Assembly (NCBI GenBank): GCA_964409915.1 | Contig: CAYPEQ010000007.1 | Location: forward strand, 3,386-67,385 | Reading direction: 5' to 3' | DNA: 64,000 nt | Origin: an uncultured Methanoregula sp. | GTDB lineage: Archaea > Halobacteriota > Methanomicrobia > Methanomicrobiales > Methanospirillaceae | In this document: positions 1 to 64,000 of the stretch, one piece after another | Layout: the number at the start of each line of letters is the position of its first letter | Position numbering within the stretch: position 1 is the first letter of the stretch | The notes under the pieces: model-generated | What the model was told of the DNA's origin: nothing | Database searches by the model: none | What the model saw: the letters and a program-made list of their open reading frames with translations, nothing else | Made by a program: the position numbers and the translations under genes

Positions 1-1725
1 GACCTCTTTAGCTACAAGGCCAAAGAGAAGGGCGACCGCGATCTGCCAGCCAAACCCGAGCGGCTGCACGAGCGGCTGGATCAGGTGGCCGATCAAGCCG
101 GCATAGCTCTGCGGCCCCCCAAACTCAACACCCCAGGGAAACGAGGCAAGGCCCCACACAACGATGGCAACACCAAAAATAACCCCGCTTGCTTTCCGGA
201 GATACATTGATCCCCGGTCCCACATATGGATTAGTGACGTTTTGACGGTCGGGAGCCGGTACGGCGGCATCTCCATTAAAAACGGGGCCGGTTTACCGGG
301 AAGAATCGTCATCCGGAACAGTTTTGCCGACAGGATTGCGACTACGATACCCAGGATATACAGGCCAAATATCACGGTCCCGGCGTTTTTCGGGAAAAAA
401 GCACCGGCAAAGAGGATATACACCGGCAGGCGGGCCCCGCAGGAGATGAACGGGTTGACAAGGATGGTGATCAGCCGGTCTTTCTTGTCGTCGATAGTAC
501 GCGTTGCCATGATTGCCGGGACATTGCAGCCAAACCCGATCAGCATGGGGATAAACGATTTGCCGGGAAGCCCGATGGAATACATCAGCCGGTCCATGAT
601 AAACGCTGCACGGGCAAGATAGCCACTGTCTTCAAGGATGGAAAGGATTAGGATCAGGATGAAAATATTGGGGACAAACGAGAGAACCGTTCCAACACCA
701 CCAATGATACCGTCACGGATAAACGAGGCAAGCCAGGTCGTCCCTATCCCGGCGGTAACAGCGGCGCCAAGTGCACTCATACCCGCAAGAATCGCCGCGG
801 TAAACGGTGCAGCAACGGCAAACGTGAGTTCAAACGCCCCCCACATCAGCGCAAGGAAAATGGGGATACCCAGGTACCGGTTCGTGACAACCCGGTCGAT
901 GAGATCGGATGCCGTCAGGTTCTTGACGCAGGTAACGCAGATCTGGGGAAGGATTGCGGAGATCACTTCATACCGGCGGTCGGCCATGGTGGCTTCGTAG
1001 TCCAGGGAATCGAGGGTTAAAAGAACGGTTTCCACGTCTTTCTGGACCGGGCTTCCCCTGATTTTTTCCCTAGCATTCTCATCCCCTTCCAGGAGCCGGA
1101 TAGCAAGCCACCGGGCCGGGTACCGGGCCGTGAGTGCCGTATCCCGGTCAATGACCTCGCAGAGCTGCGCAATTACGTTTTCCGTTGCATTGCCGTACCC
1201 AATGGAATGTTCATGGTGGGGTGAGGTTTCCGCCTCTTTTATTGCTACATCGAGTAGTTGGGAAATCCCATCGCCCCGGCTTCCCGCAGTCCTGACGACA
1301 GGGATCTCAAGGTACTCCTCCATTTTTTTGAGGTTGATCCGGTCCCCCCGTGTATCAGACATATCAGACATGTTGAGGGCGATCACCACCGGCGTTCCTA
1401 TTTCCAGAAGCTGGGTAGTGAGGTAGAGGTTACGCTCGAGATTGGTTGAGTCCACGACGTGGATGACAACATCCGGTTTTTCTTCAATAAGGAAATCCCG
1501 GGCGATCACCTCATCGGCAGAATAAGCGGTCAGGCTGTAGGTACCCGGGAGATCGATAATTTCGATAGCGTAGCCGCCATGCTCAACAGACCCGCTCTTC
1601 TTTTCGACGGTCACGCCCGGCCAGTTCCCGACATGCTGGTGAGACCCGGTGATGGCATTAAAGAGCGTGCTTTTGCCGACGTTCGGGTTGCCAGCAAGAG
1701 CGATTCGGAGTGATTTTTTCATCAT
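1..1725 (-). CDS. feoB: Ferrous iron transport protein B (FeoB); C-terminal end cut by the window edge
   Basis: The reverse-strand frame is open from position 1 up to ATG-ATG at 1725/1722. The N-terminus reads MMKKSLRIALAGNPNVGKSTLFNAITGSHQHVGNW (G-protein P-loop), followed by a long polytopic membrane part. It is missing from the ORF track only because its stop lies outside the window. Plus-strand ORFs 164-2005 are antisense shadows. Confidence 0.9.
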   Translation of the reverse strand, partial: MMKKSLRIALAGNPNVGKSTLFNAITGSHQHVGNWPGVTVEKKSGSVEHGGYAIEIIDLPGTYSLTAYSADEVIARDFLIEEKPDVVIHVVDSTNLERNLYLTTQLLEIGTPVVIALNMSDMSDTRGDRINLKKMEEYLEIPVVRTAGSRGDGISQLLDVAIKEAETSPHHEHSIGYGNATENVIAQLCEVIDRDTALTARYPARWLAIRLLEGDENAREKIRGSPVQKDVETVLLTLDSLDYEATMADRRYEVISAILPQICVTCVKNLTASDLIDRVVTNRYLGIPIFLALMWGAFELTFAVAAPFTAAILAGMSALGAAVTAGIGTTWLASFIRDGIIGGVGTVLSFVPNIFILILILSILEDSGYLARAAFIMDRLMYSIGLPGKSFIPMLIGFGCNVPAIMATRTIDDKKDRLITILVNPFISCGARLPVYILFAGAFFPKNAGTVIFGLYILGIVVAILSAKLFRMTILPGKPAPFLMEMPPYRLPTVKTSLIHMWDRGSMYLRKASGVIFGVAIVVWGLASFPWGVEFGGPQSYAGLIGHLIQPLVQPLGFGWQIAVALLFGLVAKEV

Positions 1726-1741
1726 GCATCTGCCTGTCTTG

Positions 1742-2461
1742 TTACGCCGGATCAGATTTTACGGTGATAAACCGGGCTTCGTCTTTCCTGAGGGAAAGGT
1801 GGTACCCTCTGACCATGTATTCAACCGGATCGCCCATAGGTGCGGTTCTTATCACGTGAATTTCTGTACCCGGGGTGATACCCATGGCAAGGAGCCGCTG
1901 CCGGAACGGTCCCCTGGGAGGAACCGCCACGATCCGGCACCGGGCCGGCGGTTTGATCATATCAAGAGTGGTTATGTTTCCCGTCGGGGGTACTGTATCC
2001 CGTAAAACTGGCGCGGTTTCCGCTTCGGTCCTGCATGCTGCACAGTGGGTGATACCTTTGTCACAGGGGCTTATCGGGCTCCCGTGCGGGCAGTGCGACG
2101 GCGCCTCGAGCATCTTACAAAGGGCACACTCGGTTTCTGCGGATATTACGTGCTCCATCCTGCACGCCTCGTCATGCACGTTTTCCCGACGGATCTTAAG
2201 GACATCAGTCAGGAACACTTCGAGGAGCCGGTGGCGGCGTTTGATCTTTTCAGCAATCTCCCTTCCCGCGTCCGTGAGGGTTGCCCCACGGTACGGTTCG
2301 TAGTTTATGAGATTTTTTTCCGCTAAGCTCTGGAGTTCTCCGGTCACGCTTGCCGGAGCGACCTTGAGGCACTTTGCAATAGCACTGGTTTTTGCGGTGC
2401 CACTACTCCCGGCGATATCGTAGATCGCTTCGAGATATTCCTCAACGTGTTCCTGCGCCAT
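1742..2461 (-). CDS. DtxR/MntR-family metal-dependent repressor with C-terminal FeoA-like (SH3) domain
   Basis: ORF 1742-2470 starts at TTG, with an in-frame ATG at 2461 giving MAQEHVEEYLEAIYDI. It has a wHTH, the RRHRLLEVFL helix, a Cys/His-rich linker and a C-terminus RLLAMGITPGTEIHVIRTAPMGDPVEY typical of FeoA. It ends 16 nt upstream of feoB on the same strand. Confidence 0.85.
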   Translation of the reverse strand: MAQEHVEEYLEAIYDIAGSSGTAKTSAIAKCLKVAPASVTGELQSLAEKNLINYEPYRGATLTDAGREIAEKIKRRHRLLEVFLTDVLKIRRENVHDEACRMEHVISAETECALCKMLEAPSHCPHGSPISPCDKGITHCAACRTEAETAPVLRDTVPPTGNITTLDMIKPPARCRIVAVPPRGPFRQRLLAMGITPGTEIHVIRTAPMGDPVEYMVRGYHLSLRKDEARFITVKSDPA

Positions 2462-2473
2462 CCTGATCAATAA

Positions 2474-2487
2474 TTAGGGCGCCCTAA
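2474..2487. promoter_or_regulatory. Perfect 14-bp palindrome TTAGGGC|GCCCTAA, candidate metalloregulator operator
   Basis: It lies 13 nt upstream of the repressor ATG (2461), just downstream of a TTTAATAAT TATA-like element on the coding strand. A TTAGGTTGACC half-site follows at 2500-2510. The arms TTAGG/CCTAA resemble DtxR-box arms. Confidence 0.4.
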
Positions 2488-2563
2488 ATTATTAAAGATT
2501 TAGGTTGACCAAAAAATCCATTAATACAATGTTCCCCGTTTGATTCAGAAAAAGGGTAATAAT

Positions 2564-3214
2564 TCAGGGAACACCCTGAAGCTTCATGAAAAACAACCCT
2601 TGTGCAGTCACATAGTCTTCATCGGTCTGGTTTCCGTGAACAACGGAGACCGCGATACCGTTTACATTGTCGACTTTACCATTCATCTCATAAATGGTGA
2701 TTATATCAGGCGATGTATTTACCAAAAAGGACCACGTGTTAACACCGGTAGCATTGTTCTGAACTATTGTATTTCCGTCATAATACTGGTTAAATCCACA
2801 ACAGCCTATTGTTCCCGGCCTTCCTTCCTCTGTGCAAGCCGGGATTGTACATGTTGAAGATAACTCAAGAGAAAGTGGTTCGCCGGCTTGAAGATTGGTA
2901 GTCCCATTGATGAAGAAGGGTCCAGTGTAATTGTCTCTTTCCTCTTGTGGAATGGTAATGTTCATGAGGGAATTCATATGCAACCACAACGATTGGGCTG
3001 CAGATGCTTGTCCTGAAGACTGGTGAGTTACAACCTCTACCGGTGTTTGAAGGGAAAATGTCGGTGTTACAGTTACATTCGTTTTTACCCCATTTACAGG
3101 TGCGTTGGCTTTTGGGGAAGTCACGCACCCGGAACCCGTGATCAAAATTATTGTAACAACGAAAACTGCCACTGGCACAAACGTTAGGATCCTTTTTCCA
3201 TGAAACAACGTCAT
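2564..3214 (-). CDS. Secreted protein with lipobox-like signal peptide (ITGSGC), function unknown
   Basis: ORF 2564-3250; the probable start is ATG 3214 (MTLFHGKRILTFVPVAVFVVTIILITGSGCVTS). The mature part is Thr/Asn-rich. I recognise no family. Confidence 0.55.
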   Translation of the reverse strand: MTLFHGKRILTFVPVAVFVVTIILITGSGCVTSPKANAPVNGVKTNVTVTPTFSLQTPVEVVTHQSSGQASAAQSLWLHMNSLMNITIPQEERDNYTGPFFINGTTNLQAGEPLSLELSSTCTIPACTEEGRPGTIGCCGFNQYYDGNTIVQNNATGVNTWSFLVNTSPDIITIYEMNGKVDNVNGIAVSVVHGNQTDEDYVTAQGLFFMKLQGVP

Positions 3215-3676
3215 TGGGAAATCACCGTTGAGAAAATTACAATGATACATCTCTTTTTCATAAATAAGGAACTAGTTTGTCAGACTCTGGAGACGCATAT
3301 TATTTCGAAGACACAAGCATACAATATGAAAAATCACACAATTCATATTTCTTTTTCACGGTAAATCCTCATTTTCTTCCGTAAAACAGTAGGTCTACAG
3401 AACCAAAAGATCCTTTTTTGCAATACTGGCAAAAATCACCGGCGTGATTTTGCTCACGTGATTAGTGCATACCGCTATATTTACCGTCGAATATAAAATC
3501 TGTGCAGGATGCTCATAGGGACAGGCAAAAATCGGGAAGTCTGGAGAAAAGGGACTTACCGATCAATAATCCTGATAAACATCGGCATCAAACGACTACC
3601 AACGAATCCCGGAAAAATGATGCATATCCCGATGCACCCTGACGGGACTTTTTATGGCAGAACCAGGTGACAGACC

Positions 3677-4579
3677 ATGATCCTTAAGGAGTTTCTCAAA
3701 GAAGCAGGAACGGAAAAGAATCTTGCCAGTCTTATTCTCTTCCTGAGTGAACAGGCAGCTGAAGTAAAAAAGGGCTTTCTTTTGACCTGTTCGAACACGG
3801 CAGCATGCGGCACCCAGAACATCTTCGGGGAAGACCAGAAGCCACTCGACAAATACGCCGATGAAGTGTTCATCAACGCTCTAAAAGAGTCCCGGCTGGT
3901 CAAATATATTGCGACCGAAGAGCAGGATCATATCATCGAAGTACCCGGGGCCAGGAACAATTTTGGTGTGGTGATCGATCCCCTCGACGGTTCCTCTCTC
4001 CTTGACGTTAACCTCTGTGTCGGTTCTATTATCGGCATCTATCCCGGCCATGTTCTTGAAAAGGGATCAAAGATGATCGCAGCCCTCTACATACTGTACG
4101 GGCCACTCACCCTCCTGACGTTCACCACAAAACACGGCGTGCATGAATTTATCCAGCGCCAAGACGGCGAATTTTTCCTGTGCCACCGGGACCTGAAGAT
4201 CCCGGAGGGAAAAATCCACTCGCCGGGCGCACTCCGCAAGGATTACCTGGCACCTCACGCCCAATGGATCAGCCACCTGGAAAGCGAGGGGTACAAACTC
4301 CGGTTCAGCGGCTGTTTTGTGGCCGACGTCCACCAGATCCTCCATAAAGGAGGTGTGTTTACTTATCCCGGGTACAAAGGAAAAGAGTCAGGGAAACTGC
4401 GCCTCCTGTACGAAGCAAACCCTATAGGCATGATCATATGCGAGGCCGGGGGAGCAGTCAGCAACGGGCATACCGATTACCGGGAGATCATGCCGGCATC
4501 GATCGGCCAGGTAACCCCCCTTTATATCGGCGGTAAAAAAGAGATCGCAAAGATTGAAAAATATATGAAGGAAGGATAA
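3677..4579 (+). CDS. fbp: Fructose-1,6-bisphosphatase, class I (bacterial/eukaryotic type)
   Basis: Motifs [40 protein letters not shown] and EAGGAVSNG are present. AGGTGA at 3665-3670 sits 6 nt before the ATG. Confidence 0.9.
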
Positions 4580-4597
4580 GTACAGGGTGCATCAATT

Positions 4598-5737
4598 ATG
4601 GATACGAAAACCTTTGGCCCGATTCCCGGTTCGACTATCTTAACCGGGGTTTCCGGCAAAAAAGCCATTGTTATGGCCGCTAACGTCCGTATTGCAACGG
4701 TTGCGGAAGGCATTTTCAAGGCAGCAACAGATACCGACTCAGCGGTTTTCATGGAACTTGCCCGGTCAGAATCCGATCTTTCCGGGGGATACACCGGGAT
4801 GACCCCGCAGGTCTTTTCGGAGAAGATGCAGGCAGCAGCGAAAGCTACGGGGTGTGACATCTGGGCACTCCATGCCGATCACATATCCATCAAAAAAGGG
4901 GACGCCGCTGAGATTGCCGGGACAAAGCAGCTTATAGATGCACAGGTAAACGCCGGGTATACATCCTTTGCCATCGACGCCTCCCACCTCTTTAACTTCC
5001 AGGGAAAAAATGTCCGGGAGGAACTGGAACTCAATATCCAGGCCACATCTGAGATTGCCCGGTATATCAAACAGAAAATGAACGGAAGTGAATTTGGCCT
5101 TGAAGTGGAAGTGGGCGAGATAGGAAGAAAAGACACCGAAGGCCTGATCCTGACAAAACCTGAGGAGGCAGTCGGATTTATCAAAGCGCTCAACGAAAAC
5201 GACGTTTATCCTCATGTTCTTGCTATTGCAAACGGGAGTTCGCACGGCCATTCCTACGATGCCAACGGAAACGTGATCGAACAACTCTCAATCGATATCC
5301 CCCGTACCCAGGAGATTGCAAAGGCTCTCCGGGACAACCATCTCAAGGTCGGGATCGCCCAGCATGGTATCACCGGCACGCCGCGGGACCTCATTAACCT
5401 GCATTTCCCCAAAGGAGACATCATCAAGGGAAATGTCGGAACGTTCTGGCAGGACGTTGCGTTTAGTATCCTGAAAATCTACGAACCAGCCCTGTACAAG
5501 GATATCATGGACTGGACACTTGAGAAATACCGGCCGGAAAACCCGAATAAAAAAGACAAGCAGATCATCGACGGTAACTGCAAGAACGCGATAAAAGTCT
5601 TCTATAAAGAGATTTACGGGGTCGATGAAGAGACAAATAAAGCCATGAAGGCTATGGCCTACGCAGAAAGCCTCGTCTTTTTCCGGGCGTTTGGCGCATA
5701 TGGTACCGCATCAGCCATACGGAAATCCCTGCACTGA
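4598..5737 (+). CDS. fba: Class II (metal-dependent) fructose/ketose-bisphosphate aldolase family protein
   Basis: Motifs ALHADH, GYTSFAIDASH, EVEVGEIG, LAIANGSSHGHSY and IAQHGITGTP keep the three class II His ligand positions. The gene starts 18 nt after fbp. Confidence 0.8.
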   Translation: MDTKTFGPIPGSTILTGVSGKKAIVMAANVRIATVAEGIFKAATDTDSAVFMELARSESDLSGGYTGMTPQVFSEKMQAAAKATGCDIWALHADHISIKKGDAAEIAGTKQLIDAQVNAGYTSFAIDASHLFNFQGKNVREELELNIQATSEIARYIKQKMNGSEFGLEVEVGEIGRKDTEGLILTKPEEAVGFIKALNENDVYPHVLAIANGSSHGHSYDANGNVIEQLSIDIPRTQEIAKALRDNHLKVGIAQHGITGTPRDLINLHFPKGDIIKGNVGTFWQDVAFSILKIYEPALYKDIMDWTLEKYRPENPNKKDKQIIDGNCKNAIKVFYKEIYGVDEETNKAMKAMAYAESLVFFRAFGAYGTASAIRKSLH

Positions 5738-5797
5738 TCGGTCAAGCATCCCCAACCATTTTAGTATCCTGAAACGATCACTTATTATTGAACGCGT

Positions 5798-6895
5798 ATG
5801 CCAAAAACAACGATCTCCGTCATTAAAGCAGATGTGGGCAGTTTTCCTGGCCATTCCCGCACCCATCCTAAGCTCATTGAAAAAGCAGCGCAGATGCTCA
5901 AAGCCGAACGAGGTAAACTCATTATTGATTCCTTTGTGACGCACTGCGGCGACGATCTCGAACTTATCATGACCCATAACCGGGGCGTCGACAACAAGGA
6001 GATCCATAAGCTTGCATGGAACGTTTTCCTGGAATGCACAAAAATTGCCAAAGACCTGAAATTATACGGTGCAGGCCAGGACTTGCTTGCCGATGCGTTC
6101 GCGGGGAATATCCGGGGCATGGGCCCGGGTGTTGCCGAGATGGAATTTGATGAGCGGAGTTCGGACCCTGTCCTTATTTTTATGGCAGATAAGACTGAAC
6201 CCGGCGCGTGGAACTTCTACCTGTACAAGATTTTTGCCGATCCCTTCAACACGCCGGGCCTCATTATCGACCCGGCCCTCCATGACGGATTTGTATTCGA
6301 AGTCCATGATCTTGTCAAAAAACGAAAGGTGCGGTTCTCCTGCCCAAAAGAGATTTACAGCATGCTTACCTACATCGGGGCACCGTCCCGGTATGTAATC
6401 AAGCATGTATACAAAAAGGACGGTGTTATAGCTGCCGCGACCAGCACCCAGCGGCTCAACATGATTGCAGGGAGATACGTCGGAAAAGATGACCCGGTCA
6501 TGATCGTGAGAGCCCAGAGCGGTTTTCCCTCGATGGGCGAAGTGATCGAGCCGTTTACCACGCCGGTACTGGTCGCAGGCTGGATGCGCGGATCCCATCA
6601 CGGTCCGTTTATGCCGGTCGGTCTGTGCGATGCAAACTGCACACGGTTTGACGGCCCGCCCCGGGTCATCTGTTTTGGGTTCCAGGTCAGCAACGGCGCC
6701 CTTATAGGCCCTGCCGATATGTTCGATGACCCCGGTTTCGACCGGGTCCGGGTGCGTTGCAACGAACTTGCAGACACACTCCGCGCCCAGGGTCCCTTTG
6801 AACCCCACCGGCTTTCACTTGAGGAAATGGAATACACGACCCTTCCCCTGGTGGAAAAGGCGCTGGAAAAACGCTGGGAAGACATTGCAGAGTGA
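5798..6895 (+). CDS. fbp: Bifunctional fructose-1,6-bisphosphate aldolase/phosphatase (archaeal class V FBPase)
   Basis: The N-terminus MPKTTISVIKADVGSFPGHSRTHP and the 365-aa length are typical of the archaeal FBP aldolase/phosphatase family. Confidence 0.9.
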   Translation: MPKTTISVIKADVGSFPGHSRTHPKLIEKAAQMLKAERGKLIIDSFVTHCGDDLELIMTHNRGVDNKEIHKLAWNVFLECTKIAKDLKLYGAGQDLLADAFAGNIRGMGPGVAEMEFDERSSDPVLIFMADKTEPGAWNFYLYKIFADPFNTPGLIIDPALHDGFVFEVHDLVKKRKVRFSCPKEIYSMLTYIGAPSRYVIKHVYKKDGVIAAATSTQRLNMIAGRYVGKDDPVMIVRAQSGFPSMGEVIEPFTTPVLVAGWMRGSHHGPFMPVGLCDANCTRFDGPPRVICFGFQVSNGALIGPADMFDDPGFDRVRVRCNELADTLRAQGPFEPHRLSLEEMEYTTLPLVEKALEKRWEDIAE

Positions 6896-6983
6896 GGAGC
6901 CCGCACACATTTTTCTTTCCTGCCGGGAACCTCCTTTATCCACCTAGCAAACTTTAATTATCTTCCGACCCAAATCAGGACAG

Positions 6984-7220
6984 ATGGTTAACGGAATTGT
7001 TTTGCCTATAAAGAAAGTGTTTGCCCTCGTTGATTCCAAAATAATTGTTGAAATCAAGGATGAGGGGCGTAAACTCCAGGGCCGGCTTGTAGCAGTGGAC
7101 GAGTACCTCAATATCCATATGGACGAGACGATAGAATTTGTCAACAACGAGCGCGGGCGCAGTCTTGGCACCGTTGTTATCCGGGGCAATAATATTCTTA
7201 CCATAGCCCCGGTTCTCTGA
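6984..7220 (+). CDS. Sm-like (LSm) archaeal RNA-binding protein
   Basis: 78 aa. Sm1-like segment LQGRLVAVDEYLNIHMDE and Sm2 segment GTVVIRGNNI are present. Confidence 0.85.
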   Translation: MVNGIVLPIKKVFALVDSKIIVEIKDEGRKLQGRLVAVDEYLNIHMDETIEFVNNERGRSLGTVVIRGNNILTIAPVL

Positions 7221-7245
7221 ATGAGGAAAACGAGGTATACCTGCG

Positions 7246-7590
7246 ATGCCTGAAGTTGAAGATGATGCATTTGTCCTGATCCAGTCCCACCCGGAAGGGA
7301 TGCTCCAGAGTGAACTCTGGAAGGAACTCGGCGTAGACAGCCGTAAATGTTCAAGAATCGTAAAGAAACTCGAAGAGAGCGGTCTCATTGACCGTGTCGA
7401 ATTTAAAAAAGAGGGAATCAAAACCTATCTCTTAAAGGCAAAGATGCAGCCTGTCCATCCTGAGGACCTGCTTGCCGGCGATGAGCTGATTCCCTGTATC
7501 GCATGCGACCTTGAATGTGTCGTTGACGAATGCCATCCCCTTATGGACTGGATGTACCAGCTTGCAATTGTCGGGAGCGGCAACCAGTGA
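7246..7590 (+). CDS. Winged-helix DNA-binding protein with C-terminal Cys cluster
   Basis: MLQSELWKELGVDSRKCSRIVKKLEESGLIDRVE is wHTH-like. The C-terminus is PCIACDLECVVDECH (CxxCx3Cx4CH). It starts 26 nt after the Sm gene. Confidence 0.6.
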   Translation: MPEVEDDAFVLIQSHPEGMLQSELWKELGVDSRKCSRIVKKLEESGLIDRVEFKKEGIKTYLLKAKMQPVHPEDLLAGDELIPCIACDLECVVDECHPLMDWMYQLAIVGSGNQ

Positions 7591-7639
7591 CCGGGGCAAC
7601 ACCCGGTTTCAATTATTCTCACCAGTCTTTTTTCCTTCC

Positions 7640-8140
7640 ATGACCCGCCTGAAGCTGCCGCTTATCCTGGAATGCCTTCTTTTTTTTGTGCCGCTCAATA
7701 TCTATATTATCGGCAATCATATGGCAAACGGTATCCAGTGGGCCTTTTTCCGGTACCAGCAGAGTTCCCTTGGAAACAGCCTGATCCTTGTGTACAAAGA
7801 TATCCATTATGTCGCAGACAGTCTTCTGACTGGGTCAAGTGCTTACGGGACCATTATCTGGGTGTCCGGGGCAGGTCTCCTTTTTATCGCGTTGATTATC
7901 CTTGCAATTGCTTTTGCTACAGATAATCCCGGCCTCGCAAAACCCGCAGGGGGGCTCACCATTGTCGCAGGAGCTCTCTTTTTTATCGCGATGCTCGTCG
8001 AATACGGACCCCTTTTTGCAAACGAACATGGATCTTCCATTCCGGTGGGCATCCCCCTCGTAATCGGCGCTGGCATTTGGTTACTTACAGGAGATTTCGA
8101 AGACGATGATGAAGAACCGGTTGAATCAACCACCTCCTGA
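7640..8140 (+). CDS. Integral membrane protein (about 4 TM) with acidic tail
   Basis: An internal ATG at 7640 of ORF 7511-8140 gives MTRLKLPLILECLLFF, which avoids overlap with 7246-7590. Hydrophobic segments are followed by GDFEDDDEEPVES. Confidence 0.55.
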   Translation: MTRLKLPLILECLLFFVPLNIYIIGNHMANGIQWAFFRYQQSSLGNSLILVYKDIHYVADSLLTGSSAYGTIIWVSGAGLLFIALIILAIAFATDNPGLAKPAGGLTIVAGALFFIAMLVEYGPLFANEHGSSIPVGIPLVIGAGIWLLTGDFEDDDEEPVESTTS

Positions 8141-8270
8141 AAAGAATGCATTCCGGCCATAAATTGGAGGAAATCGGCAATTTCCCCATCATAGAAGTCA
8201 ACTATTTATTGCAACGATATCAGATCATAGGTATACATGCAGGCATGATGCCAACCCCGGGAAGTTCCTG

Positions 8271-9950
8271 ATGATATCCGTCCTCTTTGTCGATGACAAC
8301 ACCGACTTTCTTACCCAGTTTCGTCCAGTGCTTGAAAAGACCGGTGAGGTTCGGATGGAGACAGTGGCCTCTGCAAAGCAGGCAATTGAGAAACTTAAAA
8401 GCAGAAGCTTTGATGTCATCGTCTGTTACGAGGAGAATGCACCGGTCAACGGGATAGAATTTGTTGCCGATATGGACGGTATCGGCTTTTTACGGTATAT
8501 CCGCTCCATGGGAAATCCGACACCGGTCATTATCTTCCACCGGAAAGGGGATAGCCGGGTCACCTTTGAGGAGGTCAGTAACGGTGCCGAGATTGTGGTC
8601 CAGCGGACCGGCGACCTCCGCTCACCTGGGGCTGACCTGGTCACCCTTATCAAACAGGCAGCATTAAGAAAGAAAGCCGAACGGGACGTAAAACTGGAAA
8701 AAGACCAGCTGACTGCGATTCTCTCAGCAACACCTCTCGGTATATTCCAGATGCGGAACTCTGTTATCGAGTGGATCAATCACCCGCTTGCCGCTCTCCT
8801 TGGGGCACCGGAATCTTCGATCGTGGGAAAACCCGTCCGGTCACTTTTTAAGACCGATGAAGAGTTTATACAGGTATTCCGTGACCTCCAGATCCACCGT
8901 GATGTTCTCGGGAACGGTTGCGCGGAATGCGAACTAGTCAGGCCGGGCGGCAGTATTATTGCCTGTACCCTCCAGGCCCGGCTCCTCGATCCGCTTGATG
9001 CAAAAAAGGGCGGCACTGTCGTCGTAACCGATATTTCCGATAAAAAGAAGATGCGGGATGCCATCAAGGAAAGCGAAGCAAAGTACCGGGAGATGATGCA
9101 GAACACCCAGAGTATTATCGTCCGTATGGATGTCCAGGGTGTCATCACCTATGTCAATACCTATGCGGCTGCATTCTTTGATTATGCCGAGGCCGACCTC
9201 GTGGGAAAAAATATCGTCGGTACTATTACCCCGGAGAAGAACCGGGGCGGCCACGACCTCTCGATGATGGCAAACGACCTGGGTTTTAATGCCGAAGGAT
9301 ATGCCATTAACGTCAGCGAAAACATCCGCAGGAATGGCGATATCGTCTGGATTGCCTGGATCAACAAAGCGATCCGCGATCTGCAGGGCCACATCGTTGA
9401 AGTCCTGTGTATAGGCCATGATATTACTGACCGTAAACAGACCGGTGAAGTTCGCATCAGCACCGATACCTGGAAAGATCAGGTCGTTGCCGATACTGAT
9501 GTGCGCCAGGAAGTGTTCGATTCGGTGTTCCACATCTGCACCGAGATCTCAATTGAAGGAAGAGAAGGAAAAGCGGTTGGCACGACATTTCTTATCGGCG
9601 ACACCAAAAACGTGCTCGCAAAATCCCGGCAGATCATGCTCAACGCTTTTGAAGGCCACCAACCTGATATGCGTATGGTTACCAATCCCGATTTAAACGA
9701 GAACATCAAGGAATTTGCCCAGCTCGATGGGGCATTCGTCATCTCCGGCGATGGTTTTATCGAAGCATCGGGGCGCTATATCACGGTCGACTCAAGCAAG
9801 GTAACGCTGCCAAAAGGTATGGGTACACGACACAATTCGGTTGCGGCTATCACGAGCGTTACCCGGGCTGTTGGTATCGTCGTCTCCCAGAGCGGCGGCG
9901 GGATCACGATTTTCAAGAACGGGCAGATCTTAAAGAAGATCAGCCTGTAA
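8271..9950 (+). CDS. Signalling protein: degenerate receiver - PAS - PAS - DAC (DisA_N-type diadenylate cyclase) domain
   Basis: The N-terminus MISVLFVDDN..FDVIVCYEE is a receiver fold lacking the acceptor Asp. Two PAS-like blocks follow. The C-terminus carries GKAVGTTFLIGD, QLDGAFVISGDG, GMGTRHNSVAAIT and VVSQSGGGITIF, matching the DGA / RH(x)xA layout of DAC domains. Confidence 0.6.
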   Translation: MISVLFVDDNTDFLTQFRPVLEKTGEVRMETVASAKQAIEKLKSRSFDVIVCYEENAPVNGIEFVADMDGIGFLRYIRSMGNPTPVIIFHRKGDSRVTFEEVSNGAEIVVQRTGDLRSPGADLVTLIKQAALRKKAERDVKLEKDQLTAILSATPLGIFQMRNSVIEWINHPLAALLGAPESSIVGKPVRSLFKTDEEFIQVFRDLQIHRDVLGNGCAECELVRPGGSIIACTLQARLLDPLDAKKGGTVVVTDISDKKKMRDAIKESEAKYREMMQNTQSIIVRMDVQGVITYVNTYAAAFFDYAEADLVGKNIVGTITPEKNRGGHDLSMMANDLGFNAEGYAINVSENIRRNGDIVWIAWINKAIRDLQGHIVEVLCIGHDITDRKQTGEVRISTDTWKDQVVADTDVRQEVFDSVFHICTEISIEGREGKAVGTTFLIGDTKNVLAKSRQIMLNAFEGHQPDMRMVTNPDLNENIKEFAQLDGAFVISGDGFIEASGRYITVDSSKVTLPKGMGTRHNSVAAITSVTRAVGIVVSQSGGGITIFKNGQILKKISL

Positions 9951-9999
9951 TCTTTTTCGCCGGCATCTACCGGAAATGATTTTTTCTTGCTAGAGGAAC

Positions 10000-10953
10000 T
10001 TAAACCGGAAATTTCATGTGGAAATGCCCGGTTCGTGATCGTTCTGTTGACGGTATCAGGACGATCGGCGAAGTAAATGTTGCCTGAACCGGAGCTACAC
10101 CGCCGGGTGCTGAAGTAATCGTTACGGAATAATTCCCTGACCAGAATGAAGTCGTATCGGCAGTAAGTGTCCATTCATTTGCTGGTGACCCACCAGTTAC
10201 ATTTGCCGATCCCAAGAAATCGCCACAAAAAGTGTCCGAAGATTCGCATTTTATCCCGGCAAGGGGTTCATGTTGGATCGAGACTGATAGCGTCTCACCC
10301 GGCTGGAGGGTTGTCGATCCGTTGACGGTTATGGTATTGTTTGCAGCAGAAATGTTCACCGGGTCAATGGAAATAGCCGAACTTCCAACTGGAGTAATCC
10401 CCGGTGGTTGTGCCGCCGTTACGGAAAAAATATAATCTGCATAGGTATCATTCACTGCCGGATCGTTTAAGGCAGCAATTAATGCTGAATATGCAAATGA
10501 GGACTCCTGTTCACCGGATGTGCTCAGGTTAAACAGGACCGCAGGCCCGGACTCATTCTTCGAATCGATCACGTCATTACCCATAACCATGACGTCAAAT
10601 ATCCCGTTATTACCCGGGTACTGGATTACAAGGTGATATGGCCCCGGAGTCATATTTCTTGTCTGCCACGGATAGAGTGCATAGACAAATGCGGATTGTG
10701 GATCTACCTGTTCCGTAGTCGTTGAAATCTCATGAGGACCGATAAGCCAGAACCTGAGCGCCGTTGCATTGGGTTCCATTCCCTGGAGCACCAATGACTT
10801 GCCTTGGGAAATGGACGAGGAAAACAGGACAATTTCCTGGTACGGGGGAAATTCCCAGGCATGTGCATACGGTACAATAAAACATGCAAGAGATACCAGT
10901 ACAATAAAACCCAGAAGAGCACTTTTTCGAATAATCCGATTTGCATGTTCCAT
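10000..10953 (-). CDS. Secreted/surface protein, function unknown
   Basis: ATG 10953 is preceded by GTGAT. The signal/anchor is RKSALLGFIVLVSLACFIVPYAHA. The mature part is Ser/Thr/Asn-rich with many N-x-S/T sequons. Confidence 0.55.
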   Translation of the reverse strand: MEHANRIIRKSALLGFIVLVSLACFIVPYAHAWEFPPYQEIVLFSSSISQGKSLVLQGMEPNATALRFWLIGPHEISTTTEQVDPQSAFVYALYPWQTRNMTPGPYHLVIQYPGNNGIFDVMVMGNDVIDSKNESGPAVLFNLSTSGEQESSFAYSALIAALNDPAVNDTYADYIFSVTAAQPPGITPVGSSAISIDPVNISAANNTITVNGSTTLQPGETLSVSIQHEPLAGIKCESSDTFCGDFLGSANVTGGSPANEWTLTADTTSFWSGNYSVTITSAPGGVAPVQATFTSPIVLIPSTERSRTGHFHMKFPV

Positions 10954-11013
10954 TATGATCACTGGTGTGTAACAGAAACATCTGTATTATAGTATAGGAT
11001 AGTGCCGGTTATT

Positions 11014-12381
11014 TCAGTGTTCTACCGGGTACCCTGCACGAACCCACGCCTGCATACCGCCAAGGACATTGGTTACATCAGTAAACCCATGCATTGCAAG
11101 CACACTTGCCCCAAGGCTTCCCTTGTATCCGGAATCGCAGTACACGAAAACCGGACGATCTTTTGGAATCTCTACGAGGTGTTGTAAAAGCTCACCGATA
11201 TACACCGATGTAGAACCAGGTATATGCCCTACCTGTTCCCTGTTTTTTCTGTCCCGGACGTCAAGGAGGAATGGTTTTTCATGGAACACGACATCATAGA
11301 GTTTCTGGACTGAACAGGTGCCGGTCCTCTCGACCGGTTGTGCAGCACGGCACCATGCGGGAAAACCACCGGCAAGCCAGCCACTCAAAGTATCATAACC
11401 CAACCACACGAAGTGTTGAAATACGGGTTCAATATTACCAGAGAAGTCATCGATAAGCATAATCGGGCGTTTATAATCAAGGAACCAACCGGCAAACGAA
11501 GGGATGCCGTCACGCCAGATCGAAAGGCTGCCGGGAATGTGTCCTGCGGCAAATGCAGTTGGGGAACGTATATCCACGATTTGACCACCGGAAGTAATAA
11601 TAGAGGTTACGTCAGCAGCTGATAGCGGGTGTGGCCTTGTGAGATCACGGAGCAGGGCAGGGCCTTCCCTGTTGACTTTTTCCATTTGCCGGAAATAGGG
11701 CGGCAGGTACGGGGATTCAGTGGTACGCCGGGCGACGAACGCATCGTGTCCGAGTGCCAGGACAGGATTGGAACGCTTTTCGTACCCGATAGTGGAAAAC
11801 GGATGATCAGCAATTTCCTCTCCGCACACGGATCCCGCACCGTGTGCCGGGCAGAGAATGACACCGTCGCCAAGCGACAGGATCTTTCGGGTAATGCTTG
11901 CATAGATCTTTTCTGCCATCACCGCTTTTTGATCCGGCCCGGCTAAATCCGTCCGTGCAATATCACCGGCAAAAAGCGTGTCGCCGGAGAAGACCAGGTA
12001 TGGCTCACGTGAAACCTCATTATCTACTAGAACAAAAGTCAGGCTTTCTTCAGTGTGCCCCGGGGTCTCAAGGACTGATATTTCCAATGTCCCTATCTTG
12101 AACCGGGCGCCTTCGCGGGCAATATTACCGTACTCAAAATCCATCCGAGGGCCATGATAGATCGACGCATTACTCAGGTGCGCAAGTTCCATCGCACCGG
12201 ACACATAATCCTCGTTCCGATGTGTTTCAAAGATATGGGTGATTATAGAATCATGCCGGTCTGCAAGCTCAAGATAGATATCACAATCCCGCCGTGGATC
12301 AATAACTGCCGCTCTTCCCCCAGAGCCAACCATATACGAATTATGAGATAACCCTTCAGAAACGACACGCTCAAACCACAT
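11014..12381 (-). CDS. Metallo-beta-lactamase-fold protein fused to two rhodanese domains (persulfide-dioxygenase-like architecture)
   Basis: MBL motifs are THIFETHRNEDYVSG, LETPGHTEES, FSGDTLFAGD and CPAHGAGS. A first rhodanese has no active-site Cys (IMLIDDFSG). A second has one (VFVYCDSGYKGS). Confidence 0.75.
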   Translation of the reverse strand: MWFERVVSEGLSHNSYMVGSGGRAAVIDPRRDCDIYLELADRHDSIITHIFETHRNEDYVSGAMELAHLSNASIYHGPRMDFEYGNIAREGARFKIGTLEISVLETPGHTEESLTFVLVDNEVSREPYLVFSGDTLFAGDIARTDLAGPDQKAVMAEKIYASITRKILSLGDGVILCPAHGAGSVCGEEIADHPFSTIGYEKRSNPVLALGHDAFVARRTTESPYLPPYFRQMEKVNREGPALLRDLTRPHPLSAADVTSIITSGGQIVDIRSPTAFAAGHIPGSLSIWRDGIPSFAGWFLDYKRPIMLIDDFSGNIEPVFQHFVWLGYDTLSGWLAGGFPAWCRAAQPVERTGTCSVQKLYDVVFHEKPFLLDVRDRKNREQVGHIPGSTSVYIGELLQHLVEIPKDRPVFVYCDSGYKGSLGASVLAMHGFTDVTNVLGGMQAWVRAGYPVEH

Positions 12382-12422
12382 ACGGCAATGAACCCCGCAT
12401 AAATCCAGAAAAAATTGTCAGG

Positions 12423-13313
12423 TTACCGGGGATTTTTTCCGATTATAGTCTTGTTGTCAGGATATGACGACCATTCAGTAAAACCGCCTTCATAGAGAAC
12501 GACGTTATTGTAGCCCAGGTAATATTTGAAGAGCAGGAACTCGTTTGTTGCTTCTCTTCCGGTACCACAGGAACAGATGATGGTTTTCTCTGGTGTGGCC
12601 CCGGCAGCCTGCACCAGTGACTGGATCTGGTCGTCTGGTTTCATGAGTTTTTTATTTTTATCATCCATAAGGCTCTTCCAGGGAAGGCTGACCGCACCGG
12701 GAATGTGGCCGGGCCGGATCCAGGGGCCCTGACCTTCATAGACCGGCGAGGGGCGTGCATCCAAGAGGACGACATTGGCCTCGTCCTTCATCCTGAGGAA
12801 TTCATAATAATCTATGAAAAAATCTTTTTGCAAGTCCACCGTAAACGATGACGGTTTTGTAAGATCGAACTGACGGGTAACAGGACGTTTTTCCTCCTTC
12901 CATTTTTCAAGCCCACCGTCAAGGAGAAACACTTTCTGATGCCCATACCGGGCTAGAGTATAGGCAACCATGGTCTGTTCAAGTCCGTCGCCAATGAAAT
13001 TACCGCACGTGGTCAGGGGGCCGCTGCTTGAGTATACAACGGCCGGTTTGTCCGGTTCCAGTCCCAGGGTCCGGAACAGGATCTCAGCTGCATCGGCCGG
13101 AATCCATCGCGTCGGAATCGCACCTTCATGAATGCGGAATAAGTTTTCATGTGCAAAAAGAGCCCCGGGAATGTGATCCTGGATATACTCGTGGACGTTT
13201 GGCTGACAATCTATAATACCAAGACCTTTGTCATGGAGATGGTTTTCCAGCCATTCAGTGGAAACCCATGCCACCGTTCCGTCGCCTTTTCCATAAGGAT
13301 AGGTTTTTTCCAT
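12423..13313 (-). CDS. Tandem-rhodanese sulfurtransferase (thiosulfate/3-mercaptopyruvate type)
   Basis: 296 aa with two rhodanese halves. The C-terminal half carries the active-site loop TIICSCGTGREAT. The gene starts 42 nt downstream of the stop of 11014-12381 on the same strand. Confidence 0.8.
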   Translation of the reverse strand: MEKTYPYGKGDGTVAWVSTEWLENHLHDKGLGIIDCQPNVHEYIQDHIPGALFAHENLFRIHEGAIPTRWIPADAAEILFRTLGLEPDKPAVVYSSSGPLTTCGNFIGDGLEQTMVAYTLARYGHQKVFLLDGGLEKWKEEKRPVTRQFDLTKPSSFTVDLQKDFFIDYYEFLRMKDEANVVLLDARPSPVYEGQGPWIRPGHIPGAVSLPWKSLMDDKNKKLMKPDDQIQSLVQAAGATPEKTIICSCGTGREATNEFLLFKYYLGYNNVVLYEGGFTEWSSYPDNKTIIGKNPR

Positions 13314-13447
13314 TTTTTTACCTCCTGTATGCCGATAGTAAGGATAACTTCGTATCAGTATCGGAGCTAATAACAGTTGGGATAGGACTCATTTTTTGAA
13401 ACATTCGGTGAAACCCGACAGAAGAATACGCACCCGATCGCTCGGTA

Positions 13448-14482
13448 TCAAACAAGAAGAGAAAGGAAGAGCAGCACATAAAGCGAGAGCGAGAGCGTCG
13501 GGATGATACGGATCGACCAGTAGTTGACTTGTGCAACCCGGTGAGGATTCTTGTCCTCCGTGAATTTCAGGATAAGAATACCCGAGACCAGTACCATGAC
13601 GAGTGTCGCATAGGTGATGATCATAAAGAAATCCAAAAACGTCGCGTAGGCAACAAGCGGAATGTCATCGGCAATACGCCAGTGGATAAGTACCGCGGCA
13701 AGGAACATCGATCCGTTCAGGCCAAGCCGGGAGGAGACTTTCATCAAAAGCGAGGCTAATGACACAATTACGATAAGCGAGATAGGCAGGAAGAACTTCA
13801 GGATAGTCGATTCAACATCCCGTTCGATACCATAATTGAACACAGCCCGGGAATAGGGAGTTTCCCCTGCCACATAGGTCTTATTGGTTACCAGGGCATC
13901 CATCCCGGTAATAGCCCAACCCGGGAGGTTTGCTTCGGAATCAATGCCGGTATTGTTCTCGTCAATGACAAAAACCATGTCTTTTTCGGTATAGATCTTC
14001 GGTTCAATGAGAATAGGAAGCGTGTGTTTGTCGAAAGGGAACAGGCGCAGATCGGGATTTGCCGTCATGACGGCAAAGATGCGGTAATTTTTTTCCTGGG
14101 GCGTATTGGTGATCGTATCTATTGATGTTACGTGGCCGTTCATGAGCTCGAAGTCGTTTATAGAGACATTGGCATCCGAATCGATGTTTAAGTAAAAATT
14201 CGTTGAGTAGGTCCCCTGCTGGACGCTGAAGTCACTAAAATCCACAACGTAGACCCCGATGTGCACTATCGCCGGGCCGGTTTCGGCAGGCTCGGCTGAT
14301 GTGTTAAGGCTGTTACTGGCAAAGACCGGTACGATGAGGATAGCAAAAACGATGAAGATTAAAAGGATATTCCGGAATGCCACACCGTCTCCTCTTTCAT
14401 GGAATATATCGTTATCCTGTAGCGGTAGTACCATTAGGGAAGTCTCGCCGTCCTCTAAAAACCACATAGGGTAGAAGAACAA
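13448..14482 (-). CDS. Pentameric ligand-gated ion channel (Cys-loop receptor superfamily) homologue, prokaryotic type
   Basis: A beta-rich N-terminal domain contains LRLFPFDKHTLPILIE (the FPFD loop, without the two Cys). M1 is ILKFFLPISLIVIVSLASLL. The M2-M3 region DIPLVAYATFLDFFMIITYATLVMVLV matches the LP.VAY.T..D.F signature of GLIC/ELIC-type channels. The M3-M4 loop is short. The longest ORF starts at TTG 14482; a more likely start is GTG 14383, preceded by AGAGGAGA (MAFRNILLIFIVFAILIVPVFA), or ATG 14434. Confidence 0.8.
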   Translation of the reverse strand: MFFYPMWFLEDGETSLMVLPLQDNDIFHERGDGVAFRNILLIFIVFAILIVPVFASNSLNTSAEPAETGPAIVHIGVYVVDFSDFSVQQGTYSTNFYLNIDSDANVSINDFELMNGHVTSIDTITNTPQEKNYRIFAVMTANPDLRLFPFDKHTLPILIEPKIYTEKDMVFVIDENNTGIDSEANLPGWAITGMDALVTNKTYVAGETPYSRAVFNYGIERDVESTILKFFLPISLIVIVSLASLLMKVSSRLGLNGSMFLAAVLIHWRIADDIPLVAYATFLDFFMIITYATLVMVLVSGILILKFTEDKNPHRVAQVNYWSIRIIPTLSLSLYVLLFLSLLV

Positions 14483-14511
14483 TAATAGTTATCGGATTTA
14501 TCCCGGTATCC

Positions 14512-14904
14512 TTACAAAGAATGCTGTGGCCGGGAGTTAATGAGCGCTTTGCCGATAAGATCGAGGAGTTCAGTATCAACAAATGGTTTGAAGATCACGC
14601 CACTCTGAGCAACACCCATCATTCGCGCAAGGACATTCTCTGATGAGAAAGCGGTTATAAAAATAACGGGGATCGAAAATCGCTGCTGGATCTTTTGTGA
14701 CGTATCGATGCCATCGAGGGAGCCTCCAAGACCGATATCCATGAGAATGATATCAGGTTTTGGGCATTTTTCAAGTGCCTCAATGGCCATTTCGCCGGAG
14801 GAAGCCGGTTCGATAACGTTGTAACCTGCTCGTTCAAGTATCTCGGTTAGATGAAGCATGATCAATCCTTCGTCTTCGACTATCAGTACAGCTTCCCCGG
14901 TCAT
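14512..14904 (-). CDS. Single-domain response regulator (receiver)
   Basis: An internal ATG at 14904 gives MTGEAVLIVEDEG..PDIILMDIGL..VIFITA..IFKPF, so the canonical acidic pocket, T and K positions are present. Confidence 0.8.
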   Translation of the reverse strand: MTGEAVLIVEDEGLIMLHLTEILERAGYNVIEPASSGEMAIEALEKCPKPDIILMDIGLGGSLDGIDTSQKIQQRFSIPVIFITAFSSENVLARMMGVAQSGVIFKPFVDTELLDLIGKALINSRPQHSL

Positions 14905-14960
14905 ATGTTTTCCCTGGTATTTGTCCACCTCATGAAGTCTCTTCCTTTTATGCGGATTTT

Positions 14961-16913
14961 TTATTTCTTGCGACCGGTTTTTACAAACCGCCATGCATTA
15001 TGGGGGATCAGTAACTCGAACCGTGCTCCCTTCCCGGAGGTACCAATCTCCTGAATCGTTATGCCGGTAATCATCAGGATCTCCCGGGATAAGAACAGAC
15101 CCATACCGGTATTTTTGCCGACCCCGCGTTCGAAGATCCGGTCTTTTGCCTCGTCCGGGATACCGATGCCATCGTCCTCGCAGATAAGAGTCATTCCCTT
15201 TTCAGTGATTACGTAAAAGAACCTGATGGTGGTTATTGTCTCTCCGTAACGGAGCGCATTATCAATAAGGTTATAGAATACTTTCTCTAGGAGGGGATCG
15301 GCATAAATTTCTGTGTCTTCGAGATCCAGGACAAACGTGATCTCTGACTGGGAAAAGTTGACCATATCACGCTCCATAACCTCCTTGAGATTCTGCCAGA
15401 CCGGGGCGTTGACACCAACTTCCTGATATTCCCGGGTAAAAGTGATTTGGCGCTGGATGACCCGCACCAGATCCTTAATCTGTGCGAGAAGAATATCGTG
15501 TTCTTCCTTATTTTTAGTTGAAACAGCCATATCAACGCATCCGATGACACCGGTGACAGTGTTAAGAATATCGTGCCGGGTGATGCTGTTGAGCAGGTTC
15601 AGTTTCTTGTTGGCCAGCTGCATCGCATTTTCCGCTTGACGGTGATCGGTAATATCCCTCAGCACACCATACAGGCCTACGGCCTTACCAAAAACATCCA
15701 CCCGGATAGTACCTTTTTCCTCCACCCAGTGGGTATTCCCCCACATATCTACAATCCGGAATACAGAGGTTTCCTCGGGTTCACCACACGTTACCTTTTT
15801 TAAACTCGCAAGCACGCCTTTACGATCATCCGGATAGACGAAATCAATGAGTGGGTGAGAGACTACATCCTCTTCGAGGAAACCATACCGGTTTACAAGG
15901 GGTGAAACATAGGTAAATATGCCATTTACATCAAGTGAGAAGAGAAGATCGGCAGTGTTCTCTGCAAGGGCACGATACTTCTCTTCACTTTCCCGGAGTT
16001 CGACTTCAATATTCCTGCGTTCGGTGCTGTCCCGTATTAATTCTACAGCACCCACCATTTTGCCCTCCCTGTTGTATAAGGGTGAAGAGATACACCAAAG
16101 CGAGGCACTATTACCGTTGTTGAAAAAGGGGATTGTAATCTCGGAGATAAGCTTTTTACCATCTCTTATAAGAAAGGGGAAATAATTTGCAATGATTTTT
16201 GGATCATTACAGGTGACTATATCGATAAGCATGGGCCGGCGTTCATGGTAAAAGGGAAGCGCGTATGCATAGTCTCCTTTTTCCAGGATTTCATCTGCGC
16301 AGATGCCCGTTAGCTGCTCCATTGCATGGTTCCATGCTGTCACCACGCCGTTTTTATCGATGGCAAAGATCGCATCCGGAAGGGAATCGATGAGGTCTGT
16401 TTCTCTTCGTTCAAGATCTCTGATATACATTTCCATCTGCTTCTGCCGAACAGATTGACGTATTGCATTACTGAGATCGGTAAACAATAATGTGGGATTA
16501 CTGCATTTCTGAAGGCAAAACGTGGCACCCTCGCTGAGTGCCTGAATGACAAACATTTCCCGGTCATTCCCGGAAAAAAGGATAAAAGGTATGTTATTTC
16601 CCGATGACCGTATCTGTTTTAAGAATTCGATGCCGTTTATCCCGGGCATCTGGTAGTCAGAGACGATCACTTCGTAATCCCGGCCCTGCATTTTTTCAAA
16701 CGCTTCTTGTGCGGAAAATGCGATATGCACTGAGAACTGAGGATCTTTTTCAAGGAACCTCCTCCCCACTTCAAGGAGACCTGAATCATCGTCGACAAGA
16801 AGGATCGTTATTTTGGTTAACCCTTCTCGTTTTGATGTCCCTGAAAAAGATCGAGATATCTCTTTTTTAATCGCATTTTCGCCATTTTCCTTTATTACAC
16901 TGGAATCAGACAT
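14961..16913 (-). CDS. Hybrid sensor histidine kinase: receiver - PAS - PAS - HisKA - HATPase
   Basis: Receiver motifs ILLVDDD and YEVIVSDYQMPGINGIEF; two PAS blocks; H-box ITRHDILN; ATPase motifs NLIDNALRYG, DDGIGIP and GKNTGMGLFLSREI. Confidence 0.85.
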   Translation of the reverse strand: MSDSSVIKENGENAIKKEISRSFSGTSKREGLTKITILLVDDDSGLLEVGRRFLEKDPQFSVHIAFSAQEAFEKMQGRDYEVIVSDYQMPGINGIEFLKQIRSSGNNIPFILFSGNDREMFVIQALSEGATFCLQKCSNPTLLFTDLSNAIRQSVRQKQMEMYIRDLERRETDLIDSLPDAIFAIDKNGVVTAWNHAMEQLTGICADEILEKGDYAYALPFYHERRPMLIDIVTCNDPKIIANYFPFLIRDGKKLISEITIPFFNNGNSASLWCISSPLYNREGKMVGAVELIRDSTERRNIEVELRESEEKYRALAENTADLLFSLDVNGIFTYVSPLVNRYGFLEEDVVSHPLIDFVYPDDRKGVLASLKKVTCGEPEETSVFRIVDMWGNTHWVEEKGTIRVDVFGKAVGLYGVLRDITDHRQAENAMQLANKKLNLLNSITRHDILNTVTGVIGCVDMAVSTKNKEEHDILLAQIKDLVRVIQRQITFTREYQEVGVNAPVWQNLKEVMERDMVNFSQSEITFVLDLEDTEIYADPLLEKVFYNLIDNALRYGETITTIRFFYVITEKGMTLICEDDGIGIPDEAKDRIFERGVGKNTGMGLFLSREILMITGITIQEIGTSGKGARFELLIPHNAWRFVKTGRKK

Positions 16914-17133
16914 AGGTGCATCGGCAGCTCACGGAGGATAGAGACCCAGTTTTTGCGGTTGTAATAGCTGGCTCACGTCATCCGGTGATACTTCTGAATA
17001 AGAACTGACAGATTATATTTCAAACCATATCTGAAATTTCGAAGTGTCTGAAATTTTAAAGGCATTAAAATTTTTAATGGCGTTAAAAAAACTCGGTGAT
17101 TTGAAATAATGTATAGGCGAGCACGTTTAATGC

Positions 17134-18039
17134 ATGGATACTCTCAGTTCGCCAACAACGCGGCTGTTCAATTCGCCGACACTACGCTTGCTCGATTCGC
17201 CGACACTACGCTTGCTGAACACATCGACCATTGTGGCATCCGCCGGATGTTTCCGACTCTATGTCGCCATTCTTCTTGCAGCAATCATACCAACGCCGTT
17301 GATTATTATCGCGTACGGTTTGATCGTCTATTCGACGTATACTCTTGACCGGGCATTCGGCTGTGAAGAAGACACAGTTAACCGGAGCGAACTTTCGGGC
17401 GCGAACAAATATATCGGTATCAGCGTGAGCATGTTTGCGTTTCTGACCGGTGCACTCATTCTTGCTACAGACCAGATCTACCTCGCCTCAATCCTGCCCT
17501 TTATTATCGGATACATATATTCGAAGGGATTGTCTTTCGGCGGCTATAAACTCAAACTCAAAGGGAGCATGGGCAGTAAAAATGTTGTGATTGGCCTGAC
17601 GTGGGGGGGAAGCATTGCACTTATCATCAGCCGGTTTACTCCCAATATACTCACGGTCGCTGCGGTGTTTTTTTTCTTTGGGATAAAAATGTTCATTAAT
17701 TCAACCCTGTTCGATTTCAAGGATGTAAAAGGAGACCTTGCCTCAGGGATCCGTACCCTCCCGGTCTGTCTCGGTGAAACCCGGACAAAGTGCCTGCTTT
17801 TTGGGCTATGCATTTCCCTATATTCAGGTATGATTCTTTCCATGCTCTACGGTTTCATACACCCGGAATGGACTCTGCTCGCTGTGAGCTTCCTGTTCAC
17901 CGCTTCATTTATTATCTTCTATTCAGTCGGGTTTGAAGAACGGACGTCAGGTATTATAAAAAAGTTCCGCCAATGGATGGTGATTGGGGAATGGCCTGTA
18001 GCACTTTTGTTACAAGGGGCGGTTAATCTCATCATCTAA
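17134..18039 (+). CDS. UbiA-superfamily prenyltransferase (polytopic membrane protein)
   Basis: The second Asp-rich motif is LFDFKDVKGDLASGIRTLPV. A first motif-like YTLDRAFGCEEDTVN follows the first TM pair. There are about 8 hydrophobic segments. An alternative start at GTG 17233 would place the tandem repeat outside the CDS. Confidence 0.6.
   Translation: MDTLSSPTTRLFNSPTLRLLDSPTLRLLNTSTIVASAGCFRLYVAILLAAIIPTPLIIIAYGLIVYSTYTLDRAFGCEEDTVNRSELSGANKYIGISVSMFAFLTGALILATDQIYLASILPFIIGYIYSKGLSFGGYKLKLKGSMGSKNVVIGLTWGGSIALIISRFTPNILTVAAVFFFFGIKMFINSTLFDFKDVKGDLASGIRTLPVCLGETRTKCLLFGLCISLYSGMILSMLYGFIHPEWTLLAVSFLFTASFIIFYSVGFEERTSGIIKKFRQWMVIGEWPVALLLQGAVNLII
17147..17218 (+). repeat. Tandem repeat, 3 x 24 bp
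   Basis: GTTCGCCAACAACGCGGCTGTTCA / ATTCGCCGACACTACGCTTGCTCG / ATTCGCCGACACTACGCTTGCTGA. Copies 2 and 3 differ only in the last 2 nt. If translated the repeat encodes SPT(T/L)RL(F/L)(N/D) three times. Confidence 0.9.
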
Positions 18040-18816
18040 ATTTTTGACGATCCGGGATCTTTCCTGGAAATACGCAAAAAGATCTTCACCCCATTTCACT
18101 GCTGAGGGGTCGACACTGATGAGATCCCGTTTTGTATCAAATATGCCGTTGGAGTAAAAGAAGGCCATAGAGAGGTATTTCTCTGTAATGATATAGGAAA
18201 ATTTTATCTCGCCATTATAAACGTAAAGGTGTGCATTGTCGTATTCCAACCATTCGGTAATCTGCGTCCGATAGTTGGCTGCGACAATCTCAAACACAGT
18301 GCGGGTCAGGACAAGAGTCGTATCTATGCCATTTTTTGCAAGCGACAGGAAGAGATCCGGGTAAATCGGGTGAACCATGTGAGTGATTCCCTTCACCCAG
18401 GTGGAATTTTCCAAGATATTCCGGAATTCTTTGTGGGACTCGTAGATCTGCTCGTCTCTGCTTTCCACGATCTGGATGTCGCCGAGCTCACCGACGCGGA
18501 GGAGAAATTCCTTGGGGAGGGCGTTGATATCATGATCCTGCCAAAATTTCTTTTCTTTTTCCAGAACGCCGAGTGTTTTGTTGAGCGGTCCAAGGAAATG
18601 GGCAATAAGCTCGCCCAGTTCCGTAAGAGCATATTTTTTTCCTTTTTTGCAAACCAGTTTTTCGTCTTCAAGGATCTTAATCTGGGGAAGCATGCCGGTT
18701 GACGTTACTTCGAGTAACGTTTTTATCTCCTCCCAAGTTTTCGGGCCGTCTTTTAAGAGGATAAGGAGGTTTTTTCGTTTTTGTGAATAACAGATGGTAC
18801 AGAGTAAATCAGCCAT
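18010..18816 (-). CDS. ArsR-like wHTH + DUF1724 (FilR1-type) transcriptional regulator
   Basis: The N-terminus CYSQKRKNLLILLKDGPKTWEEIKTLLEVTSTGMLPQIKILEDEKLV is a wHTH. The ~180-aa C-terminal domain is typical of the methanogen DUF1724 regulator family. The 3' end overlaps the convergent UbiA gene by 30 nt. Confidence 0.75.
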   Translation of the reverse strand: MADLLCTICYSQKRKNLLILLKDGPKTWEEIKTLLEVTSTGMLPQIKILEDEKLVCKKGKKYALTELGELIAHFLGPLNKTLGVLEKEKKFWQDHDINALPKEFLLRVGELGDIQIVESRDEQIYESHKEFRNILENSTWVKGITHMVHPIYPDLFLSLAKNGIDTTLVLTRTVFEIVAANYRTQITEWLEYDNAHLYVYNGEIKFSYIITEKYLSMAFFYSNGIFDTKRDLISVDPSAVKWGEDLFAYFQERSRIVKNLDDEINRPL

Positions 18817-19021
18817 AATCAGAATACCTTGATATCTATGAAAATGTGATTTGCATCATTTCTCGATATTTTAAGCAGTATTTTTCCTTTAGGAATAATA
18901 AACGTGCCGTTTTTACCTAATTTTCGAATGAGAATAATAAATTTTACCTCATAAAAATTATTTAATAAACCGCAACCATTTTAGGAATCACCCTTATTGA
19001 GGTAACCCTCTTTCGGTAACC

Positions 19022-19807
19022 ATGAATACTCTTTTGGCTTACATTAATCTCAGTATGCCTGCACCAAAACCGCTTGAATTTCCCCCGGGAAAAACACTCC
19101 CGGAGGAACTGAGTGCCGCCATGAAACGGATCGAAGCCACCGGAGTAAGATATCCTGAAGGGTATTACCAGATCCTTCTTGAGAAATACACAAAAGAGGG
19201 TGTTTTTTATCCCCATATCCTCATGATAATTGGCGAACCCCGGATCAACAACCACTTCTATTGCTCTCATGTGCTCAAGGCCACAGGAAACCTCCTGGAT
19301 TACGGATGCGGGACTGGAGATAATGTTAGGCAATTAATCAGGGACGGTTTTTCCCGTGGGCGGATCACGGCATTTGACATCAACCGGGCAAGCATCGACC
19401 TCGGTTTTGATCTCTACCTCGACCAAGATGAGATAGGTGATCTTTTTACAGTGTCAGAGACATTTCCCTACGGACCTGATCAATTCGATCTGGTCTATTC
19501 AGCCTCCGTTTTCCATGTGATTGTTGAAGATGACATACTGGAATTGTATCTTTCCAATGCATGGTCTACCATTAAACCCGGCGGGATCTTTTTTGGTTCG
19601 ACAGCAGGGATGAAGGGAGAAGGATTTGTAGATTCTCCCGGCAAATGGGGACCACCACGCATTTTGACCAGGGATCAGCTGGCAGGGCACCTGGCCGGCG
19701 CTGGTTTTGAAGTGATGGAGATTGTCGAGCGTCCACATGGCCATCACCATGTTCCTCACCACGAAAACAGATGTGTCCTTGAATTCTGTGCGAAAAAACC
19801 GGCATAA
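19022..19807 (+). CDS. Class I SAM-dependent methyltransferase
   Basis: Motif I is LLDYGCGTGDNVRQLI, followed by ITAFDIN and a post-I acidic residue. It is divergent from the FilR1-type regulator across an AT-rich 205-bp spacer. Confidence 0.75.
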   Translation: MNTLLAYINLSMPAPKPLEFPPGKTLPEELSAAMKRIEATGVRYPEGYYQILLEKYTKEGVFYPHILMIIGEPRINNHFYCSHVLKATGNLLDYGCGTGDNVRQLIRDGFSRGRITAFDINRASIDLGFDLYLDQDEIGDLFTVSETFPYGPDQFDLVYSASVFHVIVEDDILELYLSNAWSTIKPGGIFFGSTAGMKGEGFVDSPGKWGPPRILTRDQLAGHLAGAGFEVMEIVERPHGHHHVPHHENRCVLEFCAKKPA

Positions 19808-19881
19808 ATTAGTATGGGACAGATCCCATCCACCCGTCTGATTTTTATGGTAGATATGTGGAGATCGATGTAGGTGCATTG

Positions 19882-20742
19882 ATGCAGATTACGCCACATA
19901 TCCATGCTATAAGGACCCCGCTGGGACCGGCACCGGACCGGTTTGTGAATGTATACCTTATCTACGGTGACAAGATTACTGTCATCGATACCGGGTTCAA
20001 CGGATCTGAGAAGCTGATCTATGAAGATATTCTATCGACCGGTCGGGATCCTGCTGATATCGGGCTGGTTATCCTGACCCATGCGCATCCGGATCATACA
20101 GGGTCTGCAAAAGTGATCCGCGACCTGACCAGCTGCATGGTCGCCGCCCACCCGTCAGACGCTCCTTTTATCGAGCAGGTTGATCCGGCCATGCTGAAAA
20201 GCCCGGCCCCGGGGATTCCACCGATGGTTGCCGGACCGGTCCCGGTGGGGCGATTCCTTAACGAGGGCGATTCCATCAATCTTGGCAAAGGCCTGACCCT
20301 TGAGGTACTCCATACCCCGGGTCATTCACCAGAATCCATTTCCCTGTTCCTCCGGGAAGAAAGCGCCCTTTTTACCGGGGATACAGTACAGGCTCCCGGC
20401 CGGGCTCCCATCTACACGGACCCGGTCGCCCTGGTACGATCGCTCCGGAGACTCATGGACATTTCCGGTATCCGGCACTACCTCCCTTCGCATGATATGC
20501 CCGCAGAAGGAGCTGTAACTTATGTGCGTCTTAAAGATTCCCTTTCCTATATCCGGTATGTCCACGAGATAATAAAGAAAGCAGCTTCAGCGATGCCCGG
20601 TACCCCGGACCCGCAGGTTCTTGCCGGCCCGGTTCTTGCCGAGCTCGGGATTCCCCCGGGTGCTGGCCTGCCATTTATAGCAAGGACAATTCACGCAGAT
20701 CTTGCCGCAGAAGGTCTTGATGACATTTTTAATGAGAAGTAG
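19882..20742 (+). CDS. Metallo-beta-lactamase-fold hydrolase
   Basis: Motifs LTHAHPDHTGS, VLHTPGHSPES and FTGDT. AGGTG sits 6 nt before ATG 19882 (the longest ORF starts at GTG 19858). Confidence 0.8.
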   Translation: MQITPHIHAIRTPLGPAPDRFVNVYLIYGDKITVIDTGFNGSEKLIYEDILSTGRDPADIGLVILTHAHPDHTGSAKVIRDLTSCMVAAHPSDAPFIEQVDPAMLKSPAPGIPPMVAGPVPVGRFLNEGDSINLGKGLTLEVLHTPGHSPESISLFLREESALFTGDTVQAPGRAPIYTDPVALVRSLRRLMDISGIRHYLPSHDMPAEGAVTYVRLKDSLSYIRYVHEIIKKAASAMPGTPDPQVLAGPVLAELGIPPGAGLPFIARTIHADLAAEGLDDIFNEK

Positions 20743-20783
20743 AGAATAAAAAAAAGTATTTTCTTTTTCCCCGATTTTTGGTA

Positions 20784-21275
20784 TCACGAACTATAGGACC
20801 GGAATGGCACGTACTGGTCGAGGATCTTGACTTCATCTCCCTGCGGCGGGAGAGCCCAGATCTCCACCCGATCCTGGTACCCGGTGGTCGCACCAAACGT
20901 AACACTCTGACCTATGTTCAGGGGCTGGATCATCTGCCCGGTTTCCACGATACCATCAGAGCGGATGACCTTAATATCCAGTCCCTGGATAAGATCCATG
21001 CCCATCCCGCCCCGGAAAGTTACGATAATCTGCGGGTTAATTGCCTGGCCGTTGCTTTGGGTCTGGACATCGACCGCCCAGTAATCAGGCAGGACCCCGG
21101 TCGGCCCCGGGGTGACTGAATCCAGGGTTTCGGTCTGAACCGGGGTCAGAAAGGGGGTCATAGTCGGTGATACCGGTGATACCGCCGGCGATATTACAGC
21201 CGGTTGCGTGCATCCGGCGACAGCAAGGACCAGTACCAGAAGGAGAGCCGGACCAAGTACCAGACGCAGCGTCAT
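20784..21275 (-). CDS. Small secreted lipobox protein, paralogue of 26320-26817
   Basis: The signal is LLLVLVLAVAGCTQ. The mature domain shares V(I/T)VIRSDGIVETG and flanking blocks with ORF 26320-26817. Confidence 0.65.
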   Translation of the reverse strand: MTLRLVLGPALLLVLVLAVAGCTQPAVISPAVSPVSPTMTPFLTPVQTETLDSVTPGPTGVLPDYWAVDVQTQSNGQAINPQIIVTFRGGMGMDLIQGLDIKVIRSDGIVETGQMIQPLNIGQSVTFGATTGYQDRVEIWALPPQGDEVKILDQYVPFRSYSS

Positions 21276-21346
21276 GAAAGGAACTTCGTATCCACCGGTA
21301 TTTATGATGATATGATGGCAGAAGTTAGAGGGTCGCCATAAAAAAA

Positions 21347-23425
21347 TCAGGGATCCTGCCTGTCATCCGGATTGCCGTTTTTGTTCCGGCACGTATACCG
21401 GCAGATATTACCCACAGAGCGGAATGCATCCTCAAGGTCCGGGAAATTAGGGATTTTTGCTTCGCGGAGGATTCTTTGCGGTGTTTTCATGGAGTCTCCA
21501 CCGATCATACAGCCGACGATCATTTTCTTTGTATGCTTGGAGAACCGGATCAGTTCGTTTGCTATCCTGAGGGGATTGGCAAGTGCGGTCGGTACAGCTA
21601 TAACAAACGCGATGTCCCAGAGATCCTGGTGTTTTATCATCACGTCAAAGGTCTTTGCATACTGGTCGGGATGAGAATCACCTACCATGTCAATCGGGTT
21701 TTCACGGCTCCAGTTGGGAGGTAATACTGCATCCAGTTCTTGAACGAGAGTATCGGGGAATGTCACCAGCTCGATCCCGAAGCGTTCTGCATAATCCGAC
21801 GAGAGGACGGCAAACCCGCCGGCGTTTGAGATCACTACTGCCCGGGTACCGTGGGGGTACCCTTCAGACGCCAGGAGTTCAGCCGCCTGGAATGCTTCAC
21901 GGATCGACCGGACCGGGATCATGCCTGCCTGCCGGAATGCAGCCAGGTACACCTCAGCACTGCCGGCAAGGGAACCGGTATGTGACGATGCCGCTTTCTG
22001 TCCAATCTGGGAGGACCCGGATTTCAGGACGATAACCGGTTTTACCGGGGTGATCCGGCTGACGACGTCCAAAAAGCGACGGCCGTTCCTTATCTCCTCA
22101 ACATAAAGAATGATGGCGTTTGTTGCAGGATCCGAACCAGTCCACCGTATGAAATCTTCAAACGTAAGGTCCAGTTGGTTTCCAACAGAAATCACCGCAG
22201 AAAACCCGATCCCTTCTGGGAGGCTCCAGTCCACGATAGTGGTGATGATCGCGCCACTCTGCGAGATAAACGCTATGGAGCCGGACATGGGAGAGACCGG
22301 ATCAAACGTGGTGTTGATACCCTTACTCGGCAGCATAAATCCTAAGCAATTAGGGCCCATGACCCGGATTCCATAGTTCCTTGCCGTGGAAAGCACTTGT
22401 TCTTCCAGTGTTTTTCCTGCAGGCCCGGTCTCCCGGAACCCCGAAGAGACAATAATCACGAGAGGGACTTTCTTCTTCCCCGCATCTTCCATAATGGCAG
22501 GTACGCCTGCTGCGGGTATGGCGATCACTGCAACATCCACCGGCCCCGGGATCGCAGTCAGTGACGGGTACGAGGTCCTTCCGAGAATCGCGGCATTGTT
22601 GGGATTAACCGGGTACAGGTTGCCAGAAAAGCCAAGCATGTTCCGGCAGATTGCATACCCGACTTTATCCGGATTCTGCGAAGCCCCAACGACCGCAACT
22701 GATCCGATCTTTAACAGGGTCTCCGGCATGGCCAAACGATCTTCATCCGGGTTCGCTGGTTCCTGGATATCGGTTGTATAAATACGTGCATCTACAACGC
22801 ACCCCCCTTTTGCATACAGGATGACAGGGTTGATATCGAACTCCTGGACTTCGGGATGTTCCAGGAACATACGGATGAGCGAACCGGCAATTGCCACAAG
22901 AGCAGCCTCGTCCCGGGGTGCACTGTGCCTAAATCCAGCGATCAAGGGGTATCCCCGGAGGCTGTGAATCATGGACCGGAGCTGGTCATCAGTGATCGGC
23001 AGGAGCCGGATAGCGACGTCCCGGATCAGTTCAACAAGCGTACCGCCCATACCAATCGTGATTATTTTCCCAAACGCCGGGTCAGTCTTTCCCCCGACAA
23101 TCAGTTCAAGGCCTTCATCCTGTTGCTTTTCGAGAATAACGCCGCGGATATCAGCGTCGGGATATGCAGTCCTCACGTTCTTTGTGATGGATCGAAATGC
23201 CTCTGCAGCGGCTGCAGCAGATGCGATGCCGGTGATGACACCTCCTGCATCACTTTTGTGGACAACCTGGGGAGAGACGATCTTAGCTGCCAGCGGGAAC
23301 CCGATATCCGCCGCTGCATGCCCGGCCTCATCTGCGGTCTGGACAACCGCATACCGGGGCACCGGGATCCCGTAGTGTTTCAGCAGTTCGTAGCCTTCCG
23401 CTTCGGATAAAAGGGTGCGTGACAT
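21347..23425 (-). CDS. acd: ADP-forming acetyl/acyl-CoA synthetase, fused beta-alpha (ATP-grasp + CoA-binding + CoA-ligase domains)
   Basis: N-terminal ATP-grasp (EGYELLKHYGIPVP..KSDAGGV), CoA-binding VAVVGAS..YPVNP, GPNCLGF, SQSGA and the catalytic-His loop ASSHTGSLAGS. Confidence 0.85.
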   Translation of the reverse strand: MSRTLLSEAEGYELLKHYGIPVPRYAVVQTADEAGHAAADIGFPLAAKIVSPQVVHKSDAGGVITGIASAAAAAEAFRSITKNVRTAYPDADIRGVILEKQQDEGLELIVGGKTDPAFGKIITIGMGGTLVELIRDVAIRLLPITDDQLRSMIHSLRGYPLIAGFRHSAPRDEAALVAIAGSLIRMFLEHPEVQEFDINPVILYAKGGCVVDARIYTTDIQEPANPDEDRLAMPETLLKIGSVAVVGASQNPDKVGYAICRNMLGFSGNLYPVNPNNAAILGRTSYPSLTAIPGPVDVAVIAIPAAGVPAIMEDAGKKKVPLVIIVSSGFRETGPAGKTLEEQVLSTARNYGIRVMGPNCLGFMLPSKGINTTFDPVSPMSGSIAFISQSGAIITTIVDWSLPEGIGFSAVISVGNQLDLTFEDFIRWTGSDPATNAIILYVEEIRNGRRFLDVVSRITPVKPVIVLKSGSSQIGQKAASSHTGSLAGSAEVYLAAFRQAGMIPVRSIREAFQAAELLASEGYPHGTRAVVISNAGGFAVLSSDYAERFGIELVTFPDTLVQELDAVLPPNWSRENPIDMVGDSHPDQYAKTFDVMIKHQDLWDIAFVIAVPTALANPLRIANELIRFSKHTKKMIVGCMIGGDSMKTPQRILREAKIPNFPDLEDAFRSVGNICRYTCRNKNGNPDDRQDP

Positions 23426-23669
23426 GGTGGCGGGTACTCCCGGGATGTGTTCCTCTAGAAAGTATTACCGGGGCCGGGTTAATGAGGATTGTGCAAGATC
23501 ATAAGGAAGCGGGAATTATTGCTATACTCAACGTGATATTTTTGCCTTGGCGGACTTTTACAAAATCTGCACTGATGGGGCATAACAGCATTCTTTTCTT
23601 TAGGTTCCGGTAATGAAATTACGTTAACCATGCAAAAAACTAGATATAAGAACCAAAGAAGGAGGAATT

Positions 23670-25484
23670 ATGGATTTCATTACGCAGCTGCTGCTAGCTA
23701 TAATTGTGATAATTATTATCTGGTTCCTCCTCACAGGACTGATCCTGATACATGCAAGTGAGGTCGGGATTGTCACAAGGAAGATGTTCGGGAAAAAGCT
23801 GCCCCAGGGAAAGATCATCGCCACAAAAGGAGAGATCGGTGTCCAAGCCGATATCCTGATGCCGGGGCTTTATTACTTTATCCCGATTATCTGGAAAGTC
23901 GACCGCGAAAGCGTTAAAACGATTCCTCCGGAGCATATCGGTATTGTCTCGTCTATTGATGGTGTAGCAATCCCTTCCGGCCGGTTGCTCGGCGATGAAG
24001 TAGAAAGTAACTCATTCCAGGATGCCCGGATGTTTCTTGAAAACGGTGGATGTAAGGGACCACAGATCACTCTTTTAAAACCTGGTACGTACCGTATTAA
24101 CACCCGTATTTTTACAGTCACGGATAAGCCGATTGTAGCGGTCCCGCAGGGAAAAGTCGGGATTGTGACGGCACTTGATGGTATCCCGCTTCCTTCCCGG
24201 TTTGCGATTGCTCCGGCGCCACACGGTGATCACAGCCATTTCCAGAACGGGCAGGTATTCATCAAGAGCGATGGATACCGTGGCACCCAGCTTGAAACCC
24301 TCCAGCCCGGTGATTACTACATTAACCCCCTGCTGTTCGATGTTGTTCCGGTCGATATGGCAATTATTCCCCCCGGAAATGTTGCCGTTATTATATCGAG
24401 TGTGGGTGAAGAACTCGAAAAGTCAAAGGATACTGCTCCGCCCATTGTAGCATCCCCCACCTTGGATCAGCCGATCCACGAAGATGCTGAACAGCTCCTG
24501 ATAACCGATAAAACAAAACGAGGTATCCTCCGGGACCCCATTGCACCCGGGAAGTATAACCTGAATACAGCTGCATACAGGGCAGAGATTGTCCCGACCA
24601 GTGCGGTAACCATTGACTGGGCAAGTCCAGAAGGGACTAAAGAGACCCTGCAGTTCACCCAGGAGAACAAGGGAACGAACATTAATGTTGCTGAATTCTT
24701 CAAGTTTGGACAATTACGGGTCACATCGCAGGATGGGTTCCAGCTTGAAGTGGATGTACGACTGATCGTCCGGATTCCGGCAAATGACGCACCGTTTGTT
24801 ATTGCCCGGTTCGGTAGTGTGTATAACCTCATCGAGCAGGTGGCCCACCCCCTGATTGATGCGTCCTTCCGGAACGAGGCAGGAAACCAGCAGGCATTAC
24901 AGTTCGTCCATGACCGTACTAAACTCCAGCAGACGGCATTTGAAAGAGCGCAGGAAGAGTTCAAGAAGTATCATGTCGAGGTACAGGGACTCCTGATAGC
25001 CTACATCAAGGTCGATGAAGCCTTACTGAAGACCCAGACTTTAAAGCAGATCGCGGTTCAGCAACAGCAGCAGTACCAGCAGGAGGCAAAGGCGCAGGAA
25101 GAGCGGATCGCCGTCGCTGAAAAGACGGCTCGCGCTGATATGCAGGGCCAGGTTATTGCGGCAAAACTGTCCATCGATATTAACAAGGACAACGCCCAGG
25201 CTGCACGAGAGTCCGCATACGGTACCCGTGATGCAACCAAAGCGAATGCTGACGGATCCGCGTATGCAAATGAACAGGTCGGTATCGGTACCGCAAAGGC
25301 TTACATCGCACAGAAAGACGCTCTCGGCGCTGAAAACGTTGCGATGTTACAGGCGATCCAGAAGATCGCTGATGGGAAGATTGTTATCACCCCCAATGTC
25401 CTGGTTACCGGTGAGGGGTCCCAGGGGAGTAACCTACTCACCGCATACTTTGCCCGGTTACTTGGACAACAGAAGCAGACGTAG
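23670..25484 (+). CDS. Flotillin-like SPFH/band-7 membrane protein
   Basis: N-terminal TM, an SPFH-like core, then a long Ala/Gln/Glu coiled-coil (QQQQQYQQEAKAQEERIAVAEK). GGAGG sits 4 nt before the ATG. Confidence 0.7.
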   Translation: MDFITQLLLAIIVIIIIWFLLTGLILIHASEVGIVTRKMFGKKLPQGKIIATKGEIGVQADILMPGLYYFIPIIWKVDRESVKTIPPEHIGIVSSIDGVAIPSGRLLGDEVESNSFQDARMFLENGGCKGPQITLLKPGTYRINTRIFTVTDKPIVAVPQGKVGIVTALDGIPLPSRFAIAPAPHGDHSHFQNGQVFIKSDGYRGTQLETLQPGDYYINPLLFDVVPVDMAIIPPGNVAVIISSVGEELEKSKDTAPPIVASPTLDQPIHEDAEQLLITDKTKRGILRDPIAPGKYNLNTAAYRAEIVPTSAVTIDWASPEGTKETLQFTQENKGTNINVAEFFKFGQLRVTSQDGFQLEVDVRLIVRIPANDAPFVIARFGSVYNLIEQVAHPLIDASFRNEAGNQQALQFVHDRTKLQQTAFERAQEEFKKYHVEVQGLLIAYIKVDEALLKTQTLKQIAVQQQQQYQQEAKAQEERIAVAEKTARADMQGQVIAAKLSIDINKDNAQAARESAYGTRDATKANADGSAYANEQVGIGTAKAYIAQKDALGAENVAMLQAIQKIADGKIVITPNVLVTGEGSQGSNLLTAYFARLLGQQKQT

Positions 25485-25563
25485 AGTATGTATAACTGGA
25501 AATTTTTTATGAGGGATTATATTTAGTGAACCACGTCAAAATTAACCAGGTGACTGAACCATC

Positions 25564-25845
25564 TCAGCTTCCCTCTGCTTTGTCGATTTTGTTATTCAGG
25601 AACAAGCATAACGCAAAGATTACTAAAATGTAACCAACAATGCGAGCAGAGATTGTAGCGGCCACCCATGACGGTTCAAGTCCCAGGAAGGTATAGAGAT
25701 GAGAGACGCCAAAAAGTCCAAAGGCAAGGCCGATGATCAATGCAATCACTAAGTTCTTTTTTAAGTAGACAATTACTCCCAGAACGACGATAATAACGCA
25801 AAGCACTAAATTGATAAGATTAACGATATCTACATCGAACGCCAT
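25564..25845 (-). CDS. Small membrane protein (3 TM)
   Basis: 93 aa and almost entirely hydrophobic helices. I recognise no family. Confidence 0.45.
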   Translation of the reverse strand: MAFDVDIVNLINLVLCVIIVVLGVIVYLKKNLVIALIIGLAFGLFGVSHLYTFLGLEPSWVAATISARIVGYILVIFALCLFLNNKIDKAEGS

Positions 25846-26319
25846 TGTTGTTCTTCCTTTTTTTTATTATTCATCACTTTATATATAATATATTTTGCGT
25901 TATTATGGTGCAATACTGGGACTATTACGGAATCAATAGGGCTTTGGTCATGACGAGAACTTCATTGTGTCCCGTGGAGTTATCAGGGCAGATTAAATAT
26001 CACTCCCGTTTACTGAAGTTGAAAACAATGAAAAATACGTGCCGTTCGATCCGTCAATGACGGCCTTAGGAGTTCCGGGACCTTGTTACAGATTTTGCAA
26101 TACGGGGTTCCCTATATCCCCTTTCTCGCTGTATGCTGATTATTCCCGCAGGTATTATTGAATAATTTTTCATGAGGAAACTCTCGTAAAAACGCTCACG
26201 AGGAAATGGAGGGGGTAAATGCACGAAAACTATGAACGACACACCGGAAAAATCGCTATATTTACCAGTAGGATCGAAGATATGCAAAGTCTCCCTCTGA
26301 ATGAATCCGGGGTACTGCT

Positions 26320-26817
26320 ATGAGACAACCATGTTTGGTTATTCTTGTTCTCCTCCTGTCTGCCTGTGCACTCGTCATGGGTTGCACCAGTCAGTCTTTA
26401 GTCCCACTATCCTCCCCCACGCAGACTCCACAAATCCAGTCAACAACACAAGTACCAACGGTAGCGCCTTCCCTTTTAGCCACCCCCGGCCCAGTCCAGA
26501 CGGTTCCAGGCTACGAATCAATCGACGTAGGCGTTAGCCGCAATTCAATTTCGGAAAATCCGACAATCATCACGGCATTCAATGGCGGTTTTGGGCTTGG
26601 CATGACCGAGCGTATGGATGTCACGGTAATCCGTTCTGACGGCATCGTGGAAACCGGACACTTAGACTATCCCACGACCGGTTCGGTCGTTACGTTAATG
26701 GGCACAACAACTACCGATCTTGTCGTGGTTAATGTCACGATGACCTCGGGCGACCAGTATACACTTATTGACAATTACTATCTGTTCCCGGGTGGCGAAG
26801 GGAATAATGGGGCCTGA
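26320..26817 (+). CDS. Small secreted lipobox protein, paralogue of 20784-21275
   Basis: The signal is LVLLLSACALVMGCTS, followed by a Thr/Pro/Gln linker and a domain with MDVTVIRSDGIVETG. Confidence 0.65.
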   Translation: MRQPCLVILVLLLSACALVMGCTSQSLVPLSSPTQTPQIQSTTQVPTVAPSLLATPGPVQTVPGYESIDVGVSRNSISENPTIITAFNGGFGLGMTERMDVTVIRSDGIVETGHLDYPTTGSVVTLMGTTTTDLVVVNVTMTSGDQYTLIDNYYLFPGGEGNNGA

Positions 26818-26819
26818 GA

Positions 26820-27521
26820 TTGCCGGACGAGGAAACATTTCCCTGCCAGATTTGCGGGAAACAGAAGAAAATTTCTGACCTTGTACCTGCAGGCTTGATT
26901 CCTGCATCAATCGTTGATGTCATGGTAAAGGAACATCCGAAATGGTCACCGGAAGGATATATTTGTCAGGATGATCTCAACCGGCTCCGGATACAGTATG
27001 TACGGGATGTCGCAAAAAATGAAAGAGATGAGTATGCATCACTCGAAGGAACCGTCGATAAAGACATAAAGGTTGAGGATCATCTCCCGAAAAATGACTA
27101 TATCGCATATAATGAGGAAATGACCTTTGGCGAACATGTTGCCGACTCCCTTGCGGGTTTTGCCGGGAGCTGGACATTTATCGGTATTTTTACCGGCGTA
27201 TTTTTCTTTTGGGTCATCCTGAACACCTATATTTTACTATCCCGCCCTTTCGATCCCTATCCATATATCCTGCTTAACCTTGCCCTCTCTGCAGTTGCTG
27301 CGATTCAGGCTCCCGTCATTATCATGAGCCAGAACCGGCAGGAGAAGAGAGATCGTCTCCATGCCGATCGCGATTTCCAGGTAAGCATCCATACTGATTC
27401 CGAAATTCACCGGCTCCATAAAAAAATGGATTTTCTTCTGACGAATCAGGGACATAAACTCCTGGAAATTCAGGATATCGAAATTGAGATGATTGAAGAA
27501 CTTATTCGCAAAACGTCCTGA
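26820..27521 (+). CDS. DUF1003-family membrane protein with N-terminal zinc-ribbon-like CxxC
   Basis: The block FDPYPYILLNLALSAVAAIQAPVIIMSQNRQEKRDR is the hallmark of DUF1003. The start is TTG, 2 nt after the stop of 26320-26817. Confidence 0.75.
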   Translation: MPDEETFPCQICGKQKKISDLVPAGLIPASIVDVMVKEHPKWSPEGYICQDDLNRLRIQYVRDVAKNERDEYASLEGTVDKDIKVEDHLPKNDYIAYNEEMTFGEHVADSLAGFAGSWTFIGIFTGVFFFWVILNTYILLSRPFDPYPYILLNLALSAVAAIQAPVIIMSQNRQEKRDRLHADRDFQVSIHTDSEIHRLHKKMDFLLTNQGHKLLEIQDIEIEMIEELIRKTS

Positions 27522-27726
27522 AAATGGGGCAATCTCTCTTTTTTCATTTTAAGGAAAAATAGGGGAATTCTCAATTTTCACGTCAAAGAAATATTCAGCA
27601 GTTGTTCCCGAAGTCCCGTGATCCTACCAGAACCGATCCGTACGGTTTTCCGATTGTGCCGGGACCAAGGAAATTCTTGTTTTCCTCCGGAAAAACAGAT
27701 TTTCTCAGGATCTGTCAAAAACCGCA

Positions 27727-28470
27727 TTACTTCCCGAATATCTCGACGGCGACACTGTCGCTCGGCGGAGCATTGCCATTACCGAATCCGGGGTTTGCAA
27801 GGATCTGTATAGAGTCACCAGGGACGTCATATATCTTGGTTACCGTGTAACCGGGTGCCACGGTAAAGGTATCCAGGGTATACGCAAAAGGCTGACCTCC
27901 CGAAGGCTCCTCCAGGGAAATATAAGCGTTGCTTGAGTACGGACCCGGATTGTTATAGACAAACACCCTGATTTCGGTGTATTGACTGACATCAACGGTG
28001 CCCAGACTCGTTTCCTGGGCGAAGTTCTGGAGTTTGCACGACCATATAGCTGACGAACCCGTGGCACCGGCAGGGACGGAACTGGTCCCGATGGCATACT
28101 GAGGCGTTAGGGTAGACGGGGACAGTGTAGTAGCAACCGCTGGCTGGCTGGTATGGCCCGGAATGAGATCCAGCACAGCATTGACGATGGTGCCGGGCAC
28201 ATCCTGTAACTGTACGGCATTCTGGCTCGTCGTGGTGGGTATGACACCTGATTCTTTCAGGTCAAGCGTAATTCCCTGCGAGGTCGGGGTGCTGTCTGGA
28301 TCACTTACGGTTACATTGTTCACGAGTCGTACCGCGGATTCGTGTACTACCAGGTTTGCGGCACTTGCGGTTCCTGCAATGCAGATTGCAAGGATCATCA
28401 TTATGAGTAGTTTTTGCGTACGTGAAAACCGATTCGCTCTTATTATGCTCTCACTGGTTGGTTTAATCAT
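27727..28470 (-). CDS. Secreted protein, function unknown
   Basis: The signal/anchor is TQKLLIMMILAICIAGTASA. The mature part is Thr/Ser/Val-rich. I recognise no family. Confidence 0.5.
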   Translation of the reverse strand: MIKPTSESIIRANRFSRTQKLLIMMILAICIAGTASAANLVVHESAVRLVNNVTVSDPDSTPTSQGITLDLKESGVIPTTTSQNAVQLQDVPGTIVNAVLDLIPGHTSQPAVATTLSPSTLTPQYAIGTSSVPAGATGSSAIWSCKLQNFAQETSLGTVDVSQYTEIRVFVYNNPGPYSSNAYISLEEPSGGQPFAYTLDTFTVAPGYTVTKIYDVPGDSIQILANPGFGNGNAPPSDSVAVEIFGK

Positions 28471-28683
28471 GTTTTCTTAACCCCAAAATCCCGATCTCCG
28501 GCGCATTCCTTCGTTAAAAAAATCCTGTTTTTGACTTCTTTTTCGGATTAAAGGACAGCGTATGCTCTGGCATCGGGAATTATGCTAATGCTCTTTTTTT
28601 TGGACTTATGTCTTCCGAAATTATTCTCGCATTGGTGATAAATGAAGTTCAGGCAAACATGATTGAACGCACAAGGACAGTGA

Positions 28684-29223
28684 CTATTCCTCCCGGGAAC
28701 TCTCCGACAGATCCTCTATTATTATCTCCACCTCCTCAAACTCTCCAAACGAAATCCCATCCGCACCATTCTCCAGTTCTCCGATGAAAGCGTTGAGCCG
28801 GTGCACCGGGACTAGGGGAACGCCTTCGAAAATCCGGATCTCCTCTTCAATGAGCGTGACGATGACAGGAACAGCATTCTCATTTGTTATATTTTCGTAA
28901 AACAGCGTCCGCTCCCGGTGCTGGATGACAGCTTTCTTGAGCGCGGACAAGCGGTAGCGGCTGCCCGACCATTGCTTGCATTCCACGAGAAGGGTTTTGC
29001 CGTTCTTCCGGGCAATGACATCGTACTGCCTCCGGTGCCGGTTCCGGGTCTTTACCGTCCCGACGGTTGTTGCAAACCCGTTTTTCTCGAAGATGAAGGC
29101 CGCGAGCTTCTCGAAACTCTGCCAGCCAGACCCTTCGGCCACTGCATCGAGACCGGCGGTACTCCTGATCGTTTCGAAGTCTGCGGTGATGACCCGGGCC
29201 GGGTCCTGAACCTTTTTCGCCAT
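28684..29223 (-). CDS. Small PD-(D/E)xK nuclease, Mrr-catalytic-domain-like restriction endonuclease family
   Basis: FEKLAAFIFEKNGFAT..QYDVIARKNGKTLLVECKQW gives the D...(E)xK core. The tail is acidic. AGGAG lies 9 nt before the ATG, and a TTTATTTT element lies about 60 nt upstream. Confidence 0.65.
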   Translation of the reverse strand: MAKKVQDPARVITADFETIRSTAGLDAVAEGSGWQSFEKLAAFIFEKNGFATTVGTVKTRNRHRRQYDVIARKNGKTLLVECKQWSGSRYRLSALKKAVIQHRERTLFYENITNENAVPVIVTLIEEEIRIFEGVPLVPVHRLNAFIGELENGADGISFGEFEEVEIIIEDLSESSREE

Positions 29224-29852
29224 GGAAAACGCTCCTGAAAGCTCATGTCTCCGAACGGCGGTGCATAAACATGTGGTGAGGAGTGCGAAAATAAAGTGGT
29301 CGTAAAAAAAGTGGGGGATCCGGGCGGGCTCTTGTCAGGTCTGATGTTACAGACCGCGATGCCCGGTAACGGGCATGAATGTGGGTTTGGGGTTACGGTA
29401 CCGGCCATGCGGTCTTCCCCGGGGATAATTTCGGCGTCGAAGCCGGAAGAGACGAAGAGTTTTCCCATGCTTGCAAGCCGGTCTACTTCGGGGTCGGTGA
29501 AGACGGCTTTGGTCATGACCCGCGGCTCTCCGGGGCCTTTGTCAATGACCTTTGTATCTACATGGTGCCCGACAATTTTGTACCCTAACCGGGCAGCCTC
29601 CGCACGTGCATCATGGGCGAACCTGGCATGGTCTACGTGCTGGACGGGGACGCCTTCCGGCACGAAGACGGCAAGAGCGTTGTCCCACGCTTTTTCTGTA
29701 CCGGCGAAATTGTCAATGGAGTACTTCAGTTTCCCGGACGGGGTACCGGTGGAGGGAAGGTACGTGTCGAGACGCTGGAGCCTGACATCATGAGAAGAGT
29801 GGGAGAACCCACCTTCGTTGTCTACCGGGGCGAGTTTTTGAAAATCGGCCAT
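29052..29852 (-). CDS. Hypothetical protein; the 3' third is likely non-coding read-through (possibly a decayed gene)
   Basis: The first ~155 aa look protein-like (..VFVPEGVPVQHVDH..GKLFVSSGFDAEI..). The last ~100 aa are Pro/Ser/Arg-rich, run through a hairpin + T7 terminator-like signal, and overlap the next same-strand CDS by 172 nt in another frame. Confidence 0.4.
   Translation of the reverse strand: MADFQKLAPVDNEGGFSHSSHDVRLQRLDTYLPSTGTPSGKLKYSIDNFAGTEKAWDNALAVFVPEGVPVQHVDHARFAHDARAEAARLGYKIVGHHVDTKVIDKGPGEPRVMTKAVFTDPEVDRLASMGKLFVSSGFDAEIIPGEDRMAGTVTPNPHSCPLPGIAVCNIRPDKSPPGSPTFFTTTLFSHSSPHVYAPPFGDMSFQERFPWRKRFRTRPGSSPQTSKRSGVPPVSMQWPKGLAGRVSRSSRPSSSRKTGLQQPSGR
29304..29355 (-). terminator. 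Hairpin GGTCTG-N6-CAGACC followed by a T7 tract (read on the minus strand)
   Basis: On the plus strand the hairpin ggtctgatgttacagacc is at 29338-29355 and the A7 run is at 29304-10. The element lies inside the tail of ORF 29052-29852 and upstream of the nuclease gene promoter region. Confidence 0.4.
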
Positions 29853-29937
29853 TGAATATATTGGTGTTTTACGGGGTTATATCTGAGTATGAATTCGGCA
29901 AAATCACAAGGAAAAGAGATAGATTGAGAAAAAAAGA

Positions 29938-32655
29938 TTAGTTCCCATTCTTTCGGAACAGGAATATTGCGCCGCACAGGCCGATTGCACCGAGGATGGG
30001 CACGGCATCGAGGCCGGTCTTTGGTGTATTAGTTGGAACTGGCGGGATTGTAGTAGATACTGGAGCAGGCTGGTTAACCGTTGGCGGTTGTGTTGGCATT
30101 ACCGTCGGATGACCTACCGTAGGCATCTGGGTTGGACTTCCTGCGGCCGGGGTGGTACTGGGGCCGGTATACCCGGAGGAGGTTCCGGTGTTGCCGGTAT
30201 TTTCCCAATAGACAGTGCCGGCACTGTGTGAGTGGGATGTGGGGGCAGAACCGGTGATACTGATCGTCACAGGGGCAGGATAGCCATCAACGGTTGCGTC
30301 GACCGTTGCTGTCCCGGTTCCCGTGGGAGTAAATGTGGTCTGCGACACACCGGAGGCGGTCAATGTTTGTGAGGGATTGACCCCGCCTAGCCCGGAAATC
30401 ACACTAAAAGATACGGGGATGCCATCCGGGACGACACTCCCGGGTAGATAGGTATTGTCCCCGTTGGAATCGTAGATAAGGCTTGCCTGGACCGTGGAGG
30501 TCTGGAGGGGATAGTAGGTGATGGCTGCCGGTGTGGCGGTGACATTCAGTACCAGCCACGGATTATACAAAACGCCGTTGCTTACAAAGCTGGAGACGTT
30601 GCTGTTCGTGCCCCACCAGTTGTCCGTGGCAATCATCGCCGGATATTCGCCGGAAAATGCGGTGCCGGTGTTTTGCGGATTCTGGGAGCCCGCCGGGGCA
30701 GCTGGAAATATCCCCTGGACCACTGCTAAGGTTGTGTTATCGTTGACCAACCGGGAGAACTGGATGTTACCACCTTGGGCAAAGACAGCGCCGCCTAAAC
30801 TCCCGGCCCCTCCAGCCGAGCAATCAATAATGGTCGTTTGGTTCAATACTGCCGTACCCCGGGAAAAGATAGCCCCACCGTCACTATCTGCTCCTATTAC
30901 CGAGCAGTTGGTAATGGTCGTTTGGTTCACCACTGCTTCATTATCTGAATATATGGCACCGCCTAGACCATAGCCATCCCCTGCCGCGCAATTGGTGAAT
31001 GTGGATGAAGTTACTGACAGTATACCGCCCACCGATCCTTCATGACGCGCGTCTATTGCACCGCCATAGGCATCCCAATTCAAATCTGTGCAGGAGGTAA
31101 ACGTGGACGAACTCACCGTAAGGTCACCGTTCTGAACGTAAACGGCGCCACCGTCCCAACCGCCCGTGCAGTTGGTGAATACAGAATTGGTCACCGTTGC
31201 GTAAGCTGCCGGGATTATCGATCCAGGAGAGGGAGCTGTCTCTCCTTGAGTGGTGAGTACGAAAATAGCGCCACCCCAGCCATCGGGACTTGCTATTCCG
31301 CAGTTGGTGAAGGTGGACCCGGAAACGTTCACGCCATATGTAGAATAAATTGCTCCGCCGGCGTTGTTGGTGTATTCTTCTTCTCCGGCATATGATGGGC
31401 AGCTGCAGCCGGAGAACGTGGACGAAGTTGCTGTTACGCTCCCCCCAGAGAAAATACCCCCGCCGTTAGCGCTGGTGCCGGTAGCTAAGCAGTTGGTGAT
31501 CGTGGACCCCGTTATGTTTACATTTCCACCTGCGTAAATTGCGCCGCCATCGGTTACAGCTGTGCAAGCGGTAATGGTCGATGAGGTCAGCGTGGTCACA
31601 CCTGCCGAATGTATTGCGCCACCATTACTCCCGGCGGTACAGTTGGAAATCTGGGATGACTGAACAGTTACTGTTTGTGCCGAAATGGCACCCCCCCAGT
31701 TGGTAGTTGTGTTGCAGGAGACTATCGAGGAATTGGTCAACAATACCGAACTCCACGAGGAAAGAGCACCACCATAACCTCCTGCCGCGCAGTTGGAGAT
31801 AGTAGATGAACTCACGTTTATCGCTTGTGCCGAAATGGCACCTCCAATACCGTCCGCTCCATTTGCATAGCAGTTAGTGATCGTGGACCCGGTTACGGTT
31901 ACCGTCCCGCCTCCCTGGGGTCCGTTAATAGCACCGCCTCCTCCATACCCACTGGTATCGGATGCAGTGCAGTTGGTAATCGTGGACCCGGTCACGGTTA
32001 CTGGGCCTGATGAATAGATTGCACCGCCTTTCAAAATTGTTACCACGCAATTGGTGAAGGATGAGGATGTGATATTAACCGTGCTGCCGGTCCAGGCAAA
32101 GATCGCTCCGCCGCCTTCGGAGGTTGTTTTTGATGTGCATTTGGTAAATGAAGATGAGGTAATGGTGAGAGTGTAAGCGGCACTATGGAGAGGATTAAAC
32201 CAGATAGATCCACCATCACCCGTACCCGAGGTACAATTGTAGAACTGGCAACCAGTGATGGTGAGGGGGCCGCTCGCTGCAATTGCGCCACCCCCACCAT
32301 TTTCTGAATTCATATTCTGTAGGGCCAGATTGCTGAGGGTGAGGGATGAGGAATCCGTTATATAGATAAACCTGTAACTGGACTGCCCATCGATGATCGT
32401 GTCCGACGGGCCATGACCAGCTGCCGCCGTGATGGTGATATTCTTACCACTTGACAAGATCACGGAAGACACAAAATACGTTCCCGGCTCAAGAACGAGG
32501 GTATCACCATCATGCATCGCGGAAATATTTGTCGCGAGCGCATTCAGGGAACTGTTATCGATGGTGATTATCGCCGCGGGTGTGGGTGCCACAACAATAA
32601 CCAGCGCTAAAATCAACAGCGATGCAAGAACCAGACTATACCGTTTTAAACCCAT
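29938..32655 (-). CDS. Large surface protein: about 17 parallel-beta-helix (polymorphic-membrane-protein-like) repeats, Thr/Pro linker, C-terminal TM anchor
   Basis: ATG 32655 gives MGLKRYSLVLASLLILALVIVVA. The repeated unit is S(S/T)(F/I)TNC....GGAI(Y/F/S). The tail is PTVNQPAPVSTTIPPVPTNTPKTGLDAVPILGAIGLCGAIFLFRKNGN. Confidence 0.75.
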   Translation of the reverse strand: MGLKRYSLVLASLLILALVIVVAPTPAAIITIDNSSLNALATNISAMHDGDTLVLEPGTYFVSSVILSSGKNITITAAAGHGPSDTIIDGQSSYRFIYITDSSSLTLSNLALQNMNSENGGGGAIAASGPLTITGCQFYNCTSGTGDGGSIWFNPLHSAAYTLTITSSSFTKCTSKTTSEGGGAIFAWTGSTVNITSSSFTNCVVTILKGGAIYSSGPVTVTGSTITNCTASDTSGYGGGGAINGPQGGGTVTVTGSTITNCYANGADGIGGAISAQAINVSSSTISNCAAGGYGGALSSWSSVLLTNSSIVSCNTTTNWGGAISAQTVTVQSSQISNCTAGSNGGAIHSAGVTTLTSSTITACTAVTDGGAIYAGGNVNITGSTITNCLATGTSANGGGIFSGGSVTATSSTFSGCSCPSYAGEEEYTNNAGGAIYSTYGVNVSGSTFTNCGIASPDGWGGAIFVLTTQGETAPSPGSIIPAAYATVTNSVFTNCTGGWDGGAVYVQNGDLTVSSSTFTSCTDLNWDAYGGAIDARHEGSVGGILSVTSSTFTNCAAGDGYGLGGAIYSDNEAVVNQTTITNCSVIGADSDGGAIFSRGTAVLNQTTIIDCSAGGAGSLGGAVFAQGGNIQFSRLVNDNTTLAVVQGIFPAAPAGSQNPQNTGTAFSGEYPAMIATDNWWGTNSNVSSFVSNGVLYNPWLVLNVTATPAAITYYPLQTSTVQASLIYDSNGDNTYLPGSVVPDGIPVSFSVISGLGGVNPSQTLTASGVSQTTFTPTGTGTATVDATVDGYPAPVTISITGSAPTSHSHSAGTVYWENTGNTGTSSGYTGPSTTPAAGSPTQMPTVGHPTVMPTQPPTVNQPAPVSTTIPPVPTNTPKTGLDAVPILGAIGLCGAIFLFRKNGN

Positions 32656-33023
32656 CTTAGCCACCAACTCCATCAAATGAACAAACAACCCGGAGTTACA
32701 AGTATTTTGACAAAATTGAGAGATTCCCAATTTCAAATAAACCTGTACATCTTAGTTACCATACATTCTATAGGACAATATAAAGAGATTACGATATAAA
32801 GTGACGTTGCATTAACGGAACTTTATAAAAATGATACAGTCGTTAGACAGTATTGTTAACCCCTTAAAAATCCCGACAACGCAACAGAAGGCTCTGTTAA
32901 GTCTTCGAATGATAGCATTAAGCCTACATCGAGGAAAATATGTCCCCACCCGCAAGACGCATCAAGTTCCTCCAAAGATACCTTTAAACGCCTCTTGTAC
33001 ACACATCATCGAAGTGAGAAATC

Positions 33024-33584
33024 ATGGACAAAATCACGCTCGGCCCAATGCCGTATATGAGTATCATGCCCGCCGTGCTTGTGGGCGCGAATGTTAAGGG
33101 AAAAGCAAACTATATGACGGCTGGGGCAGCGACGATAGCCTGCATGGCTCCGCCGATGGTCTGTCTTGCGCTCAACAAGGCCCGGTACACGGTTAAGGGA
33201 ATTGAGGAGAACAAGACTTTCAGTCTGAATATACCGTCAGCCAGACTGGCAGTCGAGACCGACCACTGCGGTCTCGTCTCCGGGGCACAGGAGGACAAAT
33301 CCGGGGTCTTCACATCATTCTACGGTACGCTGAAGACTGCTCCCATGGCTGAGGAGTGCCCGGTCAATATCGAATGCAAATTCTTCAAAGCCGTTGACTG
33401 CGGGAGCCACCTGCTTCATATCGGGGAAGTTGTCGAGGTCTACGCTGACAAGGGTTGCATAACTGACGGAAAACCGGATGTCACGAAGATCAACCCAATC
33501 TTACTAACCCAAGGCGCCTATTTCGCTATCGGAAAACAGGTCGAAAAGGCGTTCTCGGCCGGAAAGAAATACCGGAAAAAGTAA
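33024..33584 (+). CDS. Flavin reductase-like (FMN-binding split-barrel) protein
   Basis: PAVLVGANVKGKANYMTAG, FSLNIPS, HCGLVSGAQEDK and SHLLHIGEVVEVY match the Flavin_Reduct layout. Confidence 0.7.
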   Translation: MDKITLGPMPYMSIMPAVLVGANVKGKANYMTAGAATIACMAPPMVCLALNKARYTVKGIEENKTFSLNIPSARLAVETDHCGLVSGAQEDKSGVFTSFYGTLKTAPMAEECPVNIECKFFKAVDCGSHLLHIGEVVEVYADKGCITDGKPDVTKINPILLTQGAYFAIGKQVEKAFSAGKKYRKK

Positions 33585-33705
33585 GATCGGGATTTTTCCC
33601 GGATGCTGCCGCAACATTGATGACCCCCTGGACAATAATCAACGTTTATTATGTGTGGCCGGTACTCGCTCGCCTGTATTGATGCCCTCTGCGGAAGATT
33701 CCGAC

Positions 33706-33975
33706 TCATATCGGCCTTCATTAATGCGGGATTTCCTATGGATAATGCGGGTACTTATTACCTCTGGATATGTGATCGGGCTGGTCATAACCCTTTTTAG
33801 TGAGGCAAGAAATGCAGGGTACTTTACACGGTTTCCATTATCAAATTCGTGATTCCGACAATCATCACGGCCTTCATTAATGCAGGATTTTTTATGGATA
33901 ATGCGGGGTAATTAGTACCGCTCAATGCATGACCGGATTATTGCCCTTTTTAGGGTGTCGGAAAAGTCGGGATAT
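33706..33975 (+). repeat. Two copies of a ~100-nt imperfect direct repeat in the uvrA upstream intergenic region
   Basis: The copies start at about 33706 and 33862 (156 nt apart). The first ~52 nt are about 88 percent identical (cggccttcattaatgcRggattt..tatggataatgcggg). Both end in ..ccctttttag.. and each contains AATGCGGG/AATGCAGG twice. Confidence 0.8.
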
Positions 33976-34073
33976 AAAATATCCAACACCTTCTGGCAGC
34001 CATTGACAAATCCCCTGCACTGTCATCTTAATCATTCTTTTAACCACTGGCATCCTTTGGTACCTCACATCAC

Positions 34074-36887
34074 ATGAAAAATATCATCATTAAAGGTGCC
34101 CGCCAGCACAACCTGAAAAATATCAATGTGGAGATCCCCCGGGACAAGCTTGTCGTCATCACCGGTGTCTCCGGCTCCGGCAAATCCACATTAGCCTTTG
34201 ACACCCTCTATGCCGAAGGCCAGAGAAGATACGTCGAATCACTTTCCACCTACGCCCGCCAGTTCCTGGGCCTCATGCACAAACCCGACGTGGACAGCAT
34301 CGAAGGACTCTCGCCCGCCATCTCCATAGAGCAGAAGACCACCTCCAAAAATCCACGGTCAACTGTAGGAACCACCACCGAAATCTACGATTACCTCAGG
34401 CTCCTTTTTGCGAGAATCGGTATTCCCTACTGCCCTGAACATAACATCCCCATCGCGGCCCAGACCCCGGAAAAAATCGCAGACCAGATAGCGGCCGAGT
34501 ACTCCGGCATGGTCACCATACTCGCACCAATCGTAAGGCAGAAGAAAGGGACCTACCAGCAACTCCTCAAAGACCTCAACAAAGAGGGATATGCCCGGGT
34601 CCGGGTCAATAAAAACATCATCCGGACCGATGAAGAAATCGCCCTTGACCGGTACAAGAAGCAGGATATCGAGATCGTCATCGACCGGTTAGAAACAACA
34701 GATCGTTCGCGGCTTGCAGAAGCAGTAGAAAACACCCTCAAAAAGTCCGAGGGTCTCGTACTCGTTGCCGATGAATCAGGCAAAGAATCAACCTACTCCT
34801 CCCTGTTAGCATGCCCCATCTGCGGCCTCGCGTTCGAAGAGCTCCAGCCGCGGATGTTCTCGTTCAACAGCCCGTTTGGCGCCTGCGAAGAGTGTCACGG
34901 GCTCGGCGTCAAGATGGAATTCGACGCCGATCTCATCATCCCGGATAAAGACCGGTGTATCGCAGACGGTGCTGTTGCCCCCTACCGGAACCCCATGGAC
35001 GGTTTCCGGGGCCAGTACCTCGCAACCGTTGCAAAACACTACGGTTTCTCGGCCCTCACGCCCATAAAAGACCTCACCGAAGAGCAGTACAACGCGCTCA
35101 TGTTCGGCTCGAACGAAAAGATGCACTTCGAGATGAGCATGAAAAACGGGGAGGCCCAGTGGTCGCATAACGGCGAATGGGAGGGTCTTCTCCCCCAGAC
35201 CGCCCGACTTTATTCCCAGACCCAGTCAGAATGGCGGAAACGGGAGCTGGAGAATTATATGCGGGTCTTTCCCTGCCCGGCCTGCAAGGGAAAACGGCTC
35301 AAGGATAAAGTGCTCGCCGTCCGGATCAAGGATAAATCGATCATCGATGTCACGGATCTTTCGATCACCAACGGCTTGGCATTCTTTTCCGGTCTCCAAC
35401 TCACCGAAAAAGAGCAGGAGATCGCCCGGCAGATCATAAAAGAGATCAATTCCCGGCTGTTGTTCCTGGAAAAGGTCGGTCTTGGCTACATCACGCTCTC
35501 ACGAAACGCCGGTACCCTCTCCGGGGGCGAGATTCAAAGGATCCGGCTTGCCACCCAGATCGGATCAAACCTCATGGGCGTCCTGTACGTCCTCGATGAA
35601 CCCTCCATCGGGCTGCACCAGCGCGACAACAAAAAACTCATCGGAACGTTACGAACCCTCCGTGACATAGGAAACACGCTCATTGTTGTGGAACATGACG
35701 AGGACATGATCCGCAGTGCAGACCATGTCATTGACATCGGGCCGGGTGCCGGGCTCCATGGTGGCGAGATCATAGCCGAAGGCACACCGCAGCAGATAGA
35801 AAAGAACAAAAAATCCCTCACCGGGCAGTACCTTGCCGGGAAAAAACGGATCGAGGTACCCACGAGTCGTCGCAAAGCAACGAAGTATATCACGGTCAAA
35901 GGCTGCACGGAAAACAATCTCAAAAACATCAACGTTAAAATCCCCATCGGCCTTTTTTCCGTCGTCACCGGCGTTTCCGGGTCCGGCAAATCCACGCTGG
36001 TCTACGACACCCTGTACAAGGGTATGATGCAGAAGCTGTACGGTTCCCGGGAACAGGCAGGTGCCCACAAAGCGATCACCTTCGATTCTGAGATCGACAA
36101 GGTCATCGTCATCGACCAGAGCCCCATCGGCCGGACACCACGGTCGAACCCGGCAACCTATACCAAGCTCTTTGACGAGATCCGGGCGGTCTTTGCGGAA
36201 ACCAAGGACGCAAAGATGCGAGGCTACAAGCCCGGGAGGTTCTCGTTCAATCTCCGGGGCGGCCGGTGCGAGGCCTGCGAAGGAGACGGCCTGATCAAGA
36301 TCGAGATGAATTTCCTGCCCGACGTCTATATCGAATGCGAAGAGTGCAAGGGGAAGCGGTACAACCGGGAGACCCTCGAAGTAAAATACAAAGGTAAGTC
36401 AATTGCCGATGTGCTGGACATGAGCGTCGAGGAAGCGATGGCGCTCTTTGAACACATACCCTCGATCCAGAGCAAACTTGAGATGCTCTCCCGGGTTGGT
36501 TTAGACTATGTCAAACTGGGGCAAAGTGCAACCACGCTTTCAGGAGGCGAGGCACAGCGGATCAAGCTCACCAGGGAACTCGCAAAGAGGGCGACGGGAA
36601 AGACCCTGTACCTGCTCGATGAACCCACAACCGGGCTCCATTTTGACGATACCAAAAAACTCATCAAAGTGCTCGACGACCTCGTAGAGAAAGGCAACAC
36701 CGTCGTCGTAATCGAACACAACCTCGATGTGATCAAATCAGCCGATCACCTCATCGACATCGGTCCGGAGGGCGGGGATGCCGGGGGAGAGATCGTGGCT
36801 ACCGGCACTCCGGAACAGGTGGCAGCGGTACCGGAAAGTTATACCGGGCAGTTCCTGAAGGCGATGCTTGCGAAAAAAGCCTCCTAA
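34074..36887 (+). CDS. uvrA: Excinuclease ABC subunit A
   Basis: 937 aa. The N-terminus is [45 protein letters not shown]. There are two ABC modules with zinc-finger CxxC pairs. Confidence 0.95.
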
Positions 36888-37197
36888 AAACCCGGCAATT
36901 TTCCTAGAGTGAGTTCTCCCATTATCACTGATACCTTTATTATCCTATCACTAAAATGCGATAATGCTCATCAAAAGATTAACGCTTACATGAGCGTACG
37001 TCCCCGCTAACATGCACCTGCTTTTGATATATAAAAAATGAAAATAATTTCGGCAGAAATATATCCCTTAAAAAAAGGATTGAATTATCCTCGAAGTGGA
37101 CGTTACTGTATTATGTCAATCTTTATTCCCATGAAGAAATCCCGGGGACATCTAATATGAGGGTATCTGGCAGCTATTGGATTTGGGTGTGAAAAAC

Positions 37198-39255
37198 ATG
37201 AGTGAAACAATCGGGCGGTTCACACACAGGAGCGCATTCATCCTGAGTATTGTTGTTATCATGGCTTTAGCGGCGGGTATCGGAGTGCCGGCAGGTGCAT
37301 ATGCTGTTCCGACGGTTACTGGCATTTCTCCGAACTCCGGCCCCATGAACGGTGGCAACACGGTCACCATTACCGGGTCGGGTTTTACCGGAGCGACGGC
37401 TGTAAATTTCTTCAATTATGGCGTCTCAGAAGCCGAAGGCTCCCAAAGCGCATCGGCGACCAATGTGAAGGTGATCAGTGATGCAATGATCACTGTTACC
37501 GCACCACCGGTGCCACCTGCTGTCCAGTTTGCACAACAAGACGGGGGAGGGGCGGCTATGGTGGACGTCACCGTTACCAATCCCGCTGGTACTTCAGCAT
37601 ATTTGCATTCCTCTACCACCCAAATTTACTTCTATGTTGAGCCCCCGGCGGTTACCAGCATCTCACCGGCATCCGGCCTGAGTGGTGATACGGTGACCAT
37701 CTCCGGCAGTGGCTTTTCCAATGGAATTAACGATGCCAATGTGAATGCTGTTATGTTCGGCAGCACACCGGCCATCTCGTTCACGTATGTTAACGACGGT
37801 GAAATCACCGCCATTGCCCCGTCTCAGGCTACCGGAACCGTTGACGTTACCGTCACAACCCCCGGTGGTACATCGGCAACATCCAAAGGTGACCGATTCT
37901 TCTTTGGATCACTCCCGGTCATTACTAGCATCACGCCGAACTACGGCCCATTGAACGGTGGCAACACGGTAACCATTTCCGGGTCGGGTTTTACCGGAAC
38001 GACTGCAGTAAATTTCTTCAATTATGGTGTCTCAGCAGCCGAAGGCTCCCAAAGCGCATGGGCGACCAATGTGAAGGTGGTCAGTGATGCAGTGATCACC
38101 GTGACCGCACCGGCGATACCACCGGCGGTTCAATTTGCGCAAGAAAACGGTGAAAGCTCGGCTATCGTGGACGTCACCGTCACCAATCCCGCTGGCACTT
38201 CAGCATATTTGCATTCCTCTACCACCCCAATCTACTACTATGGTGAACCCCCAGCAACTACGTCCACCAACATTATCTACCAGTTTTTTGGAGGTATTAC
38301 CAGAGACTTTTCCCTACTGACCGGCTCGGGTGGTACATCAACGCCCACCGTAACCGGCAACGGTTCCGTCATCCAACCCCCGAAAAGCATTTTGGACCAG
38401 ATTGCCGGAACATTTCGGGATTTTTCTTCCGGCGTGCTAACGGAAACAGGTATCATTCACCCCACAGTTATTGCCCCGGTTTTACAGAATACCGGTGCGG
38501 GTAATACACCATCACCTTCAGTAACCGAAGGGGGTTCCCGACCAGATACGGGTGGCATTTCTGTTCGATCCAACCCGGCCGGTGCTGAAATCCTCCTCGA
38601 CGGTACCGATACGGGGGACGTGACCCCGTTCATGTTACGCGACATCCATCCAGGTGATTACGTCGTAACTCTATCCCTCACCGGCTATGACCCCGCAAAC
38701 ATGTCGGTAACAGTGAGAGCAGATGAGACGGCGATAGTCAGTAGTACACTAACGTCATCACAGGAACAACCGACTGCCTCCGGGACCACCGGCGTAGTAA
38801 GACCTGGAGACCACCATATCGTCGTTACAGAAACGTTTGCTCCCAATCCCGGAGTCCCCACAGAGACAGCGTCTCCGGTGAACTACATCAATCCGGGTGA
38901 CCATATCGCTAATGTCAACCACCCCGTATTTACCCCGGCTTCCGGTCCAGCAGTTACCGGCATCTCACCGTCATCCGGCTCGACTGCCGGAGGTGACTCG
39001 ATATCCATAACCGGAACAGGCTTTACCGGAGCGACTGCAGTAAGTTTTGGCGGCACACCGGCAACCTCGTTTACCGTTACCAGCGATGCAATGATCACCG
39101 CGGTCTCCCCGGCCGGTTCAGCTGGATTGGTTGATATCACGGTCACCTCTTCCGCCGGAACATCGGCGACTGCAACAGCAGACGCATTCACCTATGTTGC
39201 CCCGGAGATCACTCCCAGCAACATCATTCATGAGGTGCCCCTTAAAGTCGTTTAA
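37198..39255 (+). CDS. Secreted multi-IPT/TIG-domain protein with a PEGA domain
   Basis: Signal AFILSIVVIMALAAGIGVPAGAYA. IPT-like modules repeat (P.VTGISP.SGP..GGNTVTITGSGFTG). A PEGA-like ISVRSNPAGAEILLDGTDTGDVTP..PGDYVVTLSLTGY is present. There is no C-terminal anchor. The longest ORF starts at TTG 37177. Confidence 0.75.
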   Translation: MSETIGRFTHRSAFILSIVVIMALAAGIGVPAGAYAVPTVTGISPNSGPMNGGNTVTITGSGFTGATAVNFFNYGVSEAEGSQSASATNVKVISDAMITVTAPPVPPAVQFAQQDGGGAAMVDVTVTNPAGTSAYLHSSTTQIYFYVEPPAVTSISPASGLSGDTVTISGSGFSNGINDANVNAVMFGSTPAISFTYVNDGEITAIAPSQATGTVDVTVTTPGGTSATSKGDRFFFGSLPVITSITPNYGPLNGGNTVTISGSGFTGTTAVNFFNYGVSAAEGSQSAWATNVKVVSDAVITVTAPAIPPAVQFAQENGESSAIVDVTVTNPAGTSAYLHSSTTPIYYYGEPPATTSTNIIYQFFGGITRDFSLLTGSGGTSTPTVTGNGSVIQPPKSILDQIAGTFRDFSSGVLTETGIIHPTVIAPVLQNTGAGNTPSPSVTEGGSRPDTGGISVRSNPAGAEILLDGTDTGDVTPFMLRDIHPGDYVVTLSLTGYDPANMSVTVRADETAIVSSTLTSSQEQPTASGTTGVVRPGDHHIVVTETFAPNPGVPTETASPVNYINPGDHIANVNHPVFTPASGPAVTGISPSSGSTAGGDSISITGTGFTGATAVSFGGTPATSFTVTSDAMITAVSPAGSAGLVDITVTSSAGTSATATADAFTYVAPEITPSNIIHEVPLKVV

Positions 39256-39357
39256 TAGGCTCTGTTGCGTCTGCGATTGGTGACCACGATTCCGGTAAAA
39301 AATCCTTAATCAACCGCTAATGCACCAGATCCGGATAAAATTGAGAGAGTGATTATG

Positions 39358-40221
39358 TCAGGATTTTCCTATCAGTGCTAGTCTCTGGCTAATCTGATAC
39401 AGCACATCCGAAACAATCTCCTCGCGACGGGTAATATCAACGATCCAAAACCGGATAGAGACCGTAGTTGCCGGTGGTTCGATGCCGGAGAGCAGAACCC
39501 TTGAGGGGAAGTGTTCGGGACATTTCTCCGGCAAAGACAATTCGCGGAGACGGGACACCAGCATTTTTCCCGGGGTGTCAATCTTATGTTCGGGTTTGAT
39601 ATTGGGCAGGATTTCCGGATGGGCAGCTAGTAGTGCAAGGATAGTTTCGCGTGCCTGAGCAAAGGAAACAGCCGGTGGAAGTGACAGCGTCACGGGGATC
39701 TCGATATAACCTGATTGTGAGTAATTGACAATTTTTGAGGATAGTAATGCAGAATTGGGCAGGATAAAGACCCGGCCATCGCGATCTTTTAGAGTCGTAC
39801 GTGAAAAGGTCATATCCTGAACCTGGGCAATACCCGTCTCGGGTTCATTACCGAGTTCTACCCAATCGTCAAGCTCAACGGTATGATTAATGGCAATGAT
39901 GAACCCGGCGAGCAGGTTTGAGATGATCTGCTGGGAAGCAAACGCGAGAGCTATACTGAGTATCCCCAGCGAGGCGAATGTTGCACTGACATCAAACCCG
40001 AGAAATGCGAGGTCGCAGTAATACAGGCCAATGCCAAAAATAATATAGCCGACAACTCGTGCTGTCCAGCGGGCAACCGATCGGCTGTACAATCGTGTCA
40101 GCACAACGGACACGGTCTTATAGCAAAGGTAGGACAGAAAAATAACGACGATGGTTGCGGCGGTAAAGATGATAAAGTTCTCAAGGGGGACATTGCCGAT
40201 GAGGATCTGCGTACCGCTCAT
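39358..40221 (-). CDS. Small-conductance mechanosensitive channel (MscS family)
   Basis: ALAFASQQIISNLLAGFIIAINHTVELDDWVELG..RDGRVFILPNS. GGAGTGAT sits 4 nt before ATG 40221. Confidence 0.85.
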   Translation of the reverse strand: MSGTQILIGNVPLENFIIFTAATIVVIFLSYLCYKTVSVVLTRLYSRSVARWTARVVGYIIFGIGLYYCDLAFLGFDVSATFASLGILSIALAFASQQIISNLLAGFIIAINHTVELDDWVELGNEPETGIAQVQDMTFSRTTLKDRDGRVFILPNSALLSSKIVNYSQSGYIEIPVTLSLPPAVSFAQARETILALLAAHPEILPNIKPEHKIDTPGKMLVSRLRELSLPEKCPEHFPSRVLLSGIEPPATTVSIRFWIVDITRREEIVSDVLYQISQRLALIGKS

Positions 40222-40306
40222 AAGTATCACTCCACGGTGAATAGTAAAAAGCTAATCACGGTAGAGGACCAAATGCAAACAGTTATCTGCCAAATCAATC
40301 ATAAAA

Positions 40307-40537
40307 TCATGCCTTTGGATATACCATTTTCCATATCATGATAATGATACCACACCAGATTACAAAGCCAGTCATGAATAAAAAACGCAGATCTTCCAGT
40401 GGATGAATCTGGGTCAGGCTCGCACCATTCACAAGGGCATCAACCCATAAATTGCCAAACATGCTGAGACCGCCCCCTAAAAGCACACCAAGTAAAAGTG
40501 CCCGAAGAAATTCATTATAAGATTCCATAGTAAACAT
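40307..40537 (-). CDS. Small membrane protein (2 TM)
   Basis: 76 aa with two hydrophobic helices. I recognise no family. Confidence 0.4.
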   Translation of the reverse strand: MFTMESYNEFLRALLLGVLLGGGLSMFGNLWVDALVNGASLTQIHPLEDLRFLFMTGFVIWCGIIIMIWKMVYPKA

Positions 40538-40740
40538 TCACCATTTGATAATTGTGTTTTATTCAATATATTTGGTGCCTTTTGAGGTTTAAGCGCGTTA
40601 CAGAAATGAGGGGATATTGATCTTACGACGAGAAAATGTCCTTTGGTTTCCATTAACGGGGAAAAACTGTACGCTGCCGGATGAGCATATACTGAAAATA
40701 AAGGGCAATTATTATCATTTATAAAACGCATTTTGGATAC

Positions 40741-41598
40741 ATGAAACACATTTACGGTGTTTTCCTGTTATTTGTGCTGCTTATAGGACTGCTTTTCATG
40801 GCCGGATGTACGAGTTCGACATCTCAATCCACATCGACTCCCGTGGCAACACCAACAACGCAGGTTGTTACGACAACGGCTACACCAACGGTGGTCGTTA
40901 CAACTGCGACGCAGGTTATACCCACACTAACCGTGCCATCTATGAACTACAGTGCTAACCAGGTTGACAGCCATTTCCAGGATATTGCATTTACGAGCAA
41001 AACACAGACGCTCGGACAGTTGAGTGCAACGGGAAATAAGGTTGCTATTACGGGATTGTACAACGATAACGACGTAAGCACATTGAGTTCCTTCCTGCTG
41101 GAATTTAACACACTTGCTCCGGCAGCACAGTTACCGACGACACCGATCCAGTCAGGTACCGGTGGCGACATCATCTTGAACTTCCTGCCGGAATCATCCC
41201 TGAATAATCTTGCACAGCAACAGCCGACCGTCGGCAGGGTTAACAAAGAGAGTTCCGGGGAAATAGCATCAATTTACGAAACGGCTACCAGTTTAGGAGG
41301 TAATGCAACCTACGAGGCCACATCGCGATCCGGAACGGTAATCATCAACAATAATTTAACCGGTGATGAGCGGACACATTACATGATACGCGGTCTTCTC
41401 TATTATCTCGGATTTGTCGGCCAGACCACAGCCTATAATGATAGCATATTCTACGCCGGACAAAATAACACGACAGCACCGGATGGTATTGACTGGCAGG
41501 CTATCGATGTAATGTATGCTGGAAATGTAACGACCGGCATGACCTACAACAATGTAAACAACGTCCTGCATGGTTTGCCGGTAAATACCGGCTTCTAG
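40741..41598 (+). CDS. Secreted lipobox protein, function unknown
   Basis: The signal is LLFVLLIGLLFMAGCTSS, followed by a Thr-rich linker and a ~220-aa globular part. Confidence 0.6.
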   Translation: MKHIYGVFLLFVLLIGLLFMAGCTSSTSQSTSTPVATPTTQVVTTTATPTVVVTTATQVIPTLTVPSMNYSANQVDSHFQDIAFTSKTQTLGQLSATGNKVAITGLYNDNDVSTLSSFLLEFNTLAPAAQLPTTPIQSGTGGDIILNFLPESSLNNLAQQQPTVGRVNKESSGEIASIYETATSLGGNATYEATSRSGTVIINNNLTGDERTHYMIRGLLYYLGFVGQTTAYNDSIFYAGQNNTTAPDGIDWQAIDVMYAGNVTTGMTYNNVNNVLHGLPVNTGF

Positions 41599-41650
41599 AA
41601 AAAATAGAGAAATAATTCCTTTTTTTATTCTGGAAAAATGCTGTCCGGTA

Positions 41651-41809
41651 TTATAACCAGAACAACAACAACCCGCCAATCACCAGAAGAATGGCAACCA
41701 GGATGAGAAGCGGAATAATCAATACTACTATTGCAAAAAGCATCAGCAGTGCAAGGATAAGACCAAGTGCCAAAAACCCGATGCCAATGAATCCGAGAAG
41801 TCCAATCAT
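41651..41809 (-). CDS. Possible 52-aa hydrophobic peptide
   Basis: An internal ATG of ORF 41651-41965 gives MIGLLGFIGIGFLALGLILALLMLFAIVVLIIPLLILVAILLVIGGLLLFWL. There is no clear RBS. Confidence 0.3.
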   Translation of the reverse strand: MIGLLGFIGIGFLALGLILALLMLFAIVVLIIPLLILVAILLVIGGLLLFWL

Positions 41810-41963
41810 TTCTTTATTGCCCCGTCTTGTACTTGTTGGATAGCGAAGAATAAAGGGTTGATGATGACCCGTTCTCAAACACCGGATATGCACTATCGCT
41901 ATGTTTTTCTTTCGAATTGCGAATAATGTTTCCACAATTTCAAAAACAGGAGGTGCCTGTTCC

Positions 41964-42329
41964 ATGCCGAAACGTATTGATTCCGGGACGCCGGAGGGAG
42001 AGGCAATCGGATTTTCTGATACCCTCTTCTCCGGCTGGCTTGAGATCTATGATGACTGCAGGCTCTATCTCTATTACATCATATCACGGTTCAAGGACAA
42101 AGGCAATACCCAGGATCTTATCAGGAGGTGGCTGCGGGACGGATATGATATCCGGATCGTTATACCGTGTCCAATCATGCAGCATATCATTGGTAAGTTC
42201 GGGTTTGAACAAGCCATGGAGTATCTTCCTGCCCATTATGAGGACGAGGTTGAAGTCTGGCGCCGGCCTTCCCCGCTGGAAACGATTACGTACAGTGCCA
42301 ACAGCCGGTCCAAGGTGCATTCCCGATAG
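41964..42329 (+). CDS. Hypothetical 121-aa protein (weakly GNAT-like)
   Basis: GGAGGTG at 41948-41954 precedes ATG 41964. Composition is balanced, unlike the two overlapping frames. A terminator-like hairpin + T6 follows at 42406-42426. Confidence 0.55.
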   Translation: MPKRIDSGTPEGEAIGFSDTLFSGWLEIYDDCRLYLYYIISRFKDKGNTQDLIRRWLRDGYDIRIVIPCPIMQHIIGKFGFEQAMEYLPAHYEDEVEVWRRPSPLETITYSANSRSKVHSR

Positions 42330-42405
42330 GGAAGATGCAAAATTGGACAACCTTGTTAAAACAGGTATATGCCCTACCCTTTTCGTCAGGAGCTCATCTG
42401 ATTGT

Positions 42406-42426
42406 GCATGCCCGGCATGCTTTTTT
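42406..42426 (+). terminator. Inverted repeat GCATGCC-C-GGCATGC followed by T6
   Basis: Read directly from the sequence. It lies between the hypothetical gene and recQ. Confidence 0.5.
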
Positions 42427-42517
42427 AGTTTCACCCCCCGCTCCTGATGGTTCATATGGGACAGCAGTCAAGTTTTCTTCCAACCAGTCGTTGTTTACAC
42501 CGGTATGAGAAATTTCT

Positions 42518-43837
42518 ATGACAACCTCAAAACGTCAGGCAAAGAAACGACACGAGACGCCCCTTAACCTGCTCAGGAAATACTGGGGCTATGCCACATT
42601 TCTGCCTCTTCAGGAGTCAATAATCAACGCGGTCCTTGCAGGACAGGATACCTTGGCCATTCTTGCCACCGGGAGCGGAAAATCGATCTGCTACCAGGTA
42701 CCAGGGTTGTGTCTCGGTGGTCTCACCGTTGTCATCTCACCACTCATTGCGCTTATGAAAGACCAGGCCGATGATCTTAATGCCCGGGGGATACTGGCAG
42801 CTGCCTGCACCGGAACACTCGATTATCGCGAGCGTGCAAAAGTCATCACCGACATAAAAGAAGGAAGACTGCAGTTCCTGTTTATCTCCCCGGAAAAAGC
42901 CACGCAGGCCGGTTTTCTTGAGATCCTCACAACAGCACCAGTCCATCTCATTGCCATCGATGAAGCCCACTGCATCTCGGAATGGGGGCACTATTTCCGG
43001 CCTGAGTACCGAAAACTGGCCCGGTTCAGGGACTATTTCCCGGGTGTACCGGTCATTGCCCTTACGGCAACTGCAATTCCTGAAGTCAGGAAGGACATCT
43101 GCCGGCAGCTCGGGCTTGTCCACGTCCAGGAATTCGTAGGCAGTTTTAACCGGGAGAATCTTACCTACAAGGTAACCGAAAAGAAAAACCCGCTTATCCT
43201 TATCACCGATATACTCAGCCGGCATAAAAACGAACCGGGGATCATCTACTGCATGAGCAGGAAAACAACCGTGGAGTTGACCGGGGAGCTCCGTAAGAAG
43301 GGATTTACGGCACGTGCCTATAACGCAGGCATTTCCGCGCCGGTGAGGGCAGGCATCCAGGATGCATTTCTGAACAACACCGTGCAGATCATATGTGCCA
43401 CTGTTGCGTTCGGCATGGGGATCGATAAGCCCGATGTCCGGTTTGTTGTTCATTATGATCTCCCCAAAACCATCGAGTCCTATTACCAGGAGACCGGCCG
43501 GGCAGGCCGGGACGGGAAGCCTGCTGAATGCATTCTCTTCCACAGCAAGACCGATGTGGAGAAAATCCGGAACTTGTTGTCCTATGGTTGCAAGAACAGC
43601 CAGACGGTCAAAATGGCACGGGATAAATTCCGCGATCTATGCCATTTCTGCGAGATCACCTCGTGTAAAAGGAGTTTTCTGCTAGCTTATTTTGGGGAAG
43701 GTCAGGGCCCTGACGGTTGTGCGATATGTGAGACCTGTATGCATCCAAACATACCTGCGGGCAAGGTCATCAGTCATAAAAAAGTGCGGAGTTATCGTGG
43801 GAGAATTGCTTGCGCCAATCCGGTCCCTGCCAGCTGA
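42518..43837 (+). CDS. recQ: RecQ-family ATP-dependent DNA helicase (short form, no HRDC)
   Basis: Motifs FLPLQESIINAVLAG.DTLAILATGSGKS and DEAHCISEWGHYFRPEY, the helicase C domain, and the Zn-binding CHFCE..C..CAICETC. Confidence 0.9.
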   Translation: MTTSKRQAKKRHETPLNLLRKYWGYATFLPLQESIINAVLAGQDTLAILATGSGKSICYQVPGLCLGGLTVVISPLIALMKDQADDLNARGILAAACTGTLDYRERAKVITDIKEGRLQFLFISPEKATQAGFLEILTTAPVHLIAIDEAHCISEWGHYFRPEYRKLARFRDYFPGVPVIALTATAIPEVRKDICRQLGLVHVQEFVGSFNRENLTYKVTEKKNPLILITDILSRHKNEPGIIYCMSRKTTVELTGELRKKGFTARAYNAGISAPVRAGIQDAFLNNTVQIICATVAFGMGIDKPDVRFVVHYDLPKTIESYYQETGRAGRDGKPAECILFHSKTDVEKIRNLLSYGCKNSQTVKMARDKFRDLCHFCEITSCKRSFLLAYFGEGQGPDGCAICETCMHPNIPAGKVISHKKVRSYRGRIACANPVPAS

Positions 43838-43898
43838 CCAGAGGTCTTACCCGATACCGAGCGTTTAAAAAGGCTGCATCCGGATAGTTCTTTTAGGA

Positions 43899-45452
43899 AT
43901 GATCGATACTGCAAACCTTCCCGAAAATCCCGGCTGTTATCTCTATGCAGACGAGAACGGAACAATCATTTATGTCGGGAAGGCAAAGAACCTCAAAAAA
44001 AGAGTGTCGAGTTACTTCACTAAAAAAGATCATGACGCCAAGACCAGGAGCCTCGTTGCCCATATCGCATCAGTCGATGTTGTAGTCACCGATAACGAGA
44101 CCGAAGCATTCCTTCTTGAAAATACGCTTATCAAAAAACACCAGCCGAAGTATAATATCGACTTAAAAGATGCCAAGCGCTATGCATGGATAGAACTGAC
44201 CCTGGAGAAGTACCCGCGACTGGTGATCGCCCGCCGGGCAACCGGGGACGGGACCTTTTTTGGACCTTTTGTCTCCGCAGCGGAACGCGATCACGTACTT
44301 AATGTCGCAAAAAAAATATTTCATCTTCGGACCTGTAAAAAACTCCCAAAACGCCCGTGCCTCCGGCTGCATCTGCAGTCCTGCAGTGCCCCCTGCACTG
44401 GCACAGTAAGCCTTGAGGATTACGAAGAGAATGTCAAAAAAGCCTCACTCCTGCTCAAGGGGAAATCTACCGAGTTGCTTTCCAGGCTCCGTAACGAGAT
44501 GACTACCCGGGCTGAAGAGAAAGAATACGAACGGGCTCTTGTGTTACGGAATGAAATTACTGCTATCGAACACCTTGCCGAACGTCAACAGGTAGAGCGC
44601 CGGCGCACATACGACCAGGATGTTATTGCATGGCAGGTCACTGAGGGAAAGGTCTACCTTCTCGTATTCAATGTTGAACGGGGAGCTCTCGCAAACAAAG
44701 AGGAATTCACCTTCGATACCGGAGAAGATTTCTTCGAAGAGTTCCTTGTCCAGTATTATTCTGACCGCGAACCCCCAAAAGAATTGATCCTTGATCACGA
44801 GACTGATCCGGCCCTTGCATCATTCCTTTCGGTAAAAAAAGGACAGCAGGTAGAAATTGTTGTTCCCAAGAGGGGAGATAAACGATTATTGCTCGACCTT
44901 GCCAAAAAGAACCTCGAAATTGCGTTCTTCCGCGATATCCTGAAAAGTGTTGAACTGGGGGCGGCCCTTAACATGCCTTTTGCACCTTCGGTAATCGAAT
45001 GCTTTGATATATCCCATCTCGCCGGTACGGCCATGGTCGGGTCAATGGTGCAGTTTCGGGACGGAAAACCGGATAAAAGCAACTACCGGCGTTTTAAGAT
45101 CAAGACGGTAGAAGGCATTGACGATTTTGCATCCATAGCAGAGATTGTAAAAAGGAGGTATAAACGTCTCGCTGATGAGCAGGCCCCGTTTCCGGACCTT
45201 GTGATTATTGACGGCGGGAAAGGGCAGCTTTCAGCGGCCCGGGATGCTTTGGCCACACTTGGATCTGCAAATCTGCCGGTTATCGCTATTGCAAAACGAG
45301 AAGAAGAAATCTATATGCCCGATGATGATTTCCCCCTTAGGCTTGATAAGAAAAGCATTGCGCTTCGCTACGTTCAGGAGATAAGAGACGAGGCTCACCG
45401 GTTTGCAATTACCTATAACCGGCTACTGAGAAAAAAGAAAGTTATAACCTGA
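43899..45452 (+). CDS. uvrC: Excinuclease ABC subunit C (lacks the C-terminal helix-hairpin-helix domain)
   Basis: GIY-YIG N-terminus GCYLYADENGTIIYVGKAKNLKKRVSSYF, UVR motif, DGGKGQ endonuclease domain. It ends about 80 aa after DGGKGQ at ..EAHRFAITYNRLLRKKKVIT. Confidence 0.9.
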   Translation: MIDTANLPENPGCYLYADENGTIIYVGKAKNLKKRVSSYFTKKDHDAKTRSLVAHIASVDVVVTDNETEAFLLENTLIKKHQPKYNIDLKDAKRYAWIELTLEKYPRLVIARRATGDGTFFGPFVSAAERDHVLNVAKKIFHLRTCKKLPKRPCLRLHLQSCSAPCTGTVSLEDYEENVKKASLLLKGKSTELLSRLRNEMTTRAEEKEYERALVLRNEITAIEHLAERQQVERRRTYDQDVIAWQVTEGKVYLLVFNVERGALANKEEFTFDTGEDFFEEFLVQYYSDREPPKELILDHETDPALASFLSVKKGQQVEIVVPKRGDKRLLLDLAKKNLEIAFFRDILKSVELGAALNMPFAPSVIECFDISHLAGTAMVGSMVQFRDGKPDKSNYRRFKIKTVEGIDDFASIAEIVKRRYKRLADEQAPFPDLVIIDGGKGQLSAARDALATLGSANLPVIAIAKREEEIYMPDDDFPLRLDKKSIALRYVQEIRDEAHRFAITYNRLLRKKKVIT

Positions 45453-45474
45453 TCGGACAAATGTTTACCACAGT

Positions 45475-45486
45475 TAAAAGTATTTA
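45475..45486 (+). promoter_or_regulatory. TATA-like element AAAAGTATTTAT upstream of the encapsulin operon
   Basis: An A/T box about 45 nt upstream of ATG 45531, which would leave a short leader containing GGAGGA (45521-45526). Confidence 0.3.
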
Positions 45487-45530
45487 TGCTTCCTGATATA
45501 CTATTGACGTAAAAGAAAACGGAGGATATC

Positions 45531-45902
45531 ATGCCAGACTTTTTCAACCCCTTTAGTGGCACCGTTCCGGATCGAAAACTGACTCAGGATGAACTGCTCA
45601 GAGCGATCCGACTCGATATAGCCGGAGAACTGGAAGCGATTCATGGCTATCTTTCCCATGCGGATGCTACGGATAATGCACTTGCAAAGGCTGTGCTCAC
45701 CGATATTGCAAACGAGGAACGCGTCCATGCCGGTGAACTTATCCGGCTACTGGGAATCCTCACGAATGGCGAGGAAGACCAGTATCTCTTGAAAGGAAAA
45801 CTTGAGGTGGACGCCACCCAAGCCGGGTTAAACGCTCCGGCTTCTGAGGCGACCGCAAAGGATGAACCGACAATTGGATCACTGAAAACGACAGGAGTGT
45901 AA
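45531..45902 (+). CDS. Encapsulated ferritin-like cargo protein (EncFtn-type) with C-terminal encapsulin targeting peptide
   Basis: IAGELEAIHGYLSHADATDNALAKAVLTDIANEERVHAGELIRLL has two helices with ExxH-type iron ligands, as in EncFtn. A flexible tail ends in DEPTIGSLKTTGV, matching the (I/L)GSLK cargo-loading motif. Confidence 0.8.
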   Translation: MPDFFNPFSGTVPDRKLTQDELLRAIRLDIAGELEAIHGYLSHADATDNALAKAVLTDIANEERVHAGELIRLLGILTNGEEDQYLLKGKLEVDATQAGLNAPASEATAKDEPTIGSLKTTGV

Positions 45903-45905
45903 ATT

Positions 45906-46694
45906 ATGGCAAATACCTATCTTGGACGAGACGACGCACCGATTGAAGCGGCCACATGGAAATTGATCGACGATGTGATGATACAGGCTGCAAAAAGCCA
46001 GATGACAGGCCGGAAGATCCTGCCCATTGAAGGGCCATTCGGGTTCGGTCTTAAGGTCATCCCGATGGGAGATTATACCATTGATGATGGGATCGTAGGA
46101 AGCACCGCGATTCCCGTGACGATGATCAGGACAGAATTTTCCCTTGCAAAACGGGATCTTGCTGCCTATGAACGCGACCACATTGTCCTGGACACTACCC
46201 CGGTAGCATGTGCGGCAATGGATGCGGCTGAAAAAGAAGACAGGATCCTCTTCTCGGGACTTCCGGGAATTGACGGCCTCCTCAATGCAGAGGGCGCAGG
46301 TTCACTTACTCTTACCAAGTGGGACAAAGTAGGCGCAGCAGCAGACCAGATTATCAATGCAGTCACAAAGCTTGACGAGGCAGGGTTCCATGGACCGTAC
46401 AGCATGGCACTTGCCCCGGCACTGTATAACCTGCTCTTCCGACGGTATCCCCAGGGGGATGGGACAGAACTCGATCATATCCGATCCATTGTCACCGATG
46501 GTGTCGTAAAGGCGCCGGCACTCAGGAAAGGTGGTGTCTTACTTGCCTCCGGCAGCCAGTACACATCTGTCGCTATCGGCCAAGACATGGTGACCGGGTT
46601 CAATGGACCTATAGGTGATCTCCTCGAGTTCCAGATTTATGAAAGCCTTGCTCTCCTTATCCGTGCACCTGAATCAATCCTTGTATTAAAGTAA
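45906..46694 (+). CDS. Family 1 encapsulin shell protein (Linocin_M18 / HK97 fold)
   Basis: 262 aa, colinear by eye with Thermotoga maritima encapsulin: TGRKILPIEGPFGFG, AEKEDRILFSG, FHGPYSMALAP, IGQDM and a C-terminus APESILVLK. It starts 4 nt after the cargo stop with AGGAG upstream. Confidence 0.85.
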   Translation: MANTYLGRDDAPIEAATWKLIDDVMIQAAKSQMTGRKILPIEGPFGFGLKVIPMGDYTIDDGIVGSTAIPVTMIRTEFSLAKRDLAAYERDHIVLDTTPVACAAMDAAEKEDRILFSGLPGIDGLLNAEGAGSLTLTKWDKVGAAADQIINAVTKLDEAGFHGPYSMALAPALYNLLFRRYPQGDGTELDHIRSIVTDGVVKAPALRKGGVLLASGSQYTSVAIGQDMVTGFNGPIGDLLEFQIYESLALLIRAPESILVLK

Positions 46695-46700
46695 CCAATC

Positions 46701-46709
46701 CCTTTTTTT
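46701..46709 (+). terminator. Oligo-T tract (CCTTTTTTT) after the encapsulin gene
   Basis: A T7 run begins 9 nt after the stop. Archaeal terminators are typically oligo-T. Confidence 0.45.
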
Positions 46710-46733
46710 AAGAGATCAGTGTAATAACCTGAC

Positions 46734-47120
46734 ATGAATACCCGTACCTGCTCTCTTTGTGTATCGGTGCTTTTTCTTGCGATAGCACTTGTCTTTGGCG
46801 CTGGCTGTCTCAGTACCACGAATGTAGAAGACAACGCCGCCGGTCTCATTCATACGCATTACCAGTACCAGGATTCATGGTCACCGGAATATGGCTGCTA
46901 CGATGACCTTACTGGGTACGTCTATAACACCGGGAACGTTTCTACGGATAACCTGAAACTCGATTTCAACCTGGTAAACACCGGAACCGGAACCATCAGG
47001 GACTCACGATCCATCTATATCGGGAATCTTGGACCGGGGCAGACGCAAAACTACGAAACCATTCTTGACGGCGAATGCTCGCAGGATTACCGGGTTGACA
47101 TTGCATTCGAAAATCCCTAG
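46734..47120 (+). CDS. Small secreted lipobox protein, function unknown
   Basis: The signal is SVLFLAIALVFGAGCLST. The mature part is ~100 aa and beta-rich. Confidence 0.55.
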   Translation: MNTRTCSLCVSVLFLAIALVFGAGCLSTTNVEDNAAGLIHTHYQYQDSWSPEYGCYDDLTGYVYNTGNVSTDNLKLDFNLVNTGTGTIRDSRSIYIGNLGPGQTQNYETILDGECSQDYRVDIAFENP

Positions 47121-47129
47121 ATGAAGCAG

Positions 47130-47783
47130 TTATGGTTGGTATGCAAGCGGATCCCTGATACCAGCCTGTGCAAACGCTTCGAGCCTTTCCGTGCAGGCAC
47201 CGCATTTCCCGCAGGAGAGGTCTTCACCTTTGTAGCATGACCAGGTATCTGCATATTCCACACCGAGCCCAATTCCTTTTTTAACAATGTCGCCTTTGGA
47301 GAGCCATAAATAAGGCACACTGAGTACGAGATCGTGCCAGTCGCAAAGGTGTAACGCTGTGGTCATAGCACTCACAAACGCCGGCCGGCAATCAGGGTAA
47401 ATCGCATGATCTCCAGCGTGTGCCGCGTAAAACAGGTTTTTTGCACCTATACCGATAGCGTAAGCAGCTGCAAGGCTCAAAAAGATCATGTTCCGGTTGG
47501 GGACCACCGTCTGCTTCATGGTATCTTCAGCATAATGGCCTTCGGGGACCTTCCAGGTGTCCCGGGTCAGGCTCGAGGGGGCAAGATCGTTTAAGACTGG
47601 AAGGTTGACAAGGGTATGAGGGACATGCAGTTTTTTACAGGTCTTTTCTGCGCACCGGATCTCCTTTTTATGCTTCTGGGAATAGTCAAAGGTGACCGCC
47701 GCAACCTCGTATCCCTGATCGATGAGATCGTACAGAAGAGTAGTGCTGTCCATGCCCCCGGAAAAAATAAGTACTGCCTTCAT
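47130..47783 (-). CDS. queC: 7-cyano-7-deazaguanine synthase
   Basis: MKAVLIFSGGMDSTTLLY, VPNRN, and the C-terminal zinc site CYKGEDLSCGKCGACTER. Confidence 0.9.
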   Translation of the reverse strand: MKAVLIFSGGMDSTTLLYDLIDQGYEVAAVTFDYSQKHKKEIRCAEKTCKKLHVPHTLVNLPVLNDLAPSSLTRDTWKVPEGHYAEDTMKQTVVPNRNMIFLSLAAAYAIGIGAKNLFYAAHAGDHAIYPDCRPAFVSAMTTALHLCDWHDLVLSVPYLWLSKGDIVKKGIGLGVEYADTWSCYKGEDLSCGKCGACTERLEAFAQAGIRDPLAYQP

Positions 47784-47923
47784 TGTTGTATCCTTTCCCT
47801 GCTAACCGTTATATTCACGAGCTATATCAAGGAAACGCCGGGCCTCGTGGCAGTAAAAAGAGACAGGCACCTAAAAAGCATATCATTACAAACAACGAAA
47901 ATATAATTCGGGAGTCACCAGAA

Positions 47924-49570
47924 ATGGCCGGTCCATACCTGAAAAGCGGCGAATCTATCATCCTGACAACGGATCGGGTGCTCATTGATGATGTTGAGTA
48001 CGACCTGATCCTTACAAGCCACCGGCTTGCCTTAGTTGACAGCGGCCATTTCAATGAACAGCCACAGGTTGTCCCATTTGACACGATAATATCGGTTAAA
48101 GGCGGAACCACACCGGCACGGGAACCTTGCATCACTATCGCCGTCGTCGACCCGGCTGACATCGATAATGAAAAGACCCTTAAACTTATCTTCACCCAGC
48201 AACCTTACCAGGACCGGGCCGCGGAATGCGATCTCTGGGTAAAAAAATTGATCGAGCATATCGTTTCGGTCCGTCACGAACCGGCACCGGCAGGTAAACA
48301 ACCGGTCGACGTAAAAGCCGAGGGCACACATGCTACCATCCGCCGGTATGTCGCTCCTGAAAAGATTCGGCCCCATTCGGATGTACCCCTGATCAGAAAA
48401 CCATCAGAGGAGTTATTGTCAGCGTTACAGAAAACGGCACAGGAAAAGTATGACCACGCACCGGTTGAACCCGGGCAGTCTGAACAACCTGACATTGAGG
48501 TTACTTCAGAACCTGAACGCGAAGGGGAATTACCGTCACCAGATCTCTTACCAGAAGAGGAAAGCATTGACATCACACCGATAGCCAAAACATCACCCCA
48601 TGATGAAGGCATCCATTTCAAAAGGGAGAGCCACTCTGAGGAAACAGCCGGGCAGCCAGCCCCGGAAGTTCCTTTAACAGAAAAGATTCCTGAAGAGACA
48701 AGGGAATCAGAAGAACAGTCATCTCCGTTAATTGCAGAGGAAAGCCTGAGTATAAAAGTCCCGGATCTGCGGGATCAGGAACAACGCCGCCCCGAACCGA
48801 TGGACGATATCGAAAAATTTGCCGGTGTATATGCAGACAAGATCCCCGGTCCGGCAGTATCATACGGAGCACTATCGGAACTTGATATACCCGGTGATGT
48901 GCAGGCCGAAGAATCAAAAACTCCTGATGACGAAAGCTCGGAAGGGACGGGTCTACCCGACACAGTGGTTTTCCCGGTACTTTCAGGCAGTGTCAATCAA
49001 GACGAAACGCCAAAAACTCCGGAAAGAAATGCTCCACCAGTACCCATTGAACCCCCCTCTCCGGGAAAGACGGCGGGAAAAAAGCCGGTCGGGATGATTG
49101 TCGCAATTATACTCGTGCTTATCGTTGTCTTTGGAGCAACAGCCATGATTGTTTTGTCCTCTCCTGCGGGAGTGGTAAGCGGTGCAAATAACACGGTCGT
49201 TGTACCAATCGTCACTTCACCTCCAGTTACAACACTTGTACCACAGGAGGTAATGCCTTCACAAGGCGTGTGGGTAAAAGTAACCTATAACGGAACTTAT
49301 CTGGGTGAATACGGGAATCCCGGAGGCCTCATTCTGGTCCGGGGAACCGGAGAACAGTTCTATGCCATTAAAAACAGCAGTGATCTCGTCCAGGCAAGCT
49401 TCCAGAAGATGGACTATTCCGGGGATACACTAACGGTTGACATTTATAATAACGGCTCACTGATCACGGACATCAGCAAAAGTGCCCCGGAAGCAACGAT
49501 AGCGCTGCTCGTTGATCCCAAGACAGGAAAACCCCCGTATGTACCGGTCAGGCAAGAGGGTGTACCGTAA
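47924..49570 (+). CDS. Membrane protein: N-terminal PH/GRAM-like domain, acidic disordered region, one TM, extracellular beta-rich domain
   Basis: ATG 47924 gives MAGPYLKSGESIILTTDRVLIDDVEYDLILTSHRLALVD. A ~230-aa Glu/Pro/Ser-rich segment follows, then the TM MIVAIILVLIVVFGATAMIVL. The longest ORF starts at 47783, inside queC antisense. Confidence 0.55.
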   Translation: MAGPYLKSGESIILTTDRVLIDDVEYDLILTSHRLALVDSGHFNEQPQVVPFDTIISVKGGTTPAREPCITIAVVDPADIDNEKTLKLIFTQQPYQDRAAECDLWVKKLIEHIVSVRHEPAPAGKQPVDVKAEGTHATIRRYVAPEKIRPHSDVPLIRKPSEELLSALQKTAQEKYDHAPVEPGQSEQPDIEVTSEPEREGELPSPDLLPEEESIDITPIAKTSPHDEGIHFKRESHSEETAGQPAPEVPLTEKIPEETRESEEQSSPLIAEESLSIKVPDLRDQEQRRPEPMDDIEKFAGVYADKIPGPAVSYGALSELDIPGDVQAEESKTPDDESSEGTGLPDTVVFPVLSGSVNQDETPKTPERNAPPVPIEPPSPGKTAGKKPVGMIVAIILVLIVVFGATAMIVLSSPAGVVSGANNTVVVPIVTSPPVTTLVPQEVMPSQGVWVKVTYNGTYLGEYGNPGGLILVRGTGEQFYAIKNSSDLVQASFQKMDYSGDTLTVDIYNNGSLITDISKSAPEATIALLVDPKTGKPPYVPVRQEGVP

Positions 49571-49710
49571 CAATTGGCGGTGCATACATCGGGTTCGCGT
49601 TCCCATACAGAGAACAATGCTGCCACCCATTTTCAGTTGAGGAAATCATCGCCTGTCCCGTACCTGAAGATTTTTGAATCTTGCATGCATTGGTAGGTAT
49701 GGTAAGAACT

Positions 49711-51003
49711 ATGGCAATTGACTGGTACAATGAGTTTGTCGATACATCCTATGAACCGGCAAAAGATGATCTTGTCTGCCTTTTTTATTTTGAACCGGCG
49801 GCAGGGATTTCAAACGAAGAAGCAGCCGGCAGGATAGCTTCTGAGAGCTCAACGGGCACATGGACAACTTTGTTTACCATGCCGCCACGGATGAAAAAAC
49901 TCGAAGCAAAGGCATTCTCATTTGACGGCCATTTTGTGAAGGTCGCCTATCCTCTTGAACTTTGGGAGGAAGGTAACGCCGTACAACTGATGAGCGGCAT
50001 TGCAGGGAACATTTTCGGGATGAAAGCCCTCAAGAACCTGCGCCTCCTTGATGCATCGCTTCCTGCTTCATATATTCGCGGTTTTAAAGGACCGCATTTT
50101 GGCATGGACGGGATCCGCAAAATGATGAAAGTAAATGACCGGCCGCTCACCGGAGCCGTCCCAAAACCAAAGATCGGGTTTTCAGCACAGGAACATGCAC
50201 AAATCGGGTATGAGACCTGGATGGGCGGCTTTGATTTTGTCAAAGACGACGAGAATCTTACATCGACCTCGTTTAACCGGTTCGATGACCGGGTAAAATA
50301 TATGACAAAACTGCGGGACAAGGCTGAAAAGGAAACCGGCGAGAAGAAATCAGCATTCTTAAACATCTCCGCTGACGTGGAAACCATGAAAAAGCGAGCC
50401 GATCTCCTGGTGGAGTACGGCTGGAACTACGCGATGATTGACGTAGTAGTCGCTGGAAACGCCAGCGTTATGACCATGCGGGACTACTGTTCTGACCTTG
50501 GCCTTGCGATCCATGCGCACCGTGCAATGCATGCAGCGTTCGACCGGAATAAAAAACACGGCGTGACGATGTTCTTCCTTGCAAAACTTATGCGGCTGAT
50601 AGGAGTATCCCAGATCCACACTGGAACGGCTGTAGGAAAACTGACCGGAACAAAAACCGAGTCTATCCTTCTTGCTGATCTTCTTAGGAAGAAGAAGATT
50701 GCAGAAGTCCCCCACCAATGTCTTGCACAGGACTGGGGATCCATCAAGAATGCATTCCCGGTCTCGTCCGGCGGCCTGCACCCGGGCCTTGTTCCTGACG
50801 TTCTTGATATCTACGGTAAAGACCTCATCCTTCTTGTATCAGGAGGTATCCATGGTCACCCCAAGGGTACCCGGGCCGGCGCAAAAGCAACCATGCAGGC
50901 AATTGAAGCGTGGCAGGAGGGTGTAACACTTGATGACAAGGCTAAAACCGCACGCGAACTGCACGAAGCGCTGAAAAAATGGGGCTATTACAAACCAAAG
51001 TAA
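49711..51003 (+). CDS. rbcL: Ribulose-1,5-bisphosphate carboxylase/oxygenase large subunit, form III
   Basis: Colinear by eye with Thermococcus kodakarensis RbcL: ESSTGTWTT, GAVPKPKIGFS, GGFDFVKDDENLTS (carbamylated Lys), LAIHAHRAMHAA, PVSSGGLHPG and VSGGIHGHP. The likely start is MAIDWYNEF at 49711 (the longest ORF starts at 49681). Confidence 0.93.
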   Translation: MAIDWYNEFVDTSYEPAKDDLVCLFYFEPAAGISNEEAAGRIASESSTGTWTTLFTMPPRMKKLEAKAFSFDGHFVKVAYPLELWEEGNAVQLMSGIAGNIFGMKALKNLRLLDASLPASYIRGFKGPHFGMDGIRKMMKVNDRPLTGAVPKPKIGFSAQEHAQIGYETWMGGFDFVKDDENLTSTSFNRFDDRVKYMTKLRDKAEKETGEKKSAFLNISADVETMKKRADLLVEYGWNYAMIDVVVAGNASVMTMRDYCSDLGLAIHAHRAMHAAFDRNKKHGVTMFFLAKLMRLIGVSQIHTGTAVGKLTGTKTESILLADLLRKKKIAEVPHQCLAQDWGSIKNAFPVSSGGLHPGLVPDVLDIYGKDLILLVSGGIHGHPKGTRAGAKATMQAIEAWQEGVTLDDKAKTARELHEALKKWGYYKPK

Positions 51004-51066
51004 GCAACCGAAGATAGTACTCTATACCAATCCCTTTTTATATCCCGGTCAAATCTCCTTAGCATC

Positions 51067-53022
51067 TTGACAGGGTTCCAGCTCGTCTCTTCCTTTCCGC
51101 CCGCAGGCTCACAGCCGGAAGCAATAGCCCGGCTCAATGACGGCCTTACCGACAACATTCGGTGCCAGACACTCCTTGGGGTTACCGGCTCCGGAAAAAC
51201 GTTTACTATGGCAAATGTGATCGCTGCAGCAGACAAACCGACGCTTGTTATCGCTCACAACAAGACACTTGCCGCCCAGCTGTATCAGGAATTCTGTGAT
51301 TTCTTTCCTAAAAACCGGGTCGAGTATTTTGTCTCGTATTATGACTATTACCAGCCGGAATCGTATATCCCTGCAAAGGACCAGTACATCGAGAAGGACT
51401 CGTCCATTAACCCTAAAATTGAGATGCTACGGCTATCAGCTACTGCCTCGCTTTCCTACCGGCGCGATGTGATTGTCGTCGCTTCAGTCTCCTGCATATT
51501 CGGCCTTGGAAATCCTGAAAACTTCCGGAACCTCGGTTTTGATCTTACCGTCGGCCAGAAAATCTCAAGAAACGAGATCATGAGCCGGCTCCTGGATATC
51601 CAGTTCGAACGTAATGATATTGATCTTTCTCCAGGCCGGTTCCGGGTCAAAGGCGACACCATCGATATTGTCCCGGGTTATTTTAATGATATTATCAGGA
51701 TAGAACTCTTCGGCGACGAGATCGAGCGTATCCGGGAAGTGGACAAAAATACCGGGGCAAAAAAAGAGGAAATGAAATATTTCTACGTTTACCCGGCACG
51801 CCATTTCGTAACACCGGAAAGTGCACAGAAAGCTGCTATCACTTCAATAAAGGAAGAGCTCGATGAAGTACTGCCTACATTAGGGCTGGTTGAAGCGCAC
51901 CGGCTCAGGCAGCGGACGAACTTTGATCTCGAGATGATACGCGAGACCGGTTCCTGCAAAGGGATCGAGAATTACTCCAGGCACTTCGATGGCAGGAAGC
52001 CAGGAGTGAAACCCTATTGCCTTCTCGATTACTTCCCCGATGATTTCCTTATCATTATTGATGAGAGCCACCAGACAATCCCCCAACTGCACGGTATGTA
52101 CAATGGCGATCGTTCACGAAAAGAGACGCTCGTAAACTATGGTTTCCGTCTACCTTCTGCACTTGACAATCGCCCCTTGAAATTTCACGAGTTTGAGCAG
52201 TACATGCGCCAGGTAGTTTTCGTTTCGGCAACGCCGGGACCGTATGAATTAAAGCATTCCACACAGGTGGTTGAACAGATTATCCGTCCAACAGGACTTA
52301 TTGACCCGGCAGTAGAAGTAAGGCCCACTGAAGGCCAGACGCTCGATGTAATAACCGAAGTGAATGAGACCGTTGCTCGCGGCGACCGGGTCCTGATCAC
52401 AACACTTACTAAAAAACTTGCCGAGGAACTTTCCGAGTACCTTGCTGACCGGGGAATCCGCACACGATATCTCCATTCAGAAATTCAGACACTCGAGCGT
52501 ACAGAAATTATCCGCGAACTGCGGCTGGGTAAGTTCGATGTCCTGGTTGGAATTAACCTCCTCCGGGAGGGTCTTGATATCCCGGAAGTGGGGTTTATTG
52601 GCATTTTGGATGCCGACAAGGAAGGGTTCCTCCGCGATGCCCGGAGTCTCATACAGATCATCGGAAGAGCCGCAAGGAACCTGAATGCAAAGGTAGTGCT
52701 TTACGCCGACAATATGACTGATTCGATGAAAACGGCCATCTCAGAGACAAAACGCCGGCGCGAGATGCAGGTCGCTTACAACGAGGAACATCATATTGTC
52801 CCGCAGACGATTATAAAACCGGTAAAAGAGAAAGAAGTCGAGATCAAGGATACAAAACATGTACCAAAAGCCGAGATCCCCAATGTTGTCATCGAACTGG
52901 AAAAACAGATGCGGGATGCTGCGGACAAACTTGACTTCGAGCGGGCTATTGCTTTACGTGAACAGGTAAAAAAACTCAATGAACGACTCAGGGAAAGTGG
53001 AAAACATCGCGGACATGAATGA
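51067..53022 (+). CDS. uvrB: Excinuclease ABC subunit B
   Basis: The TTG start gives MTGFQLVSSFPPAGSQPEAIARL. Also present: GVTGSGKTFTMANVI, the DESH box (IIIDESHQT), helicase C and the C-terminal UVR motif. Confidence 0.95.
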   Translation: MTGFQLVSSFPPAGSQPEAIARLNDGLTDNIRCQTLLGVTGSGKTFTMANVIAAADKPTLVIAHNKTLAAQLYQEFCDFFPKNRVEYFVSYYDYYQPESYIPAKDQYIEKDSSINPKIEMLRLSATASLSYRRDVIVVASVSCIFGLGNPENFRNLGFDLTVGQKISRNEIMSRLLDIQFERNDIDLSPGRFRVKGDTIDIVPGYFNDIIRIELFGDEIERIREVDKNTGAKKEEMKYFYVYPARHFVTPESAQKAAITSIKEELDEVLPTLGLVEAHRLRQRTNFDLEMIRETGSCKGIENYSRHFDGRKPGVKPYCLLDYFPDDFLIIIDESHQTIPQLHGMYNGDRSRKETLVNYGFRLPSALDNRPLKFHEFEQYMRQVVFVSATPGPYELKHSTQVVEQIIRPTGLIDPAVEVRPTEGQTLDVITEVNETVARGDRVLITTLTKKLAEELSEYLADRGIRTRYLHSEIQTLERTEIIRELRLGKFDVLVGINLLREGLDIPEVGFIGILDADKEGFLRDARSLIQIIGRAARNLNAKVVLYADNMTDSMKTAISETKRRREMQVAYNEEHHIVPQTIIKPVKEKEVEIKDTKHVPKAEIPNVVIELEKQMRDAADKLDFERAIALREQVKKLNERLRESGKHRGHE

Positions 53023-53075
53023 TGCGATCGAAGATTCTTAACGATGTGATTTAATAATCTGCGCAGATCTGCCAT

Positions 53076-55121
53076 TTATTCCGTTGACGAATTACCAAAC
53101 CGGTATGCACATTCCGAAATCGTCATTTCGAACCGCGCACCCTTCCCAACTTTTCCGGTTTCCTTGATAGTTATACCTGTAATCGCAAGTATTTCCCGGG
53201 CGAGGAATAAGCCGTAGCCGGTATTTTTTCCAAAACCTCTGGTAAAGATCCGCTCTTTATCCTGCCCGGGAATACCGATGCCGTTATCTTCGAATGCAAG
53301 AACTACTTCTTTTCCTGTCCGTCGGTAGGAAACATGTATTTCTGTGACCCTTTCACCGTGACGAAGCGCATTTTCAATGAGATTGAAAAAAACTTTTTCG
53401 ATGAGAAGATCCGCATAAATCTCAAGATTTCCTGTCTCAATCACAATAGTTATATCCCCGGTATTTGCTGTAGCTAGTACCGAAGATATACAATCTTTTA
53501 CCTGCTTCCACTGAGGCGGCTGAACTCCAACATTCTGGTAGATTCGTGTGAACACGATCTGGCTGTGGATCGTCTTTGCAACATTTTCTTCTTTTTGAAT
53601 CAGGTCGGCAAATTTTTCGTTACCTAACTGTTTTTTCAGGATCCCGATATATCCTTCAAGCATAGTCAACTGATTAAGAATATCATGTCGTGTAATACTG
53701 GTCAAAAGGCTCACTTGTTTATTTGCCTTTTTTATTGCATCTTCGGCGAATTTACGATCGGTGATATCCCGTGCTGATGCATAAAGCATATCTTCACCAT
53801 CGATGGTAACACTGGTTGCAGTAATCTCAACATTACATAAGGATCCATCCTTCCGGTGATGACATGTTTCAAATTCGATACATTTTACCTGCTTTGATTC
53901 AAGTCGCTCGCGTACCTGATTCAGGCTTAATTGTGTATCCCAATCCTTGACATTGAGTGATGCAGCCTCATTTGCAGAATAACCGAGATGGGACAGGAAT
54001 GCATCATTCCATTCGCGGAGATTACCGTTTTTATCAATGATATGAATTGCATCCGTCGACGTTTGCAGCAGCAATTCATAGTGCTTGCTTTTTTGTTCCA
54101 GTTCAGACTCCAGGCGTTTCCTGTCAGTTATATCGGTCATCATACCAAATGAACCGCGAAATTCCCCTGCATTATCTTTTACCGGAGAAGCAGAGACCAG
54201 CATCCAGCATACACTACCATTCTTACGCCGGAACCTGCGTTCGTACGTTTCGCTATTCCCCTCTATTCGCGTATGCATTTTGCTCTCGTGATCCTGGATA
54301 TCTTCCGGGAACAAAAAATCAGCAGCATTCCTGCCAATCAGCTCATCTTGAGAATAACCTAGGATATCTGTCACTTTCCAGTTGGCAAATGTAACATTAT
54401 ACCCGGGATCGACTACCCAGATCCCTTCATTGGCAGTCTCGACAATGCGTCGATAATTTTCCTCACTCTCTTTGAGTGCGTTTTGTACACGGAGATGCTC
54501 CTGTATCTGTTTTTCCAATGCATTGTTGGCTATAACAAGCTCGGTGGTCCGTTCCATCACTCGTTCTTCAAGGGCTACCTGGTACCTCTTCATTTCTGTA
54601 ATATCTTCAAAGATAATACCTACAGCGCGGCTCCCTGCTTCGAACACGAGCGGGATAAATTTCATCAGGAAATACTGAGTTTCACCGGCTTTTTCCATAC
54701 GGAAATCAAAAGTCCTGCCGGATCCATCCAGTGCCTCTTTCAGTAAGGCAAACTGTTCCTTGGAAAAATACGAGGCAAGAGAAGAATGTTCTAATTGCCT
54801 TCCCTTGATATCCTCTTTAGAAACGCTAAAATAAGAAAGAAATGAGTCATTAGCTTCCTGTATAAAGAGATCCTTATCAAGAATGAGAATAAGATCGGAT
54901 GCAAGACTCAGCAGATTAGTCAACGGCAGCCGCTGGGAGAGATAGAACAGCTTAGCGCGTCCCAGTTCCCTTAGATCTGCCTGACCCGACATCACCAGAG
55001 AGTTAAGGTATTTTGCAGCGGTTGCACGGTTGAGGGATAGGTCTTTTGAAACTTCCTCTATAGTCAGGCCTTTTGGGTTAATTTTTAATATATCTTTGAT
55101 ACGATCCAGTTCGTTTTCCAA
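53076..55121 (-). CDS. wHTH - PAS x3 - HisKA - HATPase sensor histidine kinase
   Basis: The N-terminus LTIEEVSKDLSLNRATAAKYLNSLVMSGQADLRELGRAKLFY is a wHTH. Three PAS blocks follow, then the H-box ITRHDILNQ and the ATPase motifs NLIENALRHG, DNGIGIP and GKNTGYGLFLAREI. Confidence 0.85.
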   Translation of the reverse strand: MENELDRIKDILKINPKGLTIEEVSKDLSLNRATAAKYLNSLVMSGQADLRELGRAKLFYLSQRLPLTNLLSLASDLILILDKDLFIQEANDSFLSYFSVSKEDIKGRQLEHSSLASYFSKEQFALLKEALDGSGRTFDFRMEKAGETQYFLMKFIPLVFEAGSRAVGIIFEDITEMKRYQVALEERVMERTTELVIANNALEKQIQEHLRVQNALKESEENYRRIVETANEGIWVVDPGYNVTFANWKVTDILGYSQDELIGRNAADFLFPEDIQDHESKMHTRIEGNSETYERRFRRKNGSVCWMLVSASPVKDNAGEFRGSFGMMTDITDRKRLESELEQKSKHYELLLQTSTDAIHIIDKNGNLREWNDAFLSHLGYSANEAASLNVKDWDTQLSLNQVRERLESKQVKCIEFETCHHRKDGSLCNVEITATSVTIDGEDMLYASARDITDRKFAEDAIKKANKQVSLLTSITRHDILNQLTMLEGYIGILKKQLGNEKFADLIQKEENVAKTIHSQIVFTRIYQNVGVQPPQWKQVKDCISSVLATANTGDITIVIETGNLEIYADLLIEKVFFNLIENALRHGERVTEIHVSYRRTGKEVVLAFEDNGIGIPGQDKERIFTRGFGKNTGYGLFLAREILAITGITIKETGKVGKGARFEMTISECAYRFGNSSTE

Positions 55122-55146
55122 GACATTATCAATCCTAGTCTATTAT

Positions 55147-55160
55147 CTGTTAATTAACAG
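55147..55160. promoter_or_regulatory. Perfect 14-bp palindrome CTGTTAA|TTAACAG in an AT-rich divergent promoter region
   Basis: It lies 26-39 nt upstream of the HTH-kinase ATG (55121). It is followed by short direct repeats (TATTGT x2, CAATAAT x2). Confidence 0.3.
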
Positions 55161-55513
55161 TATTTATTGTTATTGTTAGTTATCAATAATAATCTTCAAT
55201 AATCGTCATTAAACAAAATGTTTAAATATAATTGAGATAAAGTGGATGATCATCTTCAGAACCAAGAAAACGGGTTCTGAGTTTCAACTTTCAAAAAATT
55301 TAGGTGATTGGTGTGCAGGAAAAAACAACTTTCGTAGAAATCCAGGCAAGAAACTCATCTTGCAACATGTCTGTTGAGGCCGATCTGAAGGATTATTTCG
55401 AGATTCTTTATGATCTTCCACAAAAATTCAATGAATACGTCCACACCCCGACAATTCCCTCGTGGCGCTGAAGAGAAAACAGACAAGAACACCAAACTAC
55501 GGAGAGGTACATT

Positions 55514-56107
55514 ATGGAAACTGAAACCAACCTTATCAAGGAAACAATAAGGATCGCTGATACGACTGCCAACCCGGCTCCGCTGGGATTACTGGCATTC
55601 GGCATGACGACGATTCTTTTGAACCTGCATAATGCCGGGTTCTTTGCAATGGGATCTGCGATCTTTGCAATGGGAATATTCTTCGGCGGGATTGCGCAGA
55701 TCATTGCAGGTATTATGGAATGGAAAAAGAACAACACGTTTGGCTCGACCGCGTTTGTCTCGTACGGTTTTTTCTGGATCTCGCTTGTAGGCCTGATCCT
55801 CATGCCGGTATTCGGATGGAGCGGTCCGATCCAGATGCAAGCACTTGTATCATTCCTTACACTCTGGGGATTATTCTCGTTTGTGATGTTCATCATCACA
55901 TTACGGTTGTCAAGAGCGCTCCAAGTGGTTTTTGGATCCCTGACGCTGCTGTTTCTGCTCCTGATTGTGGGAAACGCTGTTGGTAACGATACCATCCTCG
56001 AGATCGCCGGGATCGTGGGTATTATCTGCGGGCTCTCAGCGATGTATACCGGCCTTGGTCAGGTAATGAATGAAGTGTATAAAGAACAGGTAATCAGACT
56101 TGGGTGA
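55514..56107 (+). CDS. satP: GPR1/FUN34/YaaH-family acetate (succinate-acetate) channel
   Basis: [49 protein letters not shown] and SYGFFW are colinear with E. coli SatP/YaaH. GGAGAGGT sits 5 nt before the ATG. Confidence 0.9.
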
Positions 56108-57591
56108 ACAAAATGGTTGAATTAAAAGAATACGAATTGATGTTTGAGTACAATCCATTGGCTCAGGCGATTATAGACAAGGACTTGAAATTCCTGAAAG
56201 TAAATTCGGGATTTGTAAAGCTTTTCGGGTACTCAGCAGACCGGCTGCTCGCAATAAAGATCACGGATCTCCGAGCTCAAGGTATGTTAAAATATCTCAA
56301 AGACACAGGCAAGTCGTATATTGACGCGATTAACCTAAAGAAAAGAACGTTTGGGGAATCAACCATTGAAGCACCGACTGGCATCCATGTGGTCCAGCGG
56401 GCTAATATCCCGGTACTTAATGAAAAAGGTGAGGTAACTTCCGTTTATGTTACGTACCACGACATCACAAAAATCGTGAAATCACGGGAATTCATGGAAA
56501 AGGAAGTCGGAGAGCTCAGCAAGGTCTACAGCAAGATGGCCGAAGGCGATCTCACCGTCCGGTACGATCTTACCAAGCCGGATGAAGATACCCAGGAGAC
56601 CTATGAACAACTCGTCAAGCTCCGGGACGCGGTCCGCGGGATCGTCATCAATCTTGAAAACAATATTCATGACGTCAACAAAAAGATGCAGAACCTGACC
56701 TCAACAGCGGACGAAGCAACCCGCAGTGTTGACGAAGGGTCCAAAGGAGTCCAGCAGATCGCTCAAAACGCAGGTAAAGTCAGCAGCAATGCGGAAAAGG
56801 CGTCACAGGGAGTCGACCAGATTGCAAAAGCCATGCAAGACATGAGCGCGGCAGTCGAAGAGATCACCTCAAGCATGGAATCAGTCTCGACGCTTTCCAA
56901 ACAGGCTAACGAACTCTCCCAGTCCGGTGCGGCTCTAGCAGGTAATGCCGAAAAGAGTATGGCCGAGATCTCCACGTCCTCCGCAAAAGTCCATGAGATC
57001 GTCTCAGATGTAGAAAAGCAGATGGGAGAGATCTCAAAGATCGTCGTACTTATCAGGGAGCTGGCCAACCAGACAAACCTCCTGGCACTTAATGCAGCTA
57101 TCGAAGCTGCCCGGGCTGGAGATGCAGGGCGGGGCTTTGCAGTCGTTGCAACGGAAGTAAAATCACTGGCACAGGAGTCACGAAACTCTGCCGAACGTAT
57201 TGAGGAGATGATCACCTCCTTAAAAAAGAGCACGCAAAATGCGTCGGCGGCGATGAACGCTTCGAAACTGATTGTCGAACAGGGTTCAAAAATGGTTACC
57301 GAGACCCTGCAGTCCTTCAACAAGATTGCTGCTGCTGTTGAAAAAGTAGCATCGAGTGCGACTGAGGTGGCAGCAGCTACAGAAGAGCAGGCAGCGACAA
57401 CCGAAGAGATCACTGCAAGTGTTTCCGAAGTTGCAAGTCTTGTGGAACAGACCGCAAAAGAAGCCAGTGATGCGGCTGCAGCGACAGAAGAATCATCAGC
57501 TGCACTGGACGAGATCAGCCGTATGGTGGCAACCGTAGATAAAATTGCAGTCGAGGCAATGGAAGCAAACAAAAGATTCAAGGTGGATTAA
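56104..57591 (+). CDS. Soluble methyl-accepting chemotaxis protein (PAS - linker - MCP signalling domain)
   Basis: There are no TM segments. An N-terminal PAS-like block is present. The conserved hairpin tip is [40 protein letters not shown]. The start is GTG 56104 (4-nt overlap with the satP stop) or ATG 56113. Confidence 0.9.
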
Positions 57592-57606
57592 ACGGGGCGC
57601 GTTACT

Positions 57607-58146
57607 ATGGCGGCAAAAGCAAGCGAGCCAGAAGAGGCGCAGGCCCAGAACCTGGAAGATACGACAAGAAAACGACAGGGAAACATTCAGATCGTTGAGT
57701 TCGTCCTTGGCAAAGAAAGCTTTGCCATCGATCTGTTCGATGTTAAGGAAGTCGTGGAATACACCACGATCACCAAACTTCCCAATGTGCCGGCATACAT
57801 AAAAGGCATTATCGATCTCCGGGGTGAGATCACGACAATCATCGATCTCAAGCACCGGCTCAACATTACAGACAGCAGCCAGGTCGCGGCCGAATCATCC
57901 CGTATCATCGTACTCGATAACAAGATTACCGGGACCAAACTCGGAATACTTGTCGATGATGTTACCTCGGTTTCAACCTTTGAGGCAAAGCAGGTCGACT
58001 ATACCTCAGCTTCAGTAAGCAAAGAGGAGACGGCGATCATCGGTATCATCAAACGTAAGGTCAAGGTCAAAGACAAGGAGAAAAACGAATTGATCATCTG
58101 GATCGATATCAAGCAACTCCTCGAGGATATTGATACGTCAGCATGA
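57607..58146 (+). CDS. cheW: Chemotaxis coupling protein CheW
   Basis: VEFVLGKESFAIDLFDVKEVVEYTTITKLPNVPAYIKGIIDLRGEITTIIDLK. It starts 15 nt after the MCP stop. Confidence 0.88.
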   Translation: MAAKASEPEEAQAQNLEDTTRKRQGNIQIVEFVLGKESFAIDLFDVKEVVEYTTITKLPNVPAYIKGIIDLRGEITTIIDLKHRLNITDSSQVAAESSRIIVLDNKITGTKLGILVDDVTSVSTFEAKQVDYTSASVSKEETAIIGIIKRKVKVKDKEKNELIIWIDIKQLLEDIDTSA

Positions 58147-58265
58147 GATTTTCTCCCGGGTTTTGAGATCTGATTCGGATACGTCAGAAAAAGTACGTTG
58201 GATGGATGACAGGATATCATCCATTTTACCGTATGGTTATGTTAGGCAGGTGGAGGATTGTATTC

Positions 58266-58661
58266 ATGATTTCAGTACTCTATGTAGATGACTGTTCGTC
58301 ATTACTCTACTGTATCTGCCGTTTTCTGGAGTCAAAAGGGGATATGGAGGTTGAAACAGCACTTTCAACCAAAGATGCATCACGGATACTGGACTATATT
58401 TCCTTTGATGTCATTGTGACTGATTACAACACCGAGGAATCCTCTGGTATAGGTCTCCTTCAACAAGCCCGGCAGAAAGGCATTATGACGCCATTTATAT
58501 TCTTTACCCTGGAGAAAAACGGTGTTATGGAACTGGAAGCCGCACAGTATGGTCGGGTAGCTTTTGTGCCAAAAATACTCAAATTCGGTTCCAGCTGTGA
58601 TGGGCTTGAAAAAGCCATCCGGACTATATTCCAGAAATCCCATGCGGGGAATCTGCATTAA
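58266..58661 (+). CDS. Single-domain response regulator (receiver)
   Basis: ATG 58266 gives MISVLYVDD..FDVIVTDYN..IFFTLE..FVPK, so the acceptor Asp, Thr and Lys positions are present. It is not obviously CheY-type. Confidence 0.7.
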   Translation: MISVLYVDDCSSLLYCICRFLESKGDMEVETALSTKDASRILDYISFDVIVTDYNTEESSGIGLLQQARQKGIMTPFIFFTLEKNGVMELEAAQYGRVAFVPKILKFGSSCDGLEKAIRTIFQKSHAGNLH

Positions 58662-58884
58662 CAAAAGGATCAGATTCTCACTTGAATATAAGGCAGGACC
58701 AAAGGATTTGTCAGGTTCTTCGTTTCTGATTTTCTTGATTTCCTACCGTAACAGAAACCCCTATGTACCAGTGATAGCGTAATACTACGCTGATATCCTT
58801 CCAAACCCATTGAGAAACCTGGTGCAGTCTTGATAGTTCCTCTGAGTTTTTCTCTTCTGAACCAGGTATTTTCAGGTGAATACC

Positions 58885-60696
58885 ATGGAACCAACACCTC
58901 AAAACAACGCTCCCGACCCTGAAGTCCCGGCCCATGATCCTCATTACAAATGGGTTGCCCTTTCAAACACCACAATCGCCATGTTCATGGCCGCGGTTAA
59001 TGGAAGTATCCTCCTTATTTCGCTTCCCGCCATCTTCAACGGGATCCATATCAATCCCCTCACCTCGTTCCAGTACCTGCTCTGGATCCTGATGGGATAC
59101 GGGATCGTTACGGCAACACTTCTTCTCAGTTTCGGACGGCTCTCAGATATGTACGGCCGGGTCCGGCTATACAACATCGGATTTGCAATCTTTACTATCG
59201 GTTCCATTCTTCTCTTCCTGACACCTAATACCGGAGATGCCGGGGCAGTCGAACTCATCATCTTCCGGCTTGTCCAGGCTGTTGGCGCCGCATTTATCTT
59301 CTCCAACAGTGCCGCAATCCTCACCGATGCATTTCCGCCCGATGAACGGGGAAAAGCCCTCGGTCTCAACCAAGTGGCAGCCCTCGCAGGTCAGTTCATT
59401 GGCCTGATTATCGGTGGTATCCTTGCGGTCTTTAACTGGCGGTATGTCTTTTTGATCACGGTTCCGTTCGGCATGATCGGGACAATCTGGGCGTTTTTAA
59501 AACTCAAAGAACCGGTCTACCAGAAGCGATCCCAGAAAATTGATGTTTGGGGGAACCTTTCCTTTATTGGCGGCCTGACCCTCTTTCTCGTTGGCATCAT
59601 TTACGCCCTTATCCCGTACGGCAGCTCACCCATGGGTTGGGGTGACCCGTTCGTGATTGCTGCACTCCTTGCCGGCATTATTCTTCTTGTAGCTTTCCCC
59701 ATAATCGAGACAAAAGTAGAAGATCCAATGTTCCATCTGGATCTTTTCAGGATCCGCAACTTTGCCTTCGGAAACGCGGCCGGTTTTCTCTCGGCCCTTG
59801 CCCGTGGCGGCGTAATGATCATTTTGATCATCCTGCTTCAGGGAGTTTGGCTTCCTCTGCATGGCTTCAGTTTCGAATCGACACCGTTCTGGGCCGGAGT
59901 ATACATGCTGCCGCTTACCATCGGCTTTGTGATAATGGGCCCACTTTCCGGTATCATCTCCGACAAGTACGGCGCCCGGTGGATCAGCACATTTGGCATG
60001 ATCCTGGTCGGGATCTCGTTTTTGATTCTCGCGATTCTGCCTTACAATTTCGATTACCTGACTTTTGCGATAGCATTGATGATCATGGGCCTTGGTAACG
60101 GTATGTTCAGCTCCCCCAATGCAGCGGCTATTATGAACTCGGTACCGGCTGATAAACGCGGTGTTTCCTCCGGAATGATGTCGACTCTTATGAATTCCGG
60201 GTTTGTCCTGTCTATGGGAATGTTCTTTACAATTATCGTGTTCGGTCTCACAAAGGCGTTTCCCCCTATGCTCACTGAGGCACTTTCGACGGCTAACGCT
60301 ACACCGCTTATCCCGGCTATGAGCGCGATACCCCCTACAGGAGCACTCTTTGCGGCATTCCTGGGATACAACCCGGTCCAGATGATTCTTACGGGCCTCT
60401 CGCCGTCACTAATTGCCTCTATTGCTCCGACAACTATAACGACCCTTACTGGTGTAGTTTGGTTCCCGACGACGCTCGCACTAGCATTCATGCCTTCGCT
60501 TTCCCTCTCATTCTATATCGGTGCATGTCTTTCCTTTATCGCAGCTCTATTTTGTGCCCTGAGAGGCGACAAGTATGTAGCGGAGATTGATCGCGTTAAC
60601 CTGGAGATAAGTAGCAGCAACGATCCGCAAGAGGCATCAAGCGAAAACGTAAAGGAGGAACCAGCCATACAAAAAGAAGAGGAGGGATTGGCATGA
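58885..60696 (+). CDS. MFS transporter, 14-TM DHA2 (EmrB/QacA-like) type
   Basis: About 14 hydrophobic segments and the motif [13 protein letters not shown] after TM2. AGGTGA sits 5 nt before ATG 58885 (the longest ORF starts at GTG 58876). Confidence 0.85.
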
Positions 60697-61127
60697 TACC
60701 AGAGTTATTGTTTAGCAGGATTTTGGTCGCGACGGATGGATCTGAAAAGAACCGGGCTGCCCTTGATGAGGGAATAAAAATAGCACATGCAACAGGCGCC
60801 ACCATCTATGTAGCATATGTAATAGATATGGGTACATTCTCATCTATGTCGGCGGAAGTGCCGCTCGGTGATCCGTATCGGGTCTTTAAAGCGGAGGCGG
60901 AGCAGGCGTTTGCCCGGGTAAAATCAAAGGCCGGGGATACAAAAGTTGAAACCGCAATCCTTGAAGGCAGGCCGGCCGCCGAGATCGTGAAGTTTGCCGC
61001 GAAAAATAAGATCGATCTGATCATCATCGGCACACAAGGAAAAAAAGGCCTGGAGCGCCTGCTTCTTGGTAGTGTCGCAGAAGAGATTATCCGGTCTGCG
61101 CCCTGCAGGGTTTTAGTAGTTAAGTAA
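60693..61127 (+). CDS. Universal stress protein (UspA family)
   Basis: [51 protein letters not shown]. The ATG overlaps the MFS stop by 4 nt. GGAGGGAT lies upstream. Confidence 0.88.
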
Positions 61128-61234
61128 GGGAACTACCTCAATTTGTGTATCCAGATAAAACGAAAAAAAATCAGCACACACAAAACCACAAACGCAATAC
61201 GACAGTACAGCAATAAAAATACGGTGATTAAAAA

Positions 61235-61741
61235 ATGACCTTGCTGGCAGATTTAGTTATAGGGTTGATCCAGCTGATCATTGCCATCATTTTTTCCGTA
61301 ATCGCACTTTATGCAGGATTACTTACCTTCAACCATCTTACCGGAGGTTTTGATGCACCGGGTGAGATTAAACGGGGAAATGTTGCTGTTGGTCTCCTCA
61401 TTGCTTCCATTTATATTGGTATTTCCATCCCGGCATACGCCGGAATTCAGGCAATTCTCGCCGGTTTAGCCAGTATTGCGGCAGAAGGCGTCTTCTCAGT
61501 AGAAAGTGCCCTTAACATAGTATGCATAGTCGTTGAACTGGGACTGAGTATTCTTCTGGCTGTTGCAGCAATCTATGTCGTAATGTATATTATTGCTCAG
61601 GTGAGTTCCTCTATTGACGTGCTTCGTGAAATCAAATACGGCAATACCTCAATGGCACTGGTAGTGGCAAGCATGATCCTGTCAGTGTGTATTGTAGTCC
61701 ATTGGAGTATTGACGGATTATTCAAAGCGGTCTTCTTTTAG
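61235..61741 (+). CDS. DUF350-type membrane protein (two repeats)
   Basis: A four-TM protein with EIKRGNVAVGL and EIKYGNTSMAL loop motifs repeated. GGTGAT sits 6 nt before the ATG. Confidence 0.65.
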   Translation: MTLLADLVIGLIQLIIAIIFSVIALYAGLLTFNHLTGGFDAPGEIKRGNVAVGLLIASIYIGISIPAYAGIQAILAGLASIAAEGVFSVESALNIVCIVVELGLSILLAVAAIYVVMYIIAQVSSSIDVLREIKYGNTSMALVVASMILSVCIVVHWSIDGLFKAVFF

Positions 61742-61890
61742 AAGTATTGAAAACTCCATCTTTATTTCGAGTGAAGGAATTTCCAAAAAAATGAACTGAT
61801 GAAGGATAACCAATCCATTTTTCCAAAAGAAAGGAAAGCAGGGAACACCGATCAGATTGGTATTTATTAATCAGAAAAAAGTACCCAAAA

Positions 61891-63240
61891 CTACCGTGCT
61901 GCGCTTTCCTGAACCCCTCCGGCGTCACTTCCTTCCGGGATACCGACCATATAATAGCGTTTGATAAATTCTCGTACTTTTTCCGATTCTATCCAGCCCA
62001 TATCAAGCTGGGTGACGATCCGATCAATCTCGCGGGCCTGCAGGATAATCTTATCAGTCACATCGCCGGGAGCAAGACTCGAAAGTCCAACGATAACAGC
62101 AAGAGGGTTCCGTATATGATCGCCAAGGATGGCAAACTGCTCGATATTTTTTTCTATCTGTTCAAGTGCCTCTCTCTTTACTGATTCCATCTGCTTACGA
62201 GCAGTGATATCGATAAACGAGGCCATGATACAGACAGGAGTATTCGTTTCATTTTTTACAAGATTAATCCAGAGCAGGACATAAAACGGTGTCTGGTCGG
62301 CTTTGTAAAGAAGGATCTCTCCAAGCCAGCTCCCTTTGCGTTGAAGCGCATCCTTAATCTGTTCGATGCTCTGGTGGGACGCTACAAATTTCCAGAGGTT
62401 TGCACCGTTGAATTCCTGTTCATCGTGGGATCCTGTCATCGACAGAAGGGAGCGATTGACATAGGTGATGGTAAAATCGAGATCCATTATGGCAATCGCA
62501 TTAAGCGATGAGCTGATTGCGTGATCCCGAATGATAAGCGCTTCCTCAGCCTGTTTCCTTGCCGTAATATCGACGATTGTACAGACAAACTGGTCATCCG
62601 GGAGTATACCAGCTGATAGTAAAACCCACCTGAAGGTGCCGGTCTTTGTCATAAAACGGGTTTCAAGGTTTTCCACGCTTCCCTGTGAGGCAAGAGTCTG
62701 GAAGAATTTTTCCCGGTCGGCTTCGTCAATCCAGAATCGGGGAAATGGCTGAGCCGCAACTTCGGCGGGTTCGTAGCCTAAGGTACCAGCGAAACGCTGG
62801 TTAACCTCTTCGATAATCTTATCAGAACCGTTTACAACGCCAATCCCGGCCTCAGAGTGGTCAAACGTTCCCCGGTATTTTAATTCGTTCCTGCGCATGT
62901 GGATGGCAAGACTCGAAACGACAGCTGCAATACCGATAACTACAAAACAGGTGAAAAAGGATGCCGCCACCTGGCCAAGCTCCCCACCTGTAACTGCGGC
63001 AACGAATCCGATATAGATGACTGATACACCGGCTGCATACCATACGCCCCAGCGGGGGTACCAGTACGACGCTATGACAATCGGGATATAGAGGAGGTTT
63101 GTGGCAACGGCAGCGGTGCCATAATGGAACGCGAGAATGTTGATGAGTAGCGCGAGAATGGTGGTACTGACAACAATAAATGGCCAGAGATCGACGAGAT
63201 TTTCTTCACGTTTCCCAGAGAGAGATTCTCGAACGTTCAT
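61891..63240 (-). CDS. Membrane sensor: ~5 TM - PAS - PAS - HisKA-like helix, no ATPase domain
   Basis: The N-terminus is hydrophobic. Two PAS blocks each end in DITARKQ. An H-box-like FAILGDHIRNPLAVIVG follows, and the protein ends about 60 aa later without N/G1/G2 boxes. Confidence 0.7.
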   Translation of the reverse strand: MNVRESLSGKREENLVDLWPFIVVSTTILALLINILAFHYGTAAVATNLLYIPIVIASYWYPRWGVWYAAGVSVIYIGFVAAVTGGELGQVAASFFTCFVVIGIAAVVSSLAIHMRRNELKYRGTFDHSEAGIGVVNGSDKIIEEVNQRFAGTLGYEPAEVAAQPFPRFWIDEADREKFFQTLASQGSVENLETRFMTKTGTFRWVLLSAGILPDDQFVCTIVDITARKQAEEALIIRDHAISSSLNAIAIMDLDFTITYVNRSLLSMTGSHDEQEFNGANLWKFVASHQSIEQIKDALQRKGSWLGEILLYKADQTPFYVLLWINLVKNETNTPVCIMASFIDITARKQMESVKREALEQIEKNIEQFAILGDHIRNPLAVIVGLSSLAPGDVTDKIILQAREIDRIVTQLDMGWIESEKVREFIKRYYMVGIPEGSDAGGVQESAAR

Positions 63241-63515
63241 CAGTTAACACCATTGTTATAACACAAAGGGAGGTATATCCAAGGGATGCCAGGCCCTGTT
63301 TTCTCCGTCTATGTTTCCTTTTTGCACAAATGGATATTAATAATTTTTGGTTATTTTATGATTAAAGACAAATAATGAGAGCACCATTTTGGCGGAGAAT
63401 GCATATTCCATCGTATTTTTGCTTATTCGCAAAAATTATAAGCGATACAGGCTATTGCACCGGTTCAAAGGGCCGGTTATTCATCGTCCATGAAAAGACC
63501 TCATGTCAGGAAAAA

Positions 63516-64000
63516 TTAGCCAAATCCCCATTGGGCAAGGGTTGTATGTGAAGGATCAACATCCTTCCACGACCAGCCAAGAGCCTCGATGATCCGTGAG
63601 ATGGGCTGTTCGATGGTCTTTTCAAGCATAAGTTCCCAGTCTGGTATAAACTCTTTTGGCACCTGATCAGCGTACTCGAAACAGAGCACGTCGGTCTTTG
63701 GGTATTTTTCGGTCACGGTTTTTATGTAGATGCGTTTTGGCTTACTGCCTTTACCAAATTCTGTATGCAGGTACTTATTGGCATACCGGGCTCCCCTTAC
63801 CTGTGCATCATCAGTCTCATAGTCGTCAAGAGACTTACCGATCCCCCCGGGTATACCAATCTCATCAAGGGAGAATTTGCCGGCACGGTACTGTGTAATT
63901 ATATCACCAAGATAGGCTTTGATCTCCTGGTAGTCCACCCCGGCAAGGATCATTTCCATCACTTTTTGCTGGGCTATTTTAGTGATCTGAGGCGTATCAC
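63516..64000 (-). CDS. polB: Family-B DNA polymerase, C-terminal part (5' end outside the window)
   Basis: The frame stays open to the window edge (..DTPQITKIAQQKVMEMILAG..). GIPGGIGKSLDDYE..QVRGARYANKYL..KPKRIYIK resembles the thumb region of archaeal PolB. Confidence 0.7.
   Translation of the reverse strand, partial: DTPQITKIAQQKVMEMILAGVDYQEIKAYLGDIITQYRAGKFSLDEIGIPGGIGKSLDDYETDDAQVRGARYANKYLHTEFGKGSKPKRIYIKTVTEKYPKTDVLCFEYADQVPKEFIPDWELMLEKTIEQPISRIIEALGWSWKDVDPSHTTLAQWGFG

Follow-up and report, generated by a model that had tools for sequence, protein, structure and literature searches.

A gene in a 64,000-nt stretch of DNA from an uncultured Methanoregula sp. (hereafter the window) raises the question of whether this archaeon makes c-di-AMP with a diadenylate cyclase (DAC) that is controlled by sensory domains fused to it, and what a receiver domain lacking its phospho-acceptor aspartate would contribute to such an enzyme. 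To our knowledge, archaeal c-di-AMP signalling has been explored by experiment almost only in Haloferax (DacZ), and we know of no methanogen in which control of c-di-AMP synthesis has been worked out. On the evidence presented here, the protein is fairly probably a diadenylate cyclase of the archaeal DacX class that is cytoplasmic and dimeric, is gated by its PAS domains and carries a pseudo-receiver working independently of phosphorylation.

The gene (8271–9950, plus strand; window coordinates and the same strand apply to all of its features) is complete in the open reading frame listing, with an ATG start, a product of 559 aa and a TAA stop codon at 9948–9950. Intact orthologues were present in 59 fetched loci, with protein lengths in these 59 genomes of 558–572 aa, mostly 559–562 aa; 236 sites with DAC-domain relatives were confirmed in that scan. 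The complete genome OY969564.1 of a close relative carries an orthologue with 94% identity. The start of the protein, MIS(V)LFVDD, is kept across the family (M1 in 59 of 60 relatives), and the nearest relatives, among the matches listed, are all labelled Methanoregula or Methanoregulaceae. Profile matches from Pfam and NCBIfam place a receiver (REC), two PAS domains and a DAC domain, in that order, along the 559 residues. The receiver matches PF00072 (Response_reg) at aa 4–110 (37.7 bits against a cutoff of 30.2; E 2.5e-9), and the DAC domain matches PF02457 at aa 427–552 (67.9 bits against a cutoff of 27; E 7.7e-19), spanning model positions 3–118 of 119. Between them, the two PAS domains described in the original prediction are each recovered as one of two stretches, both in Pfam (E 9.1e-17; PF00989, 61.5 bits) and in TIGR00229 of NCBIfam (98.5 bits). 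Every domain is under purifying selection, with dN/dS values of 0.11 for REC, 0.055 for a duplicated loop within it, 0.17 for PAS1, 0.07 for PAS2, 0.05 for the PAS2-to-DAC linker and 0.04 for DAC. An AF2 model of moderate confidence (pLDDT 74.7, pTM 0.42) shows canonical PAS topologies and long connecting helices, with pLDDT falling below 50 in two conserved segments, aa 58–65 and aa 317–346. No second DAC was found in the window by tblastn, and an Rfam scan of the window gave zero matches.

The presence of a DAC domain, on which the original prediction depended, was borne out by both profiles and structures. The catalytic domain (PF02457, DisA_N; aa 427–559, 9549–9947) is matched by solved CdaA structures with an E value of 1.7e-7, or 2.7e-12 with a profile, and the DGA and GTRH motifs are aligned in these matches. 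D486-G487-A488 (9726–9734) corresponds to D171-G172-A173 of CdaA; in the family, D and G occur in 60 of 60 members and A in 59 of 60, and the motif is followed here by the hydrophobic residues F-V-I. The RHR motif, here RHN, lies in G518-T519-R520-H521-N522 (9822–9836), aligned to G-T202-R203-H204-R205 of CdaA, and T519, R520, H521 and N522 are each found in 60 of 60 relatives. Finally, S539-Q540-S541 (9885–9893) is equivalent to S222-E223-E224 of CdaA; S539 is likewise present in 60 of 60 relatives, and this Ser is invariant across the DacZ-like clade. Alignment with CdaA and the DacZ-like clade, in line with the check proposed earlier, finds the catalytic motifs D486-G487-A488, T519-R520-H521 and S539 conserved. 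The domain has every one of the 19 residues that are invariant in the DacZ-like clade, and the alignments support placing the protein in this DAC-domain, DacZ-related clade.

Membership in DacZ itself was rejected. The DacZ model NF041371 matches from aa 404 with 111.8 bits against a cutoff of 430, covering only model positions 115–263 of 270, and the protein has no PK_C-like N-terminal domain, in agreement with the earlier statement that its N-terminal part is unlike that of DacZ. Canonical DacZ relatives carry PF21754 together with PF02457; PF21754 was not among the Pfam matches of the protein at E values up to 1.

The substitutions in the active site raise the alternative that the DAC domain has lost catalysis and instead binds ATP or c-di-AMP, as a sensor or scaffold, which would make the protein a receptor or adaptor rather than a synthase. 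Q540 and S541 occupy the positions of E223 and E224 of CdaA, RHN stands in place of RHR, and E223 is handled as an active-site side chain in docking work on CdaA (PMC10167629). However, after the invariant Ser the clade has E, Q, K or D, PK_C-type DacZ-like proteins included, and then Ser in at least 90% of its members; the third RHR residue also varies among DacZ-like proteins (S, A, T, G, N, R, K, Q, I or V), with R in the Methanoculleus DacZ. Because all three positions vary across the DacZ-like clade, Q540, S541 and N522 are not diagnostic. Furthermore, all clade-invariant residues are present and are conserved in 60 of 60 relatives, and the DAC domain has the lowest dN/dS of all the domains (0.04). 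A search with the DacZ protein named no Methanoregulaceae among the best 120 matches. The absence of the family from this set of canonical DacZ relatives raises the possibility that c-di-AMP in the lineage comes from variant DACs alone, an argument against a dead domain that is suggestive only. A catalytically dead DAC domain is accordingly considered quite unlikely. Given the established mechanism of DisA and CdaA and the intact motifs, the DAC domain is predicted to be catalytic, and two such domains, placed face to face, would condense two ATP molecules to c-di-AMP.

At the other end of the protein, the receiver (aa 1–125, 8271–8645) has lost its phosphorylation site. In an HMM alignment to CheY and three canonical receivers of the window, Y53 (codon 8427–8429) occupies the column of the phospho-acceptor Asp (D57 of CheY), H90 the Thr column (T87) and R112 the Lys column (K109), while the acidic pair D8 and D9 is retained. 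The strings on which the original prediction was built (VLFVDDN, DVIVCYEENAP, GKAVGTTFLIGD, QLDGAFVISGDG, GMGTRHNSVAAIT and VVSQSGGGITIF) all occur in the translation, and the canonical receiver string with which it compared them, EVIVSDYQMP, was located in a hybrid histidine kinase (14961–16913, minus strand) near position 16670. Its account of a degenerate receiver that keeps the DD pair and has the acceptor Asp replaced agrees with the alignment; its suggestion that the conserved Thr and Lys are also substituted is right for the Thr and needs softening for the Lys, where Arg is a conservative change. The acceptor column holds Y in 59 and F in one of the 60 family members, whereas D9 is kept in all 60 and D8 in 57. 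The Thr/Ser column is variable (C in 18, G in 17, H in 8, S in 8, A in 7 and N in 2 of 60), as is the Lys column (K in 30, R in 18 and other residues in 12). The register of the alignment is consistent with the spacing from Y53 to N60-G61, which equals that from D to N-G in the neighbouring canonical receiver (SDYQMPGINGIEF and CYEENAPVNGIEF, respectively). Among 11 more distant pseudoREC-PAS-PAS-DAC clusters, none shows Asp at the aligned position, the alignment ending at or before this column in five of them.

The second peculiarity of the receiver is a stretch of 9 aa duplicated in tandem where helix a3 begins (8445–8498), seen as a 9-residue insertion relative to CheY and the canonical receivers of the window and sitting after the former active-site loop. 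The repeat reads VNGIEFVAD / MDGIGFLRY here and VNGIEFVSD / MNGIEFLKY in the family consensus; V59, N60, G61, F64 and G70 are invariant in the family alignment, and the dN/dS of 0.055 was obtained over aa 55–72, which is most of the repeat. The AF2 model gives the receiver elements b1 (2–7), a1 (13–23), b2 (27–32), a2 (35–44), b3 (49–53), a3 (70–79) and b4 (86–92), as well as b5-a5; a4 is not predicted as a helix, and pLDDT is 63–70 there. Judged from its sequence, the domain is a receiver by the PF00072 profile, yet it lacks the acceptor Asp and the Thr/Ser and Lys residues while keeping the DD pair. It can be classed as an aspartate-less receiver (ALR), that is, one in which the acceptor Asp is absent and the domain is evolutionarily maintained (dN/dS 0.11). 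With Y53 in place of the Asp, the canonical site cannot accept a phosphoryl group.

Whether the receiver might nonetheless work in phosphotransfer signalling, being phosphorylated at a non-canonical residue or bound stoichiometrically by a histidine kinase so that DacX is the output of a true response regulator, was weighed against this family-wide pattern. Acidic residues surround the former active site (D8 in 57, D9 in 60, E54 in 59 and D67 in 60 of 60 relatives), 30 of 60 relatives have Lys in the K109 column, the Methanoregula boonei protein Mboo_1616 was counted as a response regulator in Galperin's census (PMC5847659 supplement), and genes for a hybrid kinase and a single-domain receiver are found at a distance of 5 kb. 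Set against these points are the acceptor column, with Asp in 0 of 60 relatives and none shown in the 11 distant clusters, the Thr/Ser column, where 52 of 60 relatives have C, G, H, A or N, and the 9-aa duplication, which remodels the b3-a3 loop beside the site. The hybrid kinase and receiver (14512–16913) were also rejected as conserved partners, since synteny with the DacX gene is seen in a single locus of the 69; the 'hybHK' matches at offset 0 reflect only the REC/PAS homology of the DacX gene to itself. On balance, a receiver of this kind that still takes part in phosphotransfer is unlikely.

A rather unlikely reading is that the Asp-less receiver is a second input and not a passive dimerisation domain: its conserved acidic pocket (D8, D9, E54 and D67) and the strongly constrained duplicated loop (VNGIEFVxD/MxGIEF) would make up a new site binding a metal, a small ligand or a partner protein, and DacX would integrate signals from the receiver and PAS2. 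This reading is set in a lineage, the Methanoregulaceae and Methanospirillaceae, that appears to have swapped canonical DacZ for differently wired cyclases, apparently REC-PAS-PAS, PKD-TM, TrkH and MIT-AAA fusions. In the preferred reading of a PAS-gated cyclase, the receiver acts without phosphorylation, we infer, and most likely as a dimerisation or partner-docking module. It is joined to PAS1 by a long helix (aa 117–153, 8619–8729) in the AF2 secondary structure, which is probably a dimerisation or signalling helix.

The two PAS domains differ in how strongly they are conserved. PAS1 (aa about 151–262, 8721–9056), the second Pfam PAS stretch, is the least conserved domain, with a mean family identity of 0.67 and a dN/dS of 0.17; it matches the PAS structure 3mqo in the PDB (E 9.6e-5, aa 152–258) and has PAS topology at aa 157–254 in the AF2 model (pLDDT 82–91). 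A PAS_GdpP assignment for PAS1 was not significant (16.7 bits against a cutoff of 27). PAS2 (aa 263–392, 9057–9446) is a sensory-box PAS domain with DITDRK at its end (TIGR00229, 98.5 bits; PF00989 at aa 271–385), PAS topology at aa 282–386 in the AF2 model, a mean family identity of 0.86 and a dN/dS of 0.07. The best Foldseek neighbours of the PAS-PAS part are the dimeric sensors FixL (8js5, TM 0.60–0.64) and DosP; no cofactor signature was found in the protein.

Three matches might suggest that PAS2 is a FixL-type haem domain, coupling c-di-AMP synthesis to the sensing of O2, CO or NO in a strict anaerobe: the closest structures are those of FixL and of DosP, itself a haem sensor; the NCBIfam FixL model matches aa 250–330 (E 7.6e-12); and H328 falls on the proximal His of FixL in the HMMER alignment (PE..R..HD). 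However, H328 is Asn in 8 of 60 relatives and its position is Arg in the distant clusters P0121, P0123 and P0158, the sequence similarity to FixL ends right after the His, and the similarity of fold is that of a generic PAS-PAS arrangement. A manual alignment gave no equivalents of FixL R206, H214 and R220, to which we ascribe haem-propionate and O2 binding in that protein. With H328 not conserved and the other pocket residues absent, a FixL-type haem PAS2 is unsupported and regarded as very unlikely.

The conservation of PAS2 extends into the PAS2-to-DAC linker (aa 393–426, 9447–9548), which contains a conserved R-I-S-T-x-x-W-K motif and the (G/D)TD(V/I) cap with which the DAC unit starts. 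R395, I396, S397, T398, W401, K402 and D410 are invariant, and the dN/dS of the linker is 0.05; an RIxTxxW(K/R) motif also occurs in distant PAS-DAC clusters, and GTDV by itself in non-PAS DACs. PAS2 and the short invariant RISTxxWK linker match the catalytic domain in conservation. For the preferred PAS-gated cyclase, the anatomy of the protein suggests that the N-terminal part dimerises in a parallel fashion, by way of its long helices (aa 117–153 and 256–278) and both PAS domains, and that PAS2 and the RISTxxWK linker would relay a ligand or redox signal by shifting the relative placement of the two DAC domains; the cyclase would in this way be gated by PAS signals.

The genomic setting of the gene is stable. 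The order FBPase, LSm, wHTH and DacX is kept in 62–63 of 69 loci, in >60 Methanoregula MAGs. In the window, the LSm gene (6984–7220, plus strand; PF01423, 65.8 bits; found in 62 of 69 loci) precedes the gene of a 114-aa winged-helix protein with a C-terminal Cys cluster (7246–7590, plus strand; Pfam wHTH matches), which 63 of 69 loci have upstream of the cyclase gene and in the same orientation. Directly upstream of the cyclase gene, a small membrane protein with no Pfam match (7721–8140, plus strand; start at 7640 or 7721) is a variable neighbour, detected in 39 of 69 loci, and in about 20 loci there is no room for it, the wHTH gene starting only ~460 nt before the cyclase gene. The DacX gene is a vertically inherited, housekeeping-context gene of Methanoregula. 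This setting bears on a role in anti-phage signalling. Galperin is said to have noted in 2023 that some dac genes are associated with CBASS, and one PADLOC match, to a model annotated 'Diadenylate cyclase', was obtained with 40.6 bits. The match is to the generic DAC domain only, the neighbours have no defence matches, and the position beside FBPase, LSm and wHTH is stable in >60 genomes; a CBASS or other defence role was rejected on the missing defence context and the housekeeping synteny and is regarded as highly improbable.

A TATA-like element (TATTTATT, 8203–8210, plus strand) ~60 nt upstream of the ATG is a possible promoter of the cyclase gene's own, and two oligo-T tracts past the stop codon (9953–9957 and 9980–9985, plus strand), between convergent genes, appear terminator-like; both are read from the sequence only. 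Metatranscriptome contigs with at least 99% identity cover the gene in four wetland samples, although such assemblies can contain DNA. Contigs start at 8023, 8165 and 8249, and one spans 7746–9321.

Methanoregula is a dominant methane producer in peatlands and wetlands, the gene is conserved genus-wide, and its sequence occurs in wetland metatranscriptome assemblies. If the protein is a PAS-gated cyclase, it offers a handle on the environmental or metabolic cue that sets c-di-AMP levels in these organisms, and therefore presumably their potassium and osmolyte balance. In the pseudo-receiver, nature would offer a clear case of a receiver domain retained for something other than phosphotransfer. 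This DacX protein is of value as a well-defined experimental target rather than as a new kind of system.

The REC-PAS-PAS-DAC design is real, conserved and already catalogued as DacX. In PMC6741144, DacX appears as a separate archaeal DAC class, defined by Corrigan and Grundling (2013) on M. boonei A7I8S2, and Galperin's 2018 census describes Mboo_1616 as 'REC-PAS-PAS-DisA', counted among response regulators (PMC5847659 supplement). The window protein has in common with DacX of M. boonei its genus label and the recorded REC-PAS-PAS-DAC architecture, and it would belong to the class by this architecture, the M. boonei member being compared by its published description. The M. boonei locus did not turn up in three genome scans or among the best 120 protein matches. 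ABS56133, A7I8S2 and Mboo_1616 are presumably one protein, an equation resting on matching accession offsets. The earlier claim of novelty was consequently overstated as regards the architecture; it holds for experiment, in that the accessible parts of the literature yielded no experimental study of the DacX class. No published statement of an Asp-less receiver or of a loop duplication in DacX was found in the literature either, and these two features, as read from the alignments, are points from the present analysis.

The closest characterised DAC domains are those of DacZ (Haloferax volcanii HVO_1660) and CdaZ/DacY (Methanocaldococcus jannaschii). The catalytic half is recognised by the NCBIfam DacZ model (111.8 bits), and DacZ relatives have the clade motifs EGREG, KEFAQLDGAF, G(T/S)RH and VS(E/Q)SGG in common with the window protein, in which REC-PAS-PAS replaces the PK_C-like DacZ_N. 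H. volcanii dacZ adjoins an mscS gene (PMC6741144). Unlike it, the window gene is not beside mscS; an MscS-like gene lies 30 kb off. CdaA of Listeria monocytogenes (PDB 4rv7/6hvl) is alike in its catalytic fold, DGA, GTRH and conserved Ser, and its face-to-face mechanism with two ATP is presumed for the window protein. CdaA has a membrane anchor of three TM helices and the regulators CdaR and GlmM, whereas the window protein is soluble and has Q540/S541 for E223/E224 and RHN for RHR. In the PleD/WspR-type REC-GGDEF proteins and the PAS-PAS-GGDEF-EAL protein DosP, N-terminal dimerising sensors likewise control a cyclic-dinucleotide enzyme that needs two catalytic domains; these systems use c-di-GMP and another catalytic domain, whereas the window protein carries a DAC and would make c-di-AMP, and, unlike those of PleD and WspR, its receiver cannot take a phosphoryl group at the canonical Asp. 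In ALRs such as RitR, ChxR and HP1043, function commonly depends on dimerisation via the a4-b5(-a5) face (Maule et al. 2015, PMC4395418). The window receiver is like them in its conserved receiver fold without a phospho-Asp and differs in the Tyr at the acceptor column, the duplicated b3-a3 loop, an a4 that is not predicted as a helix in this low-confidence part of the model, and its fusion to PAS-PAS-DAC in place of a DNA-binding domain.

The cyclase gene (8271..9950, +; ATG start in the ORF listing of the window) encodes a 559-aa protein whose translation contains all peptides quoted in the original prediction. The DAC domain, two PAS domains and receiver claimed there were confirmed by Pfam and had been placed correctly, far beyond chance: DAC (PF02457) at aa 427-552 (E 7.7e-19; 67.9 bits, gathering score 27), PAS over two stretches (61.5 bits) and Response_reg (PF00072) at aa 4-110 (37.7 bits, gathering score 30.2). 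Among NCBIfam models, the sensory-box PAS model matched twice, and the haloarchaeal DacZ model matched with its catalytic half alone (positions 115-263 of 270; 111.8 bits, equivalog cutoff 430). Solved CdaA structures also matched the protein (E 1.7e-7), with DGA and GTRH aligned. The window contains no second DAC and no Rfam families, and no defence context was found in it around the cyclase gene.

To place the catalytic domain, the DAC part was searched against 1.84 billion cluster representatives, yielding 1226 relatives (216 with E <=1e-30). In a clade alignment of 17 diverse representatives (43-63% identity, PK_C-type DacZ-like proteins included), 19 columns are invariant, and the DAC motifs of the window protein are intact at 19/19 of these, including E425 and G430 (EGREG motif), G437-T438, K480, D486-G487, G516, G518, R520-H521, A525, S539 and G543. 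The profile of this alignment matches CdaA structures (E 2.7e-12) with the motifs in register. Compared to CdaA, the window protein differs at three positions (RHR to RHN, E223 to Q540, and E224 to S541), where canonical Methanoculleus DacZ has RHR and SES. Across the 17 representatives, the third residue of RHR is free, the E223 column may be E, Q, K or D, with Ser in the E224 column of >=90% of sequences; with all three columns considered across the DacZ-like clade, none of these substitutions would seem to argue for inactivity. Within the family, D486, G487, T519, R520, H521, N522, S539, Q540 and S541 are present in 60/60 sequences and A488 in 59/60, and the DAC has the lowest dN/dS among the domains (0.04; pairwise Nei-Gojobori estimates, 101 pairs with dS between 0.15 and 1.0). 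Cyclase activity of the window protein is quite likely.

The N-terminus was aligned by a jackhmmer/hmmalign profile to E. coli CheY and to three canonical receivers from the window (14961-16913, -; 14512-14994, -; 58206-58661, +), and residues were counted in 60 species-level relatives. The receiver is indeed degenerate, as had been proposed. CheY D12 and D13 correspond to D8 and D9 (kept in 57/60 and 60/60), D57 to Y53 (Y in 59, F in 1), T87 to H90 (C 18, G 17, H 8, S 8, A 7, N 2) and K109 to R112 (K 30, R 18, others 12). Motif spacing backs the placement of Y53 in the acceptor column, as it agrees with that of the neighbouring kinase's receiver (SDYQMPGINGIEF in the kinase versus CYEENAPVNGIEF in the cyclase). 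Just C-terminal to the Y53 motif, the protein has nine extra residues compared with all canonical receivers, and these arise from the beginning of helix a3 being duplicated in tandem (VNGIEFVAD followed by MDGIGFLRY; family consensus VNGIEFVSD and MNGIEFLKY). V59, N60, G61, F64 and G70 are invariant in alignment A1 (59 protein sequences), with D67 at >=90%; in the 60-sequence locus set, G61, F64, D67 and G70 occur in 60/60, V59 in 59/60 and N60 in 58/60.

Among 11 distant same-architecture clusters (50%-identity), whose N-terminal domains fall below the Pfam threshold, none shows Asp at the acceptor column; the alignment ends at or before the column in five, and elsewhere the residue is Y, V, N, G or P. 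The acceptor Asp was thus lost long ago. By the same 101-pair estimates, the pseudo-receiver domain has a dN/dS of 0.11, and aa 55-72, which take in the b3-a3 loop and most of the duplication, one of 0.055; under such purifying selection, the domain is functional, rather than decaying. The 58206-58661 (+) gene encodes a 151-aa single-domain receiver with the highest percent identity to the pseudo-receiver in the window (35% over 105 aa); it keeps the acceptor Asp (MISVLYVDD...SFDVIVTDYN) and thus shows how the cyclase receiver would have appeared before the loss. At 14512-16913 (-), a 650-aa hybrid sensor kinase (REC-PAS-PAS-HATPase), whose receiver was the "bona fide receiver" of the original comparison, is followed by a single-domain receiver ORF overlapping its 3' end by 34 nt; this pair is syntenic with the cyclase in 1/69 loci only.

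An AlphaFold2 model built from 59 relatives of >=65% identity (pLDDT 74.7, pTM 0.42) predicts two canonical PAS folds (PAS1 pLDDT 82-91). In it, aa 117-153 and 256-278 each form a long helix, the linker between PAS2 and DAC is short and non-helical, and pLDDT is <50 over the conserved residues 317-346. By Foldseek, the closest structures are DosP and FixL, both dimeric PAS-PAS sensors (TM-score 0.60-0.64 for the FixL target). A FixL-type haem site in PAS2 was considered, with H328 aligning to the FixL proximal His (HMMER), yet this residue is variable (Asn in 8/60 relatives, Arg in distant clusters) and manual alignment revealed no counterparts of the FixL propionate- and O2-binding residues in the window protein; such a site is therefore unsupported. 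Mean family identity is 0.67 for PAS1, 0.75 for REC, 0.86 for PAS2, 0.87 for DAC and 0.89 for the PAS2-DAC linker, the last three forming a conserved unit. Distant PAS-DAC clusters also have the linker motif R395-I-S-T-x-x-W401-K, of which DACs with other N-termini share only the (G/D)TD(V/I) cap downstream of it, suggesting that the linker is a likely coupling element.

In DisA and CdaA, two DAC domains, each with one ATP, must meet face to face. From this mechanism, and from PAS-regulated cyclic-dinucleotide enzymes, we infer that the window protein would be a parallel dimer in which PAS2, as the main sensor of a ligand or redox state, moves the PAS2-DAC linker and so sets whether the DAC domains pair productively; the pseudo-receiver may add dimerisation or partner docking, without phosphotransfer. 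Independence from phosphorylation is very probable and PAS gating is somewhat favoured, while the combination of cyclase activity, phosphorylation independence and PAS gating is fairly likely. The sequence reading of the original prediction was correct and its functional inference is reasonable.

The best 120 protein matches are all >=65% identical and nearly all full length with the same domains, and their named members are Methanoregula or Methanoregulaceae MAGs. In a genome scan, 236 sites were confirmed to carry DAC-domain relatives; intact orthologues of 558-572 aa (nearly all 559-562) in 59 of the best 80 loci, plus the window protein, form the 60-sequence set. Truncated or split ORFs of 190-492 aa (loci L004, L021, L032, L045, L055, L058, L068 and L069) probably reflect homopolymer indel errors, rather than pseudogenes, since they are mostly in long-read MFD assemblies. 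The cyclase gene is vertically inherited, and is preceded on one strand by a stable series of genes, for a class II aldolase-like protein, FBP aldolase/phosphatase (46/69 loci), LSm (62/69), a 114-aa winged-helix protein (wHTH, 63/69) and, optionally, a small membrane protein; its downstream flank is not conserved. Near-identical cyclase loci assigned to MAGs labelled Dehalococcoidia and "Candidatus Rokubacteria" (L051/L208 and L058/L248) are probably binning or labelling errors, given their 79-80% identity to the window DAC domain and the same synteny at L058. In three MAGs, matches to cyclase-specific patterns on two contigs each (L036/L259 and L241; L211 and L239; L074/L171 and L230) may mean that the gene is present twice, that the bin mixes strains or that the assembly is fragmented. 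At >=99% identity, the gene occurs in assemblies of four wetland metatranscriptomes, one contig spanning 8023-10301; depth was 6-10 for the cyclase, versus 38-56 for LSm and wHTH in two runs, in libraries that can contain DNA.

Upstream, at 3677-6895 (+), three fructose-bisphosphate genes lie in tandem (class I-type FBPase, PF00316; class II aldolase-like, PF01116; archaeal FBP aldolase/phosphatase, PF01950) and look redundant for gluconeogenesis. The winged-helix protein (7246-7590, +), tightly linked to LSm and cyclase across Methanoregula, carries a C-terminal Cys/His cluster (CIACDLECVVDECH) and could be a redox- or metal-sensing regulator. Elsewhere, 34074-36887, 42518-45452 and 45906-46694 (+) encode UvrA, RecQ-like helicase, UvrC and encapsulin shell protein (Linocin_M18), and the 932- and 595-aa products of 29938-32736 (-) and 47783-49570 (+) have no Pfam match at E <=1e-4.

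In Methanomicrobiales and Methanoperedens, the same DAC subtype (50-67% identical) is fused to widely differing N-terminal modules, at genome loci L073, L075, L076, L078, L079, L080, L085, L086, L088, L094 and L144 and in proteins P0122, P0125 and P0138. These modules include a TrkH cation transporter (P0122, L085, L086), in which a K+ transporter is physically joined to a c-di-AMP synthesis domain; MIT-like, AAA and Vps4_C domains (P0125, L078); two PKD domains with a TM segment and helical domain (P0138, L076, L088, L094); and nothing more than a short MIT-like or TM segment (L073, P0128). Among the best 120 matches to Methanoculleus DacZ (L149), named relatives with the canonical architecture (PF21754 and PF02457) belong to Methanoculleus, Methanofollis, Methanogenium, Methanoplanus, Methanolacinia, Methanomicrobium, Methanocalculus and Methanocorpusculum, and none to Methanoregula, Methanolinea or Methanospirillum, suggesting that the families of these three genera replaced DacZ with variant cyclases.

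In Haloferax, dacZ is in an operon with mscS2, whereas in the window the MscS-type mechanosensitive channel gene (39358-40230, -) lies 30 kb from the cyclase and is unlinked to it. As cited in Braun et al. 2019 (PMC6741144), Corrigan and Grundling (2013) set five archaeal DAC classes, DacV to DacZ; M. boonei A7I8S2 is given there as a DacX representative. In the supplement of Galperin et al. 2018 (PMC5847659), a census of 218 complete archaeal genomes, Mboo_1616 (ABS56133) is the sole "REC-PAS-PAS-DisA" entry; it presumably corresponds to A7I8S2, since accession offsets agree (ABS56126 is A7I8R5, both series +7). The Galperin 2023 survey of DAC architectures comprises 22 families, according to PMC12901056. 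The claim that this input architecture is unstudied thus stands in that the literature search found no experimental paper on the DacX class, and falls in that the class was already named and catalogued. For experiments on how archaea regulate c-di-AMP, the cyclase is a good target. By its domain order, the protein would belong to this catalogued class, rather than to a new kind of system; what is new is the Tyr in the acceptor column, the loop duplication, the selection acting on the pseudo-receiver, the conservation of the linker motif and of the synteny, and the occurrence in wetland metatranscriptomes.

Follow-up and report, generated by a model that had tools for sequence, protein, structure and literature searches.

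A compact pentameric ligand-gated ion channel homologue encoded in a Methanoregula genome

A gene found on the minus strand of a 64-kb stretch of DNA from an uncultured Methanoregula sp. (the window, that is, the whole stretch that was analysed) encodes, as judged from sequence comparisons and a structural model, a genuine but uncharacterised member of the pLGIC (pentameric ligand-gated ion channel) superfamily. A reading made from the sequence only had proposed a pLGIC homologue in an archaeon, and the sequence, profile and fold evidence gathered here agree on this identification. Homology, fold, conserved residues, purifying selection and taxonomic distribution were observed, and the best explanation overall is very probably a compact archaeal pLGIC, for which we infer a pentameric assembly, gating, an agonist class, a selectivity and a physiological role.

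The existence of archaeal pLGICs was known already. They were described in Methanosarcina by Tasneem et al. in 2005, as cited in PMC4795631, and 10 further archaeal genera were added in 2016 (Jaiteh et al., PMC4795631), so that the statement of the sequence-only reading on archaeal members in Methanosarcina was essentially right but dated. A pLGIC in a methanogen would be no surprise to a specialist, and what is added here is an uncharacterised member of a compact subfamily that is largely missed by curated models. Neither names nor UniProt codes of Methanoregula or Methanospirillum were matched in the available portions of the text and supplementary material of PMC4795631, and a literature search returned no paper tying Methanoregula or DPANN archaea to pLGICs, and no experiment on, or characterisation of, any archaeal pLGIC. 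The authors of the 2016 study underline that not one unicellular pLGIC has a known biological role (PMC4795631).

Gene Structure and Selection

An uninterrupted open reading frame of 344 codons, counted from a TTG, was read at 13448..14482 on the minus strand. This frame had been claimed earlier without a strand, and it proved to be real, the TTG at 14482 being merely its mechanical start. The coding sequence and its alternative starts are as follows:

13448..14467, minus strand: coding sequence of the pLGIC homologue (339 aa when started at ATG M6; stop codon 13448..13450)
14434, minus strand: alternative start, ATG M17
14383, minus strand: alternative start, GTG V34, with GAGGAG ahead of the GTG

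A JGI protein (P0001) of 339 aa is 100% identical and starts at M6. Among the homologous loci listed, roughly half present an ATG approximately 57-67 codons upstream of residue 66, equivalent to M6 (14467), and in several of them no other codon ahead of the hydrophobic segment could serve as a start. The closest relative, locus L007, has the M17 equivalent only. The gene is likely to correspond to 13448..14467, with its start among M6, M17 and V34, of which M6 or M17 is favoured.

The mature part of the L007 orthologue is 96.6% identical at the protein level, with a dS of 0.64 and a dN/dS of 0.03, and dN/dS values of 0.05-0.13 were obtained against seven further orthologues. Strong purifying selection acts on the gene (overall dN/dS 0.03-0.13), and a pseudogene or a chance open reading frame was ruled out by dN/dS and conservation. 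A second copy of the gene was looked for within the 64-kb window and none was found, and an Rfam search of the window gave no match.

Two features precede the sensor domain:

14375..14467, minus strand: charged N-terminal tail, residues 6-36, with the pattern M(E/D)(E/D)...RH.NP...PARA..R recurrent in homologues
14318..14374, minus strand: hydrophobic helix, residues 37-55 (RNILLIFIVFAILIVPVFA), a helix over residues 33-49 in the model

An N-terminal signal peptide had been proposed, and a signal-like helix is indeed present, in which the hydrophobic stretch 39-55 is followed by VFA|S. The end of helix 37-55 carries a motif of the (V/I)P-x-x-A-x-A type, whose Pro and A-x-A pattern are conserved in the close alignment (A1). 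However, this helix does not lie at the very N-terminus, as the charged tail of ~30 aa precedes it. The tail, which AlphaFold2 modelled with a pLDDT below 50, is specific to the Methanoregula clade and presumably cytoplasmic. We read helix 37-55 as a predicted signal peptide that is cleaved off and whose n-region is unusually long; less likely, the helix would stay in place as an N-terminal anchor and form a fifth helix.

Homology and Predicted Fold

The relationship with pLGICs was recovered by several comparisons, with scores well above anything that chance would give. First, phmmer against PDB sequences retrieved the GLIC-GABA-A chimera 5osa (5e-14), DeCLIC (1e-13), sTeLIC (1e-12), GABA-A beta3 (5e-12) and GLIC (1e-8). 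Second, a family profile made from 79 diverse relatives matched GLIC with an E value of ~1e-40, and hhalign assigned a probability of 99.7% to GLIC over 284 columns and of 99.1% to ELIC, the reference sequences of GLIC and ELIC having been confirmed as exact PDB matches. Third, the NCBIfam model TIGR00860 (LIC) was matched with an E value of 5.6e-15.

A search with the Pfam models PF02931 and PF02932 had been proposed as a check, and the lack of a significant match to these families as a refutation; taken alone, the Pfam search would have gone against the identification, since it fails at gathering thresholds: PF02931 (Neur_chan_LBD) reached 18.3 bits against a gathering cut-off of 26, and PF02932 (Neur_chan_memb) gave no match to the protein. 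Only 24 of the 79 relatives matched either model at E<0.01. This failure is outweighed by the best phmmer match in the PDB and by the profile match to GLIC. Nearly all of 354 close relatives are called 'hypothetical protein' and come without a precomputed Pfam domain, a label that most of them bear because Pfam fails at curated thresholds, and in this way Pfam-based annotation overlooks most of the compact pLGIC family.

The AlphaFold2 model, a monomer built on the alignment of the 79 diverse relatives, reached a mean pLDDT of 88.7 (~97 over residues 70-344) and consists of nine beta strands, after which come four helices. A Foldseek search of the PDB gave pLGICs only as top matches, among which GLIC was found with an E value of 3e-22 and a TM score of 0.78-0.80, and sTeLIC showed the lowest rmsd (3.0 Å). 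The beta-sandwich plus four-helix bundle that the sequence-only reading had led one to expect was thus found in the predicted structure, at the level of a monomer that matches GLIC, with 9 strands in the sandwich in place of 10.

Sensor Domain and Superfamily Signature

The extracellular part comprises the following features:

13817..14287, minus strand: compact beta-sandwich, the extracellular sensor domain (residues 66-222), nine strands, no beta3
14030..14041, minus strand: Pro-loop signature F148-P149-F150-D151, no flanking cysteines

The beta-rich domain had been estimated at ~200 aa, a figure that must be corrected to ~157 aa (residues 66-222). Between the beginning of beta1 and the proline of the Pro-loop, 79 residues were counted, compared with 105 in GLIC and 109 in ELIC, and the sensor domain is 26-30 aa shorter than those of GLIC and ELIC, the difference falling between beta2 and beta4. 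The missing stretch corresponds approximately to GLIC 49-72, which includes strand beta3 with the beta2-beta3 loop ahead of it and the first part of loop A, and further small trims were observed in the beta4-beta5 and beta5-beta6 turns. Since the beta1-to-Pro-loop span takes 77-90 residues in all of the 79 diverse relatives, compactness is common to the family and not a quirk of one gene. At ~290 aa, the mature protein falls below both GLIC and ELIC in size.

The superfamily-defining residues were listed by Jaiteh, Taly and Henin (PMC4795631, Table 1), and all of them are present, namely F148, P149, D151, W189, R221, P233 and P275. Beyond this list, Arg252 at 0' and Leu261 at 9' are also present, and both are invariant in the clade. 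The motif LRLFPFDKHTLPI, quoted earlier, occupies residues 145-157, and within it F148-P149-F150-D151 conforms to the motif [F/Y]-P-x-D, which lies at the tip of the loop between beta6 and beta7 and whose Pro is invariant in the superfamily. P149 is kept in 79/79 relatives and D151 in 76/79. The FPFD core at residues 148-151 had been described as devoid of the disulfide Cys, which agrees with a cysteine count of zero in the whole protein. The core Trp of beta9 (GLIC W160) is W189 in LPGW, found in 78 of the 79 relatives, and the pre-M1 position R221 (GLIC R192), whose Arg pairs with the Asp of the Pro-loop in the superfamily, is occupied by Arg in 64 and by Lys in 14. The kink proline of M1, P233 (GLIC P204), is present in 76 relatives, and the M2-M3 proline, P275 (GLIC P247), in all 79. 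With no cysteine and a 3-residue M3-M4 turn, the protein falls outside the metazoan Cys-loop receptors in the strict sense.

Transmembrane Region and Pore

Four helices, as delimited in the AlphaFold2 model, make up the transmembrane region:

13745..13816, minus strand: M1 helix, residues 223-246, with kink Pro233 and with pre-M1 Arg221 just upstream
13670..13738, minus strand: M2 pore-lining helix, residues 249-271, followed by M2-M3 Pro275
13556..13639, minus strand: M3 helix, residues 282-309
13454..13546, minus strand: M4 helix, residues 313-343

The layout described by the sequence-only reading was largely recovered. M1 with its conserved proline corresponds to FFLPISLIVIV at residues 230-240 (Pro233), the M2-M3 motif DIPLVAYATFLDFFMIITYA is present at residues 273-292, and the very short M3-M4 loop before the final transmembrane segment is a turn of 3 residues between helices 282-309 and 313-343, which therefore leaves no intracellular domain. 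One comparison had been misattributed: LPKVAYATAMDWFIAVCYA, assigned to GLIC, really belongs to the GABA-A alpha1 part of the chimera 5osa, and GLIC itself presents NLPKTPYMTYTGAIIFMIYLF at that place.

The M2 helix carries -2'S, -1'S, 0'R, 2'G, 6'S, 9'L, 13'L, 15'H, 16'W, 17'R and 20'D. These positions are invariant in the clade alignment (n=27), except for -2'S (25/27) and 13'L (26/27). An acidic residue at -1' or -2', such as rings the pore of the characterised cation-selective channels, is absent from M2, and the M2 filter motif is no predictor of selectivity in prokaryotes (PMC4795631). A set of five Trp at 16' could give a very tight pore.

Candidate Ligand Site and Gating

After export, the compact nine-stranded beta-sandwich sensor domain would face outward, while M1-M4 would sit in the membrane with M2 of five subunits lining the pore. 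An agonist would bind in a pocket at the subunit interface composed of Tyr78, Tyr97, Glu112, Arg134, Glu160, Tyr203 and Tyr210. The signal would then travel via a coupling core, which includes Asp151 of FPFD, the pre-M1 Arg221 and the M2-M3 Pro275, and would open a hydrophobic gate at 9'Leu, 13'Leu and 16'Trp. The physiological role may be environmental sensing coupled to ion flux.

The pocket of ELIC is known crystallographically, E77 and E131 adjoining the cationic centre of the ligand and R190 relaying the signal (PMC3316889), and the agonists of ELIC are small primary amines (PMC9674596). The ELIC residues (PMC3316889) were mapped onto the Methanoregula protein (the query) by three independent alignments (MAFFT-add, BLASTP and hhalign), with the following equivalences:

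Loop G: ELIC F19, query Y78
Loop D: ELIC Y38, query Y97
Loop A: ELIC E77, query E112
Loop A: ELIC I79, query M114
Loop E: ELIC N103, query N132
Loop B: ELIC E131, query E160
Loop B: ELIC P132, query P161
Loop B: ELIC F133, query K162
Loop C: ELIC Y175, query Y203
Loop C: ELIC L178, in the shortened loop C, without a clear query equivalent
Loop C: ELIC F188, query Y210
Signal relay: ELIC R190, query R212

Both glutamates and 4 of the 5 aromatic residues of the amine pocket are kept, F133 being replaced by Lys162 and loop C being shortened. Conservation among the 79 relatives was observed for Y97 (65), E112 (63, plus 10 with Asp), E160 (69), Y203 (66), Y210 (55, plus 13 with Phe) and R134 (72). 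Conserved basic residues (R134, K131, K162 and R212), for their part, could equally suit an anionic ligand.

Because the two glutamates and most of the aromatic residues of the ELIC ammonium pocket are kept, a small cationic amine is favoured as the most likely agonist, an assignment by analogy that we hold tentatively, as possible rather than probable. The analogy is weakened, and the geometry of the pocket may differ, because the loop-B aromatic residue has become Lys162, loop C is 6 residues shorter, and part of loop A has been deleted together with beta3. A broader proposal, that the compact family represents a structurally distinct 'minimal' pLGIC, nine-stranded and beta3-less, with a non-acidic filter (-2'S, -1'S, 0'R), gated by a small amine from the environment and non-selective or anion-permeable, appears distinctly unlikely when taken as a whole; if true, it would, to our knowledge, have no precedent among prokaryotic pLGICs, and no functional member of the superfamily would be smaller.

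Gating by pH, as displayed by GLIC with acid and by sTeLIC with alkaline conditions, is an unlikely alternative, in which His153 (Pro-loop) and His267 (M2 15'), at the coupling interface, would act as sensors. The best structural matches are precisely GLIC and sTeLIC, H153 is invariant in the clade and present in 53/79 members of the wider family, H267 is found in 71/79 relatives, and Methanoregula relatives inhabit acidic peat. However, E35, H235 (11') and E243 (19'), which we take to be the proton sensors of GLIC as defined by mutagenesis, are absent, the aligned residues being G90, A263 and A271, with Gly at the G90 position in 69/79 relatives, and proton sensing of the GLIC type was rejected on these residues. 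In addition, the orthosteric pocket, with its strongly conserved aromatic and acidic residues, speaks for ligand binding.

An anionic agonist, for instance bicarbonate or a short-chain carboxylate (acetate, formate), held by Arg134, Lys131, Lys162 and Arg212, is rather improbable. Arg105 and Arg77 of GLIC contact carboxylates, and R134, so widely kept among the relatives, aligns with R105 of GLIC as well as with R105 of ELIC. Moreover, K162 stands in place of the loop-B aromatic residue of ELIC, and R212 is invariant in the clade. Nevertheless, E112 and E160 equal the arginine in conservation and would be expected to repel anions, and R190, the ELIC counterpart of R212, is involved with signal propagation and not with ligand contact (PMC3316889).

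That the fold was kept by a protein which is no gated channel, but a constitutive leak, or else a receptor or scaffold that does not conduct, is highly improbable, since the unusual features that would suit it (a bulky 16' Trp ring and a trimmed sensor domain, in a superfamily with no function known for any unicellular member; PMC4795631) are opposed by the conservation of the whole coupling core and of the 9' Leu gate, by M2, in which nearly every position inspected is invariant within the clade, by the very low dN/dS, and by ELIC, which has Phe at 16' by alignment and conducts (PMC9674596).

Distribution and Gene Neighbourhood

When one genome of each GTDB species was scanned with the close alignment A1, 48 loci were found, and because this alignment was used, the scan shows the Methanomicrobiales clade only. 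Most of these loci are named Methanoregula, Methanoregulaceae, Methanomicrobiales or Methanospirillum; four MAGs labelled Methanomassiliicoccales or Methanomassiliicoccaceae and one record named 'metagenome' were also among them. Two paralogues were found in each of four MAGs. The closest loci belong to Methanoregulaceae MAGs, L007 being syntenic, and the cultured and completely sequenced Methanospirillum lacunae Ki8-1 harbors a locus at 49% identity; the orthologous M. lacunae protein WP_109967998.1 (P0124), 47% identical, has already been named 'ligand-gated ion channel' by NCBI. Apart from a few otherwise labelled MAGs, no member of the clade falls outside Methanoregulaceae and Methanospirillum.

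When 1.84 billion cluster representatives were searched exhaustively, 2193 clusters matched with E<=1e-3, and E<=1e-10 was reached by 554. The protein search with profile A2 retrieved the same clade again, and the taxonomy of the wider family was taken from profile A4, which covers distant members only and retrieves proteins of ~300 aa, all called 'hypothetical'. The A4 matches bearing an organism name include, among archaea, Woesearchaeota, Aenigmarchaeota, Nanoarchaeota and Micrarchaeota and, among bacteria, Chloroflexota (including Dehalococcoidales and SAR202) and Planctomycetota. By these profile matches, the Methanoregula-group clade is part of a larger compact family, with members in DPANN archaea and Chloroflexota.

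The gene is flanked by the following genes:

11014..12381: rhodanese gene
12423..13313: rhodanese gene
14512..16913: receiver/PAS-kinase pair

A gene with a FilR1 methanogenesis-regulator domain is also nearby, which, together with the Methanoregulaceae MAGs as closest loci and the synteny of L007, identifies the host as a methanogenic archaeon from the Methanoregula group. This local gene order is common only to the L007 sister genome, and no conserved gene neighbour was found among 53 other loci, generic PAS kinases aside. Because the gene stands alone elsewhere, the rhodaneses and the receiver/PAS-kinase pair are uninformative on its function, and an assignment of function from the gene neighbourhood, whose flanking genes are shared with L007 only, was rejected.

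Of modest interest, and open to direct tests, are a sensor domain this compact, a pocket resembling that of ELIC and a filter without acidic residues. Since the clade is well conserved and strongly selected, has a cultured relative and encodes proteins of small mature size, it is a practical candidate for work on the minimal structure of a sensor domain, on the age of ELIC-type amine recognition and on what methanogens sense.

Comparison with Known Channels

GLIC (Gloeobacter violaceus, proton-gated; PDB 3eam, 4hfi) is the best overall match in both sequence profile and fold. Both proteins are devoid of an N-terminal helix or extra domain and of the Cys pair, and they share the very short M3-M4 turn, the Pro-loop, the pre-M1 Arg, the M1 Pro and the M2-M3 Pro. 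GLIC differs in having E-2', where the query has S-2'/S-1', and Ile instead of Trp at 16', as well as in its sensor domain, which is 26 aa longer and contains beta3, and in its proton sensors E35, H11' and E19', which are absent from the query.

In ELIC (Dickeya/Erwinia, amine/GABA-gated; PDB 2yn6, 3rqw), 6 of the 10 alignable pocket positions are identical to those of the query (Y38, E77, N103, E131, P132 and Y175), although the equivalent of N103, N132, is variable in the clade. Three further positions differ conservatively (F19 to Y, I79 to M and F188 to Y), and R190 is conserved as R212. The 9' Leu and an aromatic residue at 16' (Phe in ELIC, by alignment) are also common to both. However, identity is only 23%, over residues 132-316, and ELIC differs in E-1', in a loop C that is 6 aa longer, in a sensor domain that is 30 aa longer, and in F133, which is Lys162 in the query.

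The bacterial sTeLIC and DeCLIC (PDB 6fl9, 6v4a) are among the top single-sequence matches (1e-12 and 1e-13, respectively). Unlike the query, both have full-length sensor domains, and DeCLIC bears a large extra N-terminal domain, the query matching only DeCLIC residues 422-629.

Among metazoan anionic receptors (GABA-A beta3/alpha1, GlyR, GluCl), the GABA-A transmembrane domain even surpasses GLIC as a single-sequence match (beta3 5e-12 against 1e-8), and PLVAYATFLD of the query resembles PKVAYATAMD of GABA-A alpha1. The absence of an acidic -1' residue and the presence of 0' Arg are common to these receptors and the query, whereas the query lacks their Cys-loop disulfide, intracellular M3-M4 domain and -2' Pro/-1' Ala motif, and has a much smaller sensor domain. 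The archaeal pLGIC genes catalogued by Tasneem et al. and Jaiteh et al. (Methanosarcina, Methanobacterium, Thaumarchaeota; PMC4795631) are likewise Cys-less and known by sequence only. Compared with CHARACTERISED members, the Methanoregula protein is distinguished by its compact sensor domain, by an M2 without acidic -1'/-2' residues and by its charged N-terminal tail.

Sensor-domain connector and homologues in other genomes

In alignment A2, which comprises 79 diverse relatives of the wider family, a C-x-x-x-C motif was found in 31 members (including P0135, P0137, P0141 and P0143; FRCDQPCD is an example), within the shortened β2-β4 connector and in the columns matching residues 96-116 of the query, the compact channel homologue. 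This motif possibly forms a disulfide or metal staple in place of β3, the sensor-domain strand missing in the query. In the Methanoregula clade, which includes the close relatives of the query, Ser and Val occupy the Cys positions, and the query is entirely Cys-free.

The scan of one genome per GTDB species revealed close channel homologues at L034, L037 and L047 (57-59% identical), each a long contig or chromosome whose label reads Methanomassiliicoccales or Methanomassiliicoccaceae, and another at L031 (59% identical). Homologues under these labels imply either that the taxonomy is wrongly assigned or that the gene passed laterally from one order of methanogens to another. Moreover, four MAGs each carried two channel-gene paralogues on different contigs (L020/L036, L022/L027, L028/L040 and L044/L051), and heteromeric channels are therefore conceivable in them.

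Other genes in the window

3677..6895, plus strand, three-gene cluster: FBPase, class II aldolase, FBP aldolase/phosphatase
8271..9950, plus strand, receiver-PAS-DisA-type diadenylate cyclase (DAC) protein, 559 aa
34074..36887, plus strand, bacterial-type UvrA
42518..43837, RecQ-like helicase
43899..45452, plus strand, bacterial-type UvrC
49681..51003, plus strand, RuBisCO large-subunit homologue, 440 aa
51067..53022, plus strand, bacterial-type UvrB
56104..57591, plus strand, PAS-containing methyl-accepting chemotaxis protein

The receiver-PAS-DAC protein, which was 94% conserved in the sister genome (L007), would give this methanogen a c-di-AMP synthase under two-component control. The chemotaxis protein presented no obvious transmembrane sensor region, and a chemotaxis system is probably present in this organism. 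The three uvr genes were scattered across the window rather than placed together, and no small subunit was found near the RuBisCO homologue. Three large ORFs had no Pfam match at E<=1e-3: one of 320 aa (10000..10962, minus strand), one of 595 aa (47783..49570, plus strand) and one of 932 aa (29938..32736, minus strand), the last apart from a sub-threshold DUF4957 hit.

Genes flanking the channel gene

14961..16913, receiver-PAS-histidine kinase, 650 aa, upstream
14512..14994, minus strand in the overlap region, receiver, 160 aa, immediately upstream and paired with the kinase
within 11014..13313, minus strand, double-rhodanese sulfurtransferase, 296 aa, directly downstream
within 11014..13313, minus strand, metallo-beta-lactamase/double-rhodanese fusion, 455 aa, directly downstream together with the sulfurtransferase gene

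The receiver gene overlapped the end of the kinase gene by 34 nt (14961..14994, minus strand), an arrangement that suggests translational coupling of this kinase/regulator pair. Among the homologous loci compared, synteny of both rhodanese genes was observed only in L007. The metallo-beta-lactamase/double-rhodanese fusion looks like a persulfide dioxygenase.

Follow-up and report, generated by a model that had tools for sequence, protein, structure and literature searches.

Do two adjacent genes of an uncultured Methanoregula sp. encode an iron-mineralizing protein compartment, and what could such a compartment do in a methanogen? We analyzed these genes within a 64,000-nucleotide stretch of the genome (hereafter the window) and compared them with related loci and with solved encapsulin structures. 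The matches of the predicted shell and cargo proteins to known families are far beyond chance, and the two genes very probably form an operon for a Family 1 encapsulin nanocompartment with an encapsulated-ferritin cargo. Systems of this kind are well known, and this one is already labelled in databases: NCBI holds a protein 100% identical to the shell under the name 'family 1 encapsulin nanocompartment shell protein [Methanoregula sp.]'. The new twists described below are modest.

Family assignment of the shell and cargo proteins

The shell gene (45906..46694, forward strand) encodes a 262-aa Family 1 encapsulin nanocompartment shell protein with a predicted HK97 fold. The protein scored 239.6 bits against Pfam PF04454 (Linocin_M18; E=4.2e-71, cut-off 24.3), with shell residues 4–249 aligned to profile positions 2–253 of 253, and 221.1 bits against the NCBIfam equivalog NF041155 (encap_f1; cut-off 100), with residues 6–261 aligned to positions 1–261 of 261. 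A first-pass annotation of this DNA had read the gene as an encapsulin shell, and both profiles bore this out, with full-length matches that exceed the cut-offs. In the PDB, the shell matched 37 solved encapsulin shells (best E=1.9e-36). A structure model built on 41 close relatives only (at least 64% identity) reached a pLDDT of 41 and was discarded; addition of Sporomusaceae clade sequences to the alignment gave a usable AlphaFold2 model (pLDDT 84.8, pTM 0.79), in which confidence was low only in the first four residues and at the tip of the E-loop (residues 57–66). Foldseek searches with this model gave TM-scores of 0.85–0.88 to EncA, 9fy6, 9i8e, and 6nj8, and the best 50 matches were all Family 1 encapsulin shells. 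The model predicts the HK97 fold of encapsulin shells, with N-helix, P-domain, A-domain, and E-loop, that had been proposed for the protein, not an HK97-unlike one.

The cargo gene (45531..45902, forward strand) encodes a 123-aa EncFtn/EncB-type encapsulated ferritin-like protein. Encapsulated ferritins have been described as a domain of ~100 aa followed by a disordered linker of 10–40 aa and a C-terminal targeting peptide (PMC11202242). The cargo has a two-helix ferritin-like core (residues ~14–90) carrying the motifs GELEAIHGY and NEERVHAGEL, a variable linker (residues ~94–112), and the C-terminal end DEPTIGSLKTTGV. It scored 115.8 bits against NCBIfam NF058679 (EncB_fam; cut-off 90) and stayed below the cut-offs of TIGR04535 (ferrit_encaps; 85.8 bits, cut-off 125) and Pfam PF22277 (EncFtn-like; 17.7, cut-off 27). 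Its matches among solved structures were M. xanthus EncC (7s8t, E=6e-15), P. furiosus EncFtn (5n5e, 4e-8), and EncB (7s5c, 4e-7), with the weakest of the set at 1e-6. The sequence places the cargo in the EncB-type branch, at some distance from the R. rubrum-type models.

The ligands of the EncFtn ferroxidase center are Glu32, Glu62, and His65, with a conserved Tyr39 (R. rubrum numbering; PMC11202242). These correspond to E33, E63, H66, and Y40 of the cargo, and the ferroxidase residues were in register in the alignments with EncC and Pfu-EncFtn. Among 41 orthologues, E33, E35, Y40, E63, and H66 were invariant or nearly so. Residues 1–93 were kept in these orthologues, residues 94–112 varied in sequence and length, and T114-x-G116-x-L118-K119 was again kept; judging from composition and variability, the linker is presumably flexible or disordered. 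The targeting peptide TIGSLK (45870..45887, forward strand; residues 114–119) is followed by four residues, TTGV. The pattern T[IV]G[SA]L[KR] was present at the cargo C-terminus at 39 of the 41 loci, the remaining two having TIGTLK and TIGPMK, and the ~20 residues ahead of the peptide varied freely across the 41 loci. An EncFtn-type cargo with a TIGSLK tail, as first proposed, is supported by the NF058679 score above cut-off, the presence of the iron ligands, and the conservation of the tail motif. No second cargo was detected, since x[ILV]G[SAT][LM][KR] was absent from the tail of every other ORF in the 64-kb window.

Operon layout, promoter, and the DtxR-type regulator

The two ORFs, their motifs, the ribosome-binding sites (RBSs), the TATA-like box, and the T7 tract were all present as the first-pass annotation had described them. 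The predicted RBSs are of the GGAG type for both genes: GGAGG (45521..45525, forward strand) lies 5 nt ahead of the cargo ATG and is kept as (A/C)GGAGG among close relatives, and GGAG (45894..45897, forward strand) lies within the end of the cargo gene, ahead of the shell gene. The cargo–shell pair is conserved in 41 species-level Methanoregulaceae genomes, in two unrelated genomic contexts (clades A and B), and the locus recurs in M. boonei 6A8, as Mboo_1094 and the gene downstream of it; a cargo with a targeting tail was encoded directly upstream of the shell in all 41 related loci and in M. boonei 6A8. Because the gap between cargo stop and shell start is short (3 nt in the window and 2–29 nt in 41/41 related loci), the two genes are expected to share one transcript. 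Archaeal transcription terminates at oligo-T tracts, and the T7 tract located 8 nt past the shell stop (46703..46709, forward strand) is likely to be such a terminator. A search for a bacterial-type hairpin terminator after the shell gene found none. Sigma-70-like matches also occur in this region and are irrelevant to an archaeon.

An imperfect inverted repeat (45473..45508, forward strand) was identified in the promoter region. It consists of GTTAAAAGT (45473–45481), 18 nt, and ACTATTGAC (45500–45508), and has the form GTCAAAAGT-N18-ACTATTGAC. The TATA-like ATTTAT (45482..45487, forward strand) lies in the repeat spacer, ~46 nt ahead of the start codon of the cargo gene. In clade A, to which the window belongs, both repeat blocks are conserved and the flanking DNA has diverged. 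Twelve of 17 scored clade A loci, including the window and M. boonei, have the 18-nt spacing, and one locus (L034) has 13-nt repeat arms that are 92% complementary. The repeat is a candidate BRE/TATA plus operator or initiator element. This is the one place in the window where the motif was found on both strands (1 and 2 mismatches).

We also considered the palindrome as a regulon-wide operator. This was rejected, as other matches in the window were at chance level (8 found versus 4.6 expected). A metagenome scan with the exact two-arm pattern returned 36 matches, 7 at encapsulin promoters and 29 by chance in unrelated DNA, and neither the window nor the metagenome scan indicated a wider regulon.

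The window also encodes feoB (<1–1722, reverse strand, truncated by the window start) and a regulator with DtxR and FeoA domains (1742–2470, reverse strand). Both had been pointed out in connection with the encapsulin genes; their presence is confirmed, but the link to the encapsulin is weak, the two loci being 43 kb apart. Upstream of dtxR-feoB are the palindromes TTAGGGCGCCCTAA (2474–2487) and TTAGGTTGACCAAA (2500–2513), of the form TTAGG...CCTAA. These served, by analogy, as the model in a search for the DtxR-type box suggested for 45453–45530, and they may not be the operator of the regulator. No such box was found there with this model; the window has no TTAGGNNNNCCTAA-type palindromes other than those ahead of dtxR-feoB.

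Solved relatives, origin, and the short E-loop

The shell had been likened to T. maritima encapsulin. Membership in Family 1 stands, but T. maritima is not the nearest relative (E=1.2e-14, 22% identity); the closest solved shells are M. xanthus EncA and those of D. quercicolus and Q. thermotolerans (E ~1e-33 to 1e-36). The T. maritima system (3dkt, 7kq5) has a T=1 shell and resembles that of the window in several respects: a Family 1 shell protein of about the same size (265 aa) with a PE..ILLK-type end, a Flp/EncFtn ferritin-like cargo encoded directly upstream, and a strictly anaerobic host. It differs in that the E-loop is 6 residues longer and other loops diverge. The T. maritima targeting peptide is of a different sequence type from TIGSLK.

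M. xanthus EncA (4pt2, 7s20, and 7s2t) belongs to the same shell family (E=2.6e-35, TM 0.86–0.87, identity ~30%) and has 287 aa, 25 more than the window shell. EncC (7s8t) is the best solved relative of the cargo, with which it shares an HxDATDN stretch, and the cargos EncB (7s5c), EncC, and EncD are likewise separate genes with a disordered linker. A targeting peptide of the xT(V/I)GSL(R/K) type is common to the window and M. xanthus, that of M. xanthus being described as LTVGSL-type (PMC11202242). M. xanthus has three cargos, partly encoded elsewhere, whereas the window has one, directly upstream of the shell; M. xanthus is aerobic with T=3 (and T=1) shells, whereas the window host is a strictly anaerobic archaeon. 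The top solved match of the shell was the D. quercicolus (Dendrosporobacter) encapsulin (9i8e/9i8f; E=1.9e-36, TM 0.85–0.87), for which the four listed PDB chains suggest a T=4 asymmetric unit. Shells of its Sporomusaceae/Geobacteraceae clade have 278 aa, a long E-loop, and 31–35% identity to the window shell, and relatives of the D. quercicolus shell come from strict anaerobes (Pelosinus, Anaerosporomusa, Lucifera, and Geobacteraceae).

P. furiosus (2e0z, 5n5e), like the window, combines an EncFtn-type domain with a Family 1 shell in an anaerobic archaeon. In P. furiosus and other archaeal Flp-fusion encapsulins, however, the N-terminus of the shell itself carries the ferritin domain and no targeting peptide is used, whereas the window encodes a separate cargo, and the P. 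furiosus shell matches residues 122–261 of the window shell alone (E=6e-11). Fusion has been described as the typical archaeal arrangement, and separate cargos with targeting peptides are 'predominantly found in bacteria' (PMC11202242). Because the module is most similar in sequence to bacterial systems of the M. xanthus and Sporomusaceae types, an ancient acquisition from bacteria is probable; transfer of encapsulins from bacteria to archaea has already been suggested (PMC8346489). Recent horizontal transfer was considered and rejected, with GC flat at 0.47–0.53 across 41–51 kb. GC content thus gives no sign of transfer, and any transfer would be old. For encapsulin biology, the locus would represent a bacterial-style separate-cargo system in an archaeon, which extends the general picture and does not change it.

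The E-loop hairpin of the shell is shortened (46053..46121, forward strand; residues ~50–72, tip 57–66). The span from the invariant P53 to P70 covers 17 residues in the window shell, compared with 23 in T. maritima (T=1; comparison sequence confirmed identical to 3dkt_A) and 32–34 in D. quercicolus-type shells. The window E-loop is therefore shorter by 6 residues than that of T. maritima and by 15 than those of the closest solved shells; in the alignment with solved shells, which took in T. maritima and D. quercicolus, no other E-loop is as short. T number is reportedly decided by E-loop conformation rather than length (PMC11664910). The nearest relatives form T=3 or T=4 shells, yet the window E-loop is shorter than that of a T=1 shell, so the comparison supports no inference; because the E-loop is so unusually short, the T number is not predictable from sequence. 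A naturally shortened E-loop could nonetheless inform how shell size is set.

Possible role of the compartment

By analogy with characterized systems, the shell would self-assemble into an icosahedral cage, and cargo decamers would dock there, their tails occupying a groove between N-helix and P-domain. Fe(II) would pass the shell pores and be oxidized with O2 or H2O2 at the cargo ferroxidase center, and the ferric mineral would stay within the shell. The first-pass annotation had proposed an iron-mineralizing encapsulin in a presumed strict anaerobe. Both family assignments support such an encapsulin here, but it is not unusual: encapsulated ferritins are already known in strict anaerobes, with iron-mineralizing encapsulins in T. 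maritima and P. furiosus (PMC11202242), and strictly anaerobic Sporomusaceae likewise carry encapsulins. The accompanying statement that methanogen encapsulins have yet to be explored by experiment is in line with our literature search, which found nothing relevant.

Gene neighborhoods differ between the two clades. Clade A loci have recQ and uvrC as neighbors (in the window recQ, uvrC, a DUF7490 gene, and queC), an adjacency that could be plain synteny. In the sister clade B, the neighbors are superoxide dismutase (SOD), HEAT-repeat, and flavoprotein reductase genes. An Fe/Mn SOD gene lies on the same strand, 27–105 nt upstream, at 17 of the 25 clade B loci, and a gene for a MerA/glutathione-reductase-like flavoprotein disulfide reductase lies ~1 kb downstream at ~9 of them. 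The eight clade B loci without SOD (neighbors PAS, LUD, PEGA, GntP, and HEAT-Rieske genes) share no stress theme. The SOD linkage belongs to the sister clade, not to that of the window, and may be one inherited arrangement and not independent evidence.

This gene context suggests that the compartment may protect against transient exposure to oxygen or peroxide. It would remove Fenton-active Fe(II) and consume the oxidant, with iron storage as a by-product. A role in oxidative stress had been raised before, and the position of the pair directly behind a SOD gene in the sister clade speaks for it. A counterpoint is that ferroxidase chemistry needs an oxidant and the organism is a strict anaerobe. 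A more elaborate version combines a distinct short-E-loop shell variant, co-transcription with SOD in many species, an oxygen-shock organelle of peat methanogens, and a dedicated regulator. The shell might then assemble to an atypical size or with an atypical two-fold pore; SOD would turn superoxide into H2O2, which the encapsulated ferroxidase would spend in locking away Fenton-active iron; and the regulator would bind the inverted repeat around the TATA box. That all of these parts hold together is doubtful.

It is possible, if on the unlikely side, that the compartment serves chiefly as a housekeeping store of iron under a DtxR-type regulator, filled when iron is plentiful and emptied when it is scarce, and not an oxidative-stress device. 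EncFtn and IMEF encapsulins have been described as high-capacity iron stores (PMC11202242). FeoB and the regulator with DtxR and FeoA domains are encoded in the window, but at the distance of 43 kb given above; the conserved promoter inverted repeat could bind some metal-responsive regulator, but nothing matching the palindromes that precede dtxR turned up in the encapsulin promoter or in the rest of the window. Nor are the conserved neighbors iron uptake genes: clade B has SOD and disulfide reductase, and clade A has DNA-repair genes. Iron storage and a role in oxidative stress are not mutually exclusive.

We consider it very unlikely that the cargo is a rubrerythrin-type peroxidase, that is, a free or encapsulated H2O2 reductase and not a mineral-feeding ferroxidase. 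Orthologues carry the name rubrerythrin in public records, and Pfam PF02915 gave 23.8 bits, barely over its cut-off of 22.8, but this match spans just 58 residues of a 137-position model, and a census of encapsulins takes such Pfam calls on their cargos as Flp ferroxidases (PMC8346489). The cargo has two helices, not a four-helix bundle, and lacks a rubredoxin domain; the specific EncB_fam model matches it at 115.8 bits, and its best solved relatives are the EncC, EncB, and EncFtn decamers. Encapsulins descend from the same ancestor as phage capsids and likewise have the HK97 fold (PMC8346489), but the 262-aa gene is almost certainly not a leftover phage or provirus capsid gene, as the best 50 structural matches include zero capsids, the curated NF041155 cut-off is exceeded twofold, portal, protease, and terminase genes are absent nearby (the neighbors being recQ, uvrC, the DUF7490 gene, and queC), a dedicated cargo with a targeting peptide always adjoins, and 41 species-level genomes have kept the gene.

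If the proposed protection against oxygen or peroxide is correct, a compartment that removes both reactive iron and oxidant would help explain how Methanoregula survives oxygen. Members of this genus are dominant methane producers in peatlands, where a shifting water table exposes cells to oxygen. The link to SOD makes the idea of oxygen survival testable, and since the locus is also present in a cultured strain, M. boonei 6A8, studies of expression and of particles are feasible.

Operon structure and protein families

The first-pass annotation had read an encapsulin operon from this region, and all of the elements it listed were found at the positions it gave. On the forward strand, a 123-aa cargo ORF (45531-45902) is followed by a 262-aa shell ORF (45906-46694) that begins three bases past it. 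The two start codons are preceded by GGAGG (45521-45525) and GGAG (45894-45897), respectively, a TATA-like element, ATTTAT, occupies 45482-45487, and the shell stop codon is followed by a T7 tract (46703-46709). The cargo protein contains the motifs GELEAIHGY and NEERVHAGEL and ends in DEPTIGSLKTTGV. GC content was flat across the region.

The shell protein covered the entire Pfam profile PF04454 (Linocin_M18; E=4.2e-71), reached 221 bits (cut-off 100) with the NCBIfam equivalog model 'family 1 encapsulin nanocompartment shell protein', and aligned from end to end with 37 different solved encapsulin shells. The NCBI pipeline already names this very protein, as the entry 'family 1 encapsulin nanocompartment shell protein [Methanoregula sp.]' is 100% identical to it. 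An AlphaFold2 model built from close relatives only had a pLDDT of 41 and was discarded. A second, bacterial clade was gathered with the sequence of the best solved relative, and both clades were aligned for a new model, which reached a pLDDT of 84.8 and a pTM of 0.79, with low confidence confined to residues 1-4 and 57-66. The best 50 Foldseek matches to this model in the PDB were exclusively encapsulin shells, with TM scores of 0.85-0.88 for those of Myxococcus xanthus (EncA), Bacillus methanolicus, Dendrosporobacter quercicolus, and Quasibacillus thermotolerans and 0.82 for that of Thermotoga maritima. Given these profile matches and the encapsulin-only Foldseek matches, the HK97-fold shell proposed in the first-pass annotation stands.

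The cargo passed the NCBIfam model 'EncB family encapsulin nanocompartment ferritin-like cargo protein' (115.8 bits, cut-off 90), was under the cut-off in TIGR04535 (85.8 versus 125) and Pfam EncFtn-like PF22277 (17.7 versus 27), and was barely above it for Pfam Rubrerythrin (23.8 versus 22.8, over 58 residues only). Its best solved relatives were M. xanthus EncC (E=6e-15), the Pyrococcus furiosus EncFtn domain (4e-8), and M. xanthus EncB (4e-7). Proteins of this class have a structured domain of ~100 aa, a disordered linker of 10-40 aa, and then a C-terminal targeting peptide, and the EncFtn ferroxidase center consists of Glu32, Glu62, and His65 together with Tyr39, which is conserved (Rhodospirillum rubrum numbering; PMC11202242). 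In the window cargo, E33, E63, H66, and Y40 are intact, and they are invariant or nearly so in 41 orthologs. Across the same orthologs, the segment 94-112 differs in both sequence and length, and conservation resumes at T114-x-G116-x-L118-K119. Because the ligands are kept and a variable stretch leads to a conserved T-x-G-x-L-K tail, the cargo is, judged from its sequence, an EncB/EncC-type encapsulated ferritin. Orthologs are publicly named 'Rubrerythrin', 'ferritin family protein', or 'hypothetical protein' (e.g., Mboo_1094), next to a correctly named shell; these labels under-describe the cargo, and the newer NCBIfam EncB_fam model would give the correct name.

Relatives of the shell and conservation of the pair

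The closest solved shells, from D. quercicolus (9i8e, E=2e-36), M. xanthus (EncA, 3e-35), and Q. thermotolerans (6nj8, 1e-32), form T=3 or T=4 cages. T. maritima encapsulin, to which the shell had first been compared, is a true relative but a distant one (E=1e-14, 22% identity), and the P. furiosus fusion shell is far more remote than the 9i8e clade (6e-11, partial coverage). The 9i8e clade consists of strict anaerobes, namely Sporomusaceae (such as Pelosinus and Anaerosporomusa) and Geobacteraceae. Cargos that are encoded separately and bear targeting peptides occur mainly in bacteria, archaea usually having fusions (PMC11202242), and the Methanoregula system is of the bacterial style. Bacteria-to-archaea transfer of Family 1 systems has already been suggested in a census, which also recorded Flp cargos from two phyla of archaea (PMC8346489). 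The E-loop of Methanoregulaceae shells is distinct, with 17 residues between the invariant P53 and P70, which is six shorter than in T. maritima (23 residues; aligned sequence verified as 3dkt_A) and 15 shorter than in the D. quercicolus clade (32-34 residues). Since T number has been ascribed to E-loop conformation (PMC11664910), shell size is not predictable.

A scan of one genome per species yielded 41 loci, all from Methanoregula or other Methanoregulaceae except one from a Methanospirillaceae MAG. In every one of them, 2-29 nt separate the cargo gene from the shell gene downstream of it. The C-terminus of 39 cargos is T(I/V)G(S/A)L(K/R) followed by 0-6 residues, and the two remaining tails are TIGTLK (locus L015) and TIGPMK (locus L020). 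No second ORF with such a tail was found in the 64-kb window. The cultured type strain M. boonei 6A8 encodes a cargo with 69% identity (Mboo_1094), and a 262-aa Linocin_M18 gene comes next, the gene neighborhood being the same. The module looks broken in two loci, with an interrupted cargo ORF in L015 (~3625-3990 of that locus) and a shell split into 159-aa and 96-aa ORFs in L040 (3992-4790). As both come from one 'MFD' MAG series, assembly frameshifts are as likely as true pseudogenes.

Gene neighborhoods in two clades

Clade A comprises the window, M. boonei, and about 15 other loci, with shells at least 76% identical and the gene order recQ-uvrC-cargo-shell-DUF7490 (lipoprotein-like)-queC. 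Its sister group, clade B, comprises 25 loci with shells 53-70% identical and has none of these neighbors. Only the cargo and shell genes travel together between the two settings, and the pair is thus a module.

In 17 of the 25 clade B loci, a Fe/Mn superoxide dismutase (SOD) gene (at about 2850-3600 in the coordinates of each locus, L016-L041) precedes the cargo gene in the same orientation, at a distance of 27-105 nt. In several of the short gaps no TATA box is obvious, which points to a joint sod-encFtn-enc transcript. A 116-119 aa ORF with a Cys-rich C-terminus (…ESCGKSCG or …GCCGTSDG) begins ~30-40 nt past the shell gene in 23 clade B loci (e.g., L028:4818-5177 and L016:4829-5179) and is absent from the window's clade. 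Neither Pfam nor NCBIfam gave a match for this ORF, which could be a third gene of the operon and encode, for example, a metal-binding accessory. About nine clade B loci also carry a MerA/glutathione-reductase-like flavoprotein ~1 kb downstream. The neighbors of the eight loci without SOD had no common theme, and no SOD gene was found in the 64-kb window.

The next gene after the operon in the window (46734-47120) encodes a 128-aa protein with a signal/lipobox-like N-terminus (…LVFGAGC) and a DUF7490/FxLYD-like domain. Being syntenic throughout clade A and absent from clade B, it is probably unrelated to the compartment. The UvrC homolog (43899-45452, 517 aa) ends just past its RNase H-like endonuclease domain, with no helix-hairpin-helix domain match reported; that of M. 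boonei is of equal length, and one metagenomic relative was called at 573 aa. Divergent from queC, a 595-aa ORF (47783-49570), weakly conserved in relatives (44-65%), has a long acidic middle region rich in Pro and Glu, then a hydrophobic segment, and finally a C-terminal part rich in Ser, Thr, and Val.

Promoter, iron regulation, and proposed role

The feoB gene (~1-1722, minus strand, truncated by the window start) and its DtxR-type regulator, both pointed out in the first-pass annotation, are present, but their link to the encapsulin is weak, as they lie 43 kb away. The regulator (1742-2470, minus strand, 242 aa), directly upstream of feoB, has DtxR DNA-binding and dimerization domains fused to a FeoA domain. 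Upstream of it, TTAGGGCGCCCTAA (2474-2487) forms a perfect palindrome of 14 nt and TTAGGTTGACCAAA (2500-2513) is a related site; both are candidate autoregulatory operators that resemble half of the bacterial DtxR/IdeR box. A DtxR-type box, which the first-pass annotation had suggested looking for at the encapsulin promoter, was not found: no site of this kind occurs there or elsewhere in the window.

The encapsulin promoter instead carries an imperfect inverted repeat (45473-45508), GTTAAAAGT and ACTATTGAC separated by 18 nt, with the TATA-like element within the spacer. Both arms are kept in clade A, in contrast to the diverging DNA farther upstream. Of 17 scorable clade A loci, 12 retain the 18-nt spacing, including the window and M. 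boonei; in one subclade the second arm has diverged to AACTCTGAC and the spacing is 19-20 nt. When metagenomes were scanned for the exact pattern of both arms, seven encapsulin promoters were recovered, the other 29 occurrences being chance matches in unrelated DNA. Because the repeat is located where archaeal repressors often bind, it may be the operator of a dedicated regulator; it may also be merely the BRE/TATA and initiator region.

Encapsulins with encapsulated ferritins are a well-known kind of system, already described in the strict anaerobes T. maritima and P. furiosus (PMC11202242). We found no paper discussing encapsulins of Methanoregula or any other methanogen, so their earlier description as experimentally unexplored appears right. 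The modest novelties are the Methanoregulaceae-wide distribution, the SOD-linked operon form, the short E-loop, and the promoter repeat.

By analogy with characterized homologs, the shell would assemble into an icosahedral cage in which cargo decamers dock through their tails, Fe(II) would be oxidized at the di-iron center by O2 or H2O2, and the mineral would be kept within the shell. From context, we infer a role in defense during oxygen exposure, since SOD is directly upstream in the sister clade, DNA-repair genes are neighbors in the window, and the promoter is without an iron-regulator box. Of the available clues to function, the linkage to SOD is the best, although it may reflect one arrangement inherited by several loci and does not occur in the clade of the window itself. 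Methanoregula species dwell in peat, a habitat that fits oxygen defense, and methanogens of this type may be relatively well equipped against oxidants. An iron store, which is compatible with oxygen defense, was rated lower. Readings of the cargo as a rubrerythrin peroxidase and of the shell as a phage remnant are effectively excluded.

Follow-up and report, generated by a model that had tools for sequence, protein, structure and literature searches.

A conserved satP–chemoreceptor–cheW gene module in Methanoregula and its relatives, a candidate chemosensory input for acetate

A gene for a SatP-type acetate channel, a gene for a soluble chemoreceptor and cheW form a conserved module in Methanoregula and related methanogens. 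The module most likely represents a channel-coupled chemosensory input operon for acetate or a similar small carboxylate, a reading to which we give somewhat better than an even chance. Through the SatP channel, external acetate (or a close analogue, e.g. propionate, formate, lactate or pyruvate) would gain access to the inner side of the membrane, where the PAS domain of the receptor would detect it, either free or at the channel. The MCP-CheW unit could then join CheA arrays that are encoded at other sites of the genome. A role in controlling the operon, or in cross-talk with it, is probable for both the divergent HTH-PAS histidine kinase and the downstream receiver. This reading is supported by the linkage as seen from both the receptor and the channel, the duplication of the cassette, the architecture of the junction, the dedicated channel paralog, a second SatP lineage in the same position, the intact pore residues and the constrained PAS domain.

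Methanospirillum hungatei requires acetate, swims towards acetate and has aceP (Mhun_0634) together with 15 soluble MCPs of unknown ligand (PMC4704411). The original prediction had named its attraction to acetate, along with an acetate requirement in many hydrogenotrophic Methanomicrobiales, and for M. hungatei both are documented in that paper, which says of its 27 MCPs that the attractants or repellents they detect are unknown and cites Migas et al. for a report of acetate taxis in 1989. Cytoplasmic receptor arrays have been observed in Methanoregula formicica (PMC7534058). In the literature searched, neither a methanogen MCP with an assigned ligand nor a published description of a SatP-MCP module was found. 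The satP-MCP-cheW module is put forward as the first concrete, testable candidate for acetate sensing in methanogens, namely in peat-bog Methanoregula and its relatives.

Gene order and the satP-MCP junction

The window, i.e. the whole stretch of 64,000 nucleotides that was analysed, carries between 55514 and 58661 a SatP/AceTr channel, a soluble PAS-HAMP-like-MCP receptor, a CheW and a stand-alone receiver, all on the + strand (Table 1). All four ORFs were confirmed. The cheW ATG lies 15 nt after the MCP stop and the receiver ATG at 58266 lies 119 nt after the cheW stop, as read from the sequence. No cheA, cheY, cheR, cheB, cheC, cheD or cheF and no archaellum gene was found in the window, the survey covering its 53 non-overlapping ORFs of 110 aa or more. 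The original prediction had described this order and these coordinates on one strand, the two spacings, a satP/aceP-type channel, a cytoplasmic MCP and the absence of cheA, cheY, cheR, cheB and archaellum genes, and the ORFs and domain matches agree with it on each point. An Rfam scan of 54900-59000 gave no match, hence no known riboswitch or leader. A scan for sigma-70 promoters and intrinsic terminators was set aside as inapplicable to archaea, and an alignment of TATA-box-like elements was used instead.

Table 1. Features of the module and its surroundings (positions in the window)
Feature	Coordinates	Strand	Basis
SatP/AceTr-family channel, 197 aa	55514..56107	+	PF01184, NF038013, PDB 5ys3/5zug similarity, pore residues, clade support
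Coupling junction, GGGTGA and 5-nt spacer before the MCP ATG	56102..56112	+	Read from sequence; junction survey
Soluble chemoreceptor, 492 aa	56113..57591	+	Pfam PAS_9/PAS_8 and MCPsignal; 2ch7 match; AF2 models
CheW coupling protein, 179 aa	57607..58146	+	PF01584
Stand-alone receiver, 131 aa from ATG 58266 (ORF 58206/58266-58661)	58266..58661	+	PF00072
Divergent sensor kinase, conserved module neighbour	53076..55121	-	Pfam PAS x3, HATPase_c, weak HTH_IclR
TATA-box-like element TTTAAATA, candidate operon promoter	55221..55228	+	Intergenic alignment
sORF-A, 52 aa from GTG 55313 (alternative start 55304)	55313..55471	+	Public gene call; tblastn

The satP gene ends with TGA at 56105-56107. An ATG stands at 56113 with 5 nt between, and a GTG at 56104 overlaps the stop as GTGA. 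Both had been offered as possible starts of the MCP. The GTG is ruled out, since in related loci whose spacer is 4 or 6 nt long it is not in frame with the receptor. The ATG is the start in public gene calls, which give a protein of 492 aa, and its methionine is conserved in at least 90% of the receptors; from these comparisons the start is assigned to ATG 56113, 5 nt past the satP stop. Among 43 linked metagenome loci, 32 have a spacer of exactly 5 nt and 40 have one of 4-6 nt. Its length is nearly fixed and its own sequence is variable. The Shine-Dalgarno-like hexamer GGGTGA, made of the last glycine codon and the stop, occurs at 45 of 51 distinct linked junctions as against none of 26 unlinked SatP ends. 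Judged by these counts of spacer length and hexamer, the junction is under selection. It is probable that translation of the two genes is coupled, and they would be transcribed and translated together.

CheW (PF01584, E 1.5e-29, 102.8 bits against a cutoff of 23.5) follows each MCP of this receptor family in archaeal loci, whether the MCP is linked to satP or not. Upstream of satP, the octamer TTTAAATA, or its variants TTTTTATA/TTTATATA, aligns in the intergenic regions of six other loci (L007, L008, L010, L011, L017 and L061), where a conserved ATAATCATCAT-like block precedes it; it is a probable archaeal TATA-box-like promoter of the operon. Between this element and satP lies the small ORF sORF-A, which is called as a gene in public contigs and has no family match. 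By tblastn it shows 38-55% identity to sequences in eight loci (L008, L010, L011, L017, L057, L058, L069 and L072), and a related motif, RDGLxExxxLLxxLSxxLDxYFALR, was found in 23 of 60 linked loci. This similarity places sORF-A, as a divergent copy, in a group of small proteins encoded repeatedly upstream of satP in the module.

Linkage across genomes and a dedicated SatP paralog

The original prediction had proposed a survey for satP-MCP adjacency and would have been weakened by a pair linked in no other genome; the survey instead gave strong support. The order satP-MCP-cheW occurs in 20 species-level genomes, comprising Methanoregulaceae and Methanospirillum-like MAGs, some with two copies, and it is repeated, with matching spacing, on about 40 independent metagenome contigs. 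Seen from the receptor, satP lies directly upstream in 23 of 44 MCP-family loci, the 23 coming from 20 genomes and the 44 being those with usable upstream sequence in species-representative genomes. Seen from the channel, in a metagenome sample of 46 SatPs that are at least 66% identical to that of the window and have downstream sequence, an MCP follows in 42: a PAS-MCP 4-12 nt downstream in 39, and a transmembrane MCP about 130 nt downstream in three. Two copies of satP-MCP-cheW each were found in the genomes SPRUCE 366, MFD09567 and 5_bin.90, and tandem modules in the loci L098 and L061. The pairing is thus, on the evidence of gene order, not due to chance. However, satP has been lost beside intact close relatives of the MCP at three loci (L009, L024 and L012, the last of which keeps a satP remnant). 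The cis-encoded channel would therefore be dispensable, and other SatP paralogs could substitute for it. This counts against the sensory reading.

One complete Methanoregula genome, a contig of 2.82 Mb, has three SatP paralogs. Two of them lie in modules of the type HK/SatP-MCP-CheW-REC and the third (L139) comes directly after acetyl-CoA synthetase, which marks the module channel as a dedicated copy. The linked SatPs, including that of the window, form a clade with a bootstrap of 200/200. A second SatP lineage, from Methanospirillum-like genomes, stands upstream of the same MCP family, and the two lineages formed a single clade in 0 of 200 replicates. The second-lineage module adjoins or follows porGDAB, which encodes the pyruvate:ferredoxin oxidoreductase for the step from acetyl-CoA to pyruvate. 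This neighbourhood, and a module paralog that is separate from the SatP of acetyl-CoA synthetase, would fit acetate as the solute. A search with the Methanospirillum-type SatP gave no named M. hungatei protein among the matches, and no mention of Mhun_0633, Mhun_0635 or Mhun_0636 was found in the literature searched. Besides their assimilatory lineage, the AceTr channels would include a separate one of sensory paralogs. The distinction is relevant to how acetate uptake is annotated in peatland methanogens, the drivers of methane emission.

The SatP protein matches the Gpr1_Fun34_YaaH family PF01184 (E 6.5e-38, 130.9 bits against a cutoff of 25) and the NCBIfam family AceTr_1, 'acetate uptake transporter' (NF038013, 253 bits against a cutoff of 50); with 232 bits it falls below the cutoff of 297 for the enterobacterial equivalog PRK10659. 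Its full-length identity to the crystallised SatP proteins of Citrobacter koseri and E. coli (PDB 5ys3/5zug) is 56%; it aligns end to end with 5ys3 and has several hydrophobic segments in a profile consistent with about six transmembrane helices. The AceTr signature is defined as NPAPLGL(M/S) (PMC8379382). In the window it reads N20-P-A-P-L-G-L26 followed by L rather than M or S, and about half of the linked clade has NPGALGL. By alignment F29, Q62, F76, Y84, W88, L143 and A176 of the window SatP are the SatP pore residues. In C. koseri numbering these are F17, Q50, F64, Y72, W76, L131 and A164, each kept in 51-57 of 57 linked SatPs; among them F17/Y72/L131 form the FLY constriction, and the roles of these three and of Q50, F64 and W76 have been described (PMC8379382). 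With the pore residues intact, the module SatP is predicted to be still a channel. Other substrates of AceTr proteins are formate, propionate, lactate, pyruvate and succinate (PMC8379382). In view of this breadth, which counts against a firm assignment, acetate is the likeliest, though unproven, solute. Nine columns of the alignment are specific to the linked clade. The C-terminal tail on the cytoplasmic side accounts for three of these, one being a charge reversal from Arg to Glu at C. koseri position 179.

The receptor and its possible ligand

The receptor ORF (56104/56113-57591) contains PAS and MCPsignal domains (E 1.1e-48; PF00015, 165.8 bits against a cutoff of 34.6) and matches the Thermotoga MCP 2ch7 (E 4.8e-34). 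The PAS domain spans residues ~1-118, a HAMP-like helix-loop-helix with a GDLT motif spans ~119-185, and the remainder is the MCP signalling hairpin. In AF2 models the PAS domain has a pLDDT of ~90, with a helix at 119-143, a loop at 144-157 that holds GDLT and a second helix from 158. Pfam finds no HAMP domain in the window receptor, and the ortholog P0079 carries PF00672. The highest Kyte-Doolittle value over 19 residues is 1.01 and there is no TM segment, so the receptor would be soluble. Orthologs of 492 aa share 63-83% identity, and a run of 29 residues at the hairpin tip is invariant in 55 orthologs.

PAS identity is 0.56 among SatP-linked MCPs against 0.37 among unlinked ones, the corresponding values for the signalling domain being 0.74 and 0.71. 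By this measure the sensor domain is constrained, being better conserved in linked receptors than in unlinked paralogs. All five linkage-specific MCP positions lie in the PAS domain, which is weak evidence as they are only partly common to the Methanospirillum-type receptors. A fold search with the PAS model returned generic LOV, NifL and DosP PAS domains solely, at 14-20% identity, and we know of no carboxylate-binding signature for such domains. In a Mantel test SatP distances correlated with PAS distances at r 0.26, below those for the MCP signalling part (r 0.54) and CheW (r 0.48), i.e. the test gave no signal of SatP-PAS-specific co-evolution. The generic fold matches and the low correlation both count against the sensory reading.

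These results bear on an explanation that we consider unlikely, in which the pair is only co-regulated. Channel and receptor would share a promoter and be expressed under the same condition, for instance when the divergent HTH-PAS kinase signals a shortage of carbon. The signal for the receptor would be an unrelated one, e.g. redox or energy state, and the channel would do no more than import carbon. Redox or energy state is a frequent signal for the PAS domains of soluble MCPs. The nearest PAS structures are FAD, FMN and heme domains, and the missing co-evolution signal and the orthologous MCPs that stand without an adjacent satP point the same way. However, a tryptophan is conserved in FAD-binding PAS domains of the Aer/NifL type, and by inspection the receptor PAS has no Trp and no LOV-type Cys motif. 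Moreover, assimilation is already served by the separate SatP beside acetyl-CoA synthetase, and the 5-nt spacer with GGGTGA, the co-duplication of the pair and the second lineage in the same slot exceed the needs of shared regulation.

Output of the module and comparison with known systems

The kinase encoded divergently upstream has an N-terminal winged-helix/HTH-like segment (the weak HTH_IclR match covers residues 12-46), three PAS domains, an H-box and HATPase_c. Full-length homologs of 22-75% identity lie divergently upstream of satP in most linked loci. An assignment as an AtoS-like sensor of short-chain acids was rejected (133 bits against a cutoff of 646), the similarity being that of PAS kinases in general. 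The receiver is a generic one (Response_reg PF00072, E 7.9e-12, 45.8 bits), with DD, D, T and K at the expected positions by inspection, and its ATG is preceded by GGTGGAGGA, read as a Shine-Dalgarno element. It was rejected as a CheY, with 32 bits against a cutoff of 189 for NF007901. Homologous receivers follow cheW in many loci, either alone or fused to a PAS kinase as receiver-PAS-kinase proteins.

Nearly every cassette is bracketed by a divergent PAS kinase and by a receiver or a receiver-PAS-HATPase protein. No che or arl genes lie near the module in the window. The MCP-CheW unit could act together with this kinase and receiver to control gene expression or metabolism on carboxylates rather than the archaellum, acetate uptake or assimilation being a possible target; the chance of this is somewhat smaller than that of co-regulation. 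M. boonei, which is among 206 species reported to encode at least one CheA each, is listed as without flagella (PMC2829493). This listing and the flanking HK and receiver genes mean that the output may not be swimming. On the other hand, CheY-CheF is the route by which known archaeal che systems act on the archaellum, and CheF is present in M. boonei (PMC2666748). Nor is any path known from MCP-CheW units to ordinary histidine kinases, and M. hungatei, which has these gene families too, swims and shows taxis towards acetate.

A physical transceptor is the least probable of the alternatives. In it the SatP hexamer would be the membrane half of a split receptor, docking the soluble PAS-MCP via its cytoplasmic termini and loops and reporting occupancy or flux, and at the membrane the six chains of a hexamer may template or nucleate a trimer of receptor dimers. 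If true, it would be a new chemoreceptor construction and the first ligand-defined chemoreceptor of a methanogen. SatP is indeed a hexamer with both termini inside (PMC8379382), the ORF coupling is tight and of 1:1 type, and the clade-specific tail columns and the altered NPGALGL signature would also be in keeping with docking, but the distances show no SatP-PAS co-evolution, the MCP lacks any segment that could bind the membrane, a transmembrane MCP of another architecture accompanies three of the linked SatPs, and the cytoplasmic arrays of M. formicica are not attached to the membrane (PMC7534058). This last point touches the channel-coupled input as well: were these MCPs part of sandwich-type cytoplasmic arrays, their sensor ends would lie far from the membrane, which counts against it.

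Among known systems, the SatP proteins of E. coli (YaaH) and C. koseri (AceTr, TCDB 2.A.96) share with the window SatP the 56% identity, the NPAPLGL motif, the FLY constriction, Q50/F64/W76 and the profile of about six helices. The window SatP differs in belonging to a dedicated paralog clade with residues of its own, three of them in the C-terminal tail, and in being tied to an MCP by a 5-nt junction; to our knowledge enterobacterial satP has no chemoreceptor neighbour. AceP of Methanosarcina and Mhun_0634 are archaeal AceTr proteins of predicted assimilatory acetate uptake (PMC4704411). They resemble the Methanoregula copy L139, whereas the window SatP lies in the separate clade within chemosensory operons.

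The cytoplasmic arrays of M. formicica, a member of the same genus (PMC7534058), of Rhodobacter sphaeroides and of Vibrio cholerae F9 consist of soluble MCPs with a dedicated CheW, away from the membrane. The archaeal ones have no known ligand or input route, and the module offers a candidate input. Car (Htr11) of Halobacterium salinarum is also a soluble archaeal MCP; it measures its attractant intracellularly, its sensing depends on uptake, and in the htr table its row has '-' in the column beside the locus tags, which we read as the adjacent-gene column (PMC7289035). The sensor domain and ligand of Car are different, and in the module a channel gene is coupled to the receptor gene.

Htr transducers contact their partners via their own transmembrane helices or a periplasmic domain. 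In the haloarchaeal pairs SRI-HtrI, SRII-HtrII, BasB-BasT and CosB-CosT the stimulus-capturing protein is likewise encoded beside an MCP and works with it (PMC7289035). Unlike these, the window MCP has neither transmembrane helices nor a periplasmic domain, and its partner is an anion channel rather than a photoreceptor or a binding protein. In the transporter co-sensors of bacterial two-component systems ('trigger transporters', DctA/DcuB with DcuS) and in PTS-dependent chemotaxis, a cytoplasmic signalling protein receives a signal that is provided or gated by the transporter of a carboxylate or a sugar. The concept is the same, but the partners there are histidine kinases or PTS phosphorelay proteins and not MCP-CheW, and the transporter families differ, none of these systems involving the AceTr family as far as we know. 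The module would extend the idea of the transporter as a co-sensor from histidine kinases to chemoreceptors.

The channel-receptor genes and their surroundings

Four co-directional ORFs, as originally predicted, are present in the window and encode a SatP/AceTr channel, a soluble PAS-MCP, a CheW and a stand-alone receiver. The satP product passes the NCBI 'acetate uptake transporter' model with 253 bits against a cutoff of 50, and an end-to-end alignment gives 56% identity to the SatP crystal structures 5ys3 (C. koseri) and 5zug (E. coli). No hydrophobic segment was found in the window MCP. AlphaFold models, made from 55 orthologs, predict with confidence a PAS fold (pLDDT about 90), and a HAMP-like helix-loop-helix with a GDLT motif followed by a long receptor hairpin. 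Two starts had been offered for the MCP. The ATG, 5 nt past the satP stop, is chosen by the gene callers and its Met1 is conserved; the GTG overlapping that stop was rejected, as it falls out of frame in relatives with a 4- or 6-nt spacer. As had been predicted, cheW starts 15 nt past the MCP gene and the receiver lies 119 nt past cheW when the start in the table is used. Identification of this receiver as CheY was rejected by profile comparison. Other che or archaellum genes had been described as absent, and none was found among the 53 window ORFs of at least 110 aa. The source is a methanogen of Methanoregula type: the nearest named relatives of the window SatP and MCP are Methanoregula MAGs, many of them peat-derived.

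Positions of the channel-receptor genes and of other features in the window
Feature	Position	Strand	Description
three gluconeogenic genes	3677-6895	+	in a row: class-I-type FBPase, class-II FBP aldolase, archaeal FBPase_3 family enzyme
diadenylate cyclase protein	8271-9950	+	559 aa; receiver, PAS and DisA-type diadenylate cyclase (DAC) domains
receiver / receiver-PAS-kinase pair	14512-16913
FilR1-family regulator	18010-18816	-	'methanogenesis regulatory protein FilR1' middle domain
ADP-forming acetyl-CoA synthetase-type protein	21347-23425	-	ATP-grasp_5, CoA_binding_2, Succ_CoA_lig
932-aa protein	29938-32736	-	no Pfam match at E 1e-5
uvrA	34074-36887
RecQ-like helicase	42518-43837
uvrC	43899-45452
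encapsulin	45906-46694
about 548-595-aa protein	47783-49570	+	no Pfam match at E 1e-5
RuBisCO large subunit	about 49.7-51.0 kb
uvrB	51067-53022
TATA-like octamer	55221-55228		TTTAAATA; conserved; intergenic region shared with divergent HTH-PAS histidine kinase
sORF-A	55313-55471		between octamer and satP; diverged member of a recurrent small-protein family
satP	55514-56107	+	GPR1/FUN34/YaaH, PF01184, E 6.5e-38
soluble MCP	from ATG 56113	+	PAS and MCP signalling domain, E 1.1e-48
stand-alone receiver	from ATG 58266	+	preceded by Shine-Dalgarno GGTGGAGGA; start coincides with conserved N-terminus

The divergent kinase is found at most linked loci, i.e. those with satP directly upstream of an MCP gene. 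Two small-protein families occur between the kinase and satP, as at L137:5556-5994. The sORF-A motif RDGLxExxxLLxxLSxxLDxYFALR is present in 23 of 60 loci and the sORF-B motif GRARLLYxxLxxxGMDExxEIxxxW-stop in 19 of 60, the latter ending 3-20 nt ahead of satP. sORF-B abuts satP in many other copies of the module, and the window carries the diverged sORF-A only. Neither family matched a known family, and an Rfam scan found no element at the module.

From its domains, the diadenylate cyclase protein would be a response regulator with c-di-AMP synthesis as its output. The acetyl-CoA synthetase-type protein is a further acetate/acetyl-CoA enzyme within the same 64 kb as the module, and the FilR1-family gene lies near the receiver / receiver-PAS-kinase pair. 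The three uvr genes and the RecQ-like helicase gene are all inside 20 kb, with the encapsulin and RuBisCO large-subunit genes interspersed.

Linkage of satP and the MCP gene across genomes

Adjacency of satP and the MCP gene, a survey of which had been proposed with the original prediction, is recurrent from both the MCP side and the SatP side. With one genome taken per species, satP was immediately upstream in 23 of the 44 archaeal MCP loci having enough upstream sequence; these 23 loci come from 20 genomes, some of which are MAGs under the labels Methanospirillum and other Methanomicrobiales. Two complete satP-MCP-cheW copies are present in each of three genomes. A clade of 505-aa MCP paralogs is without satP, and satP has been lost in a few close relatives. 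In one of them, at L012:5890-6000, a frameshifted 3' remnant of satP, including the GGGTGA junction, is fused before an intact MCP gene; here the channel has recently been lost through deletion.

The SatP side was surveyed by a metagenome scan. The contigs are partly non-independent, but the proteins span 58 to 88% identity. A PAS-MCP was found 4-12 nt past the stop in 39 of the 46 SatPs with at least 66% identity to the window SatP and downstream sequence present. Three more, belonging to one subclade of linked SatPs (L067:1135-4560, L072:4733-8143 and L069), have a transmembrane MCP of 1136-1141 aa about 130 nt downstream. As it replaces the soluble PAS-MCP there, the SatP-MCP association is not bound to a single receptor architecture. 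The other four have neither type of MCP, two of them with less than 120 nt of downstream sequence. Among the 33 SatPs below 66% identity, an MCP is beside only 4 and 10 adjoin acetyl-CoA synthetase. Compound arrangements are seen at L061 and L098: one is SatP-MCP-CheW-REC with a further, divergent SatP (55% identity) behind it, the other a tandem MCP-CheW-SatP-MCP-CheW-REC. A satP-MCP-cheW module is also present on L016 (JBAZEO010000110.1), a contig of 6.9 kb from a bin named 'Dehalococcoidia bacterium'; in NJ trees it groups as nearest relative with Methanoregula STB_182 (L018), and the contig is probably misbinned.

One 2.82-Mb Methanoregula contig has three SatP genes. Two are inside kinase/SatP-MCP-CheW-receiver modules and the third, of housekeeping type, is 65 nt past acetyl-CoA synthetase (L139:4037-6594). 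In NJ trees the MCP-linked SatPs of Methanoregula form a clade (200/200 bootstrap) apart from acetyl-CoA synthetase-linked and other SatPs. Linked SatPs of Methanospirillum type form a second clade (200/200), and the two are united in 0/200, while the MCPs of both lineages belong to the same 492-aa family. Thus, the channel was either recruited twice or replaced; whichever history holds, the slot before this receptor stays occupied by a SatP. In the Methanospirillum-like lineage satP-MCP-cheW comes after porGDAB (L140:6158-12619), which makes pyruvate from acetyl-CoA.

The satP-MCP junction and conservation of the two proteins

Among 43 linked metagenome loci, the satP stop and the MCP ATG are separated by 5 nt in 32 and by 4-6 nt in 40, and the spacer sequence is variable. 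Of 51 distinct linked junctions, 45 have GGGTGA as the final Gly codon and stop. None of the 26 unlinked SatP genes has it; there the Gly codon and the stop vary freely. It is established that 16S rRNA of archaea has a 3' end complementary to GGTGA(TC); the window itself contains no 16S gene for comparison. Conservation of GGGTGA at linked junctions, together with this complementarity, points to a Shine-Dalgarno element inside the end of satP, through which satP and the MCP gene could be coupled by termination-reinitiation. Co-regulation of the channel and the receptor without any functional coupling is the strongest rival explanation of the module, and we consider it unlikely.

The pore residues of SatP, known from structures and mutagenesis, are the FLY constriction F17/Y72/L131 with Q50, F64, W76 and A164 (PMC8379382). 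They are kept in 51-57 of the 57 linked SatPs, and judged from its residues the linked SatP is predicted to be still a channel. The NPAPLGL motif, described as essential for uptake (Ribas 2019, as cited in PMC8379382), is replaced by NPGALGL in about half of the linked clade (G in 32/57 and A in 30/57 at the two altered positions). It is nearly never changed in acetyl-CoA synthetase-linked or other SatPs, and the window SatP keeps it. On the receptor side, mean PAS identity is 56% in linked MCPs versus 37% in unlinked paralogs, whereas the signalling domain is equally conserved (74 versus 71%). Five positions distinguish linked from unlinked receptors, all inside the PAS domain, and the sensor of linked receptors is in this sense under constraint. 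Compared with known structures, the PAS model of the window shows a generic likeness only, to LOV, NifL and DosP PAS domains.

Interpretation and comparison with known systems

Our data lean towards a channel-coupled chemosensory input, which is the best-supported reading of the module. A dedicated SatP would supply the cytoplasmic PAS receptor with acetate or another small carboxylate like it, and the receptor could in turn act through its own CheW on CheA arrays encoded elsewhere. Methanoregula as a genus has che genes and CheF (PMC2829493, PMC2666748), and cytoplasmic receptor arrays have been observed in M. formicica (PMC7534058). The motility of M. boonei is doubtful, as it is listed without flagella (PMC2829493). 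A second rival, which seems rather improbable, is a pathway of chemosensory type that is tied to the flanking kinase and receiver and acts on something other than motility. Nine alignment columns set the linked SatP clade apart; three of them, one with an Arg-to-Glu change, are in the C-terminal tail on the cytoplasmic side (residues 182-197 of the window SatP). SatP distances track the MCP signalling domain and CheW, which fits inheritance as a cassette, with no particular tracking of the PAS domain. A physical complex of SatP and MCP is the least probable explanation.

The original prediction knew of no SatP-MCP module, and a full-text literature search likewise found none. The genome paper of M. 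hungatei, whose strain JF1 swims and shows taxis to acetate, handles aceP (Mhun_0634) and the MCPs separately and gives the MCP ligands as 'unknown' (PMC4704411). AceTr as the partner family, coupling at the gene level and specialisation of paralogs appear to be undescribed. In its logic, the proposed channel-coupled input at this module resembles Car of Halobacterium, a cytoplasmic receptor dependent on uptake. Further parallels are the gene pairs of sensory rhodopsins with Htr transducers, and transporters that serve bacterial kinases as co-sensors.
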